Of a stretch of DNA of 64,000 nucleotides, positions 1 through 64,000 are shown one piece after another. Under the pieces are notes generated by a model, which was not told the origin of the DNA, made no database searches, and was given only the letters and a program-made list of their open reading frames with translations. A program made the translations under genes and the position numbers. Numbering within the stretch: the stretch's first letter is position 1; every line of letters begins with the position of its first letter. The stretch is from Euglena gracilis (taxonomy: Eukaryota), in contig CP154954.1 of assembly GCA_039621445.1 (NCBI GenBank), forward strand, positions 16,200,140 to 16,264,139. The letters run 5' to 3'.

Positions 1-379
1 AGTCGGGGGCCAAGCGCCCAGTATGCAATTTGCCCCCCTTTCAATCATGGCTTGGGCAAATCCCCCGGCTGGGGGGGTGTGGCCGATTTGGGCCACAGAA
101 ATGAACCAAGATATTGGCCCGGAGGAGGTCAGGCAGATGGAAGGAGGGGTCCCGGACCTCCCAAGTGAAGTCATCAATGAACATTCACTGGGGAGGGGTA
201 CACTCGGCCGGTGAACCTCACCAGTTTGAGGCTCAGGGGTGAAATTTTGATGTGCCTTTTCTGTTGTGTATATTTTTTTGTTCTTTTTCCACACCCCCTG
301 CTCAGCCTGCAGTCCAATTTTTGGCTGGTCTAGAGGTGACCGCACGTGGACTGGCACGGGGACTTGCACCAGCACCCGC

Positions 380-418
380 ACCGGCACTGGCACTGGCACT
401 GGCACTGGCACGGGCATG
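380..418 (+). repeat. Hexamer tandem repeat (GGCACT)n
   Basis: About five copies, directly visible. Confidence 0.9.
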
Positions 419-1707
419 GGCAATTGCACCGGAACGGGCATGGGTCCACCAGCACTGGCCTTTCCAACACACATCGGTGGGCCCCATTGAATTCTGGCGC
501 TCCTACCTGTGAGGCACCCTCCGGGATGGTGCCTGCGCAGGGAGGGCTGGTCAAGGCCTCGGTGGCACCTTCGAGGGCTGGACACGGCCTCCGGGGCATC
601 CTTCTGCATAGCACTTTGCATGAGGGTGAAGGCCTCAACGGCAACACTTGGGACGGCACCTGCACAGGGGGGGAGGGCTACGCATTGCCACCGGGGCACC
701 CTCTTGGATCACAACGCGGTTGATAGGGCTGGACGCGTCCCCCTCGGCACCCTCCAGATTGGCTCCGGCTCCACGAGGGGGGCTGCTCGAGGCCTCACGG
801 GGGTCCTCTGCTGTGTTCAGCTGGATGTTGGTTGGAGGTTTGGGAAATGGCTGCAAACCCTCCGAAACAAAACGGACCGCCCCGGCAATGGTGCGTCGTC
901 GGCCCCTGGTGCCTGTGGTGTACTGTGCGGCTCTTAGGTGTGGACCTCCTCCTCCACAACCTTGACGATGGGGGCTCCGAGAGGCAGTGTGGGGATGGCC
1001 GCCGGGGTGTTCAGGCACGAGTTGAGATCGCTCATTTGACTGCTTGGAGGTGGAACTGGGGGGATTTGCGGGGGCGGGGGTTGTGGTCGGTGTGGGACAA
1101 AGGTCTGCCAGAACAATGGATTGTTGGCTTGCCTGATGTGTGGGGATGGGTACCTGGGGTTTGGGGGCATGAGCTGACCCTTGGGAGCGCAGGTATTGAA
1201 GCATCTTCCGAAACCAGTTGTGGAACTCCTTGGAGCGGACATCGGAGGCCTGCCACCGGCGTTGCAGGAAGCAGCTCCAGACCGAACAATCGAGTTTCTC
1301 AGGGTAGGGCGACGTTGGCGATGCTCTCTTTGAAGTCCCGCATGTGGGAGAATGTTTTCCTAGCTTGCGATGAAGCGTCCCATCAGCACCGCACCAAGCT
1401 GCGGGCGGGGTCGGTGGTGTCTCACTTGGGGTATGGAAGGGGACTCCTCCTCGCGGTCGAAGAGCGTGGTACGTAGGCGATGATGCGGCAGCGGACACCG
1501 AGGGAGAATACGCCAGCAGGGTCTGTGAGGTCTGGTTGAGGGTCATAAGTAAATTCTTCACAAGTAAGGGTACGTTTTGTGCAAAAGTACATCAATGTGG
1601 TGACCTTTGGCTCAAAGCACTGGTAGGAACAAATCCACGTTTTTGGATTGTGGTCCTGGACCTGACCTGGAAAATCGGTGCACAGGATGCGATTTGGGTG
1701 CTGTGCC

Positions 1708-2016
1708 CAGGGCGGTCCTTAAGGGACAGGAAAGTTTTTTTTTTTTTTTCTTTAAGGAGCGGCTCCAATTGAGCCAAAGGGGCGGGTAAGGGCCAGACTG
1801 GGACTTGTACGGGTCCAAGTATTGAACAGTCAAAAAACACAGTTTTTGATGATTTGGGGGATGGACGATGGTCCAAGGGTGCCAGGAATCATTTTTTTGC
1901 CTGATGTCGACCTGTTCTCACTGTAAATGCCAAAATTTCGCCCATTTTCCTGTGTATTTTTCACTCAGTGTGCTGGCTCAGCGGAGTTTTTTTATATTTG
2001 CTTAAGGACCGCCCTT
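1708..2016. mobile_element. MITE family A (hAT-like)
   Basis: TIR CAGGGCGGTCCTTAAG ... CTTAAGGACCGCCCTT; 8-bp TSD GCTGTGCC (1700-1707, 2017-2024). Confidence 0.9.
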
Positions 2017-2039
2017 GCTGTGCCCAGCGTGTCGGCTTC

Positions 2040-5000
2040 CACAGAAACCCCAGATGAACGCCTGCTCTCTTCTGACAGGGTTCTCCGGCAAGTCTTTGCC
2101 CCGGCCCGCCTCCCAAATATGGCCGCCCCGTTCAGCCTCTTGCAGCAGCTCCCCGGCAAGTCCGACCTGTGGCTGCAGCTGCGCGGCTCCGAAGCGGCTC
2201 GGACTGCGCCCAGACCACATCACGCGGTAGACCCTGAAGATCGTTGCCTGCCACCTTGTGAAGTTGCCTTCATCCCCTGGCCTCGTATCCAATCTTGACC
2301 ATGCACATGGGGGGAAGAAACCCGGTTTTGTGATATTGATTGGAGAGGCACGGGAACTTTTGCTGGACCCCGGCGTGTCCAGCCAGCCAGCCAGCGTCTT
2401 TTCCCAGCCTCGGACCCCGTCCCCTGTATAGCCCGGTTTTAATCTCTGTCCAACCCCCGAAGGGCGGCTGCAGTGTAGTGTATTTTTTCTTCAAATGCAA
2501 AGTGCATGGGTCAAAACGAGGCAAACGGGGAAAATTTTGTAAGAATCGGTCGGATATGGCCTGCCTAGCTCAAAAATTGGTCAAAATCGATTTCTTTTAC
2601 ATGATTTGCAGATGGCTTTTTTCCCTTCAGTTTCGATATTCTTCTAATGCCTGGCTCAACCCCACAACAAGCCAATTCCATCCGGGAGACTCTACGGCAG
2701 AGGGGTTGGTAGCAACATTTCGCTGACCGACATTGTGGCCTGCCCCCGCTCTCCGTCTTGCAGGCTCATCATACTCTCGTCGTGGCAGGAGGCATTGCTG
2801 GCTGACAAATTTGCAAGGGTGGACGGACCCATGAGCGCCAGCGGGAATGCTTTTGAATCGGTCACACCAGCGAAAGATAAAACTGGCAGTAGTTGCCACG
2901 TTCTCGCATGCATTGACGATGTCAAGAGCCACTCTTTTCAGCCACACGTGTGTGCCGTATGATGCAAAAAAGTTAGTCGATGATTTTGGGAAAGCGGCCG
3001 AAACTGGTGAGGTATTTGGGCAATGGGAGGGTGCGTGCTGTCCACAGTCCCCGTGTTTTGGCTGTGGGGTAGCAGCAGAGAGATTCACCCTACCTGAGAT
3101 GGAGGGCAGGTTGCTTTCAATTCAGCGGGCTTTCCGGCCACCTAATATTTAATGTTTCAGACCAGCGCTGCGCAGGCAAGACTGAAAAATGGTCGTATTG
3201 TCATGGTCATAACACTCTGTCCATCCTCTTACGGATCCAGGGGTTTACCGGACGCCCACCCTGTTGTAAGTAAAGCCCTGCTTTCAGGCATTATTTTTTT
3301 AAGTCAAATAACTTGAAACATTTCCAAGGTTTTAAAGCTTTAGGTTTTTTCCCCTTCGGATTTTCTTTCTTTGGGGTTTTCGGTGTTTTAGGATTCTTTA
3401 GACTCAGGATATTTTTTAGGGGCCGCCTGGGCATCAAACGGGGTCCAAAATTACTAAGGTGAAACCCGTTTTCCTCAGTTAGAGTGGTGCCATAAATTCT
3501 TTTTTCCCGGAGTTGGTTTGCTTTTTTGTTTTTCCAACATCATTTTTGCTCGTTCAGAAACAAGCTTTGCCAGAATGATTTCTAAGAGTTTTTTTTTTTA
3601 GAGTTTTAAGGCTTTTTTTAAAATTTTGGCCATTTTTTTCTGTTTTTTTCAGGTTTCCCCAGCACTGTTCCCAAGTCCCGACCCGTCCAAACCTGGGGGC
3701 CCTCTCCCCCCTCGTTCCCCCAAGTCCCCCTACGGCTCCCAGTCCTCTCCTCCGCTGCCGTGGAGCACTATTGGCGGCCTCGATATCAGCCCGCGAGGCC
3801 GGATTACCATGTGATTTTTTGTAAGTTTTGCCTGACATTGGCAGACGTGGATAATTGAACATTGGACAGAGATTCTATTTTGGAACGTTCCAACGTTGCT
3901 GTGCCGGGGGGGTCAGTAGCTGCGTTACACTGCAGGCCCGCGCCTTTGGAGGACAGGGCTGCCAGCTCCCTGCCCGCCCCAGAACCCCTGGCCCCCGGGG
4001 TGCTGGACTGCTGCCCCCGCACTGCGGGCTGCGGCTCGCCAGGGCTCCCCGAGCTGACTGGGCGGCGGGCCTGTCGGCGCCGCTCACCCGCCCGTCCCCG
4101 CACCGTGCTGCCGGATGTGGGGACATGCAGGGTTGCTTATGCCTGCCCTCCCCCTCCTGATTCCTTTTTTTTGGTCTGTTGGTTTGGGGAAACCGATTAA
4201 CCCCTTTTGGCAGGGCGTCTGGTTTCTGGCGTCTGCATTTCTGTTGACGTTGCTTTGTGTGGTTTTGTTTTGGGGGGGAGTTTGTATTTTTGCCCCCAAG
4301 ACCTGATTTGTCCAGCGTACCTCCCGAGTGAGTGCTTGCCACCAAGCACCTATGAAATGACCGGGCGTGAGTGGGCATGACTGGGTCTGGGATTCTGGAT
4401 GACTGTGTGTGCTTGCCTGCTACTCATTCCAGCCAAGCAACTGCATGGGTGGGACTGGCTCACCGGCAGAGCATGGCATTGTCATCGCTGCTGCTGACGT
4501 GCCACTCTCCCACGCACTCCTGCGGCCCGAGGTATATGGCGGCCAGGCAGATGCTCTGACAGACGGGCAACTGATGCCGCGGTGAGGGTCTGCCTGCCTC
4601 TGATCCCCCTCTGATGGGTCCCAGCCTGCCTCCGCCCATGTCGCCCAGGAAGGTGGCAGCCCACCATACGGTGCACAATCCGTACTCCTTTGACGGTCTT
4701 TTGGCAATGTTCAGTTTGCTGTACAGCAGTGTGTGTGTCTGGGGGCGGGGGATGTTCAGCTTTCGTCTAACTCCTGGAGTAAACGACGCGAGTCAAGAAG
4801 GAAAGCGCTCATTTCTTGATTCATCATTTCAATCATTGTTCTGTTCATTTTATTGGATTTCCCATGAAAGTCTTCCACAATTGCACATTTCTGGGTTTTA
4901 GCAGTTGGAAGTTGTCACATTGAGGACTGCAGACCCATTTCAAGGCCGCACTCTTTTTATTCGGTCCTCCAAGGTTTAGGGCCAATAGGTCTTCCTCGTT

Positions 5001-5060
5001 TCTAAACCTGGCCCCAGGACCCTTGCGATGGCCCTCAATGTGTGGTCCACGTGGGCTCGT
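2040..5060 (+). repeat. Older, diverged segmental paralog of 16770-23025
   Basis: Collinear similar blocks: 2075/16778, 2735/17974, 3660/19110, 3950/21480, 4120/21885, 4540/22531, 5015/22975. Confidence 0.85.
2119..2220 (+). CDS. Short conserved exon of an unknown gene family, copy 1 (MAAPFSLLQQLPGKSDLWLQLRGSEAARTAPRPH)
   Basis: Versus the copy at 16826, 10 codons differ: 9 synonymous and 1 L/M. A TGACAG acceptor-like site lies about 40 nt upstream. Confidence 0.7.
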
Positions 5061-6499
5061 GATCGACTCAAAAGTCTGGCAACCCGTACCCAGACTTTCC
5101 CCTCCCTCCTCCCTCCCTCCCTCCCTCCCTCGCTACACTTTTTGTGCACCTGTGCACTTGGGCAGGTGCACCCCCTTATGTACCGTGGTAGCTTCTGTGG
5201 AGATGATTGGAGCTATGCCGTTTCAAAAAGGGGGGGAATGTGACCAGTGACTGAACTGCACATGCAACAACTGAATTCAGCACATTGAAGTGCCTTCTAA
5301 CCTACGGCAAGCAATCCGCGCAAATTATGACAAAAAATCATCCGATTTAGGCATTTTCAGGCAAAAAATGGAAAAAGTGTGAAACGTTCTGACGGGACGC
5401 ACAAAATGGATTATTCTGGTCCGTAACAACGGGGGGTATGGATGTGCTACGTTTTCGTAATCTTTCATGGCGTATCTGTGTCAAAAACTGCCGAACACAA
5501 ACCGGGGGTGACACGTCACGCATTCGGGTCGCGAAACAGTTAACGCACTGGTGGTTTACTGTTGGACATCCGTAGGCCTGCTTTTGTGGAAATCCAGAAG
5601 GTGTCTAGAGGGGATTTGTCAACTTTTTTCTTTTGGCGAACATGCACCTGGTTATGGCGCATCGAATGATCCATAAAATAAAGTGTGGTGTGGCTTGTAT
5701 CAAAAGTTATTAAACCGTCGCCTCATCAGCAAATCCGCTCAGTCGGACCCCTCGAAGGGGTCCGCCGGGACGTACACACGAGCCGCTCTCGGCGGCACCG
5801 TGTCCCGACTGCTGGTGGCCGCCCCACGCCCTGCGGGGTCCGCCGGTACCCACCCGCCCGCCCGCGGAGGTGACTCGTCGCCCGCTGGTGATTCGAATCG
5901 CGACCGTCGAGTCGGTCGCTCAGGCAGGGACCCCTCGGACGAGGACTCGGCAGCCACGGACAACGGCAGATTCGCGGTGCACCACAGCATTAATTAATTT
6001 ATTCTTGATGCGCACAATTGCGCCCACAAAATGCATTCTGCGTGTTCAGGGAGGGAGGGTTTGACCCCCCCATCCTCAAAAACGTTCGTAGTCTCAAACT
6101 TACGAAGCCACAAACATTCAATACCTTCCCATCTACTTTTAGAACACAAGTAATTCCCAAAAGAAATGTGGGGCATGTACAGGTGTACAAACGCCTGTAC
6201 TAATGGGCCACTATTTTCACACGGGACTGAAGGAACTCTTTGTCAGACGCAGTACACGTACAAGGCCTACTGCACATGCCATTTAGGATGAATATGGAAC
6301 AGTTTATACTTTTGATGCGCGCAATTGCGCAAATAAAAAGTATAAATTGTTTCATAAGGTACAACCGTATCACCACACACGTGCACATGTTTTTTTTTAT
6401 TTTTGATGCGCGCAAATGCGCAAATGCTAAGTAACACTTCCGTGTTCCTGAGATATGAATGTTAGCAGGACAACGGTGATAGTGAATAGCCCCCCAAAT

Positions 6500-7953
6500 T
6501 GACTGAGCAACCGCGAGTCTGGCTGCTGCCTCCCCAGGAGCCCTCTCCTGGTGTGGACGGCGGCGACCCAGCACGCTGTCCCAGTGGACCTGGCACAGGT
6601 CCAACTCCGCCTGCGACCGGCGACTGCTGCCAGCCTGCACGTCGTAGCACAGCTGGTCCAGCTCCGTCGCAGCGTCGGCGGAGGGTACCTGGTGCTTCAG
6701 GAGCGTCCGCAGCGCGTACTGCAGCACGTCCTTCAGTGCAGCGTCGAGCGCCAGCAGGGATGGCGGACCCACCCAGCCGTCCGGCCACCGCAGGACCACC
6801 GACTGGTCCTGGGACTCCTCCCCCTCGTCCACGTCGAGGTCCTCGGGCTGCCGTCTCTCCGTGCACAGCCCCTTCACCGACGTGAACGTCACCATCTGGT
6901 GGACCAGGCGGTCGGTGGCGTCCAGCGGTGGGCGCAGCTCACTGCCGTCCAGCAGGTAGTCCAGGTTGCGCAGGCAGTCCGCCACCCCGCCCACTCGCAG
7001 CTCCCGGGCACCGTGGTGCCCCTGCCTCACCAGGAGGTACAGGTCCATCACGTCCTCCACCTCCACCGCCCAGCCTGCTGAGGGTCGCCTCGTTGACCTC
7101 CTCGGAGAAGCAGCAGGCGGGCAGCTGCCGTGCCACCGGTCCCACATCAGCAGCGTGCACGCCAGCGTACGCACGTAGTCCGAGTGGCCGCGCGGCCGGT
7201 GTTCGGGTATCGGTGCCTCCAGGTGGAGCAGCATCATCAGGGCGTTGCACAGCACCTTCCGCGCCTGTCCACCGGTCTGCGGCCGCCGCTCCTCCCAGTG
7301 GCACCCCCGCACCTGCCACCCCAGCGCGAAGCAGGCCGGCGCCCACACCACCAGCAGGTCCTCCAGCGCCTGCGCCACCGCCAGGTCCCGCTCCAGCTCC
7401 TCCAGGGCCTCCACCGCCTGGGCCTCCTTCCGGCGGCAGTCCTCCACCCGCCGGATGCTCTCCATTTCCCCGCTCCCCGACTGCCACGCCCGCTGCATCT
7501 CCACCTCCGGCAGCACGGTGTCCCGACACCGTCGCAGGTTCCGGGTCATCCGTCGGAGGCGGGCGCGGCGGTCCGTCGGCTTCATCAGCATGGCGCCGAC
7601 CCACATCTCCAGCGCCTGCTTGGGGACCACTGCTCGCCCGGCGCCATCGTGCCCCGCTGCAGGAACAGGAACAGCGGCAGCAGGCGGCGGTACAGCACGT
7701 ACAGCACCTGCTTGTACGCGTGCCACACGCCGTACAGCGGGGGCAGCTGCCGCAGCGCCTCGCTCGCGTCCCACCTCTGGCACTCCCGCCCGTACACCAC
7801 CTTCAGCTGGCGGTACCAGAGGCTGATGTCCACCAGCAGGGGCAGCGGGGCCTTCAAGCGGGACAACACGTCACCCTTCAGGAAGCGGAGGACCTTCAGC
7901 ATCCCCACCTGAGAGGAGATCCGGTCGTCCGTCAGCATGAAGGGGCGCCACAC
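6500..7953 (-). pseudogene. Frameshifted copy of the main transposase exon
   Basis: Mirror of 47879-49400 broken into ORFs 7585-7953 and 6200-7783, with deletions relative to the right arm (GPKGET, DRRWM and GSMQQHPEA segments). Confidence 0.9.
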
Positions 7954-8410
7954 CGGGCACCGGGCGTTCTCTCAACGGCATCAGAGTCACCGCCTTCTGG
8001 GTGAAACCAACTTCGTAGTCACACAACCGATACAAAACAAAGGGTAAACTGATTCGATGCGCTCATTTGCGCAAATGCGCGCATCAAATCAGTTTACAAA
8101 CGTTAATCAGATACAGGGTAAGGTCCGGTACCTTGGCTGATTTAAAATTGCACCTGCGCGCAAATGTGCAAATCAAATTGAACCAACAGTACAAAAGAGA
8201 ACTTTGCACGAAACACTGCTGTATCACCGAAGACTAATTCAAAACATGTAATGCAGAGTAATGTGGGCGTGTTTGCGCGCATGTCGGTGTAATTCAGTTC
8301 TCTTCAGCTGACAGGCACCCATTTCCCACCAACACATCAACACCAACATAAGCAGTTGTTCTGTCCCCTCATCCCATTGACCTGCACAGGCTGTTCCAAA
8401 AAAAAATCAG

Positions 8411-9644
8411 TCATTCTGATGTTCGGGGCACGCCCAGCGGTACGCGCAGCTCGTGCGCCTCCAGCGGGCGTGCGCTGATCTCCGAGACCAGCTCCAGGAA
8501 CGCCGGCAGGTCGCTCCGCACCAGCCGTGCGGACACCCGGTGGATGCGGCCCAGCAGCTGCTCCAGCGATGGGTACCCCAGGTACTCCGGGATGGCGTCC
8601 ACCGCCATCCGCATCATGGCCATCACGCAGCAGTCGTGGGTGCGGATCACCATCCGGGGGTTCGACGTCCTGGCCCTCTTCCAGAAGTTGTCGAACCACA
8701 GGACCAGACAATTGCTTAAGCACTGTCCCACCCCCCCCGGGGGGGTGGGTGACTGGTTTTTTCAGAGTGACTGACTGGTTTTGGGCCCGGACCCCCTCCC
8801 CCCCCCCGGGGGGGGGTCGGCCAGGAGTGGGCAAAAGTGGCTTGAGTGACCCCGGCGCCGAAGGCGCCGGAAAATTTTTTTTGGCCTAAAATGGCCTAAA
8901 GTGACTGGAAAGTGGCCGTTTTTCTGAGTGGCCGACCCCCCCCCCCCGGGGGGGTAGTGACTGGCTGGTTTTTTGAAAATGAGTGAGTGACTGGTTTTTA
9001 AAAAAGTGGAGTGACCCCCCCCCTCCCCCCCCCGGGGGTCGGTAAGCAATTGTATGCACAGGACGCAGCTCCGCCCCTCCGACTGCTGCCACAGGTCCTC
9101 CAGCCGCTCACAGGCCCGCTGCCGCCGCCACTGCCGGTTCCACATCGGCCCCTCCGGCAGGATCCCACTGGGCCGCAGCAGCCGGCTGGCCGCCCGGTGC
9201 CTGGCCAGCAGTGCCTCGTGCTCCTCCGCCGCCACCCGCTGCGCCGACCGCGGGCAGGCGTGCTGCCGCATCGCCCGGTACACCGCCCAGGCGTCCTTGA
9301 GCAGCAGCTCAATCCGCGGCCGCCGCAGCTCCCGGGCCAGCTCCTCCAGCAGCGCCGCGCCCCCCTCCGTCCGCAGCGGCACCCGGGTGTGGGCCACCTG
9401 CACCACCAGGGTCTGCAGCGGGTGGCCGCGCTGCACCACCGCCGCCACGAACTCCTCGTAGCTGGTGGCGAAGTGGGCCTTCACCAGCTGGCCCAGCACC
9501 TTCCTGGCCTCCGCGGCCAAGGCGGCCTCCTCGCTGTAGCCCTCGTAGCCACGGCGACGGGAGTGGGTGCTGCTGGCCTGCAAGGACTCCATTCAGTCGT
9601 CCCCAGGTCTGCCGGCACGCCGCCTTTTCGCCACCACCTCAAAT
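8411..9644 (-). pseudogene. Transposase exon copy split by a 352-bp MITE
   Basis: ORFs 8762-9592 and 8411-8731 together reproduce the protein of 46607-47419, with the insertion at GRSCVL|WFDNF. Confidence 0.9.
8705..9056. mobile_element. MITE family B (hAT-like), left arm only
   Basis: TIR CAGACAATTGCTTA ... TAAGCAATTGTATG; perfect 8-bp TSD CACAGGAC (8697-8704, 9057-9064); empty site in the right arm at about 47126-47133. Confidence 0.95.
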
Positions 9645-11132
9645 CTGTTAACTTCACACCCCCGTTGTCGCCACCCTGTCCACATCACTCATACAGACAC
9701 ATTACACGCTACACGTCCCACAATCCTGTGTGTCATTTCTTTTATTTGGAACTGTTTGCGCGCGCAAAATGTGCAAGTCAACAAACAAAAAAGCACACAT
9801 TAATACACCGCTGTACCCTGCCTGGCCTCCCCCATGTACGTCAACTCCAGACAGGGGACACCGGCCATACACCACCATAGAGCCTTAGCCACCCAGCACG
9901 CAACACACACTCTCAAATGGTGAGCAGCGTAGCTTCCCATGGGTCATAGCGTTTCCACCAGCCATACAAATCACACCCCCACTGACACAACGAGTGACTG
10001 ACAACGTGCAGGTCAATAGACTGGCAGCACAACGACCTCTGGGTCGTTAAACAACCACTTTTCATTTCTGACACAATCTGGGGCGTCAACCACCCTCTCA
10101 GCAGCACAGTCAATCACAGTAGGAATAATCGTTTGATGCGCGCATTTGTGCAAGTGTGCAGAGCGCCACAAACAAAATTTATTCCGTACACCAATTAGAA
10201 GGTTCCAGTCACCGGGCATTTCTTCGTCCTTGTCCAAAACAGGGGTGTGTCATGGCACCCAACACACCATCACAATAATTTCGAAATTCATCAAAGGTGT
10301 CTGATTTCATCGCCCGGCAAACGTTCAGTATCCACAGGTCACATTTGGACACCCAAAAGTCAAAAAACGTACGCCGTCAGATCTGGCCAGTTGGGTGCCG
10401 CGGGTGGTGTGGGGTGGAAGAGGGTGTCGGCGGGTGTCCCACGGACAGTGTGCAGACAACCATCTGCGGAGAGGGAGAGGTACAAATGGTCGCGTGCCCG
10501 TTCGGTCGAGAAGTCAAGTTTGTACTCGAAGGGGTTCAAATTGCCCAGCCCTAACGAGTTCCGTCCGCGATCACAATTTTTTTTTTTGGCAGGCAGGGTA
10601 CAGGGTCCCAGGGGTTTCAAAAAAATGGTCCATTTGCGCAAATGCGCCCATCCTAAAGGGAAAACCCTTAAGTGCGAATTCGGCTGCCTAAGCCCCGGCC
10701 CAGAACCAAAAATTGTCATTGTTTAAAAAAAATAATGTGAAATGCAATTTTTTTTGTCCCCCCAATTTTTCTGGCGCTTTGAGCAAAAAAAAATTGTTTG
10801 TTCGGGGGAGGGGGGTCCTGACTATACCATTGCTTAAGGTTTGTCTGACCCCCAGGGGGGTGATTGGCTGGTTTTTAGGAGTGGTTTTTGGCTCCAGGCG
10901 CCCCCCCTCCCCCCCGGGAGATTGGCCACGAATGCCCGAAAGTGGCCACCCGACGCGGAAGCCACGGGAACTTTTTTTTTGAAGTTTTTGGCCTTTTCGG
11001 CCCGAGTGCCCCTGTGTGCACTGTGGCTGTTTGTTTGGTGCCTTTTATCCCTTCTTCTGTTCCCTTCTTCTGGCTGTTTTTCGCCTCTGAACCTTTTGTC
11101 TGTGTACGTGGAGGTGGCCGGAGCCTGGCGGG

Positions 11133-11516
11133 CAGGCTTTTGCTTAAGGGATTGCAGTACCCCCCCCCCCGGGGGGGCTGGACTGCAGCTAGTCCAAATT
11201 TGGCTAGTGGGTTTTCTAGCAGACCCCCCCCTGGGGTCTGGCAAAATTTTTTTTGGGACCCCCAAAAATGGCCAAAAATGCCCGTTTTTGGCCATTTTTG
11301 GGAATTTTTGGAACAAAATCAGCCAAAAACCTGTTAAAAACCTCATTTTTCCTCCGGCGCAGCGCCGGAGGAAAATTTTTTTCCAGTCCGGGGGACCCCC
11401 GGACCCCCCCCCCCCCCCCCGGGGGGGGGGGGGTCTAGCTAGTCCACTTTTACCAGTGTCTAGCCGATTGCCTAGCCAGTACCCCCCCCCCCGGGGAGTC
11501 CTTAAGCAAAAGCCTG
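11133..11516. mobile_element. MITE family C
   Basis: Perfect 17-bp TIR CAGGCTTTTGCTTAAGG; TSD CTGGCGGG (11125-11132, 11517-11524). Confidence 0.93.
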
Positions 11517-14357
11517 CTGGCGGGACTTACCTTTTGTTTACTTCTATGTCCCACCCTTAAAACACTCAAACCCGCCGCAGTTCAGCCACTTTCATCTCAC
11601 CCAAGCTCTTGGGGGACACTGTGGTGGCATGGTGGATGGAGACCCTTGATGGCAGGTGCGTCCAAAAATCCAACAGATATGGAGGGAAGATGATCGATCG
11701 GCAGCCTTCAAAACACCTTCACAAACTTCCCCCCAAATAATATACCCCGCCCCTGGCCTGCGATTTCAGCTGCCCAAATAATGTACCCCCAGCCACACTC
11801 CTTTATATAAATCAAGCAAAGCGGAAGCTCATCAAATTCCCTCTGAAAAAAAGCATATTTTAAAATTATGCTTGGTACAACAAACCTACCAAGGCCCTAC
11901 TGGTGCGACCCTCGCCCAATGAAACCCCTCCCCCAAATGGTATACCTGGTGGTGTTTTATTATACAGGTATCCACAACTTGGGCCCAGGGTGGGTACTTG
12001 AGTCGGGGGGTGTATTATTGGGGAAATTCTTCAAGCTCAAAAAGACACCCAGAGTTCCCCTTTTCACATAATATCTGGACTTTTCATATTTCTCCTTTTA
12101 TTTTACGTGATCTCCCATTTGCCCACCATTTGGAACCTGGCGATGCATCATGCATCATGCGCCGAAAGCCTGGTGCCTGATGGCTGCCCCCTCCCTCCTG
12201 ATGTACACGTCTCGGGACAGGTGATGCATTGGTCCATTGGGTCCATGTGCTTTTCCCCCAAGGGCAGGTCGGTCAATGGGGCAGTGCATTTTTTTTAAGG
12301 ACTGCCCCATTATGGACCGTCTTAGGACTAAGGACCTGCCAATGGCCGGTCTGGGCGTTGAACAGGGTTGAAAATGAAAAATTATGAAATAAAAAACCCC
12401 GCATTTTTTGACTTTTTGGGTGGATGAGCGATGGCCTTTCTTCAATGGGAATGAAAACTTCAGATTATCACCATGACCCCTGCCCCGTTCCCAAATTTTT
12501 TCCCAATCGCGAGCGATTGGATCCCGGCTTTCTGAACCACTTCTGGTTGGCCCCTAACTCCCACCAGGTCCGAGGTATTCAGCCAACAATGGGTGCAAAC
12601 TGGGTAGGATTTGCCACCCCCCCCTCTGGTATTCAACAAACAAAGGAGGAGGCAAACAAGGTGTTGTCCCTCCTTGGTTGCATTTTAGTATTGAGAATGA
12701 TGTGCTGGAAGAGGTTCGTTATATGCATTTGCCGCTTCCCTGCCCTGCTTTTTTTGTTATTGTGGCTGCCTGTTCCAAAGCCAAGGCGGTTCTTCCCCAC
12801 TCATCTAATATCAAAAAGTGACATATTTGAACCGGGTCTGTTCGCCTGGGAGCCATTGGGGATGAACCTTGTTTTACCCTCAGGGAACTCCACATCCTGG
12901 GGCACCAAATCCATCACGCATTTATTATTATTTTTTCTCATCAAGGGGCCAAACCTTTTGCGACGGTCTGAAAATTTCCACCTTTTGCAGCTGGCCTTCG
13001 CTGATCTGTGGTGATTCGCTGTGCCCCGAAAAGCCACTCGGACAGCATTGAACAATGCCCAGTACAATGGAGAGGGCACCCCCCCCAACCCCCTCCAAAC
13101 CCCCACCAAAAAACCTGGCGGTGTGCCAGCCTGCCAGGTTACCAAAAACGATCATTTTTTTCTTTGCCCCCCCCCCCCCCGTAGGTTATTCGGGCATTCA
13201 CAGGGTCAAGGACCTGTGAATGTCCATGTTAATTTACCGGGATTTCATGCAGACTTGTCGTTGCAGATTGAGCCATTTCTTAAGGTTTTTGAGCTACTTG
13301 TGTGTGGGACCCGAAATTTGTAACATATCAAGTGCCCTGGACGAGTTATGGCTTTGGCCTTTTTGTTAGCAAAGCTCGGGACTTAAAGGGACTCGTCTCA
13401 CGTATCTCAAATTTGAAGCTGTGGCCGTTTTATGGTGTTTTTGAATCATCGGATTTATTCATTTATTCATTTTCCTTCTATTTTTTGAATTTTTGTTATT
13501 TTCCACCATCTTGGTGAAAATTGATTTATTGCATGGTAAAAAGTGTGTTTACTGCAACTTTGAGGGGTTTTGAAGGAATGCCGCCCAACACTGTACTCTG
13601 GCCGTTTGCTTCTTTGCAGAAAGCAACCAATTTTAACCAAATTCTGGTCAAATTTTCTTAAGCAACGCCCTGCTGCATACCTTGTGCACATTTTCTGTTG
13701 TTAGATTACAAAATCTTTGACAAGAGCGAGTTTTATTTTTTTCCAGCCGCCTGAAAAGTGGCTGGTCAGTAACAGATTTTCGCTTTTGGGGGTCCAAAAA
13801 TGGGCCAAAATGGGTCAAAAATGGGGGAAATGGGTCGCAAAAGGGATCGTCAGGGCAAATTTGGGGTCGAAAAATCGATATTTTTTTTGCATAATTGGCA
13901 GTTTTTTTTTGGACATTTTTGCGCTTTCAATTTTGTGATACCCGTTTCGACCCCGGGTCGGGCTTAGCTCCAGCCCTGGCACCCCCAAGGGGGTAAGCCA
14001 ACAGCCTTTTTCCAACCAGCCCAAGCTCTCCAGCCTCTGAGCTGGACCCCCCATGGGTCCTAAAGGAACGCCCTTGCATGCAGAAGCCACACCACATGCG
14101 TCGGTTAAAATAGCACATGTCTCAAACCATTAATTTTATTTGGCATGGTTTTATTGAATCCACCGACGCACTGTGCAGAGGGTGAATGGGTTTCACGGAG
14201 TGCCACACTCCGTCAGAATCCCATGTCAGCATCCCCAATGTCGTAGATGGAGAACCTGTTCTATAACATTGCAGTGAAGGGGGGGGGACCTCACTACAAC
14301 ATTACGTCAAACCGGTGGAGAAGAAAAGCACGTTGCTGCCCAATGGTTGCCAAGACG

Positions 14358-14628
<271 letters not shown>

Positions 14629-16825
14629 GCAATACCCCCCCCCCCGCCTGCCCATACCGAGTCGCTCCCATCTTGCGCTGCGCATTGTGTTCCATTGCAC
14701 TGCACCCCAGCGATGCCACACCTGGAGCTGTGGTGTATGGCGGGCTTCCATTGTTGTGTTATGCTCTGCTGTTGTTCTGTGTTGTGTGCTGCGCCGTGCC
14801 CATCACACGTATGGGGTGGTACCAGCCAACAGTGCCTAGGCAGTGGTGTTGTTCGATGATTCAAACAGAGGTATGCGGATAGATGTTAAGATTAAAATTA
14901 TTGACCGGTAAATAATTTGGTTTTCTATATTCTCAGAGAAAGGGCGGGCTTCAGCTTCTTTTCCGCATTTGCATTCATTTCACAGATTCATGAGCTGCAA
15001 AATGGGCTGACTGTTGCCAGGCTTAAATCCAAAACGCAAAGCCATTTGTTTCTTGCCAGCTGACACACCCCGTATCAACTGCACTTTTCCCATTCCCAAA
15101 ATGCCATTTTCTTTGTGGTTCAGTGCACATGACATGGCGTGTCCATGACACCCCCCCCCCCCCCCGTGTCAACCGCACTTTCCCCATATTTTGGCGTGTC
15201 AGGACGGGGGGGGGGTAGGAGGGTGGTGTGGAATGGGTTCACCCAGTTAGTCTAACGTTTATGGTAGGGTTTAGGTTTGGTGTCACCCTCCCCTCAAATG
15301 AACCCCCCAATATAAACCACCTGGGGGCTTTGTTTGGTGACCAAGTATGACCCCCATGCCGATAAGCATCGCACAAGCGGCACAAGACAGGAAAAAACCC
15401 CCAAATGCATTGTTTTTTTCGATAGTTTTTCACGTCCTTTTTGTGGATGTTTAGACGGAAAGGTTGATTGAACTACCCACGAAAGGAACGATCGATGGAA
15501 TGCCACTGATTGATGGTAATTAGTCAGCTTAGCCTCCCTGGTGCCCTTTGGACGGTATGTCTGTGTTGAGCCCCCCCCCCCCCCCCGCCATTTCTGAATT
15601 TGGAGTGATCCAAGGTTTGCTCTACAACAAAGACGGAATACTGCTTTTCTAGTTTCCAGGAGAAGGTCCGAGAGGCACCCCGGAAGCACCAGGTTCCAGG
15701 CAGCTGAGGTGGGTGTTTCTCCCAAGTATGTTATTCGATGTTTTCGGTCGCTGTTTCCAAAGGCCATGTTGCGTTCATCCACCCTGGTGATGAATCAGAT
15801 TGCAAACATCAAATTCTTCTTAACTTTGATGTATCTTTTTTAATTTGTATATTAAGAATTCATTACCTGAATACCATCCAGCGCACAGACAACACAGGTG
15901 CAAGGGGTGCTGCACCCATGCACCGATGTGATGTGTCGGCACGAGATTCCCCATGTGTTTTGTGAGGTGTTGGTGCTCTAACAGGAAGAAATATCGACTG
16001 GTGGGCCGGGGGGGGGTCTAATGGGGAACATCCGGGACCACATCCCAAAAAGGTCAAACTGTTTCTTCCAGCGCTTGTATTCAAAATGCTTTTCCCATTG
16101 ACGAGATTTTGTCAGGAAGTGCAAAGATTTTTTTGGACGATTTGAGCAAAAAAATTCATGTCCCAAGACAAAAAGTAATGTGGTGTCAATTTAACCAGGT
16201 CACTATTTCGGGGGGGGGGTGTTCCCCACCCCCTGCTCCCCTTGAGTAGTGGAGGGCATGAACCCTGGACGGGATTTCAAGACCCCCAGGGAGGATTTTA
16301 TTGGGAGCTTATACTTCGTCAACCCGCTTAGCTGTGCATGTGGCATTCAACACCTCCCCACCTTGCTGAGGCTGGGTTCCACTGGGGGCTCGGTTGGTTA
16401 CCCAACTGCAAATTTAGTTCCCTTACTGTACACAGAGAAGCCAAACTATCGGGCCCGTGAAATCCCTGGGTGCGATATGGGTCAATGCGCAGATTTTACA
16501 AGAGGTGTCCGAAGGACATTTGCAGAAACGGTTTTCTGCACACTGGCTGCCTGCTTTTTGCGAAGGCTTCTGGATTGATTGATGGTTGTATGACCTGAGG
16601 AGGTGCGGCGGTCCCTGTCTTGTTTGTGCATTTTTTGAATTCTCTTCTTTTGTTGAGGGTTTGGGTTTGGGTTTGGTAACAATTCTTTCCGCTAGCAAAA
16701 AGGGGGCACGGGGTGCCAGCCCGTTGGTTTCCCTGGAGACCAGAGATCTCAGGCCTAACCACCCCTGCTCTTCCCCTGACAGGGTTCTCCGGCTAGCCTC
16801 CGCCACCGGCCCCCCCCCAAACCAT

Positions 16826-16927
16826 ATGGCCGCGCCGTTCAGCCTCATGCAGCAGCTCCCCGGTAAGTCCGACCTGTGGCTGCAGCTGCGGGGCTCCGAA
16901 GCTGCCCGAACCGCACCCAGGCCACAT
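16826..16927 (+). CDS. Same exon, copy 2
   Basis: MAAPFSLMQQLPGKSDLWLQLRGSEAARTAPRPH; synonymous-biased divergence from copy 1. Confidence 0.7.
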
Positions 16928-19888
16928 GACTATGGTACTCCCCAAACCATGACTTTTCATCTCAACCGCCTCCCACCAGTTTTCTGTGCAAAAATTCCAT
17001 CTTTTTGAGCAAAATTCCCAACAAATATCCCCTGTTCCAACGTTGTCCCTTCCATCCAACTGTTCCAATTGTTGTCCCTTACGTATCTGTTGGAGTATTT
17101 GAGCATTCCGGGCGTGAGGGCAAAAAAAAAACCCAAAAAACCAAAATCGGGAAGGTTTCATTTTGATTTTTCTGGGATTCCCACATCTGGAATTTTCTCC
17201 CCCACCCGAATTCCGCCTGAATCGTCCTTTGGTTGGTTATTGGACCTGTATGCATTTCTGTCGGCCCAAAAGAGGGACGTCTGTGCAGGGGAGGGGGGGT
17301 TGTAAGTTGTGCCTCAGAGTTCTCCAGAAGGTCCTCATTATGCGCTCAGTTGTTGGCGATGGAAGGCAAATAAAAATTTAAAATGGTTTTTTTCTTTTCC
17401 TTCTTTTTTTTCTCCCTTCCTGGCGTCTGGCCTTTGGTCTTTTCATTTGAGGGTGCCCTCCAAATTTGCCCCCACACCCAGTCTTGTATCCAATGTTGAC
17501 CAAGCGCATAGGGGGGGGGTTGCTGGTTTTGTTATGATGTTTGCAGAGCAACTGCTGCATGGTTTTGGCACCAAAGGGGGTTCCAGCCTCGCGACCCCCC
17601 CCCCCCTTGGCCCCATCATGAAGAGAATTTTAATTCTTGTCCAGCCCCTCCGAACGCCAGCTGGACTGCAATGTATTTTGCCTTCGAAGGTGCACGCATG
17701 GGTGAAAAAAGGGGTAAAATGGGTAAAAAATCGACTGCCTCCTTCAGAATTTGAATCAAAATCGATTTTTTGTGTAATTGCTGATTTCCAGGCCTTTTAT
17801 TTTTTTTTGAGGTGTCCAGTTCGAGCCCAAGTCGGGCCATGTTCCAACCAGGAGACCTTATTTCCGGGGGTTGATCCAGCGGCCTGTATGAACTTTTTCC
17901 AGCTCTCGAGCGGGACCCCCCCCCCCAGTGGGGGACGCACTGTTTGGGATGCTTTCTGGAGGTTCGAATCCTGTGGCCTGCCCCCGCTCTCCATCTTGCA
18001 GGCTCATCACACTCACCTGGTGGGAGGGGGCATTGCTGGCGTAAATAGCAAGCGCGGGCACGCGACCGTCAGTGGAAACATTTGAATCACTTGCGCCAGT
18101 GCATTCAAATTGGAAGCGATTCCCCCAAATAAGACCAAGGTCTACGTTGGGTCCGTTGTTTTTAAACCCTGGGGGGTGGGCTTATTTTTGGGAGTCAACT
18201 TTTTGTAATTTTTGTTTGAAAAACCATCCTGCGGAAGGTCCAAAATCAGGCCTAAAATGGGACAATTTTTGGCCTCGAGCCAAAATTTTCCAAAATTTCC
18301 TCAAAAGGTGCCAATTTTGATGCATTCAAAAAGTGCAGAAAAGAAAATATGTTGAAGAAATGGTTGCCCATTTTGGGGAATTCTCACCGTTTTTGAGGGC
18401 GCTTCCGAAAATCCCGAGAGCAGGGTAGTTTTTTTGTTTGCTGAAAAGCTGCACCACGGGTGGATTTTTTCGGGGGCTAATTTTGGAGTGTCTTATTTTT
18501 TGAGATTTTAGTTGCAATGTGCCCGAAGAAACTGAGAAAGCCAAGTCAGCTGTGGGCAGCCACAAACCTTGTGCTTGAAAGTTTGTTTACTTTTTGGGAA
18601 AAAGGCACTTCTTCAAAATTTGAATGCAAAATAGGCGAAAAGTTTGGCCTATCACAGGGTGTTCCTGGTCCTTGTGCCGTCCACGCTTCCGGTCATGGGT
18701 CCCTCAAGACATCATTACAACTGACTTTCAAATGACAAAAGGTGTTCAGCTGGCTGGCAGGACCCACTGATCCTGAAGCCAACAAATGGGTTGGTTCTTC
18801 TGAGCTGCTGCAGCCAAAAGTGAGGGGCTGCGGAAGCAAGCGTCCCCCCACCTCTAAAACACTTTCGGTGCTTGCCTGAAACTGCTTTTTGCAAAGAAAT
18901 TCAGGTATGTTTTTTTTATGTTTCAGTGCTGCACGACGGTCCGAATAATCGCACTGTTGTTTCGTTAGTGTGGGTGTCCCCTCCATGAAACCAAAGGGTT
19001 TTTCTGGACCCCCCACACTCGTGCGTTGACCACCCGCTTAGGGACGAAAGACGGCTTTTTGTTGGCAGGGAGTTGGATTCTGTGTCTGTCAGAGGGCAGC
19101 GTGGTGCCCAGCACTGCACCCAAGTCCCGACCGATCCAAACAAAGGGGTCCTCTTCCCCCTCGTCGTTTCCCCAAGTCCCCCTACGGCTTTCAGTCCTTT
19201 CCTCCATTCTGGACCTTTGGGGGGCCCGATATCAGCAGGCCAACTCGAAGTTTACATGGTCCGAGCCACAGGGGGTGCAACTTGCATGTGGATTTGGCTT
19301 TCCTGAATCGGTTGACTACCGATCCACCCACCCCCAGCTTAAGTCCATAGCCGCCAAAGTGGTTGAAATTACAAAAAGGCCAAAAACAACCAAAAATGGC
19401 CATATACCCCTTTCTTGTGGCCATTATTTCGCCGACGGACCGGAATGCCCCAACGATGCTAGATATCATTTTTTCTTCTGGAGTTGGCCTGAATTGCAAA
19501 GTTTTTGCGACTGCAAGTGCCTTGGTTAGCCTTCCCAAAAGGGTGGTGTCCCTGAGGGTGTCCTAGGTACAGTCTGTAGTGGAGCCATTTTTCTGCCCTG
19601 GGTTGCCTTGTTTTTGGGCTCATTTTTTCAGCCCTCCCCCTCGGGAGGGTGAAGCAGAGCGCGTAGATAACGGTCAGCACCACAGACAAGAGTGATTAGG
19701 GACGACGGCTGCAGGGTCATCGACCCTGATGATACCCCACCTGCCAGTGTGGCGAAACCGCAACACAGTCTGACATCACACTTCCCCACAAGCACTAACA
19801 CTTGGGTCGAAAGGAGCTCCCCCAAAGGAGTTCCCCTAGTTACAACAATTCAGAAGAGAAAGGCAAACCCGCCGCAGCTTCTTCTGGG

Positions 19889-20205
19889 CAGGGCGGTCCT
19901 CAAGGGACAGGAAAGTTTTTTTTTTATTTCCTTAAGGACCGCCCCCCTTTCGGCCAAAGGGCCGGCTAAGGGCTGGACTGGGACTTGAATGGGGGCCAAA
20001 ATTAAAAAGTCCAAAAAAAAACAGTTTTTGATGATTTGGGTGGATGGACGATGGTCCAAGGGTGCCAGGAATCAATTTTTTTTCCCGATGTCGATCTGTT
20101 CTCACTGAAAAATGCCAAAATTTCTTGCCATTTTCCTGTATATTTTTCACTGAGTGTGCTGGGACGGCGGAGTTTTTTTTTTTAATTTGCTTAAAGACCG
20201 CCCTT
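19889..20205. mobile_element. MITE family A, independent insertion (mirror copy about 35521-35804)
   Basis: Same internal sequence as 1708-2016; TSD CTTCTGGG/CTTCTGAG. Confidence 0.88.
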
Positions 20206-20670
20206 CTTCTGAGTGCCTCAGCTCAGGCTCAGGCCCACCCCCGCCCCAGGGGTTGAAAAAGGGGGCTGACAAAATGAGGGAATCCATTTCCACTGACCCC
20301 TGGTGAAAACAGAACAAGACATCTATTCACACCGAACCCCTCTCCTCCGCTGCCGTCCCTCAAACATTTCAGAGACAACCGGGGCTTTGGCGCCACACCA
20401 GCCACGGACAGTCTGCCGCGGCTCCGTCACGACGATTTAGTTCCTCCGAGGACTTTGGCGTGCTTGTCTGGATTCCTTTGGTACTTTCCACTTTCCGCAA
20501 ACGGACGGGGGGTTTCGATGGCTTATCGAAATCTCTGTCATTTTAGGAATAGGGGTTAGAGTTGCAATTGTTGTTCAGAAGAGGGCCAACGCTAAATTTG
20601 GCCAAATTGGCTCTAAATTTAGCTGAATTAGGCCTAATTTTTGTCGAATTTTAGTCTTTATGGGATGAAT

Positions 20671-20741
20671 CCTAACCCTAACCTTCCTAACCCTGACACT
20701 GACATCCCGAACCAATAACCCAAAACCCTCACCCTAAACCT
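20671..20741 (-). repeat. Short degenerate interstitial TTAGGG-like repeats (mirror about 34990-35064)
   Basis: CCTAACCCTAACCTTCCTAACCCTGAC ... ACCCTCACCCTAAACC. Confidence 0.5.
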
Positions 20742-21558
20742 GGAGTTGGGATGCCAGTAGGTATTGCACATTTGTCCTGGACCTCCAGTGGGGAGTTCAA
20801 AAACACAGAGAATATGGCTTCGGTCTCTCTTGTTAACGCAGGGACGGTCCAACCCTCCCCCTGCTTTTTCAAACCTCATCCCTGGGAGTGTGAAGCAGAG
20901 CACGTTCATACGGTCTGCAGCACACAGACAAGAGTATTCAGCACACAGTCAGCAGTCATAGATAGACAGTCATAGATAGTGACTGGCTGGTTTTCCGAAA
21001 GAGAGTGGCTGACTGGTTTTTAAAAAAGTGGAGTGATAACCCCTCCCCCCCGGGGGTCGGTAAAAAATTGTGTGGTGGGTATCACAAGTTCACAATTTAA
21101 GAGTCGCAAAAACCTGTTGTACAGAGAAAATCCTGTGAAATATTTCTGTGGTAGGAACCGCGTTCCCCTGGAAAGCATAGAATATGAAAGCATTCTTGCC
21201 GCCGTTCAGACAAGAGCGTCCGAACCACTTGCACCCTCCCCAAAGCCATTCTTGCTCAAAATGGACTTTGATTTTGTTTCAAGTTCACCGCGGTGCCAGG
21301 GAACCCAGAATCGGTGTGGTGAAAGCCTTTCCCGAAAATTCCAAGAGCTCTCGACTGGCCCATCCCTAAGGACCGTCCCCTTGTCTGACACAAGTGCCCT
21401 TGACAACCCCCCTCTGTGTCAACGCACATTCCTGGAACATTTCTGTGCGTTGGGGGTTAGCAGCCTTGCTGCCTCCGGAGGACAGGACTGCCAGCTCCCT
21501 CCCCTCCCCAGAGCCGACACACCCTGGGGTGCTGGACTGCTGCCCGCCGCAATGGGCG

Positions 21559-21624
21559 CAGGGAATTTCTTAAGCTGGACCCTACCCTATCCCGGGGGGG
21601 GGGGGCGTCCGGTTTAGCTGGCCG

Positions 21625-21655
<31 letters not shown>

Positions 21656-21792
21656 GGTTACCACTCGACCCCCCTCCCCGGGGGGGGGAGTAGTAATAAA
21701 GTAAAAAACAAAGTAATGAGGGGGTCCAGCCAGCATTTTTTTCCAGCCAGCCGTTTGGACCCCGCCAGAGGGGGTTCTCAAGAAATTCGCTG
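21559..21792. mobile_element. MITE family D (mirror 33938-34172)
   Basis: TIR CAGGGAATTTCTTAAG ... CTCAAGAAATTCGCTG; TSD AATGGGCG/AATGGGCC; internal (CAGC)n. Confidence 0.85.
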
Positions 21793-22063
21793 AATGGGCC
21801 CCCTCCGAGGGCACCCAGGCTGACTGCGCTGCGGTCCCATCGGCTCCACTCGCCCGCCAATCCCTGCTTCATGTGGTCGGACATGGGGACATGCAAGGTT
21901 GCTTATTCCTGCCTCCCCTCCTGACTGCCTTTTTCTTTTGAACCCTCATCCCTTCTCTTGGCCTCTTTGTCTGGTTTCTTTTTTTGGGGGCATGGCTTTT
22001 GGATTTTTGTCCCAAATCTGGTGGTTTACCCTTTGTACCTGCCCAGGGAGAACCCCACCAAAC

Positions 22064-22375
22064 CAGGCTTGTGCTTAGTCGGGTGCCTACCCCACAGGGG
22101 GGGGTGGGTGCTAGGGGCAGGCACCCCATGGCACCCGATCCGACCCCCCCCCCAGGGGGGGTAGGGTTTTGGGGGGTGCCTGCCCCTAGCAGGCAACCCC
22201 CCTCTGACCCCGGCGCCGAAGGCGCTGGGGGCCTGGGAAAGGCCATTTTCAATGAAGATTTTCTGGGCCTCCCGGACCCCTACCCCCCCCCCCCCTGGGG
22301 GGTGTGCCTGCTAGGGGCAGGCACTCTATAGCACCCACCCACCCTCCCCCCCCCCGGTCGGTAAGCACAAGCATG
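22064..22375. mobile_element. MITE family E (mirror 33364-33670)
   Basis: TIR CAGGCTTGTGCTTA ... TAAGCACAAGCATG; perfect TSD CACCAAAC; a paralogous empty site CACCAAGCACCT lies at about 4340. Confidence 0.92.
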
Positions 22376-25300
22376 CACCAAACACCTGTGGCATGACTGG
22401 GCGTAAGCACCAATTTGCTAGGCAACTGTATGGATGGGATTGGATCTCGGGCAGAGCACAGCATTGCTGTAGCTGCAACTGAGTGCAACGTGGTCCTCTC
22501 CCACGCACCCCTGTTGCATCACGTACGTGGCGGCCAGGCAGATGTTCTGAAAGATGGGGAACTGATGTCGCAGTGAGGGTCTGCCTGCCCCTGATCCCCC
22601 TCAGATGGGTCCCAGCCTGCCTCCCCCTGTGTCACCCGGAAGTAAGCCAGCCTACCATACGGTGCACAATCCGTACTCTTTTGAAGGTCCTTGGGCCATA
22701 TACCGGAGGGTTTTCAAACAACTTGCAGAGTAACGGAGGCATTGTTAAAAGAAGGAATGGATTCATTTCCTGAATCACCATTTCAATCTGTGTTCCTTTA
22801 ATTTACTGATTCATAGGATTTTTGTCACCCAATGAATTGGGTTTTGTCTGCCAGAACTGCACATCCCTGTTACACATTGAGGACCACAGCACCTCCTCAT
22901 GTCAAGAAACTGCCTTTTTTTGTATCCCCGCCAGAATTAAGTGCCAATGGCTCTTCCTCGTTTCCTAACCGCCCAGGGACCCTTGCGATGGCCCTCAATA
23001 CGTGGTCCAAGCGACCTCGTGATTGAGTCCAAGGACCAACAGCCTGCGCAATCATCTTCCTCTCGCAGTGAGAAAAATATTATCATGGTATCGTGCCGTT
23101 GAAACAGCGGTTGTTGAGACCCCCCCTGTCAAGGGCACTTTCCTTGAACACTTGGCTTGTCTTGGACAAGAGGGGGAGGTTACCTGTTAAGTGCTGAGTT
23201 TAGACTATCGAGTGTATTTTTCACTGGTCCTTGAGGGGTCCCACAATTATCAGCATTTTGACCAATTATTTGGAATCGTGTTTTTGCGTCCGAAAGCCTC
23301 CTGGTGCACCAGGTTGGTGGACACCCAGCCTTTTGACCTCAAAGCTCTGATCACTTGCAAAAAAAGTCCCACATCATCTTAAGCATCTATCGTGGCTTAT
23401 TGTGCTTGGGAGTGGGGTGCACTTTCGCAAAAATTCATACCAGAGGTGGGAATTTGGGGTTGAAGAAAAGATTGGACGAGCAAAAAAATGGCCTTAAAAT
23501 GGATGGGTGGTGTCGGCCAAAGTCGCAATCATATTCGGAGACCAGAACGCTCTGAAAAAAGGGGATAGAATTTTTTTTAAAAAATGTGGAAGACAAGCTG
23601 TGTGGTTATCTCCAGCGTGCCCATAGATTCTCATACCCACGTCCACAAAGAATTTTCATCCCCTGAAAAAAGAAATGGGAAAAAAGAATGGCACCCCACA
23701 CTCCACAGAACCATTCTGAAGAACCTCAGAGTTGCGAGTACCGGTGGAGCACTTGGACAGGCATTCGCGACTGCTTAGAACTGAGTAGCACCACCTCAAA
23801 GTGAGGTCATGCCAAACCCCAGGGTTTACCCCCAGCTCCCTCGAAAGAAACCCATCAAGTCCCTACAAGCACATCAACCTGCCAATTCTTGCTCGCGGTT
23901 AGAAAACACTCTGACTGCACAACATCCGACCTGCAACTGGTGCGCGTGCTCAATGGGGTTAAAATCAGGGCCTGTTTTTTTTTTCTTGCAAGTGGAGTGT
24001 TCGCAGTGGATGGGGTCACCAATTTCACCAAGATTTCACTTGTGAGAAGGCCAATAAACTACGCCCAAACGCGATCCATTTCGGCAATTTTTATGTCTCT
24101 GCATCTGTATCTGTATCACTCGATGCCAAACCATATTTCTGCAATCCCGCAGCGGTGCAACCTGGATTAAGCAGTCGCAATTGCCCGACAAAGCACCAAT
24201 CCACCAGGCGCAACTCTGAGATGGGATTTGGGCTGGTTCTGTGGAACGTGCGGGGCCATCATCGCACATACCCGGGAAAACGTCCCCTGTGCCAACCCTG
24301 AACCGCCTTCAAAGCAACCTTCCACCTGCCTTGTAAGCCAGGTTTTGTGCTGAGCTCTTCATGTGTCTGATGGTGCCATGCTGCAGCAGACGTTTGAGGC
24401 TTGTGGCAGCCAGGGCGGCCCAGCCCGGCCCCAGGGTTGTATGGGAAGCTCTGCAGACATGAGGAAGGTGATAGGGGGGAGTCGCTGAGCTCTTATCCCT
24501 TTATGGGTAAGAGCGAAGCTTACCCCTGGGGAAATGGGGGGGGGGTTCGAACCGCCCCCACCCTCCCCCCCCCCCGGGTCGGGGCCACCTCAGGAACCGG
24601 CGGATTATCACCATGATCCCAGCTCCGTTCCCGGAATTTCTTTTTCAGTCGCGACTGGATTTCTAGTTTCCAAATCACCTCCGTTTGACCCCAACTCCCC
24701 GCCAGGCCCAAGTTATTCAGCCGCGAAGGGGTCCAAACTGGGTAGGACTGGCCCGCCCCGCCCCCCCTTCCGACTCTGCCATTTCGCCAGGGTCCAAAAA
24801 TGGGTCACCCGTCGGTCAAAAATTCGATTTTTCGAAAGTATCTCGAGGAAGCGTACATTATTTTCGGAAATGTGGTCTGACAAAATGTACCCCCGGAGGC
24901 CCTCTATCACCCCCCCATTCGCCGTTTTGGCCGCCGACACGCCTCGTCCGTGTTCCGGCACGCTTTGCGGCCCAAAATGGCCATTTTGGGCCGTTTTTTT
25001 TTTTGGGCTGTTTTTTTTTTTGGGTCAAAAATCGATTTTTCCAAATTATCTCGACAATGAAGCAAAATCAAAGAAAATGTCCGCAGTGTAAAAATGAAGC
25101 CCTTGGAATGCCCTATCCAACCGTGTTTTTTTGCTTTTCCCCCCTCTTTAACTCTTTGTGTAGCCGTAGAGTTACGGCAATTTTTTCAGCCAATTTCGGC
25201 CCATTTCTGGGCAATTTTGGGCTTTTTTCGGGGCCAAGAAATCGATGTTTCCAAAATATCTCGGAAATGAAGCGAAATCAGAGGAAATGTCCAGAGACCT

Positions 25301-28059
25301 AAATTGAAGCTCGTGGAATGCCCTATCTAATGGTTTTTTGATTTCCCGATACCTTCCCGCCAAACCCCGAGATGTGGCTGATTTATGGCACAAAACAGCA
25401 TGGCAGGCTTCCGATTCTGCCGTTTTCGGCCATTTTTTGGGGAAAAATCAAAAAATCTTCCCCAAACAATCATTTTGGGCTTTCCAGACCGGCGGCCTGT
25501 TGCTGCTTCATTTTTCCCTCTGGGGGTGGTTATAAGTCATGGTTTGGTAGTTGGGCCCAACGGGGGGGGTATAAGTGGGGGGGGTTATGGGATGGGGCGG
25601 GCAGACCTGTACCTATATTTTTTGAGATTTTTCACATTCTTGTTGAAAAATCACACTTCCCGAGTCGAAAAAAATTGCTTGAATTTCTTTGGCTGCTGAT
25701 CGCAAATGTGTGGAAAAACCACATTTTCGGATTTTTGTGTTGGCTACCCGGACTCCCAGGGAGAATATGGCTTCTAGCACTGCACCGCTGACCTATCTTT
25801 ATAGGGACCTGTCACCTCCCTCCGTACTCACTGATTTGACAGGTGACAATTTCTCGAAAATTGATATTTACCGGGCACATTGTAGATTTATTGAATATGT
25901 TAAGAATTTTCATCTGTACACAAGGATTTTATACAAGGATATACAAGAAACAAATTGGGAGTTACTGAAGGAGCCCAATTGCCTGAGAGCATTGGACATT
26001 CACAGGTTGCCCCACTCTCCTCGTTTGTTTCAGGGTCTGCTCTTGCTTTTGGATTGTCCCATCCCTGATTGCCAGCAGAAGTCGGCAACCGCTGCTACAG
26101 GATGGTTGCTGCCATGGAGTCTTATCCTTCCGCTGAGCCATGTCGCACCCACAATCTTTATATTGGGTGTATCTAGGGCAGCTCTCAACACGTGCAATAC
26201 ATTTTAGTTATGGTGAGGGCGCCAACTCCCCATTGTAGCCCTGATCTATGAAGCTCCCCACCTCGGTGAGGGGTCTCTGAATATTTTTTGTAGTTGCAAA
26301 ACCTCAATTAGCTGATTTTTTTTGCAGTTTTTATGAAATGAATGAATGAATGCTGTTTTGACCAGTTTCTCTCCGCAAAAAAATATCACGGATTTTCCCA
26401 TTTCTGCCTGGATGGTTGTTTGTTTGTCAATACGTGTGTCTGAGTGTCTGTATCTGTCTTTTGGACGTCTTCAGGGAAAAAAGCGTGCAAAAGTGTGCTA
26501 AACAGAAGAAAATTTGCAAGTGAATGGAAGGGTACTGCTTTCCACTGCAGAAAAAGGGCAATTGACCACGCCAGGACCTCACCAGCAGGTGGGGCCCTGG
26601 TTTAATGGTCCTCAGGTTGGGGTTTGGTTTGAGCTAGTGTTTGGGTTACGTTCAGGATTGTCGGTCGATGCCACATTTAATCCTATCTAATCCATGGCAT
26701 AATCATTCTTGCCCTGCTTCATAAAGCAGCAGGCAAGTCGAATCTGGGCAGCTGAAAGGGCGGTTTGGAAAATCAGATTCCTTGTTAAATCAGGGATTTC
26801 TTGAAGATTGGACCCGGGGGGGGGGGCACTCAGGGGGAAGTTCCACAGAAAAGGTTTGTCAAATAGGAGTAATGTGCGGTGTGAGTGCGTGTGCAATTTT
26901 TTGTCGGCTTATAATGGGCCCTGGGGCATCATTTCTCGGCCTTTTTACCTGTTCCCCGAGTGTTAACGACCCAAGGCATCGTTTTGCTTGGTAAATGGTT
27001 GGGGAGCGATGGCAAAGGTTGGCTGTTTCAAAGGGAAAATGGGCCCCGAGCCCGCCAATGCTTTTTCAGGGTCGCTCTTTTGTGTGACCGAACCTGAAAG
27101 AAACCAGCAGCATCGACCTCCCACACCTCCCCCTCGATCGAACGTTTGTGATTTTTGCCCGCAGTATCGAAAATTCCACAGAAAATATTTATCAAACGGG
27201 AGTAATGTTCGTGTGCGTGTGTGTGCAATCTTTTTCGGCTTGTAATGGGCCCTGGGGCGTCATCCCTTGGCCTTTTTGGGGGCGGGTTTGTTGTTATTTT
27301 GTTTTTGGCTCGAACTCAAAGTGAGAGATGGCGTGAAGTGGTGCACCCACAGTACCCCCCCCCCCTCCACACCCCCCCACACCTCACCCCCCCCCCCTGC
27401 TGCCACCCCACACACACCCCTTCGCTGCCACCCCCCCCCCTGTCACCCCACACTTGGACCTCATTGAATGCCAAGTTTTTGGCGTACAATTCACTTTTTG
27501 TGGGCACCTTTTTTGGCGTCATTTTTTGACACCGGCCTCGTCTGGGGGAGGGGATGCCCCCCCCAGAACAAAAATGGCATCACTACTCTGTGCAAGGTGA
27601 GGCTCAAATGTCTTTTTGCGTTCCTTTTTTTTTTGAGATCTTCCCGTTCATTTCCATGTGTCGTGCCATGCTCTGGCAAATTGGTCACCTGAGCCTCCGC
27701 GGAGCCTCTGAGGAGCCGCTGTGGAGGCTGGTTGTTTGGAGCCTTTGCGGAGCCTCTGTGGAGACTGGTTACCCAGATCCTCCACGGAGCCTCCACGGGG
27801 GCTCCGCGGAGGCAACCCAAAAAAAATGCAGGATTCAGATTTTGTTGTCGAGCCATCCCTTACTCGAACTGTCTAACCCTAACCCAAACGTTTATTGAAA
27901 CATTAGAATCACAATTGCACAAACGGTGCCTGTGAAGACTTGTAAAGACAATTGCCCGAACCAGTTGATACCACAAAGCTTGCACATCCGCAATTCTGCT
28001 AGCAATCCACTGAAAATTATTGTTTTTCATGGCATATGGCATGAGAAAGAAGAAACAAA

Positions 28060-28401
28060 GTCCTGAGTGTACTGATTGGGAACGTCCACGCTTTGCCATC
28101 CAGCGGGGACACAGCGATGTTGGTGATGCTGCACGAAGTCCGCCAGGACTGATTGCACTGGGCGCCTGGCCACCAGCGGGACGCAGCACAGCACCCTCTC
28201 CACGGAAGGGCACTTTTGGTACTCCGGGATGGCCACCAGGGTCGTCTGCACGATGGCCACGATGGCTATGGCGGTGCAGTCCTGGGTGCGGACAGGTTCA
28301 TAAGGGGTGGAGCGCATCTGGTGCTTCCTGAAGTTGTCGTACCACAGCACACAGACTTTCCCCGCCCTCTGCTGCCGCAGTTCCACCCGACACCCGTCCA
28401 C
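28060..28401 (-). pseudogene. Diverged paralogous transposase fragment in the palindrome spacer
   Basis: QQRAGKVCVLWYDNFRKHQMRSTPYEPVRTQDCTAIAI...VAIPEYQKCPSVERVL aligns with QQSEGRSCVLWFDNFWKRAMTSNPRMVIRTHDCCVMAM...DAIPEYLGYPSLEQLL. Confidence 0.85.
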
Positions 28402-31400
28402 TCGCTCCTCGTGACGACTGATTTCAGTCGGGTTCAGTCAGGTGGATGCCGCCGGGACTCAGGTGTCTGCTGAATGACTCCTTCATCTGCATTGGACGTC
28501 CTCAGGGGCCACGATGGGCTGTTGCGCCATACAGGTTGCCAACACAAAAAACGTACCCGCCAAAAAGCAAATTCCCCTTTCCATTTTGAATGGGCCCAGG
28601 GGCGTCATGCTCGAACTCAAAGTGGTCGATGCTGCTGGTTTCTTTCAGGTTCAATCACACAAAAGAGCGACCCTGAAAAAGCATTGGCGGGCTCGGGGCC
28701 CATTTTCCCTTTGAAACAGCCAACCTTTGCCATCGCTCCCCAACCATTTACCAAGCAAAACGATGCCTTGGGTCGTTAACACTCGGGGAACAGGCAAAAA
28801 GGCCGAGAAATGATGCCCCAGGGCCCATTATAAGCCAACAAAAAAATTGCACACGCACTCACACCGCACATTACTCCTCTTTGACAAACCTTTTCTGTGG
28901 AATTTCCCCCTGAGTGCCCCCCCCTGGGTCCAATCTTCAAGAAATCCCTGATTTAACAAGGAATCTGAATTTCCAAACCGCCCTTTCAGCTGTCCAGATT
29001 CGACTTGCCTGCTGCTTTATGGATCAGGGCAAGGATGATTATGCCATGGATTAGATAGGATTAAATGTGGCATCCACCGACAATCCTGAACGTAACCCAA
29101 ACCCTAGCTCAAACCAAACCCCAACCTGAGGACCCTTAAACCAGGGCCCCACCTGCTGGTGAGGTCCTGGCGTGGTCAATTGCCCTTTTTCTGCAGTGGA
29201 AAGCAGTACCCTTCCATTCACTTGCAAATTTTCTTCTGTTTAGCACACTTTTGCACGCTTTTTTCCCTGAAGACGTCCAAAAGACAGATACAGACACTCA
29301 GACACACACATTGACAAATAAACAAACATCCAGGCAGAGATGGGAAAATCCGTGATATTTTTTGCGGAGAGAAACTGGTCAAAACAGCATTCATTCATTC
29401 ATTTCATAAAAACTGCAAAAAAAAATCAGCTAATTGAGGTTTTGCAACTACAAAAAATATTCAGAGTCCCCTCACAGAGGTGGGGAGCTTCATAGATCAG
29501 GGCTACAATGGGGAGTTGGCGCCCTCACCATAACTAAAATGTATTGCACGTGTTGAGAGCTGCCCTAGATTCACCCAATATAAAGATTGTGGGTGCGACA
29601 TGGCTCAGCGGAAGGATAAGACTCCATGGCAGCAACCATCCTGTAGCAGCGGTTGCCGACTTCTGCTGGCAATCAGGGATGGGACAATCCAAAAGCAAGA
29701 GCAGACCCTGAAACAAACGAGGAGAGTGGGGCAACCTGTGAATGTCCAATGCTCTCAGGCAATTGGGCTCCTTCAGTAACTCCCAATTTGTTTCTTGTAT
29801 ATCCTTGTATAAAATCCTTGTATACAGATGAAAAATCTTAACATATTCAATAAATCTACAGTGTGCCAGGTAAATTATCAATTTTCGGGAAACTGTCACC
29901 TGTCAAATCAGTGAGTACAGAGGGAGGTGACAGGTCCCTATAAAGATAGGTCAAGGGTGCAGTGCTAGTCCGGGTAGCCAACACAAAAATTCGAAAATGT
30001 GGTTTTTCCACACATTTGCGATCAGCAGCCACAGAAATGCAAGCATTTTTTTTCGACTCGGGAAGTGTGATTTTTCAACAAGAATGTGAAAAATCTCAAA
30101 AAATATAGGTACAGGTCTGCCCGCCCCATCCCATAACCCCCCCACTTATACCCCCCCCATTGGGCCCAACTACCAAACCATGACTTATAACCACCCCCAG
30201 AGGGAAAAATGAAGCAGCAACAGGCCGCCGGTCTGGAAAGCCCAAAATGATTGTTTGGGGAAATTTTTTTGATTTTTCCCCAAAAAATGGCCGAAAACGG
30301 CAGAATTGGAAGCCTGCCATGCTGTTTTGTGCCATAAATCAGCCACATCTTGGGGTTTGGCGGGAAGATATCGGGAAATCAAAAAACCATTAGATAGGGC
30401 ATTCCACGGGCTTCAATTTAGGTCTCTGGACATTTCCTCTGATTTCGCTTCATTTCCGAGATATTTTGGAAACATCGATTTTTTGGCCCCGAAAAAAGCC
30501 CAAAATGGCCCAGAAATGGGCCGAAATTGGCTGAAAAAATTGCCGTAACTCTACGGCTACACGAAGAGTTGGGGGGAAAAAGAAAAAAACACGGTTGGAT
30601 AGGGCATTCCAAGGGCTTCATTTTTACTCTGCGGACATTTTCTTTGATTTTGCTTCATTGTCGAGATAATTTGGAAAAATCGATTTTTGACCCCAAAAAA
30701 AAACGGCCCCAAAAAAACACCCAAAATGGCCATTTTGGGCCGCAAAGCGTGCCGGAACACGGGCCAGGCGTGTCGGCGGCCAAAACGGTGAAGGGGGGGG
30801 CGATGGAGGGCCTCCGGGGGACATTTCGTCAGACCGCATTTCCGGAAATAATGTACGCTTCCTCGAGATATTTTCGAAAAATCGAATTTTTGACCGACGG
30901 GTGACCCATTTTTGGACCCTGGCGAAATGGCAGAGTCGGAAGGGGGGGCAGGGCGGGCCAATCCTACCCAGTTTGGACCCCTTCGCGGCTGAATAACTTG
31001 GGCTTGGCGGGGAGTTGGGGGTCAAACGGAGGTGATTTGGAAACTAGAAATCCAGTCGCGACTGAAAAAAAAATTCCGGGAACGGAGCTGGGATCATGGT
31101 GATAATCCGCCGGTTCCTGAGGTGGCCCCAACCCGGGGGGGGGGAGGGTGGGGGCGGTTCGAACCCCCCCCCATTTCCCCAGGGGTAAGCTTCGCTCTTA
31201 CCCATAAAGGGATAAGAGCTCAGCGACTCCCCCCTATCACCTTCCTCATGAGTGCCGAGCTTCCCATACAACCCTGGGGCCGGGCTGGGCCGCCCTGGCT
31301 GCCACAAGCCTCAAACGTCTGCTGCAGCATGGCACCATCAGACACATGAAGAGCTCAGCACAAAACCTGGTTTACAAGGTAGGTGGCAGGTTCCTTTGAA

Positions 31401-34400
31401 GGCGGTTCAGGGTTGGCACAGGGGACGTTTTCCCGGGTATGTGCGATGATGGCCCCGCACATTCCACAGAACCAGCCCAAATCCCATCTCAGAGTTGCGC
31501 CTGGTGGATTGGTGCTTTGTCGGGCAATTGCGACTGCTTAATCCAGGTTGCACCGCTGCGGGATTGCAGAAATATGGTTTGGCATCGAGTGATACAGATA
31601 CAGATGCAGAGACATAAAAATTGCCGAAATGGATCGCGTTTGGGCGTATTTTATTGGCCTTCTCACAAGTGAAATCTTGGTGAAATTGGTGACCCCATCC
31701 ACTGCGAACACTCCACTTGAAAGAAAAAAAACAGGCCCTGATTTTAACCCCATTGAGCACGCGCACCAGTTGCAGGTCGGACGTTGTGCAGTCAGAGTGT
31801 TTTCTAACCGCGAGCAAGAATTGGCAGGTTGATGTGCTTGTAGGGATTTGATGGGTTTCTTTCGAGGGAGCTGGGGGTAAACCCTGGGGTTTGGCATGAC
31901 CTCACTTTGAGGTGGTGCTACTCAGTTCTAAGCAGTCGCAAATGCCTGTCCAAGTGCTCCACCGGTACTCGCAACTCTGAGGTTCTTCAGCATGGTTCTG
32001 TGGAGTGTGGGGTGCCATTCTTTTTTCCCATTTCTTTTTTCAGGGGATGAAAATTCTTTGTGGACGTGGGTATGAGAATTTATGGGCACGCTGGAGATAA
32101 CCACACAGCTTGTCTTCCACATTTTTTTAAAAAATTTTCTATCCCCTTTTTTCAGAGCGTTCTGGTCTCCGAATATGATTTGCGACTTTGGCCGACACCA
32201 CCCATCCTTTTTAAGGCCATTTTTTTGCTCATCCAATCTTTTCTTCAACCCCAAATTCCCACCTCTGGTATGAATTTTTGCGAAAGTGCACCCCACTCCC
32301 AAGCACAATAAAGCCACGATAGATGCTTAAGATGATGTGGGACTTTTTTTGCAAGTGACCAGAGCTTTGAGGTCAAAAGGCTGGGTGTCCACCAACCTGG
32401 TGCACCAGGAGGCTTTCGGACGCAAAAACACGATTCCAAATAATTGGTCAAAATGCTGATAATTGTGGGACCCCCCCCTCAAGGACCAGTGAAAAATACA
32501 CTCGATAGTCTAAACTTAGCACTTAACAGGTAACCTCCCCCTCTTGTCCAAGACAAGCCAAGTGTTCAAGGAAAGTGCCCTTGACAGGGGGGGTCTCAAC
32601 AACCGCTGTTTCAACGGCACGATACCATGGTAATGTTTTTCTCACTGCGGTTTGATCACCCAACAACCATGGCCTCCACAAGAGGAAGATGATTGCGCAG
32701 GCTGTTGGTCCTTGGACTCAATCACGAGGTCGCTTGGACCACGTATTGAGGGCCACCGCAAGGGTCCCTGAGCGGTTAGCAAACGAGGAAGAGCCATTGG
32801 CACTTAATTCTGGCGGGGATACAAAAAAAGGCAGTTTCCTTGACATGAGGCGGTGCTGTGGTCCTCAATGTGTAACAGGGATGTGCAGTTCTGGCAGACA
32901 AAACCCAATTCATTGGGTGACAAAAATCCTATGAATCAGTAAATTAAAGGAACACAGATTGAAATGGTGATTCAGGAAATGAATCCATTCCTTCTTTTAA
33001 CAATGCCTCCGTTACTCTGCAAGTAGTTTGAAAACCCTCCGGTATATGGCCCAAGGACCTTCAAAAGAGTACGGATTGTGCACCGTATGGTAGGCTGGCT
33101 TACTTCCGGGTGACACAGGGGGAGGCAGGCTGGGACCCATCTGAGGGGGATCAGGGGCAGGCAGACCCTGACTGCGGCATCAGTTCCCCATCTTTCAGAG
33201 CATCTGCCTGGCCGCCACGTACGTGATGCAACAGGGGTGCGTGGGAGAGGACCACGTCAGTTGCAGCTACAGCAATGCTGTGCTCTGCCCGAGATCCAAT
33301 CCCATCCATACAGTTGCCTAGCAAATTGGTGCTTACACCCAGTCATGCCACAGGTGTTTGGTGCATGCTTGTGCTTACCGACCAGGGGGGGAGGGTGGGT
33401 GGGTGCTATAGAGTGCCTGCCCCTAGCAGGCACACCCCCCAGGGGGGGGTAGGGGTCTGGGGGGCCCAGAAAATCTTCATTGAAAATGGCCTTTCCCAGG
33501 CCCCCAGCGCCTTCGGCGCCGGGGTCAGAGGGGGGTTGCCTGCTATGGGCAAGCACCCCCCAAAATCCTAACCCCCCCTGGGGGGGGGTCGGATCGGGTG
33601 CCATGGGGTGCCTGCCCCTAGCACCCACCCACTCCCCCGTGGGGTAGGCACCCGACTAAGCACAAGCCTGGTTTGGTGGGGTTCTCCCTGGGCAGGTACA
33701 AAGGGTAAACCACCAGATTTGGGACAAAAATCCAAAGGCCATGCCCCCAAAAAGAAACCAGACAAAGAGGCCAAGAGAAGGGATGAGGGTTCAAAAAAAA
33801 GGCAGTCAGGAGGGGAGGCAGGAATAAGCAACCTTGCATGTCTCCATGTCCGACCACATGAAGCAGGGATCGGCGGGCGAGTGGAGCCGATGGGAACGCA
33901 GCGCAGTCAGCCTGGGTGCCCTCGGAGGGGGCCCATTCAGCGAATTTCTTGAGAACCCCCTCTGGCAGGGTCCAAACGGCTGGCTGGAAAAAAATGCTGG
34001 CTGGACCCCCTCATTACTTTGTTTTACTTTATTACCACTCCCCCCCCCCGGGGAGGGGGGTCGAGTGGTAACCGGCTGGCTGACTGGCTGGCTGGCTGGC
34101 TGGCTGACCGGCCAGCTAAACCGGACGCCCCCCCCCCAGGATAGGGTGGGGTCCAGCTTAAGAAATTCCCTGCGCCCATTGCGGCGGGCAGCAGTCCAGC
34201 ACCCCAGGGTGTGTCGGCTCTGGGGAGGGGAGGGAGCTGGCAGTCCTGTCCTCCGAAGGCAGCAAGGCTGCTAACCCCCAACGCACAGAAATGTTCCAGG
34301 AATGTGCGTTGACACAGAGGGGGGTTGTCAAGGGCACTTGTGTCAGACAAGGGGACGGTCCTTAGGGATGGGCCAGTCGAGAGCTCTTGGAATTTTCGGG

Positions 34401-37400
34401 AAAGGCTTTCACCACACCGATTCTGGGTTCCCTGGCACCGCGGTGAACTTGAAACAAAATCAAAGTCCATTTTGAGCAAGAATGGCTTTGGGGAGGGTGC
34501 AAGTGGTTCGGACGCTCTTGTCTGAACGGCGGCAAGAATGCTTTCATATTCTATGCTTTCCAGGGGAACGCGGTTCCTACCACAGAAATATTTCACAGGA
34601 TTTTCTCTGTACAACAGGTTTTTGCGACTCTTAAATTGTGAACTTGTGATACCCACCACACAATTTTTTACCGACCCCCGGGGGGGAGGGGGGGTCACTC
34701 CACTTTTTTAAAAACCAGTCAGCCACTCTCTTTCGGAAAACCAGCCAGTCACTATCTATGACTGTCTATCTATGACTGCTGACTGTGTGCTGAATACTCT
34801 TGTCTGTGTGCTGCAGACCGTATGAACGTGCTCTGCTTCACACTCCCAGGGATGAGGTTTGAAAAAGCAGGGGGAGGGTTGGACCGTCCCTGCGTTAACA
34901 AGAGAGCCCGAAGCCATATTCTCCGTGTTTTTGAACTCCCCACTGGAGATCCAGGACAAATGTGCAATACCTACTGGTATCCCAACTCCAGGTTTAGGGT
35001 TAGGGTTTTGGGTTATTGGTTCGGGATGGGGTCAGTGTCAGGGTTAGGAAGGTTAGGGTTAGGATTCATCCCATAAAGACTAAAATTCGACAAAAATTAG
35101 GCCTAATTCAGCTAAATTTAGAGCCAATTTGGCCAAATTTAGCGTTGGCCCTCTTCTGAACAACAATTGCAACTCTAACCCCTATTCCTAAAATGACAGA
35201 GATTTCGATAAGCCATCGAAATCCCCCGTCCGTTTGCGGAAAGTGGACAGTACCAAAGGAATCCAGACAAGCACGCCAAAGTCCTCGGAGGAACTAAATC
35301 GTCGTGACGGAGCCGCGGCAGACTGTCCGTGGCTGGTGTGGCGCCAAAGCCCTGGTTGTCTCTGAAATGTTTGAGGGACGGCAGCGGAGGAGATTCGGTG
35401 TGAATAGATGTCTTGTTTGTTTTCACCAGGGGTCAGTGGAAATGGATTCCCTCATTTTGTCAGCCCCTTTTTCAACCCCTGGGGCGGGGGGGGCCTGAGC
35501 TGAGCTGAGGCACTCAGAAGAAGGGCTCTTGCAAATCTCCGCCGTCCCAGCACACTCAGTGAAAAATATACAGGAAAATGGCAAGAAATTTTGGCATTTT
35601 CAGTGAGAACAGCTCGATCGATCGGGTTGATTCCTGGCACCCTTGGACCATCGTCCATCCACCCAAATCATCAAAAACTTTTTTTTGGACTTTTTAATTT
35701 TGGCCCCATTCAAGTCCCACCCGGCCCTTAGCCGGTTTGGCCGAAAGGGGGGCGGTCCTTAAGGAAATAAAAAAAAAACTTTCCTGTCCCTGAGGACCGC
35801 CCTGCCAGAAGAAGCTGCGGCGGGTTGCCTTTCTTCTGAATTGTTGTAACTAGGGGAACTCCTTTGGGGGAGCTCCTTTCGACCCAAGTGTTAGTGCTTG
35901 TGGGGAAGTGTGATGTCAGACTGTGTTGCGGTTTCGCCACACTGGCAGGTGGGGTATCATCAGGGTCGATGACCCTGCAACCGTCGTCCCTAATCACTCT
36001 TGTCTGTGGTGCTGACCGTTATCTACGCGCTCTGCTTCACCCTCCGAGGGGGAGGGCTGAAAAAATGAGCCAAAAAAAAAGGCAACCCAGGGCAGAAAAA
36101 TGGCTCCACAACTAGGACACCCTCCGGACACCACCTTTTGGGAAGGCTAAAAGTTGCAGTCGCAAAAATTTGCAATTCAGGCCAACTCAGAAGAAAAAAT
36201 GATCTCTAGCATCGTTGGGGCATTGCGGCGTCGGCAAAATAAAATGCCACAAGAAAGGGGTATATTTTTTTGTGTTTGTTTTTTCAAAAAATATTTTGGT
36301 TTTTTAACCTTTTTTTTTCGGACCATGTAAACTTTAATTTGATATTAAAAACTAAATATAAAAAAGAAAAAATTTTGTTGATTTTACTTTTAACCACTTT
36401 GAAAACAGATCCTTAAAAAAAGCCGTCCCGTTGTTGAGTGTCCAGAAACCCCCTTTGGTTTCAAACACCACAAACATCAAGAGAACAATAAAATCACTTT
36501 TTTTGAATTAAATTTTAAAAGCATAAATTTTTCGTTTTCTTGACAAGAAATCTTTTTCCCAAGAAAAAACTTTCAAAAATGAAAAGGGGTTTGAAAAAAG
36601 AAATTTTTTTCATTTTAATTTTTTTACAAAAAAAAAAAATGATTTTACAAAATTTTAGGAGGGTGAAATAAGGCCAAAAAAGGGGTATTGGCCATTTTTG
36701 GTGTTTTTGGCCTTTTGAATTTCAATTTGGCGGCTATGGACTTAAGCTGGGGTTGGATTAGTCAACCGATTCAAAAGCCAAACACATGCAAGTTGTGGCT
36801 CGGACCATGTAAATTCGAGTTGGCCTGCTGATATGGGCCCCCCAAAGGTCCAGAATGGAGGAAAGGACTGAAAGCCGTAGGGGGACTTGGGGAAACGACG
36901 AGGGGAAGAGGACCCCTTTGTTTGGATCGGTCGGGACTTGGGTGCAGTGCTGGGCACCACGCTGCCCTCTGACAGACACAGAATCCAACTCCTGCCAACA
37001 AAAAGCCGTCTTTCGTCCTAAGCGGGTGGTCAACGCACGAGGGGGGGGGTCCAGAAAACCCTTTGGTTTCATGGAGGGGACCCCACACTAACGAAGTGCG
37101 ATTATTCGGACCGTCGTGCAGCACTGAAACACATACCTGAATTCTTTGCAAAAAGCAGTTTCAGGCAAGCACCGAAAGTGTTTTAGAGTGGGGGACGCTT
37201 GCTTCCGCAGCCCCTCACTTTTGGCTGCAGCAGCTCAGAAGAACCAACCCATTTGTTGGCTTCAGAATCAGTGGGTCCTGCCAGCCAGCTGAAGCACCCT
37301 CACCTTTTGTCACCTTTTGTCATTTGAAAGTCAGTTGCAATGATGTCTTGAGGGATCCATGACCGGAAGCGTGGACGGCACAAGGACCAGGAACACCCTG

Positions 37401-39128
37401 TGATAGGTCAAACTTTTCGCCTATTTTGCATTCAAATTTTGAAGAAGTGCCTTTTTCCCAAAAAGTAAACAAACTTTCTAGCACAAGGTTTGTGGCTGCC
37501 CACAGCTGGACTTGGCTTTCTCAGTTTCTTCGAGCACATTGCAACTAAAATCTCAAAAAAATAAGACACTCCAAAATTAACCCCCCGAAAAATCCACCCG
37601 TGGTGCAGCTTTTCAGCAAACAAAAAAACTACCCTGCTCTCGGGATTTTCGGAAGCGCCTTCAAAAACGGTGAGAATTCCCCAAAATGGGCAACCATTTC
37701 TTTGACATATTTTCTTTTCTACACTTTTTGAATGCATTAAAATTGGCACCTTTTGAGGAAATTTTGGAAAAATTTGGCTCGAGGCCAAAAATTGTCCCTT
37801 TTTAGGCCTGATTTTGGACCTTCCGCAGGATGGTTTTTCAAACAAAAATTACAAAAAGTTGACTCCCAAAAATAAGCCCACCCCCCAGGGTTTAAAAACA
37901 ACGGACCCAACGTAGACCTTGGTCTTATTTGGGGGAACTGCTTCCAATTTGAATGCACCGGCACAAGCGATTCAAATGTTTCCACTGACAGTTGCGTGCC
38001 CACGCTTGCTATTTACGCCAGCAATGCCCCCTCCCACCAGGTGAGTGTGATGAGCCTGCAAGATGGAGAGTGGGGGCAGACCACAGGATTCGAACCTCCA
38101 GAAAGCATCCCAAACAGTGCGTCCCCCACTGGGGGGGGGGGTCCCGCTCAAGAGGCTGGAAAAGGTTCATACAGGCCGCTGGATCAACCCCCGGAAATAA
38201 GGTCTCCTGGTTGGAACATGGCCCGACTTGGGCTCGAACTGGACACCTCAAAAAAAAATAAAAGGCCTGGAAATCAGCAATTACACAAAAAATCGATTTT
38301 GATTCAAATTCTGAAGGAGGCAGTCGATTTTTTACCCATTTTACCCCTTTTTTCACCCATGCGTGCACCTTCGAAGGCAAAATACATTGCAGTCCAGCTG
38401 GCGTTCAGAGGGGATGGACAAGAATTAAAATTCTCTTCATGATGGGGCCAAGGGGGGGGGTCGCGAGGCTGGAACCCCCTTTGGTGCCAAAACCATGCAG
38501 CAGTTGCTCTGCAAACATCATAACAAAACCAGCAACCCCCCCCCTATGCGCTTGGTCAACATTGGATACAAGACTGGGTGTGGGGGCAAATTTGGAGGGC
38601 ACCCTCAAATGAAAAGACCAAAGGCCAGACGCCAGGAAGGGAGAAAAAAAAGAAAGAAAAGAAAAAAACCATTTTAAATTTTTATTTGCCTTCCATCGCC
38701 AACAACTGAGCGCATAATGAGGACCTTCTGGAGAACTCTGAGGCACAACTTACAACCCCCCCCCTCCCCTGCACAGACGTCCCTCTTTTGGGCCGACAGA
38801 AATACATACAGGTCCAATAACCAACCAAAGGACGATTCAGGCGGAATTCGGGTGGGGGAGAAAATTCCAGATGTGGGAATCCCAGAAAAATCAAAATGAA
38901 ACCTTCCCGGTTTTGGTTTTTTGGGTTTTTTTTTGCCCTCACGCCCGGAATGCTCAAATACTCCAACAGATACGTAAGGGACAACAATTGGAACAGTTGG
39001 ATGGAAGGGACAACGTTGGAACAGGGGATATTTGTTGGGAATTTTGCTCAAAAAGATGGAATTTTTGCACAGAAAACTGGTGGGAGGCGGTTGAGATGAA
39101 AAGTCATGGTTTGGGGGGTACCATAATC

Positions 39129-39230
39129 ATGTGGCCTGGGTGCGGTTCGGGCAGCTTCGGAGCCCCGCAGCTGCAGCCACAGGTCGGACTTACCGGGGAG
39201 CTGCTGCATGAGGCTGAACGGCGCGGCCAT
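39129..39230 (-). CDS. Same exon, copy 3 (palindrome mirror of copy 2)
   Basis: Reverse complement of 16826-16927. Confidence 0.7.
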
Positions 39231-39790
39231 ATGGTTTGGGGGGGGGCCGGTGGCGGAGGCTAGCCGGAGAACCCTGTCAGGGGAAGAGCAGGGGTGGTTA
39301 GGCCTGAGATCTCTGGTCTCCAGGGAAACCAACGGGCTGGCACCCCGTGCCCCCTTTTTGCTAGCGGAAAGAATTGTTACCAAACCCAAACCCAAACCCT
39401 CAACGAAAGAAGAGAATTCAAAAAATGCACGAACAAGACAGGGACCGCCGCACCTCCTCGGGTCATACAACCATCAATCAATCCAGAAGCCTTCCCAAAA
39501 AGCCGGCAGCCAGTGTGCAGAAAACCGTTTCTGCGAATGTCCTTCGGACACCTCTTGTAAAATCTGCGCATTGATCCATATCGCACCCAGGGATTCCACC
39601 GGGCTGATAGTTTGGCTTCTCTGTGTACAGTAAGGGAACTAAATTTGCGGTTGGGTAACCAACTGACCCCCCAGTGGAACCCAGCCTCAGCAAGGCGGGG
39701 AGGTGTTGAATGCCACATGCACAGCTAAGCGGGTTGACGAAGTATAAGCTCCCAATAAAATCCTCCCTGGGGGTCTTGAAATCCCGTCCA

Positions 39791-40006
39791 TGAGGTTTTT
39801 AATAGGTTTTTGGCTGATTTTGTTCCAAAAACTCCCAAAAGAAATTTTCGGCGCTTCGCGCCGGTCACTGGAAAAAAATTCACTAGCTAGCCCTGCTAGC
39901 AGACCCCCCCCCGGGGGGTCTGCTAGAAATCCCACTAGCCAAATTTGGACTAGCTGCAGTCCAACCCCCCCGGGGGGGGTACTGCAATCCCTTAAGCAAA
40001 TGCCTG
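39791..40006. mobile_element. One-ended MITE family C fragment, right arm only
   Basis: Ends in CCCTTAAGCAAATGCCTG and has the family C interior; it occupies the position of left-arm 16168-16265. Confidence 0.85.
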
Positions 40007-41500
40007 CTTGGGACATGAATTTTTTTTTGCTCAAATCGTCCAAAAAAATCTTGGCACTTCCTGACAAAATCTCGTCAATGGGAAAAGCATTTTGAATCCA
40101 AGCGCTGGAAGAAACAGTTTGACCTTTTTGGGATGTGGTCCGGGATGTTCCCCATTGGACCCTCTCCCGGTAGACCTCCCCCCGGCCCACCAGTCGATAT
40201 TTCTTCCTGTTAGAGCACCAACACCTCTCAAAACAAATGGGGAATCTCGTGCCGACACATCACATCGGTGCATGGGTGCAGCACCCCTTGCACCTGTGTT
40301 GTCTGTGCGCTGGATGGTATTCAGGTAATGAATTCTTAATATCCGAATTAAAAATGATACATCAAAGTTAAGAAGCATTTGATGTTTGGAGTCTGATTCA
40401 TCACCAGGGTGGATGAACGCAACATGGCTTTTTGGAAAAAGCGACCTAAAACATCCAATAACATACTTGGGAGAAGCACCCACCTCAGCTGCCTGGAACC
40501 TGGTGCTTCCGGGGGTGCCTCCCAGACCTTCTCCTGGAAACTAGAAAAGCAGTATTCCTTCTTTGTTGTAGAGCAAACCTTGGATCACTCCAAATTCAGA
40601 AACGGGGGAGGGGGGGCTCAACACAGACATACCGTCCAAAGGCCACCAGGGAGGCTAAGCTGACTAATTACCATCAATCAGTGGCATTCCATCGATCGTT
40701 CCTTTCGTGGGTAGTTTAATCAACCTTACCGTGTAAACATCCACAAAAACGACGTGAAAAACTATCGAAAAAAACAATGCATTTGGGGGGTGTTTCCTGT
40801 CTTGTGCCGCTTGTGCGATGCTTATCGGCATGGGGGTCATACTTGGTCACCAAACAAAGCCCGTAGGTGGTTTATATTAGGGGGTTCATTTGGGGGGAGG
40901 GTGACACCAAACCTAAACCCTACCATAAACGTCTTACTAACTGGGTGAACCCATTCCACACCACCCTCCGACCCCCCCCCCGTCCTGACACGCCAAAATA
41001 TGGGGAAAGTGCGAAATGGCATTTTGGGAATGGGAAAAGTGCAGTTGATACGGGGTGTGTTAGCTGGCAAGAAACAAATCAGGGCTTTGCGTTTTGGATT
41101 TAAGCCTGGCAACAGTCAGCCCATTTTGCAACTCATGAATCTGTGAAATGAATGCAAATGCGGAAAAGAAGCTGAAGCTCGCCCTTTCTCTGAGAATATA
41201 GAAAACCAAATTGTTTATTGGTCAATAATTTTAATCTTAACATCTATCCGGATACCTCTGTTTGAATCATCGAACAACACCATTGCCTGGGCACTGTTGG
41301 CTGGTACCACCCCATACGCGTGATGGGCACGGCACAGCACACAACACAGAACAACAGCAGAGCATAACACAACAATGGAAGCCCGCCATACACCACAGCT
41401 CCAGGTGTGGCATCGCTGGGGTGCAGTGCAATGGAACACAATGCGCAGCGCAAGACGGGAGTGACTCGGTATGGGCAGGCGGGGGGGGGGGAGGTATTGC

Positions 41501-41781
<281 letters not shown>

Positions 41782-44645
41782 CGTCTTGGCAACTATTGGG
41801 CAGCAACGTGCTTTTCTTCTCCACCAGTTTGGCGTAATGTTGTAGTGAGGTCCCCCCCCCCTTCACTGCAATGTTAGAACAGGTTCTCCATCCACGACAT
41901 TGGGGATGCTGACATGGGATTCTGACGGAGTGTGGCACTCCGTGAAACCCATTCACCCTCTGCACGGTGCGTCGGTGGATTCAATAAAACCATGCCAAAT
42001 AAAATTAATGGTTTGAGACATGTGCTATTTTAACCGACGCATGTGGTGTGGCTTCTGCATGCAAGGGCGTTCCTTTAGGACCCATGGGGGGTCCAGCTCA
42101 GAGGCTGGAGAGCTTGGGCTGGTTGGAAAAAGGCTGTTGGCTTACCCCCTTGGGGGTGCCAGGGCTGGAGCTAAGCCTGACCCGCGATCGAAACGGGTAT
42201 CACAAAATTGAAAGCGCAAAAATGTCCAAAAAAAAAACTGCCAATTATGCAAAAAAAAATCGATTTTTCGACCCCAAATTTGCCCTGACGATCCCTTTTG
42301 CGACCCATTTCCCCCATTTTTGACCCATTTTGGCCCATTTTTGGACCCCCAAAAGCGAAAATCTGTTACTGACCAGCCACTTTTCAGGCGGCTGGAAAAA
42401 AATAAAACTCGCTCTTGTCAAAGATTTTGTAATCTAACAACAGAAAAAGTGCACAAGGTATGCAGCAGGGCGTTGCTTAAGAAAATTTGACCAGAATTTG
42501 GTTAAAATTGGTTGCTTTCTGCAAAGAAGCAAACGACCAGAGTACAGTGTTGGGCGGCATTCCTTCAAAACCCCTCAAAGTTGCAGTAAATACATTTTTT
42601 ACCATGCAATAAATCAATTTTCACCAAGATGGTGGAAAATAACAAAAATTCAAAAAATAGAAGAAAAATGAATAAATGAATAAATCCGATGATTCAAAAA
42701 CACCATAAAACGGCCACAGCTTCAAATTTGAGATACGTGAGACGAGTCCCTTTAAGTCCCGAGCTTTGCTAACAAAAAGGCCAAAGCCATAACTCGTCCA
42801 GGGCACTTGATATGTTACAAATTTCGGGTCCCACACACAAATAGCTCAAAAACCTTAAGAAATGGCTCAATCTGCAACGACAAGTGTGCATGAAATCCCG
42901 GTAAATTAACATGGACATTCACAGGTCCTTGACCCTGTGAATGCCCGAATAACCTACGGGGGGGGGGGGGCAAAGAAAAAAATGATCGTTTTGGTAACCT
43001 GGCACACCGCCAGGTTTTTTGGGGGGGGTTTGGGGGGGGGGGGTGCCCTCTCCATTGTACTGGCCATTGTTCAATGCTGTCCGAGTGGCTTTTCGGGGCA
43101 CAGCGAATCACCACAGATCAGTGAAGGCCAGCTGCAAAAGGTGGAAATTTTCAGACCGTCGCAAAAGGTTTGGACTCATCATTGTGATTTTCTGTCGCAG
43201 TCACCCCTTGATGAGAAAAAATAATAATAATAATAAATGCGTGATGGATTTGGTGCCCCAGGATGTGGAGTTCCCTGAGGGTAAAACAAGGTTCATCCCC
43301 AATGGCTCCCAGGCGAACAGACCCGGTTCAAATATGTCACTTTTTGATATTAGATGAGTGGGGAAGAACCGCCTTGGCTTTGGAACAGGCAGCCACAATA
43401 ACAAAAAAAGCAGGGCAGGGAAGCGGCAAATGCATATAACGAACCTCTTCCAGCACATCATTCTCAATACTAAAATGCAACCAAGGAGGGACAACACACG
43501 AAGATGGAATTGTTTGCCTCCTCCTTTGTTTGTTGAATACCAGAGGGGGGGGTGGCGAATCCTACCCAGTTTGCACCCCTTGTTGACTGAATACCTCGGG
43601 CCTGGTGGGAGTTAGGGGCCAACCAGAAGTGGTTCAGAAAGCCGGGATCCAGTCGCTCGCGATTGGGAAAAAATTTTGGGAACGGGGCAGGGGTCATGGT
43701 GATAATCTGAAGTTTTCATTCCCATTGAAGAAAGGCCATCGCTCATCCACCCAAAAAGTCAAAAAATGCGGTTTTTTTATTTCATAATATTTCATTTTCA
43801 ACCCTGTTCAACGCCCAGACCGGCCATTGGCAGGTCCTTAGTCCTAAGGCGGTCCATAATGGGGCAGTCTTTAAAAAAAATACACTGCCCCATTGACCGA
43901 CCTGCCCTTGGGGGAAAAGCACATGGACCCAATGGACCAATGCATCACCTGTGTACATCAGGAGGGAGGGGGCAGCCATCAGGCACCAGGTTTTCGGCAC
44001 ATGATGCATGATGCATCGCCAGGTTCCAAGTGGTGGGCAAATGGGAGATCACGTAAAATAAAAGGAGAAATATGAAAAGTCCAGATATTGTGTGAAAAGG
44101 GGAACTCTGGGTGTCTTTTTGAGCTTGAAGAATTTCCCCAATAATACACCCCCCCCGACTCAAGTACCCACCCTGGGCCCAAGTTTTGGATACCTGTATA
44201 ATAAAACACCACCAGGTATACCATTTGGGGGAGGGGTTTCATTGGGCGAGGGTCGCACCAGTAGGGCCTTGGTAGGTTTGTTGTACCAAGCATAATTTTA
44301 AAATATGCTTTTTTTCAGAGGGAATTTGATGAGTTTCCGCTTTGCTTGATTTCTATCAAGGAGTGTGGCTGGGGGTACATTATTTGGGCAGCTGAAATCG
44401 CAGGCCACGGGGCGGGGTATATTATTTGGGGGGAAGTTTGTGAAGGTGTTTTGAAGGCTGCCGATCGATCATCTTCCCTCCATGTCTGTTGGATTTTTGG
44501 ACGCACCTGCCATCAAGGGTCTCCATCCACCATGCCACCACAGTGTCCCCCAAGAGCTTGGGTGAGATGAAAGTGGCTGAACTGCGGCGGGTTTGAGTGT
44601 TTTAAGGGTGGGACATAGAAGTAAACAAAAGGTAAGTCCCGCCAG

Positions 44646-45048
44646 CAGGCTTTTGCTTAAGGAGCCTCGGGGGGGGGGGGGTACTGTCTAGCCAATCGGC
44701 TAGACACTGGAAAAAGTGGACTAGCTAGACCCCCCCTCCCCCCCGGGGGGGGGGGGTCCGGGGGTCCCCCGGACTGGAAAAATGAGGTTTTTAACATGTT
44801 TTTGGCTGATTTTGTTCCAAAAATTCCCAAAAATGGCCAAAAACGGGCATTTTTGGCCATTTTTGGGGGTCCCAAAAAAAAATTTCGGCGCTTCGCGCCG
44901 GTCACTGGAAAAATTTTTCCATTAGCTAGCCCTGGTAGCAGACCCCCCCTGGGGGGGGGTCTGCTAGAAAACCCACTAGCCAAATTTGGACTAGCTGCAG
45001 TCCAGCCCCCCCCCGGGGGGGTACTGCAATCCCTTAAGCAAAAGCCTG
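44646..45048. mobile_element. MITE family C, mirror copy
   Basis: Same TIRs; TSD CCCGCCAG on both sides. Confidence 0.93.
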
Positions 45049-45488
45049 CCCGCCAGGCTCCGGCCACCTCCACATACACAGACAAAAGGTTCAGAGGCGA
45101 AAAACAGCCAGAAGAAGGGAACAGAAGAAGGGATAAAAGGCACCAAAAAAACAGCCACAGTGCACACAGGGGCACTCGGGCCGAAAAGGCCAGAAACTTC
45201 AAAAAAAATTCCCGTGGCTTCCGCGTCGGGTGGCCACTTTCGGGCATTTGTGGCCAACCTCCCGGGGGGGGGGGGGGGGGTCTGGAGCCAAAAACCACTC
45301 CTAAAAAACCAGCCAATCACCCCCCTGGGGGTCAGACAAACCTTAAGCAATGGTATAGTCAGGACCCCCCTCCCCCGAACAAACAATTTTTTTTCTGCTC
45401 AAAGCGCCAGAAAAATTGGGGGGCAAAAAAAAATTGCATTTCACATTATTTTTTTTAAACAATGACAATTTTTGGTTCTGGGCCGGGG

Positions 45489-45514
45489 CTTAGGCAGCCG
45501 AATTCGCACTTAAG
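45489..45514 (+). repeat. Left TIR of the large transposon
   Basis: CTTAGGCAGCCGAATTCGCACTTAAG versus the reverse complement of 56138-56163, CTTAGGCGGCCTAATTTGCACTTAAG. Both are followed about 20 bp inward by GCGCA(T/C)TTGCGCAAAT. Confidence 0.85.
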
Positions 45515-46545
45515 GGTTTTCCCTTTAGGATGGGCGCATTTGCGCAAATGTACCATTTTTTTTGTAACCCCTGGGACCCTGTACCCTGCCTGCCAAAAAA
45601 AAAATTGTGATCGCGGACGGAACTCGTTAGGGCTGGGCAATTCGAACCCCTTCGAATACAAACTTGACTTCTCGACCGAACGGGTGCGCGACCATTTGTA
45701 CCTCTCCCTCTCCGCAGATGGTTGTCTGCACACTGTCCGTGGGACACCCGCCGACACCCTCTTGCACCCCACACCACCCCGCGGCACCCAACTGGCCAGA
45801 TCTGACGGCGTACGGTTTTTGACTTTTGGGTGTCCAAATGTGACCTGTGGATACTGAACGTTTGCCGGGCGATGAAATCAGACACCCTTGATGAATTTCG
45901 AAATTATTGTGATGGTGTGTTGGGTGACATGACTTATGACACACCCCTGTTTTGGACAAGGGCGAAGAAATGCCTGGTGATTGGAACTTTCTAATTGGTG
46001 TACGGAATAAATTTTGTTTGTGGCGCACTGCACACTTGCGCAAATGCGCGCATCAAATGATTATTCCTACTGTGATTGACTGTGCTGCTGAGAGGGTGGT
46101 TGACGCCCCAGATTGTGTCAGAAATGAAAAGTGGTTGTTTAACGACCCAGAGGGCATTGTGCTGCCAGTCTATTGACCTGCACGTTGTCATTCACTCGTT
46201 GTGTCAGTGGGGGTGTGATTTGTATGGCTGGTGGAGACGCTATGACCCATGGGAAGCTACGCTGCTCACCATTTGAGAGTGTGTGTTACGTGCTGGGTGG
46301 CTAAGGCTCTATGGTGGTGTATGGCCGGTGTCCCCTGTCTGGAGTTGACGTACATGGGGGATGGCCAGGCAGGGTACAGCGGTGTATTAATGTGTGCTTT
46401 TTTGTTTGTTGACTTGCGCATTTTGCGCGCACAAACAGTTCCAAATAAAAGAAATGACACACAGGATTGTGGGACGTGTAGCGTGTAATGTGTCTGTATG
46501 AGTGATGTGGACAGGGTGGCGACAACGGGGGTGTGAAGTTAACAG

Positions 46546-47419
46546 ATTTGAGGTGGTGGTGAAAAGGCGGCGTGCCGGCAGACCTGGGGAGGACTGAATC
46601 GAGTCCTTGCAGGCCAGCAGCACCCACTCCCGCCGCCGTGGCTACGAGGGCTACAGCGAGGAGGCCGCCTTGGCCGCGGAGGCCAGGAAGGTGCTGGGCC
46701 AGCTGGTGAAGGCCCACTTCGCCACCAGCTACGAGAAGTTCGTGGCGGCGGTGGTGCAGCGCGGCCACCCGCTGCAGACCCTGGTGGTGCAGGTGGCCCA
46801 CACCCGGGTGCCGCTGCGGACGGAGGGGGGCGCGGCGCTGCTGGAGGAGCTGGCCCGGGAGCTGCGGCGGCCGCGGATTGAGCTGCTGCTCAAGGACGCC
46901 TGGGCGGTGTACCGGGCGCTGCGGCAGCACGCCTGCCCGCGGTCGGCGCAGCGGGTGGTGGCGGAGGAGCACGAGGCGCTGCTGGCCAGGCACCGGGCGG
47001 CCAGCTGGCTGCTGCGGCCCAGTGGGATCCTGCCGGAGGGGCCGATGTGGAACCGGCAGTGGCGGCGGCAGCGGGCCTGTGAGCGGCTGGAGGACCTGTG
47101 GCAGCAGTCGGAGGGGCGGAGCTGCGTCCTGTGGTTCGACAACTTCTGGAAGAGGGCCATGACGTCGAACCCCCGGATGGTGATCCGCACCCACGACTGC
47201 TGCGTGATGGCCATGATGCGGACGGCGGTGGACGCCATCCCGGAGTACCTGGGGTACCCATCGCTGGAGCAGCTGCTGGGCCGCATCCACCGGGTGCCCG
47301 CACGGCTGGTGCGGAGCGACCTGCCGGCGTTCCTGGAGCTGGTCTCGGAGATCAGCGCACGCCCGCTGGAGGCGCACGAGCTGCGCGTACCGCTGAGCGT
47401 GCCCCGAACATCAGAATGA
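46546..47419 (+). CDS. Exon of Academ-like DDE transposase containing the first catalytic Asp motif (VLWFDNF); in-frame TGA at 46595 suggests it is inactivated
   Basis: AACAG acceptor at 46541-46545, strongly GC3-biased codons, ORF 46607-47419, motif CVLWFDNFW...RTHDCC (Asp codon at 47138). The 3' exon boundary is uncertain. Confidence 0.7.
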
Positions 47420-47734
47420 CTGATTTTTTTTTTTGGAACAGCCTGTGCAGGTCAATGGGATGAGGGGACAGAACAACTGCTTATGTTGGTGTTGATGTGT
47501 TGGTGGGAAATGGGTGCCTGTCAGCTGAAGAGAACTGAATTACACCGACATGCGCGCAAACACGCCCACATTACTCTGCATTACATGTTTTGAATTAGTC
47601 TTCGGTGATACAGCAGTGTTTCGTGCAAAGTTCGCTTTTGTACTGTTGGTTCAATTTGATTTGCGCATTTGCGCGCAGGTGCAATTTTAAATCAGCCAAG
47701 GTACCGGACCTTACCCTGTATCTGATTAACGTTT

Positions 47735-47788
47735 GTAAACTGATTTGATGCGCGCATTTGCGCAAATGCGCGCATCGAATCAGTTTAC
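47735..47788. repeat. 54-bp near-perfect palindrome built from the element's GCGCAAAT motif (mirror 8044-8097)
   Basis: GTAAACTGATTTGATGCGCGCATTTGC|GCAAATGCGCGCATCGAATCAGTTTAC, one mismatched pair. Confidence 0.95.
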
Positions 47789-47878
47789 CCTTTGTTTTGT
47801 ATCGGTTGTGTGACTACGAAGTTGGTTTCACCCAGAAGGCGGTGACTCTGATGCCGTTGAGAGAACGCCCGGTGCCCG

Positions 47879-49400
47879 GTGTGGCGCCCCTTCATGCTGA
47901 CGGACGACCGGATCTCCTCCCAGGTGGGGATGCTGAAGGTCCTCCGCTTCCTGAAGGGTGACGTGCTGTCCCGCTTGAAGGCCCCGCTGCCCCTGCTGGT
48001 GGACATCAGCCTCTGGTACCGCCAGCTGAAGGTGGTGTACGGGCGGGAGTGCCAGAGGTGGGACGAGAGCGAGGCGCTGCGGCAGCTGCCCCCGCTGTAC
48101 GGCGTGTGGCACGCGTACAAGCAGGTGCTGTACGTGCTGTACCGCCGCCTGCTGCCGCTGTTCCTGTTCCTGCAGCGGGGCACGATGGCACCAGGCGAGC
48201 AGTGGTCCACCAAGCAGGCGCTGGAGATGTGGGTCGGCGCCATGCTGATGAAGCCAACGGACCGCCGCGCCCGCCTCCGACAGCTGATCCGGACCCTGCG
48301 ACGGTGTCGGGACACCGTGCTGCCGGAGGTGGAGATGCAGCGGGCGTGGCAGTCGGGGAGCGGGGAAATGGAGTGCATCCAGCGGGTGGAGGACTGCCGC
48401 CGGAAGGAGGCCCAGGCGGTGGAGGCCCTGGAGGAGCTGGAGCGGGACCTGGCGGTGGCGCAGGCGCTGGAGGACCTGCTGGTGGTGTGGGCGCCGGCCT
48501 GCTTCGCGCTGGGGTGGCAGGTGCGGGAGTGCCACTGGGAGGAGCGGCGGCCGCAGACCGGTGGACAGGCGCGGAAGGTGCTGTGCAACGCCCTGACGAT
48601 GCTGCTCCACCTGGAGGCACCGATACCCGGACACCGGCCGCGCGGCCACTCGGACTACGTGCGTACGCTGGCGTGCACGCTGCTGATGTGGGACCGGTGG
48701 CACGAGCAGCTGCCCGCCTGCTGCTTATCCGAGGAGGTCAACGAGACAACCCTCAGCAGGCTGGGCGGCTCCATGCAGCAGCACCCGGAGGCGGTGGAGG
48801 TGGAGGACGTGATGGACCTGTACCTCCTGGTGAGGCAGGGGCACCACAGTGCCCGGGAGCTGCGAGCGGGCGGGGTGGACCGGCGGTGGATGGCGGACTG
48901 CCTGCGCAACCTGGACTACCTGCTGGACGGCAGTGAGCTGCGCCCACCGCTGGACGCCACCGACCGCCTGGTCCACCAGATGGTGACGTTCACGTCGGTG
49001 AAGGGGCTGCGCACGGAGAGACGGCAGCTCGAGGACCTCGACATGGACGAGGGGGAGGAGTCCGAGGACCAGTCGGTGGTCCTGCGGTGGCCGGACGGCT
49101 GGGTGGGTCCGCCATCCCTGCTGGCGCTCGACGCTGGACCGAAGGGCGAGACGGCACTGAAGGACGTCCTGCAGTACGCGCTGCGGACGCTCCTGAAGCA
49201 CCAGGTACCCTCCGCCGACACTGCGACGGAGCTGGACCAGCTGTGCTACGACGCGCAGGCTGGCAGCAGTCGCCAGTCGCAGGCGGAGTTGGACCTGTGT
49301 CAGGTCCACTGGGACAGCGTGCTGGGTCGCCGCCGTCCACGCCAGGAGAGGGCTCCTGGGGAGGCAGCAGCCAGACTCGCGGTTGCTCAGTCAATTTGGG
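47879..49400 (+). CDS. Main exon of Academ-like DDE transposase
   Basis: Long GC3-biased ORF (47879-49522) with WRPF..., PLLVDISLWYRQLKVVY (Asp at 48002), PLYGVWHAYK (His at 48110), GHSDYVR and SEEVNETTLSR (48731-48745). This parallels the DN / FDQPLYxKA / LGxFH / HxNYAR / DxxxE motif series I recall for Academ-type transposases. Exon ends are approximate. Confidence 0.75.
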
Positions 49401-49920
49401 GGGCTATTCACTATCACCGTTGTCCTGCTAACATTCATATCTCAGGAACACGGAAGTGTTACTTAGCATTTGCGCATTTGCGCGCATCAAAAATAAAAAA
49501 AACATGTGCACGTGTGTGGTGATGCTGTCAATACGGTTGTACCTTATGAAACAATTTATACTTTTTATTTGCGCAATTGCGCGCATCAAAAGTATAAACT
49601 GTTCCATATTCATCCTAAGTGACATGTGCAGTAGGCCTTGTACGTGTACTGCGTCTGACAAAGAGTTCCTTCAGTCCCCTGTGAAAATAGTGGCCCATTA
49701 GTACAGGCGTTTGTACACCTGTACATGCCCCACATTTCTTTTGGGAATTCTTTGTGTTCTAAAAGTAGATGGGAAGGTACTGAATGTTTGTGGCTTCGTA
49801 AGTTTGAGACTACGAACGTTTTTGAGGATGGGGGGGTCAAACCCTCCCTCCCTGAACACGCAGAATGCATTTTGTGGGCGCAATTGCGCGCATCAAAAAT
49901 AAATTTTCAAAAATTAATGC

Positions 49921-50168
49921 TGTGGTGGACCGCGAATCTGCCGTTGTCCGTGGCTGCCGAGTCCTCGTCCGAGGGGTCCCTGCTTGAGCGACCGACTCGA
50001 CGGTCGCGATTCGAATCACCAGCGGGCAACGAGTCACCTCCGCGGGCGGGCGGGCGGGTACCGGCGGACCCCGCAGGGCGTGGGGCGGCCACAAGCAGTC
50101 GGGACACGGTGCCGCCGAGAGCGGCTCGTGTGTACGTCCCGGCGGACCCCTTCGAGGGGTCCGACTGA
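49921..50168 (+). CDS. Possible low-complexity terminal exon of the transposase gene (...VPADPFEGSD*)
   Basis: Isolated GC-rich island, open in both arms (mirror 5739-5990 on -), ending in TGA. No clear splice acceptor was found. Confidence 0.3.
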
Positions 50169-50713
50169 GCGGATTTGCTGATGAGGCGACGGTTTAATAG
50201 CTTTTGATACAAGCCACACCACACTTTATTTTATGGATCATTCGATGCGCCATAACCAGGTGCATGTTCGCCAAAAGAAAAAAGTTGACAACTCCCCTCT
50301 AGACACCTTCTGGATTTCCAAAAAAGCAGGCCTACGGATGTCCAACAGTGAACCGCCAGTGCGTTAACTGTTTCGCGACCCGAATGCGTGACGTGTCACC
50401 CCCGGTTTGTGTTCGGCAGTTTTTGACACAGATACGCCATGAAAGATTTCGAAAACGTAGCATATCCATACCCGCCGTTGTTACGGACCAGAATAATCCA
50501 TTTTGTGCGTCCCGTCAGAACGTTTCACACTTTTTCCATTTTTTGCCTGAAAATGCCTAAATCGGATGATTTTTTGTCATAATTTGCGCGGAATGCTTGC
50601 CGTAGGTTAGAAGGCATTTCAATGTGCTGAATTCAGTTGTTGCATGTGCAGTTCAGTCACTGGTCACATTCCCCCCCCTTTTTGAAACGGCGCCTTGCCT
50701 CAGGTCACACACC

Positions 50714-53700
50714 ATGGCCGACCCTGTTGCTGTCCCCCCAGAGGGGGAGGCTGCCGTCCCCGGGCAGGCGGAGTCCGGGACCGAGGCGGCGGAGGCTGGA
50801 GCGGAGCCCGCCCCAGCCAAGGCCGCTGCAGCGCAGGAGCCGAAGCCCGCCGCCAAGCCGGGGTGGATCCGCCCCCGCGGTACCTCCCGCAACCTGCCCA
50901 TCGCGGAGGTGTACAAGGAGGAGGTGAAGCAGTGGGTGCTGTCGACGGGGACAAAGCTGCTGCTGGACGTGCTGCACGTGGACTACAACCAGTCCGAGGG
51001 GCAGACGAGGCCCCTGGACAACACGGAGGTGGAGCGGAAGCTGCGGCAGCTGCAGCTGAACCCCCCGCTGGAGATGGTGCAGGTCACCGTGTGGAAGAAG
51101 GCCGGTGTGTCTATCAGTGTGATTGCGTCATACGTGGGTGTTTGCGGTTGTGGTGGTTTGTCTGGAATGAGTTTGCCTCTGGAAACTCTGTTGGTGTGCA
51201 GGGTTCAGCATTGGAGTGCGTGCATTGCTTTGGAAGTCGGATTTGATTTGCGCATTTGCGCGCACAAGCACACAATCCCTTTTTACTGGCGCATTTGCGC
51301 GCACGTCCATGCATAATGTGTTTATTTGTGCATTTGCGCGCACATACGCATACAGTTTGTTTATTTGCGCAATTGCGAGCACATCCCTTCATTGTCCCCA
51401 CAGAGAACCACTACGTGCTGATGTCGGGGCAGCACATCACCTCGGCGCTGAAGCGCTGGTCCGAGGGCTTCAGGTCCCAGAAGCTGAACCCTCCGAAGGG
51501 TTCAGCCCTGTATTTGTTTGTGTGTTTTTTGTTTTGCCCCTCTCATGCAGCCCCTCTCGTGCAGCCCCTCTCGTGCAGCCCCTCCTGTGTCTGAAAGACA
51601 TAGGTTCAAATGCAGGGCTGTGGCCAGGGCAAGTACGACCTCACCACCATCCTCCACCCCATGACCCCGGTGCACCTGCGGCGGGCTGCCGGCGGGTACG
51701 CGCAGGCCATCCAGTTGGCAGTGAAGGAGCTGTCCATCCCCCAGTTCGCCAACGTCCTGGTGAAGGGGAAAGACATCTCCACGGTGCCGGCGGTGCGGCT
51801 GGCGGGTGCGGCAGGCCGGCTGGGACTAGGTGTGAGCCCACTGCCAGTCTGCCGATGCATTGAATGACAGTGTCCTGTTTTATTTGCGCAATTGCACGCA
51901 TCAAAAGTGGATTCATGCATAGTGCATTCTGCCTGTGATGAATGGACGGTGTGTTTACGTGTCCTTTGTTATTGCCTCAGGGTGAGGTCATCAAGATGTG
52001 GGGGCCGCTGCAGCGGCTGGTGGAGGAGACCCCCGAGGCGGTGGCAGGCCTCCTGAGCATGGAGTCGGCGCTGGCGGCGAAGGGCCGCACGCTGCTGTCC
52101 TCCCACATGCGGTCCCTCAGGCGCCTGCTGACCCCCGAGGCGCGGGCCCAGGTGGCGGCAGCACTGCAGAGCCCGGGGATCGGGCTGGCCCAGCTGGAGC
52201 AGGTGGTGACGGAGGCCACCCACGAGATGTGGGTGGCCTTTGCGTGGAGGAGCGACAACCAGATGATCCACGGCCAGATCGGTATGCCATTGCTCTGGGG
52301 TCTGGGGTGCAATTGTGTTGTTGGATATGAGAACAGACAGGCACGCACGCACGGTGGATTGCATGCTGTTCTGTTGTAACTGTAGTCACACTCCCTCGCT
52401 GCTCCCTCACAGTGCACAACGCGGCGGAGAGGAGCCGCTTCAAGCGGACGGTGCCCGTCGCCGCCCTGCAAGTGGCACGGCTGGGGTCGTGGACCTGGAG
52501 CCCGGTGGAGCCGAGGCCCCCCCTGGCGGCGGTGCTGACCGCCCCCTTCTGGGTGGAGGCGCAGTTCGAGGAGCTGCGGGCCTCCTTCACCCTGCCGGCT
52601 GTGGAGTCGGAGATCGTGTCCAAGGAGGGCGGGGCCCTCCAGGAGGTGGTGGCGGCCAGGCCAGCCGGGGAGGAGAAAGGGGTGAAGTGCCTGGTCTACA
52701 AGGCCAGCGGAGAGGGGGTACCGGCGGAGGCGCTGGGGGCCGCAGTGGGCCTCGTCATCGTTGAGGTCACCCACAACACCGGCTCAGGGTTCTGTTATAA
52801 TTGATTCTTCTTTTTTTTAAAGTGTTCCTGTTTTATTTGCGCATTTGCGCGCACCAAAAATAAAAATGATGGTTCTGATTAGCACCTTCAGTTGCACACA
52901 ATTCCGGCCTTTATTTTCAAATTTTTTTTATGCGCGCATTTGCGCAAAAATTATTGTGCACGCACTTGCGCAAATGAAATGACCATGGTTAAAAGAAATA
53001 CGCTATCTGAAACAAAATTCTGCCTCCTCCTGGCCGAGCAGGTCAAGTGCCTGGCCGGCGTCGTGCCGGTCGTCATCTACGGCGCTGCCGGGGCGGTGGC
53101 CGCTGTGGAGACGGCGGTGCGGCGGCTGGCGCCGGGGCGGGAGACGGCCATGGTGGACTGCAACAGGGGGGCTGTGACAGGGGCCAGGGGGTGGCCCGCA
53201 AGTTTGAGAAGAAGGCCCTGGTGGTCGTGTTCGGCCCCGGCGACGTGGAGCGGGGCAAGGTACGCACCCTGGATGACTCAGTGTGCAGATTGGCATTTTA
53301 TGTTTTACATATTGGGTGCCGGAAGGTCACCAGTGCCAAGCTGTCTGCTTTTAGTGAAAGGTCCCCTTTTTATTTGCACAATTGCGCCCACCTTCAGTAC
53401 AAAAAAGCTTGATTCTTTCTATGTTTGTCTGGCTCCCCTTGCTGCCGAAGCTGGAGTGGGACGTGGAGTCCAGCTGCGGGGCGGGGCTGCACTGCCTCTG
53501 CGTGGAGTGGCTGTGGCGGAGGGTGGTGCGGCGGATGGGGGCGGCCAACGCCATGGTGATCCAGACCGCCGACGCGGCTGTGGCGGCCCGGGTGGCGGCC
53601 TGGGCGGCCAAGCCCCCCAAGGTGCTGGTGGTGGCGGAGGACTCCGCCAGCAGCCTGGAGGACGTCACCCAGACCGTGGGCAACACGGTGACGCTGCCCC

Positions 53701-54740
53701 GGCCCGTCACCTCCGCCATGCTGCCGCTGCTGCTGGCCGCCCTGGAAGGGGGGGACCCCCTGTGGGTCCCTCTGGAGAATGCCACCCTCCAGGACAAGCT
53801 CCGCCTGGCGGCTGAGGAGACGGCGCGGAGGGCGAAGGAGTCTGAGAAGCGGCGCCGCCAGACCAAGCTGCGGCAGGAGGAGCGCCGCCTGCAGAAGCTG
53901 GAGCAGCACCAGAAGGAGGGGGGTGACCGGAAGAAGAAGCGGCGAAAGAAGGAGGCGGAGAAGAAGCCCAGCTGGCCCCGTCCCCCAAGGCCCGACGGGA
54001 GGAGGCCGAGGCGGTGGACAGCCCGGAGGAGGGCAGTGACGTGGAGATGACCCCGGCCGGCAGCCAGGCTGAGGAGGCCAGCCCCGTCATCGTGCTGCCG
54101 CCGACGGGCCAGCCCAGCCGGCACCCAGAGGCGGAGGACAGCAGCAGCGACACCTCTGACACCTCCTCGCCGGTCGCCAGCGAAGCTCCCGCAGTTCCAG
54201 CAGGGGAGGCAGAAGAGGAAGAGGAGGAGGACACCATCGAGGAGATCACCCCCGGGTACAGGAAGCCAGAGCCCCAGAAGGGGAAGGAGAAGAAGGGGGA
54301 GGAGAAGAAGGGGGAGGGGAAGGGGAAGGGCAAGGGCAAAGGCAAGGAGGACACCCGGTGGAAGGCGGCCGGGCTGATCCGTCCACCCGGACCCGGTGAA
54401 GCCCTCAAGGGCCCGAAATCCTGGCACCTCCTGGACCCCAAGAAATACCCGGGGATGAAGCCGGTGATCGAGGGGGCCAAAGCCAGGGTGGCGTCGGAGG
54501 CAGCAGCGGCGGCGGAGGCAGCAGCGTCGCAGGCAGCGGCGGCCGCAGCACCAGCGCCGGAGGAGGCGGAGTTTCGGCGAGGAGGAGTCCGAAGAGGAGG
54601 AGGCCCCGCCACCGCCACCGCCACGCACCGCCCCGGCTGTGGCGCCCAGGAGCACCGTCCTCCGCGGGCTGCCGAAGCCTGGCGGCAAGCCGGTGGCCGC
54701 CTCGGAGAGCCTCGCCAAGCGGCTCTCCAAGCACAAGAAG
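50714..54740 (+). CDS. Multi-exon gene: N-terminal ParB/Srx-like domain, probable degenerate DNA-methyltransferase-like domain, coiled coil and acidic/Lys-rich tail; several apparent frameshifts
   Basis: CAG then ACCATGG start at 50714. GC-rich exons at about 50714-51104, 51404-51499, 51616-51831, 51981-52281, 52413-~52770, 53042-53259 and 53451-~54740, mostly with GT..AG introns. Spliced exons 1-2 give GQTRPLDNTEVERKLRQLQLNPPLEMVQVTVWKKAENHYVLMSGQHITSALK, a ParB N-terminal pattern. Frame slips occur near 51500/51616, 53190, 53975 and 54570. Confidence 0.7.
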
Positions 54741-56137
54741 TGAGACTGGCTGTGGGCCTGTCTCCTAATTTTTTTTACGTTCTCTTCCCCTCTGCATTCT
54801 GTTTCCACCATTTCTTTTTTTTTGTAAACACTTTTGATGCGCGCATTTGCGCAAATGTTTCTGTCACAAGTGTTTCACCCTCTCAGTCCCCTCTCGGCTA
54901 TGGTATGTCCCCTCTCAGAATTATTTGTTTTAAATAAAAAAAATTCCTGTTGATGTTGATGTACGCAATTGCGCAAGGAAAACACACACTTTGTTGTTTT
55001 GTGGTTTGAATGCCGGCCGGAGACGGTGCCCCACTGCCGTGGTGTCTGTGTACACCGCCCCGCTGACCACCCCCGGCCTACGTCATCCCCATGCCCTCTA
55101 CCCTGCCGGGGGGTGGACTTGTGTTTTTTTGGGGGAGGTTGATGTGACCCCTCTCGTGGCTGCAGCCCCCTCTCGTGCCGTGCTGTCCCTCTCACCCGTG
55201 TCATAAATACACAAAAGAAAAAACCCCTTAGTACCACCCCCCACTCACAACCAGCGCGGGCGGAGTGCGGGGCGGCCCCTCCTCCTGTTCAGCCAGGCGC
55301 CCGGGCGACAAGCGTATCACCGCCCGCCGGGGGTTTGTTTGTCTAGTTTCTTTTTTTTCTGTGTGGTCTGCTCATCCCCATCTCTTTCAACCATCTGGTT
55401 CTTCCACCGGCACCCCTCTCACACACTGGCACGCACACCATCGTACGTTTTATTTGCGCAATTGCGCGCATCAACATCAATCGTCTGTTTTGGTGCCTCA
55501 CAAAAACACCAAGGTCAAAGTCCTGGGTTGCACGCACACAAGCCAATATGTATTGTAAACCAAGCCCCCACTGACAACTGCGGGTGTCTGACCCCACCGC
55601 CCTGCCTGCCGCACATCACCCCTGCACACCCTCTGCACCATCACACCTCTGCACCCTGGACCCCTCCTCCCTCTACCCCCTGAACACCATACCCATCAAC
55701 CCGCACCCCTTCCAAAGCCCTGTCACCCTTTCCCCTGCTTTCCTTACCAATCAAAAATTACCAAGTCCCAAGGGTCAAAGTACACACACACACACTCCGA
55801 GGCACCGGGAGGGAACACACTGCCGGCGAGACTGCTTCCCCAAAAAAGGCTCCGCACACTCACAGGGGCGGGCAGGGTCCCGGTCCCCGGGTGTTTTTTT
55901 TTCACTTTTTTCAGTGTGAGCGGGCAGGTTCCCGGGGGTTTGGCCCCCAAATTTTTTTTGGACACCTCTTAAAATCACATTTTCAGCCAAAGTCCCAGGG
56001 GTCACTCCGCCAAAACCAAAAAAAATTGTTTCGTTTTTGCCCTTGCTCGCCGGCGTGTCTCCTCGCCCCACGGACCTTCACTGCCGGAATCAAAAAACTC
56101 GGGGATTTGCGCAAGTGCGCAAATAAAAAGTTAAAAG

Positions 56138-56163
56138 CTTAAGTGCAAATTAGGCCGCCTAAG
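56138..56163 (-). repeat. Right TIR of the large transposon
   Basis: CTTAAGTGCAAATTAGGCCGCCTAAG, inverted match (23/26) to 45489-45514. Confidence 0.85.
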
Positions 56164-59100
56164 AGGGGGGGTCCCTGGGCCCACTTTGCAATGCACAAAA
56201 CCACTACTTAAAACCCTACCCCATCCAAAAGGGCGATGGGCGAAACCTGCCAACCAGCACAAACAAAACTTCAAAAGATCAGGACCAACAAAGACAAATG
56301 TCAAGAAATATTTATATTACGTTGCATAACAAAAACGCACTCCATTTTAAATTTGGGTTCACCCGCCGTTGCCAGATTTTGATTGTGCTGAGCACGTTGT
56401 GTCCAAAAGCAACATGCCCGGTCGTCGGCCCAGCTGCACATCGACCTGGCCTGACCCGGCCAATCTGGTGTGTCAGGCCCGGCGACCGGGCAGCCCGGCC
56501 CAGCCCCGGAGGGGGGGAGTTGCGAGGGAAGACATTTCTTTTGATTCCCCACCATTTTTGAGCAATTTTGGAAAAATTGTCGACCCAAAAGGAGTCGAAA
56601 GCCGGCAGCACAGTTTTGGAGTTCCGAGTGGGGAAATCAAATACCGCTAGATAAGGCATTTTCAGGCTTCAAGAGCTCCTGGACTTTTTGTTTGATTTTG
56701 AGGCATTTTCGAGATATTTTGTGATTTTTGGACCAAAAACAGCCCAACATTGGTCGAAAAATGGTCATATCTCGAACCAGGTGGGGCGTAACGGGAAGAT
56801 AGGGAGTTCTCAGGGTTTCATTTGATACTTTAAACATTTTCTTTCATTTTGCTTTATTTTCAGAATATTTTGAACATTGTGTTTTTTTTGCCCATTTTGG
56901 CCAAAAACGGGCCAAAAAGGCCAAAAAAAAAACATGTCAAAAAACGGGGGCGTAACTTTGGCCAGCGGTGGGGTTACTGGGAAAGTCAGGTACCACTAGA
57001 TAGGGCGTTGCTCATGGCTTGAGTTCTCCCATGGAGTCCTTTTGACAACTTGGCTACCCTGGGGAGTTATTTCTGGATCATTGGGATTACTTTAAGGGCT
57101 CCCGTGACCATGTGGGAGGCTTCCCTAAAAGACAACTCCCTGGGGAGGGAGGCAGTTCATACTGGGAAACGGGGGTTCTAATTATGTAGCCCAAGAGGCG
57201 GGGTGTCGGGGGGGGGGGGAGGTTCCCCTGGAAAGCTTCGATGTTACTCATAAAGGGACAAGAGCTCAGCGACCCCTAACCCTATCTGAACCCCAAGATT
57301 GACACACTGGAAAGCCAAACCCCCAAACATGTTCAAGAAAGTGTTCGTCTCTCTGTTATAAGGGGGGCAGTTCTCCAAGGATAACCACCTTGATAGCTCA
57401 GACAATAGAACCTGGTCGGTTGCAATGTAATACCCAGTGAAAACCTGGTGGGAATCCCTTGAAGAGCACAAAAAGCCCAAGAGGCCAAAAAATGATGCCA
57501 AGAAAAAAATGGGGGGAAATATTTATTTGTGAACAGCTGCAAACCAAGTGACCAGAAAGAGATCAAATGCCCGGAGAATAATGAGGAACAGCGACAAGAC
57601 ACTTGGGACCTTGCACCAAGGAAGCAGAAACTCGGCGGTCAAGGCTGCGCTGATGGAACTGGGATGAGGTCGACTTAGACCCGCGGCACTTTCTTCAAAT
57701 ATTTTTTTAGCACTGTGGACCGGAGCATTTTAATGTTGTCGAATAAAAAAATGCAATTCTCGAAGTCTCCTGGTTTTTTTCAAAAAAGCGCATTTGAATT
57801 TCATTCTAGGTACCAAAAAACTTAAATGCAACATCGACAAACTCGCCTAAAGCGCATTTGCCAACCCTCCAAATGTCGAACGGCAAGCCTTTCCAAAAAG
57901 GGTCAGCCACAAAACAGGGCAGGCAGTTGGGGCTGTGCCTGCAGGACAATTTAACTGGCTGCTCGGCAAGCAGCAAGCAGCAAGCAGGAACAAATGGCAC
58001 GCCATCACTGACTGTTCACCAACAACAAAGACCACAGTCAAAGAAGGAGGTCACTGAATGGTGGAACCATGACTGCCCAGCAACGATGGAAGGAGTTGTA
58101 AGCTTTCACAACGGGCTAGATTTGCTTCCAACAATGCGAAACCATAATGGACGGGGTTTAGAGTCCCATCCACAAACATGTATTGAAAAATAAACTACCA
58201 AAACAGAAATTGTTTATTGCATTGTACAGTGGAATGTTCCTGAAATTTTAAACATGAAAACTTACTGGGCGCTTGGGTCCGCTCCTTCTTACGTGCAAAC
58301 TTGGCCCCCCTAAAGTTGGTCTTCAGCCTTAACTTGCAATTTGGCCCCCCATTAATGCTTTGGTCCTCTTTTGCACATGGCTCACTGAAATCCTTAACAT
58401 GCAAACTTGGCTCCTGAGGTTGGCCCCCCGGCCTTGCCTTCAGTCGTGGCCCGGGCCAAGCGCCTGGGGGGGGGGGACACTCTTAGTTAGTTACGCTCTT
58501 GAGAATTCACCGACACCTCACAAAAGTCAGTATTAATCTAATCCACTTCTTTCAGACACCTGGCGACCCACATAGTGAAAATGTGCGGCAACCAATAGAC
58601 GAGCCTGGTCCAAGCATTCCAGAGTTGCAAGCACGGATCAGGGATATATGAGAAGCCCCGAGAAGGGTGGGACCGACCAATGAAAATTTGAACTCTGAAT
58701 TATCTTCGCAAAAAAACTGTCACAGCTTTTCTTTCGAGAAACTGTCATATTATCTTCAGAGGGGGGAAAACCTCCAAATTCCCCGTCACAAAAAAAAATC
58801 GAATTTGTTTCATCAAAATTACACAACCTCTTTTTTAATCCATGTTCTTATAACACTCATTCCATTAATTTTCATCCCGGATGGATCAAGAAAAATTCAG
58901 AAACAATATAAAAAACCAAAATGCAGACAAATCAAAACTTTCGCACACAAAAAAAAATACGTTGGGGCAATATAATTTGGAGAAAATAAAAAAAGGGAAA
59001 CACATTGGGAAACATAAAAGATATTTATAGACAAAATTTCCAACATCTCCCACATTACCTTGCCCCATAAACAAATGACCGATAACTTTTCAAAACTTGC

Positions 59101-59995
59101 AAATAAATGTATAGAAGAAATTATATTTCATTCTGGCTCCTTTTTCTCCCTTTTGCTGTTTAAAAACGTTGAAAATAAAAGCTTCCTGAATTATTAGAGA
59201 TGCATTTGATTTCGAGGGAAATATTTCATTTTTTTTCACATCTGGGAGAAAAACTTAATAAACTGCGATTGAGGTACATAATTTTAGACAACTTAACTTA
59301 ACATTTGATTCCAAAAGTGGTTTGTGTGGCAAAAAGCATAATTTTGCAATTATATCGTTTTGTGCAAATTAACTATTTTCATTATCAATTCTCTTCTCTG
59401 ATTTTATAAGCATATTTAGGCCTTTAAATGTAAAAAATACATGCTGAAAAAAAAGGAAATTTTTTTTTTTGAAAAACATCCTCCATATTCAATTATTGGC
59501 AGGGAAAAAAAATTCTCTGACAGCTTAAAAAAAATACCCCCGCCCCCCCCCCCTAATTTCGGGCCGACGACCCGATTTTGAAAATGTAGGTAAATAAATA
59601 ACCATCTTTGACAATAAATTACACAAAAAAATTATTCATTACAAAAAGATTTTTCTGGATCATCTGGCGTCCAAAAATGCTAAATTTCATGAGAAAATAA
59701 AATAAATGACCAAAAAGGGGGGGTTGGGTGCTATTTTGGGTCCTATGTGACTTCGAAAAACTTCGAAAATTCTGGGGAGCTATTACCCCCCCCAAATAAT
59801 ACCCACCCCTCGTGCGGGACTTCGGGCGAAAAAAATAATAACCCGGGGGGGAGATATTATTTGGGGGGGTTACACCAGGGTGCATCCACCTCCCCCATTT
59901 CTGGTGTGCTGTGACAGACTGCCTGTCATGTGGTCTGGGAGCAGTCCGGGCCACCCAAGTCAGGGGGGGGGGGGGCTGACCTTGGGGGGATGGCC

Positions 59996-60097
59996 CTATG
60001 GCCTGGGGGCGGTCCGGGCCGCTTCGGAGCCGCGCAGCTGCAGCCACAGGTCAGACTTGCTGGGGAGCTGCTGCATGAGGCTGAACGGCGCGGCCAT
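59996..60097 (-). CDS. Same exon, copy 4, followed by a stop/insertion and a duplicated ARTAPRPHD tail
   Basis: MAAPFSLMQQLPSKSDLWLQLRGSEAARTAPRP* in ORF 59996-60259; the tail is repeated at about 59925-59952. Confidence 0.6.
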   Translation of the reverse strand: MAAPFSLMQQLPSKSDLWLQLRGSEAARTAPRP

Positions 60098-62894
60098 ACG
60101 GCTTGGGGGGGGGGGGCACGGAACGCTGGAGAACCCTGGTGGAGGTGGGAAGGGTGGCAGGAAGGCGTAGATTGGATTGAGACGTCTGGACCTTCGGATG
60201 ATCAGAGGTTGGGGGCAGATCGCCTCCAACCGGGTGGACTGCATTGCAACACGTTTCAAAAATGTTTAGTATTGTTGAAAATTCAAAATGAAATTTAATG
60301 GGGGGACTAAGATATGTTTCCCATTATCGATGCATGCCGCGTTGGTTGCTGAAAGAACAGCCGTCAAACTATATGAATGCAGTTTTGTTCCATCATGTTA
60401 ATCCTTTGGTTTTTTTAATTGCGGCCACCAGATCACCGAAATGTTCCTACCTAGACTTCCCCCCCATCCAGGGGGTTTGAGTATGTGTCCCGCCAAAAGT
60501 TTCACAGCAAAGGAGAGTCTCCAAGGGTGGGGGGCACCCCCCAAGAGGCATGGGGGTGGTGGGTCCTTGAGAGTGGGTGGGCGGTGGGCGGGGTTGGGCT
60601 GCTGGACCAACCGGGCGTTGATAGTGCTGTATTTTCTTCAGAAGTAGCTCTGGATGGGTGTTCGTAAAGACACATAATCACTGGGGGGGGGGGGCTGTGC
60701 TCCCCGTTCCTTGGGCCTCCTGTTGTGGGATTTGTGGTGCGTGGTGTGATGGATGACGTCGCTGATCGTCATTCTTTCGGCCAGGGCTCCCTCACCTGCT
60801 TGGTCCCCCACCAGATGCACAACGCGACGATGAAGCCCACACGCATCGCTTCGTCATGTACCGCATTGCGCGTGCACGACGGACGTCAACTTGCCACGAA
60901 GAGGCAAGAACGGGCAAGAGGCCTCTGTCTGCACTGGCAACCGTTGGGGGTTCTTGGGTACGCAATCCACAGGACCCCCCAAAGATGCGAAATCACAGGT
61001 TGGACTAAGATTGGTCATTCTTGGCATCCCTTTGTGGGTCTCTAGAAAATTTTCTGTGACTGAGAACTACATCTGAATGGTGGCGTCACGTACAGCATTG
61101 CCAACCGTTGCCAGACAAGAACAGGCTCAGATGAAATAGTTATGGTTTTCCTTGGTATATGAAGCGGGGTTGAGGGAGGACAGCGAAGACCCGCTTTGGC
61201 TTAGACGGGGGCAGCCACCGCAAACGCAAAGACCCCCTGCTCGTTGGATCGGAAACCAAGCAAGAACCCTTCAAAAATCACTGAACCAGGCTTAAAATTC
61301 CCTTGAGTGCGATTCTGCGTCGTTTTTTATTTTGGGTCAAAAATCGTGAATTTTCTCTTGCAGAAAAAAAACACAGTTGGTGTCAGCTCCTACCCCCACC
61401 CTCCCCATCTTCCAGGGCGGGGGAGGGTTCAACAAGGCGTTCCCGTACAGCCCTGCCTCCGCGTTTTGGTACAAATTGCCAGTTTTCCCCCACTCATCGC
61501 ATCGGAATTGATCCAAAACGAAAGCAAAAGGCATGGCTTTCCACTTTCAAAGCCACTCAATCGATTTTGGAAAAGGGGGTTGGTCACCAGGGGTTTTCGG
61601 ACCATCCGGGGGGGGGGGATCATGCGGGCCGGCGGTAAAAAGGTGCTGGTTGGACACCACCCCCCAGGGCAGGGTGGGTCCAAAGGGGGGGGGGGAGTCT
61701 GGCCAGCTGGGAGCAGGCCCCGGAGGGTTACCAAAAATTCCCTCAAAAAAAGCCCAAATCCAGCTGGGTTGGCTTTTCGGATTTTGGTTTTTCAGCCAAA
61801 ATTTGGAGGTGAAAACCCAAAGACCATCCAAAATACCATTTTTGGCCATTTTTGACCCCTTTTTCAAAAATTTTCGGTGCTTTTCGCTGAAAAAAATTTC
61901 GGTCCAGACCGGCTTCGCCAGGAAGAACCCAACTGTATTTCAGCCGACCCCAGGGGGGGAGTCCGCAGCCCAGCTGGGAGGTGCTGGCTGGAAACAGGAT
62001 GCTGGCTGGCTGGACCCCGGGGGGGGGGGTAGGACCCCCTCCGACTTAAGAAAACCCCGGTCCCTTGCAACAATGGCTCTAAATCGATGAATTTGGCACA
62101 TTTTTCAAATCCGATTCCTTTGGCGCCAGGCAGCAATTATCAGTCGTTCTGGCCGACCTCACCCCCCCCATGGGGGAGAGAGCCAAAAAACACTGCGAAA
62201 CCAATCAATTACCCCGGTGGTGGGTCAGGAACATACTTAACAAAAATATGGTCAATGGGGGTATTTTCTGGGTGTATGAAGCGGAACTTTGGTGTAGCAG
62301 GGCTCAAAAAATCATTTAGGAAAAAACCACACAAAGAAAGAGTTTAAAAATGCAAAATTAACAAAAATGAAACCCTTCCAAAGAAAAACAGCCCATGCAG
62401 GCTGGGGAAGAAACTACCACTGCACAATAATCAAAAACAAATTTGAACACAACAATGAAAAAAGAGTTGCTTGCAAAAGATCAACGAGGACTCTGTAAAT
62501 AATGAAAATATAAATAAATAATACACAATAAACAATAATAATAATAATAAAAATAATAATATACTCTATAAATAACAATAATAAACTAAACAAAAACCTC
62601 AGCCCCTTGCCCTCTTCCAAAAAGCAACAGCGGTTGCAGATGGGCCGAGTGGACCAGCACACTGCCTGTCCCGAGGTGGGATACACAGGGAGGGCACGGG
62701 ACGCTGCTAATAGGCACCCGGCGAGAGCGACCCTCCGTTGCAACATGGTCTGGGGCGGGGCCGCGGAGGTGGGCATGTGGGAGGGCACCTGAAACGGAGC
62801 TGTAAGTGAACAGCCACCCAGCATGGAATGTGTGCAGAGGACTGTCTGTCCCTGGACCTCAATGATGACGGGTGTCCCTAAAGTTAGCAAAAGT

Positions 62895-63190
62895 TTTCTC
62901 TCCTCTTCTATCTTTTCTCCTCTCGTTCCTATTCTTTTCTCTCTTCCTCTTTCTCTCTCTTCTCTCCCTCTCTTCTCTCTTCTCCTTCTCTCCTACACGG
63001 ACCCCTTCTCTCTCTCTTCTTGTCTTCTTTCATCTCTTCCTTTTCCTCTTCAGTTCTCCCTCCATCCTTCTCCCCTCTTCTCTCCCCCTCTACTATACTC
63101 TTTCTCTCTCTCCTCCCTCTCCTCTCCTTCTCTCCCCTGTCCTCTCATCTCCTCTCTCCCCCCTTCTCAACTTGCTCTCTTCTCTCTCTC
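62895..63190 (+). repeat. Degenerate CT-rich polypyrimidine tract
   Basis: About 300 bp almost entirely C/T. Confidence 0.95.
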
Positions 63191-64000
63191 GGTTATACGA
63201 TCACATTTTTTCCCCACCATTTCATGCCGTGGTGTCCGTGGCGTGTGGTTTGGCCATATGCCACAGACTACTGCAGAAATTTGCGGGGGGAAATAAAAAC
63301 ACATGCCAGATACAAAAAACACTGTGTGTAATGACTTTGATATGCTTTTATTTTGTGTAATACACACAAGGTTTTTGCTGATTGAGCCATCCTTTCTTGC
63401 ATCCTTTTTAACACCTTGTCATATTTTTTTCATGTGTTGGTGTTAAGTTTCATCCTTCGATGGCGTACAGTGGCAATTGTATGATAATATGTTTGTCACC
63501 ACGGGGGGGGGGGGTGTAAACCACATGGTGGTGCATTCTGCTTTCTCCCTATGAAGGCATATCCTTCAACCTCACCATTTTTTGCAGTTTCTGGGGTCGA
63601 GGTGCAAAGGAAGAAAGAAATCGCCTAGAAGCCAGAAAAAAACATCTGTCAGACATAGAAACGTTCGGTCTGCATTCCACGCTGTCTGTCATTTGCAGGC
63701 GTCGCCTATGGACCGTTCTGTCGGTTTCCCCACTCACTGAACCAAGGTGGGGCCCCAATTTTTGTTGTGGTCTTGGTGCGAAAGCTCTTGGAAGCTCTGC
63801 AAGTCTTCCGAATCGTGCGTCGCGTTCCCTCTGCTTGCGACCCAGCTCGGGCTTGCATCCGTCCGTGTGGGCCCCCACCTGATTGGTCCACCCCGAAGGG
63901 TTCATGGCAGGCAAATGACTGGTCTTTTTGCTCACTTTCCTGTGATTGGTTCCCAGGGGGGGGGGGAATTCCCCAAGAAGGAAGGAAGGAAAGAAGGAAG

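Follow-up and report, generated by a model that had tools for sequence, protein, structure and literature searches.

Genomic context of the element

The window analyzed here, a 64,000-nucleotide stretch of Euglena gracilis DNA, is one large inverted duplication whose arms (about 5225 to 27900 and 28000 to 50686) are 96 to 99% identical. It contains a repeated element of 10.7 kb with imperfect terminal inverted repeats (TIRs) at both limits (Table 1). The two ends match over about 65 nt in an end-to-end alignment, and the tips given here are approximate, inferred positions; no clear target-site duplication was found at the flanks, which consist of G-rich low-complexity DNA. Same-species DNA holds thousands of pieces related to the element, with 14,182 contig pieces from a same-species DNA run mapping onto it at ≥90% identity. 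In the rest of the window, outside the element and its truncated inverted copy (about 47.8 kb), no recognizable host gene was found.

The inferred exon borders of the two genes come from ORFs, GT/AG dinucleotides, and alignments with homologues rather than from RNA. In gene 1, a short upstream first exon probably precedes the two large coding blocks. Across its 12 relatives (37 to 65% identity), the D, W/H, and E-rich blocks are invariant and follow one another as D..D..H..E, and its conserved motifs include WFDNFWKR, LLVDxxLWYRQLK, YGVWHAYKQ, and SEExNE. The product is a putative transposase. No recognized transposase domain was found in it with Pfam, which includes Plavaka, KDZ, and Sola models, and fold searches gave no match, their results being filled by a coiled coil (389 to 523), with the catalytic region of low confidence in the model. 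The nearest neighbors of gene 1 in the language-model-based Atlas belong only to DUF6589, a domain of unknown function. The reading frame of gene 2 is broken at least three times, by frameshifts near 53180, 53965, and 54575. Its product is conserved in the N-terminal part (GQxRPL..NPP..VW, then SGQH) among 17 database representatives, and 15 of 16 database relatives share the position of the intron that follows the first exon of the gene.

Table 1. Positions of the element, its genes, its motif sites, and its truncated inverted copy within the window
Feature	Position	Strand	Detail
Repeated element	45494-56161	+	Two intron-bearing genes, both on the + strand; TIR-end alignment, motif confinement
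Left TIR	45494-45549	+	CTTAGGCAGCCGAATTCGCACTTAAG...GGGCGCATTTGCGCAAAT; end alignment
Motif, left TIR	45531-45547	-	2 mismatches; 37 nt from tip
Motif, gene 1 5' noncoding region	46036-46052	+	TTGCGCAWTTGCGCGCA scan
Motif variant with 4-nt spacer (TTGCGCATTTTGCGCGCA)	46414-46431	+	Direct reading; missed by ungapped scans
Gene 1	46613-49390	+	Large coding blocks 46613-47410 and 47864-49390
Motif, gene 1 inter-exon gap	47661-47677	+	0 mismatches
Two overlapping head-to-head motifs	47749-47774		Perfect palindrome 47735-47788, 25-bp stem
Motif, downstream of conserved gene 1 coding region	49470-49486	+	0 mismatches
Motif, intergenic, extended flanking stem	49569-49585	+	TTGCGCAWTTGCGCGCA scan; fold z -4.4
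Motif, intergenic	49876-49892	+	TTGCGCAWTTGCGCGCA scan
Gene 2	50714-54742	+	About seven coding blocks
Four motifs at 39-nt spacing, gene 2 gap 1	51248-51381	+	51248, 51287, 51326, 51365
Motif, gene 2 gap 3	51884-51900	+	TTGCGCAWTTGCGCGCA scan
Motif, gene 2 gap 5	52837-52853	+	0 mismatches
Two motifs, gene 2 gap 5	52931-52973	-	52931, 52957; TTGCGCAWTTGCGCGCA scan
Motif, gene 2 gap 6	53374-53390	+	TTGCGCAWTTGCGCGCA scan
Motif, 3' of gene 2 stop codon	54838-54854	-	z -3.5 with flanks
Motif, 3' noncoding region	54960-54976	-	TTGCGCAWTTGCGCGCA scan
Motif, 3' noncoding region	55454-55470	+	0 mismatches
Right TIR	56105-56161	-	End alignment; carries motif ATTTGCGCAAGTGCGCAAAT
Motif, right TIR	56106-56122	-	39 nt from tip
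Truncated inverted copy	5225-10720	-	Left 5.2 kb of element; 8 motif matches

A near-palindromic motif recurs in the noncoding DNA of the element

The motif that recurs along the element has a conserved unit of about 28 nt (tTttAT-TTGCGCAWWTGCGCGCA-tcaaaA), an imperfect 13+2+13 palindrome whose two arms, in a by-eye reading of the consensus, match at 10 of 13 positions. Its core, which contains five CpGs, is built from the palindromic hexamers TGCGCA and GCGCGC, and the DNA around it is AT rich. The right-TIR copy, ATTTGCGCAAGTGCGCAAAT, is a perfect 9+2+9 palindrome with no mismatches to ATTTGCGCANNTGCGCAAAT. Outside the 28 nt or so, information content drops to background and the flanks of the sites are unrelated, suggesting that the unit is a discrete site rather than a fragment of some longer repeat that was inserted.

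The motif is by far the most overrepresented word of the element. A scan of the window with GCGCGCAWTTGCGC, allowing one mismatch, returned 24 matches against 0.04 expected, a count reached in none of 100 shuffles; 7 of them lie in 6010 to 10649, 17 in 45532 to 55469, and none elsewhere in the window. A pattern tolerant of CpG decay gave 19 matches (0.03 expected), all within the element and its truncated copy. With the 17-mer TTGCGCAWTTGCGCGCA and up to three mismatches, 32 matches were found, 8 in 6009 to 10650 and 24 in 45531 to 56123. The latter correspond to 21 distinct sites, taking the pairs 49875/49876, 51326/51335, and 56106/56107 as one site each and tallying 47749 and 47758 as two; the variant with a 4-nt spacer brings the total in the element to 22. 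Sites occur on both strands, 14 of 21 in the orientation of the genes.

These results agree closely with the initial annotation, all 21 of whose listed motif positions match a site within 0 to 9 nt. Its statement that the motif is missing from the remaining sequence also stands: the element has 26 copies of the 8-mer ATTTGCGC and the truncated copy has 9, with none in the other 47.8 kb or so. So does the observation that the sites are always noncoding, since none of the 22 overlaps the approximate coding blocks (GC content, 0.62 to 0.74) and all lie in low-GC gaps (0.37 to 0.53). They were further said to occupy most introns and to sit just inside each TIR; indeed, five of the seven inferred inter-exon gaps hold sites, the exceptions being gaps 2 and 4 of gene 2, and the motif cores start 37 nt (left) and 39 nt (right) from the inferred tips. 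As for the mirror positions reported between 6000 and 10650, eight motif matches are present there (6009, 6316, 6407, 8058, 8067, 8155, 10137, and 10634), but they belong to a truncated inverted copy and not to a second complete element.

Sites extend from 45531 to 56122, most of them more than 1 kb from either element end. Only one tandem run is present, the four copies in gap 1 of gene 2, and the other 18 sites are dispersed. Within that run, position 51288 departs from the motif in this copy of the element; the consensus T is found in 20 of 20 covering contigs of the DNA run, indicating that the family consensus keeps the site. The site at 49470 overlaps a stop-to-stop ORF, but only its tail, past the part conserved among homologues.

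The truncated copy, which the inverted duplication cuts off some 30 nt upstream from gene 2, differs from the main copy at 94 of 5101 bases (1.84%) and, within motif cores, at 6 of 146 bases. The sites show no purifying selection since the copies diverged, although both copies look dead. The truncated copy keeps its motif sites without gene 2, which says nothing for or against the ParB reading discussed below.

A candidate recognition site for an element-encoded protein

Most likely, the motif would be where a protein of the element's own making docks. The near-palindromic form, together with the perfect copy at the right end, would suit a dimeric binder, and the site is high in information and far above chance in number, with a mirrored copy inside each TIR. 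Transposases of TIR elements usually bind inside the TIRs. The explanation that we tentatively favor is therefore a family-specific site bound by a dimeric, element-encoded DNA-binding protein, for which the putative transposase of gene 1 would be the likeliest candidate. We infer the binding itself, the binder's identity, and the effect of binding. In such a scenario, the motif 37 to 39 bp inside each TIR would place the protein where it can recognize the ends, and the roughly 20 further copies in introns, untranslated regions, and intergenic DNA would turn the whole 10.7-kb element into a multisite landing pad, keeping the protein on the element's own DNA. As a result, the distant element ends might be brought together or, alternatively, activity might be damped through titration of the protein.

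Several points speak against this reading. Gene 1 shows no recognized transposase domain or fold, and its nearest Atlas neighbors are only of DUF6589; the motif cores show no purifying selection; and same-species RNA reads also carry the motif with other flanks. The sites are spread out, whereas the known subterminal transposase sites lie, to our knowledge, within a few hundred base pairs of the ends and never over the whole element. In plant CACTA (En/Spm) and hAT (Ac/Ds) elements, subterminal repeats bound by transposase or TnpA measure 6 to 12 bp and occupy a few hundred base pairs per end, and Lemi1 reportedly binds subterminal motifs on Emigrant MITEs. The sites described here resemble these in being short, family-specific motifs in both orientations that a TIR element carries close to its two ends, with a binder presumed to be element encoded, but they differ in that the unit is about 28 bp long and near-palindromic and that most copies lie deep in the interior, in introns or intergenic DNA. 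Moreover, some 20 copies of so long a site need a copying process, for which point mutation is insufficient and which a recognition site by itself cannot explain.

If a protein of the element binds these sites, the element would clearly exemplify a eukaryotic transposon whose recognition sites extend over its whole length, introns included, rather than being limited to its ends. It would bear on the way in which the ends of large transposons are located and paired, on transposon self-regulation, and on the role of the ParB-like accessory genes that are emerging in algal transposons.

A possible ParB-like binder encoded by gene 2

The initial annotation had gone further and proposed a self-recognition array for a ParB-like protein of the element. 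The anatomy fits such an array, as a high-information near-palindrome is present in both TIRs and reiterated in noncoding DNA throughout the element; the link to ParB comes down to one language-model lead set against null profile and fold searches. We regard it as rather unlikely that the motif provides parS-like loading sites for a ParB-like gene 2 protein that would coat, bridge, silence, or chemically mark its own element. The sites are palindromic, many, and spread along the element, as this reading would have it, and the conserved N-terminal domain of gene 2 is possibly ParB_N-like. For residues 95 to 286 of P0024, a gene 2 homologue spanning the intron, the nearest Atlas clusters are phage ParB_N/DUF6551 (scores of 0.95 and 0.94, the former reached about once per 100 shuffled proteins), and the 10 best family-bearing matches all fall into one family or clan, with a shared-feature count (144 to 147) below the typical level for true family members.

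This lead is the one pointer from gene 2 to ParB, and several results run counter to it. Pfam (PF02195 included), NCBIfam, and PADLOC returned no match for the exon pieces of the window or for the 17 homologues, and no ParB was listed in a gene 2 profile search of PDB sequences. The AlphaFold model (pLDDT of 57.7) is too poor for a judgment on the fold and found no match in fold searches, and hhalign against ParB of phage P1 gave a probability of 0.12%. The CTP-binding box of ParB is arginine rich (GERRxRA); it is not evident in gene 2, where the residues at the expected place are SGQHITSA in the window and TMQHRIKA in P0024, neither of them arginine rich, as read by eye without an established ParB alignment. 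No helix-turn-helix was detected in gene 2 and no ParA or other P-loop family in any ORF piece, with only two gene-like regions present between the TIRs. Finally, the motif belongs to the TIRs, which points to the transposase first.

A dozen palindromic operators of KorB are dispersed over the whole of plasmid RK2, and ParB-parS sites are 13 to 16 bp long; in the annotation of P1, parS adjoins parB. Like these systems, the element is a mobile replicon with palindromic sites, whose recognizing protein is replicon encoded there and presumed to be so here. Unlike them, it resides, integrated, in a eukaryotic host, its sites are about 28 bp long, and it comes without ParA, a profile-detectable ParB domain, or an evident CTP box. 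We consider it improbable that a eukaryotic nuclear transposon uses its own ParB-type protein and about 20 centromere-like palindromes for a KorB-like self-recognition that coats or bridges the element. If true, such a system would mark transposon chromatin, silence or protect the element, or keep an excised copy together, and bacterial plasmid logic would have been reused in a eukaryotic genome.

The closest precedents come from algae, where ParB-like accessory genes are reported from brown, red, and green algal transposons (PMC12477816; bioRxiv 10.1101/2025.02.11.637652). In red-algal Plavaka elements, PAG3 combines a ParB-like N terminus, assigned by a weak HHpred match (E value of 0.29), with a 2OG oxygenase, and adjacent tandem inverted-repeat arrays were proposed as PAG3 binding sites (bioRxiv 10.1101/2025.02.11.637652). 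Ectocarpus Sola1 carries a gene for a ParB-like part and a DNA methyltransferase (PMC12477816). Thus, the idea that a ParB-like protein binds arrays on its own transposon is already in print for Plavaka. The element is likewise an algal-type DNA transposon with inverted-repeat motifs and an intron-bearing accessory gene whose N terminus may be faintly ParB-like, and the proposal that the accessory protein binds its own transposon is shared with Plavaka. In contrast, the repeats are dispersed here over introns, intergenic DNA, and both TIRs rather than arrayed in tandem beside the gene, and no Pfam oxygenase or methyltransferase family was detected in gene 2, with the exons of this frameshifted copy searched singly.

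Explanations other than an element-encoded binder

Alternatively, the motif might be common genome-wide as a sequence that a host factor binds or modifies, be it a transcription factor, a CpG-binding protein, or a DNA methyltransferase; the element would then have accumulated copies because they serve its expression or because it was silenced. In line with this, each core holds five CpGs, the observed/expected CpG ratio of the element (0.79) exceeds that of its flanks (0.54 to 0.62), and 32 of the 94 differences between the two copies are CpG transitions, suggesting that the CpGs are hypermutable, as methylated ones are. In same-species RNA reads, the motif is also joined to several other flanking sequences, with loose read ends at 47771, 49468, 52832, 52850, and 55476 at an agreement of only 0.55 to 0.9; the site may therefore not be private to the element's family. 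However, these other flanks may be further members of that transposon family, and a host factor leaves the matching distances inside both TIRs unexplained. The lack of even the 8-mer in the remaining 47.8 kb or so argues in the same direction, as a weak test given that no host gene is recognizable there. On balance, we give a host target little credence; should the motif prove common in host DNA, the finding would reduce to a host motif of an ordinary kind, serving regulation or methylation.

It seems similarly unlikely that the 28-nt palindrome propagates itself or is generated by mutation, its copies having spread through short insertion, gene conversion, or slippage and being tolerated in noncoding DNA without a binding function. 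Such a unit would supply the copying mechanism that many copies of a long motif require, and the four copies at 39-nt spacing would reflect local tandem amplification; the short flanks TTTAT and TCAAAA, conserved together with the core, and the free decay of the sites after duplication are also consistent with it. Yet the sites lack target-site duplications and longer common flanks, the unit is far shorter than any known miniature transposon, and neither the matched TIR copies nor the absence from the surrounding repeats is accounted for. Introner elements and MITEs create or fill introns, and the motif resembles them as a short inverted-repeat sequence in many introns. It differs in that only about 28 nt are common and no target duplications are seen. 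In addition, the conserved position of the first gene 2 intron among relatives indicates that the introns predate the sites and were not made by them.

Finally, an action in RNA, with intron and UTR hairpins giving rise to small RNAs or splicing effects, is very improbable: the bias toward gene orientation would fit, but sites are found on both strands and also outside transcribed genes, including in the TIRs, a lone motif copy pairs over only 5 bp, and only three of eight tested sites fold better than shuffles (the other five no better), which makes a structure-only role unlikely. No Rfam family reaches its threshold. The double site at about 47735 to 47790 is a perfect hairpin (fold, -27.7 kcal/mol; z, -9.8) with a weak microRNA-like Rfam match (27 bits; gathering score, 101).

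A long near-palindrome found in the window only in the element and its mirror copy

The palindromic motif that the initial annotation had observed in the non-coding DNA of the TIR-bounded element is reiterated there far above chance. In the 64-kb window, its 14-mer core gave 24 matches with at most one mismatch (0.04 in shuffled sequences), a 17-mer tolerant of CpG decay gave 19 (0.03 expected), and a symmetric 20-mer with at most two mismatches gave 12 (0.01 expected). When up to three mismatches were allowed, a plain 17-mer had 32 matches, of which eight lie in 6009-10650 and 24 in 45531-56123; the latter merge into 21 distinct sites, to which direct reading adds a variant with one more spacer base, for a total of 22 in the element. 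The scan and the direct reading together recovered all 21 positions listed at the outset. The motif had been seen nowhere else in the window, and this holds as well: the 8-mer ATTTGCGC, by a wide margin the most over-represented word of the element, occurs 26 times in the element, nine times in its truncated mirror copy and not once in the remaining ~47.8 kb.

With exon borders predicted by combining ORFs with GT/AG dinucleotides and alignments to homologues, the coding blocks have a GC content of 0.62-0.74 and the intervening gaps one of 0.37-0.53. Consistent with the description of the motif as always non-coding and present in most introns, all 22 sites fall in the low-GC gaps and none in a coding block, and five of the seven predicted inter-exon gaps hold at least one site. 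The element ends align across ~65 nt (CTTAGGCRGCCKAATTYGCACTTAAG ... GCGCAYTTGCGCAAAT), and a site does sit just inside each TIR, its core starting 37 and 39 nt from the predicted tips. Gap 4 of gene 2, which has no motif, contains GGTGCAATTGTGTTG, a sequence resembling the motif core with its CpGs decayed to TpG.

The 21 ungapped sites, aligned in one orientation, yield a consensus with high information over ~28 nt, tTttAT-TTGCGCAWWTGCGCGCA-tcaaaA. Beyond this stretch information is at background level, which argues that the motif is a site in its own right and that no longer repeat was inserted with it. The consensus is an imperfect palindrome: its 13-nt arms flank a 2-nt centre and agree in 10 of their 13 positions. 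The right-end copy forms a 9+2+9 palindrome without mismatches. Orientations are split 14 to 7, a skew that is not significant.

Features of the window (positions are those of the window)
Feature	Position	Remarks
Element (+)	45494-56161	10.7 kb, bounded by TIRs
Mirror copy	5225-10720	truncated, inverted
Inverted duplication	5225-50686	arms 96-99% identical, centre near 27870
Gene 1	46613-49390	putative transposase
Gene 2	50714-54742	~seven coding blocks
Motif variant	46414-46431	one additional spacer base
Two motif sites	47735-47790	head to head
CCCCTCTCGTGC	51537-51576	three in tandem, gene 2 gap 2
CCCCTCTCGTGC	55148-55178	two, downstream of gene 2
GGTGCAATTGTGTTG	52296-52312	gene 2 gap 4
Gene 2 frame shifts	~53180, ~53965, ~54575	exons 6-7
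~75-nt units	39904-39979, 44945-45020, 22090-22363, 33382-33648	CCCCCC..GGGGGG at both ends
Microsatellites, (TA)n and (TAGA)n	14324-14674, 41461-41813	long, mirrored in the two arms

The gene 1 product as a candidate binder

A long near-palindrome that in the window belongs to one family only, and that lies at matching places within the two ends, is most readily interpreted as a site at which a dimeric protein docks. Judging from sequence, we tentatively suggest that this dimer is encoded by the element itself and, given that the motif lies within the TIRs, that it may be the product of gene 1. The internal copies would then hold the protein on the element's own DNA, where its retention could help the ends to pair across 10 kb; alternatively, these copies might act as a sink for the protein. 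Self-recognition, proposed initially with the ParB-like protein as the binder, would be a plausible role on the sequence pattern.

Gene 1 is a member of a conserved family, with 12 relatives at 37-65% identity, mostly of ~800-890 aa. The invariant blocks are WYDNFxKR, LLVDxNLWYRQLK, YGVWHPYKQ and SEExNEAxLSRLG; their acidic and histidine residues follow one another much as in DDE transposases that carry an inserted domain. It is from this motif pattern and from context that gene 1 is called a putative transposase, since Pfam matched no family, every VIA fold match (Z of at most 11.8) of the AlphaFold model of P0003, from the gene 1 family, involves a long coiled coil, and the nearest clusters in the Atlas, a protein-language-model comparison, carry DUF6589 (score 0.91; 25 of 30 matches). 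The P0003 model is of moderate quality only (pLDDT 65.8), and Foldseek found nothing with it. In the literature search DUF6589 came up in one unrelated paper, and none of the contig collections searched (metagenomes, viruses, prokaryote genomes) gave a confirmed relative of gene 1. In the model, residues 389-523 form a long antiparallel coiled coil between the conserved H block and the E block.

Gene 2 and the proposed link to ParB

The reading ranked second, which we consider rather unlikely, is that the motif is bound by the gene 2 protein, taken by the initial annotation to be ParB-like and suggested there to recognize the motif as a parS-like array. Seventeen database entries represent gene 2 exon 1 and share GQxRPL..NPP..VW. 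The predicted proteins of 15 of 16 relatives (alignment A3; 17-29% identical to the homologue P0024) diverge just past the conserved VW, exactly where the first exon ends in the window, which points to an old intron at a conserved position. P0024 is the sole homologue that continues past this point, and its nearest Atlas clusters are phage clusters that carry ParB_N and DUF6551 (0.95 and 0.94). This lead is the one finding in favour of ParB. All profile and fold tests were blank: Pfam, NCBIfam and PADLOC gave sub-threshold noise only on gene 2 pieces and homologues, a PDB profile search with gene 2 listed 15 matches (E 0.07-9.6) with no ParB among them, exon 5 and P0024 matched nothing among longer proteins, and hhalign found no match between gene 2 and P1 ParB, taken for comparison from a phage whose record carries a parS annotation. 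The AlphaFold model of P0024 (pLDDT 57.7) had no Foldseek match at E <= 0.001, and its best VIA match (Z 4.5) involved helices only. A ParB-like nature of gene 2 is possible from sequence, and the link to ParB is weak.

Duplication, genomic copies and alternative roles

The motif core is made up of the palindromic hexamers TGCGCA and GCGCGC and has five CpGs. That it is the target of a host factor or of methylation is an unlikely alternative. The whole window forms a single large inverted duplication, and the two element copies differ at 94 of 5,101 aligned bases, 32 of these differences being CpG transitions. This enrichment suggests that the duplication is real and that its CpGs mutate like methylated ones; a sequencing or assembly artefact was rejected on the same grounds and because the arms end at different sequences. 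Six of 146 motif-core bases have changed, so the cores have had no protection since the duplication. The motif positions reported as mirrored are present, but the mirror copy is not a second whole element: the left arm stops ~30 nt before gene 2 begins at its start codon, with the breakpoint inside the element. The gene 2 frame shifts at least three times, so this copy is likely a pseudogene, and no in-frame fit was obtained for its exon 2/exon 3 junction; the element copy is probably dead.

Outside the window, 14,182 contig pieces from one DNA run of the same species match the element at >=90% identity, which makes the family highly repeated; 1,823 of them fit two places in the element, which a reiterated site would lead one to expect. 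The window copy has a G at 51288 that breaks the motif, whereas all 20 contigs covering this base have the consensus T. RNA reads on the element are few (87, 65 and 206 in three raw runs) and mostly partial. They stop matching at motif edges and run on into several different sequences. Some carry the TIR-type variant with its symmetry, so the motif has other contexts in the organism, be they family members or host DNA. In the viral collection the 21-mer had no match and the symmetric 20-mer one isolated match, and metagenomes held four isolated single matches, three from one conserved locus, with no arrays; these look like chance. In the literature, the motif strings were matched by synthetic oligonucleotides only.

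We find it as improbable as the host-factor reading that the motif is a mini-palindrome that copies itself and has no binding role. None of the readings accounts for the origin of a site of this length in such numbers. The tandem sites spaced 39 nt apart in gene 2 gap 1 indicate that local duplication contributes. Action at the RNA level is very improbable: only three of eight tested sites, among them the head-to-head pair, fold better than shuffled sequence, all with additional flanking complementarity, while a plain site pairs over 5 bp only; Rfam yielded no family at threshold and one sub-threshold microRNA-like match, on the perfect palindrome. Among the 15 RNA joints listed of 113, none was an intron-like splice, and the reads are too few to confirm splicing.

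Comparison with known systems

In CACTA and hAT elements, subterminal binding repeats are short and limited to the ends. They offer the closest mechanism, although the sites described here are longer and not end-limited. For an array across a whole replicon, the closest analogy is with ParB-parS systems and with KorB, whose operators are dispersed. Among published cases, the nearest precedent is the Plavaka accessory gene PAG3 of red algae, which has a faint ParB-like N-terminus and adjoins tandem inverted-repeat arrays put forward as its own binding sites (bioRxiv 10.1101/2025.02.11.637652). In contrast to those tandem arrays, the sites of the present element are scattered over its introns and form part of its TIRs. 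An Ectocarpus Sola1 element is reported to have a gene that is ParB-like and also encodes a methyltransferase (PMC12477816).

Other repeats were noted alongside the motif. The short repeat CCCCTCTCGTGC has five copies (0.27 expected by chance), all in the element. Long microsatellites are mirrored in the two arms, and the ~75-nt C/G-bracketed units that recur around the element may constitute a separate small repeat family.
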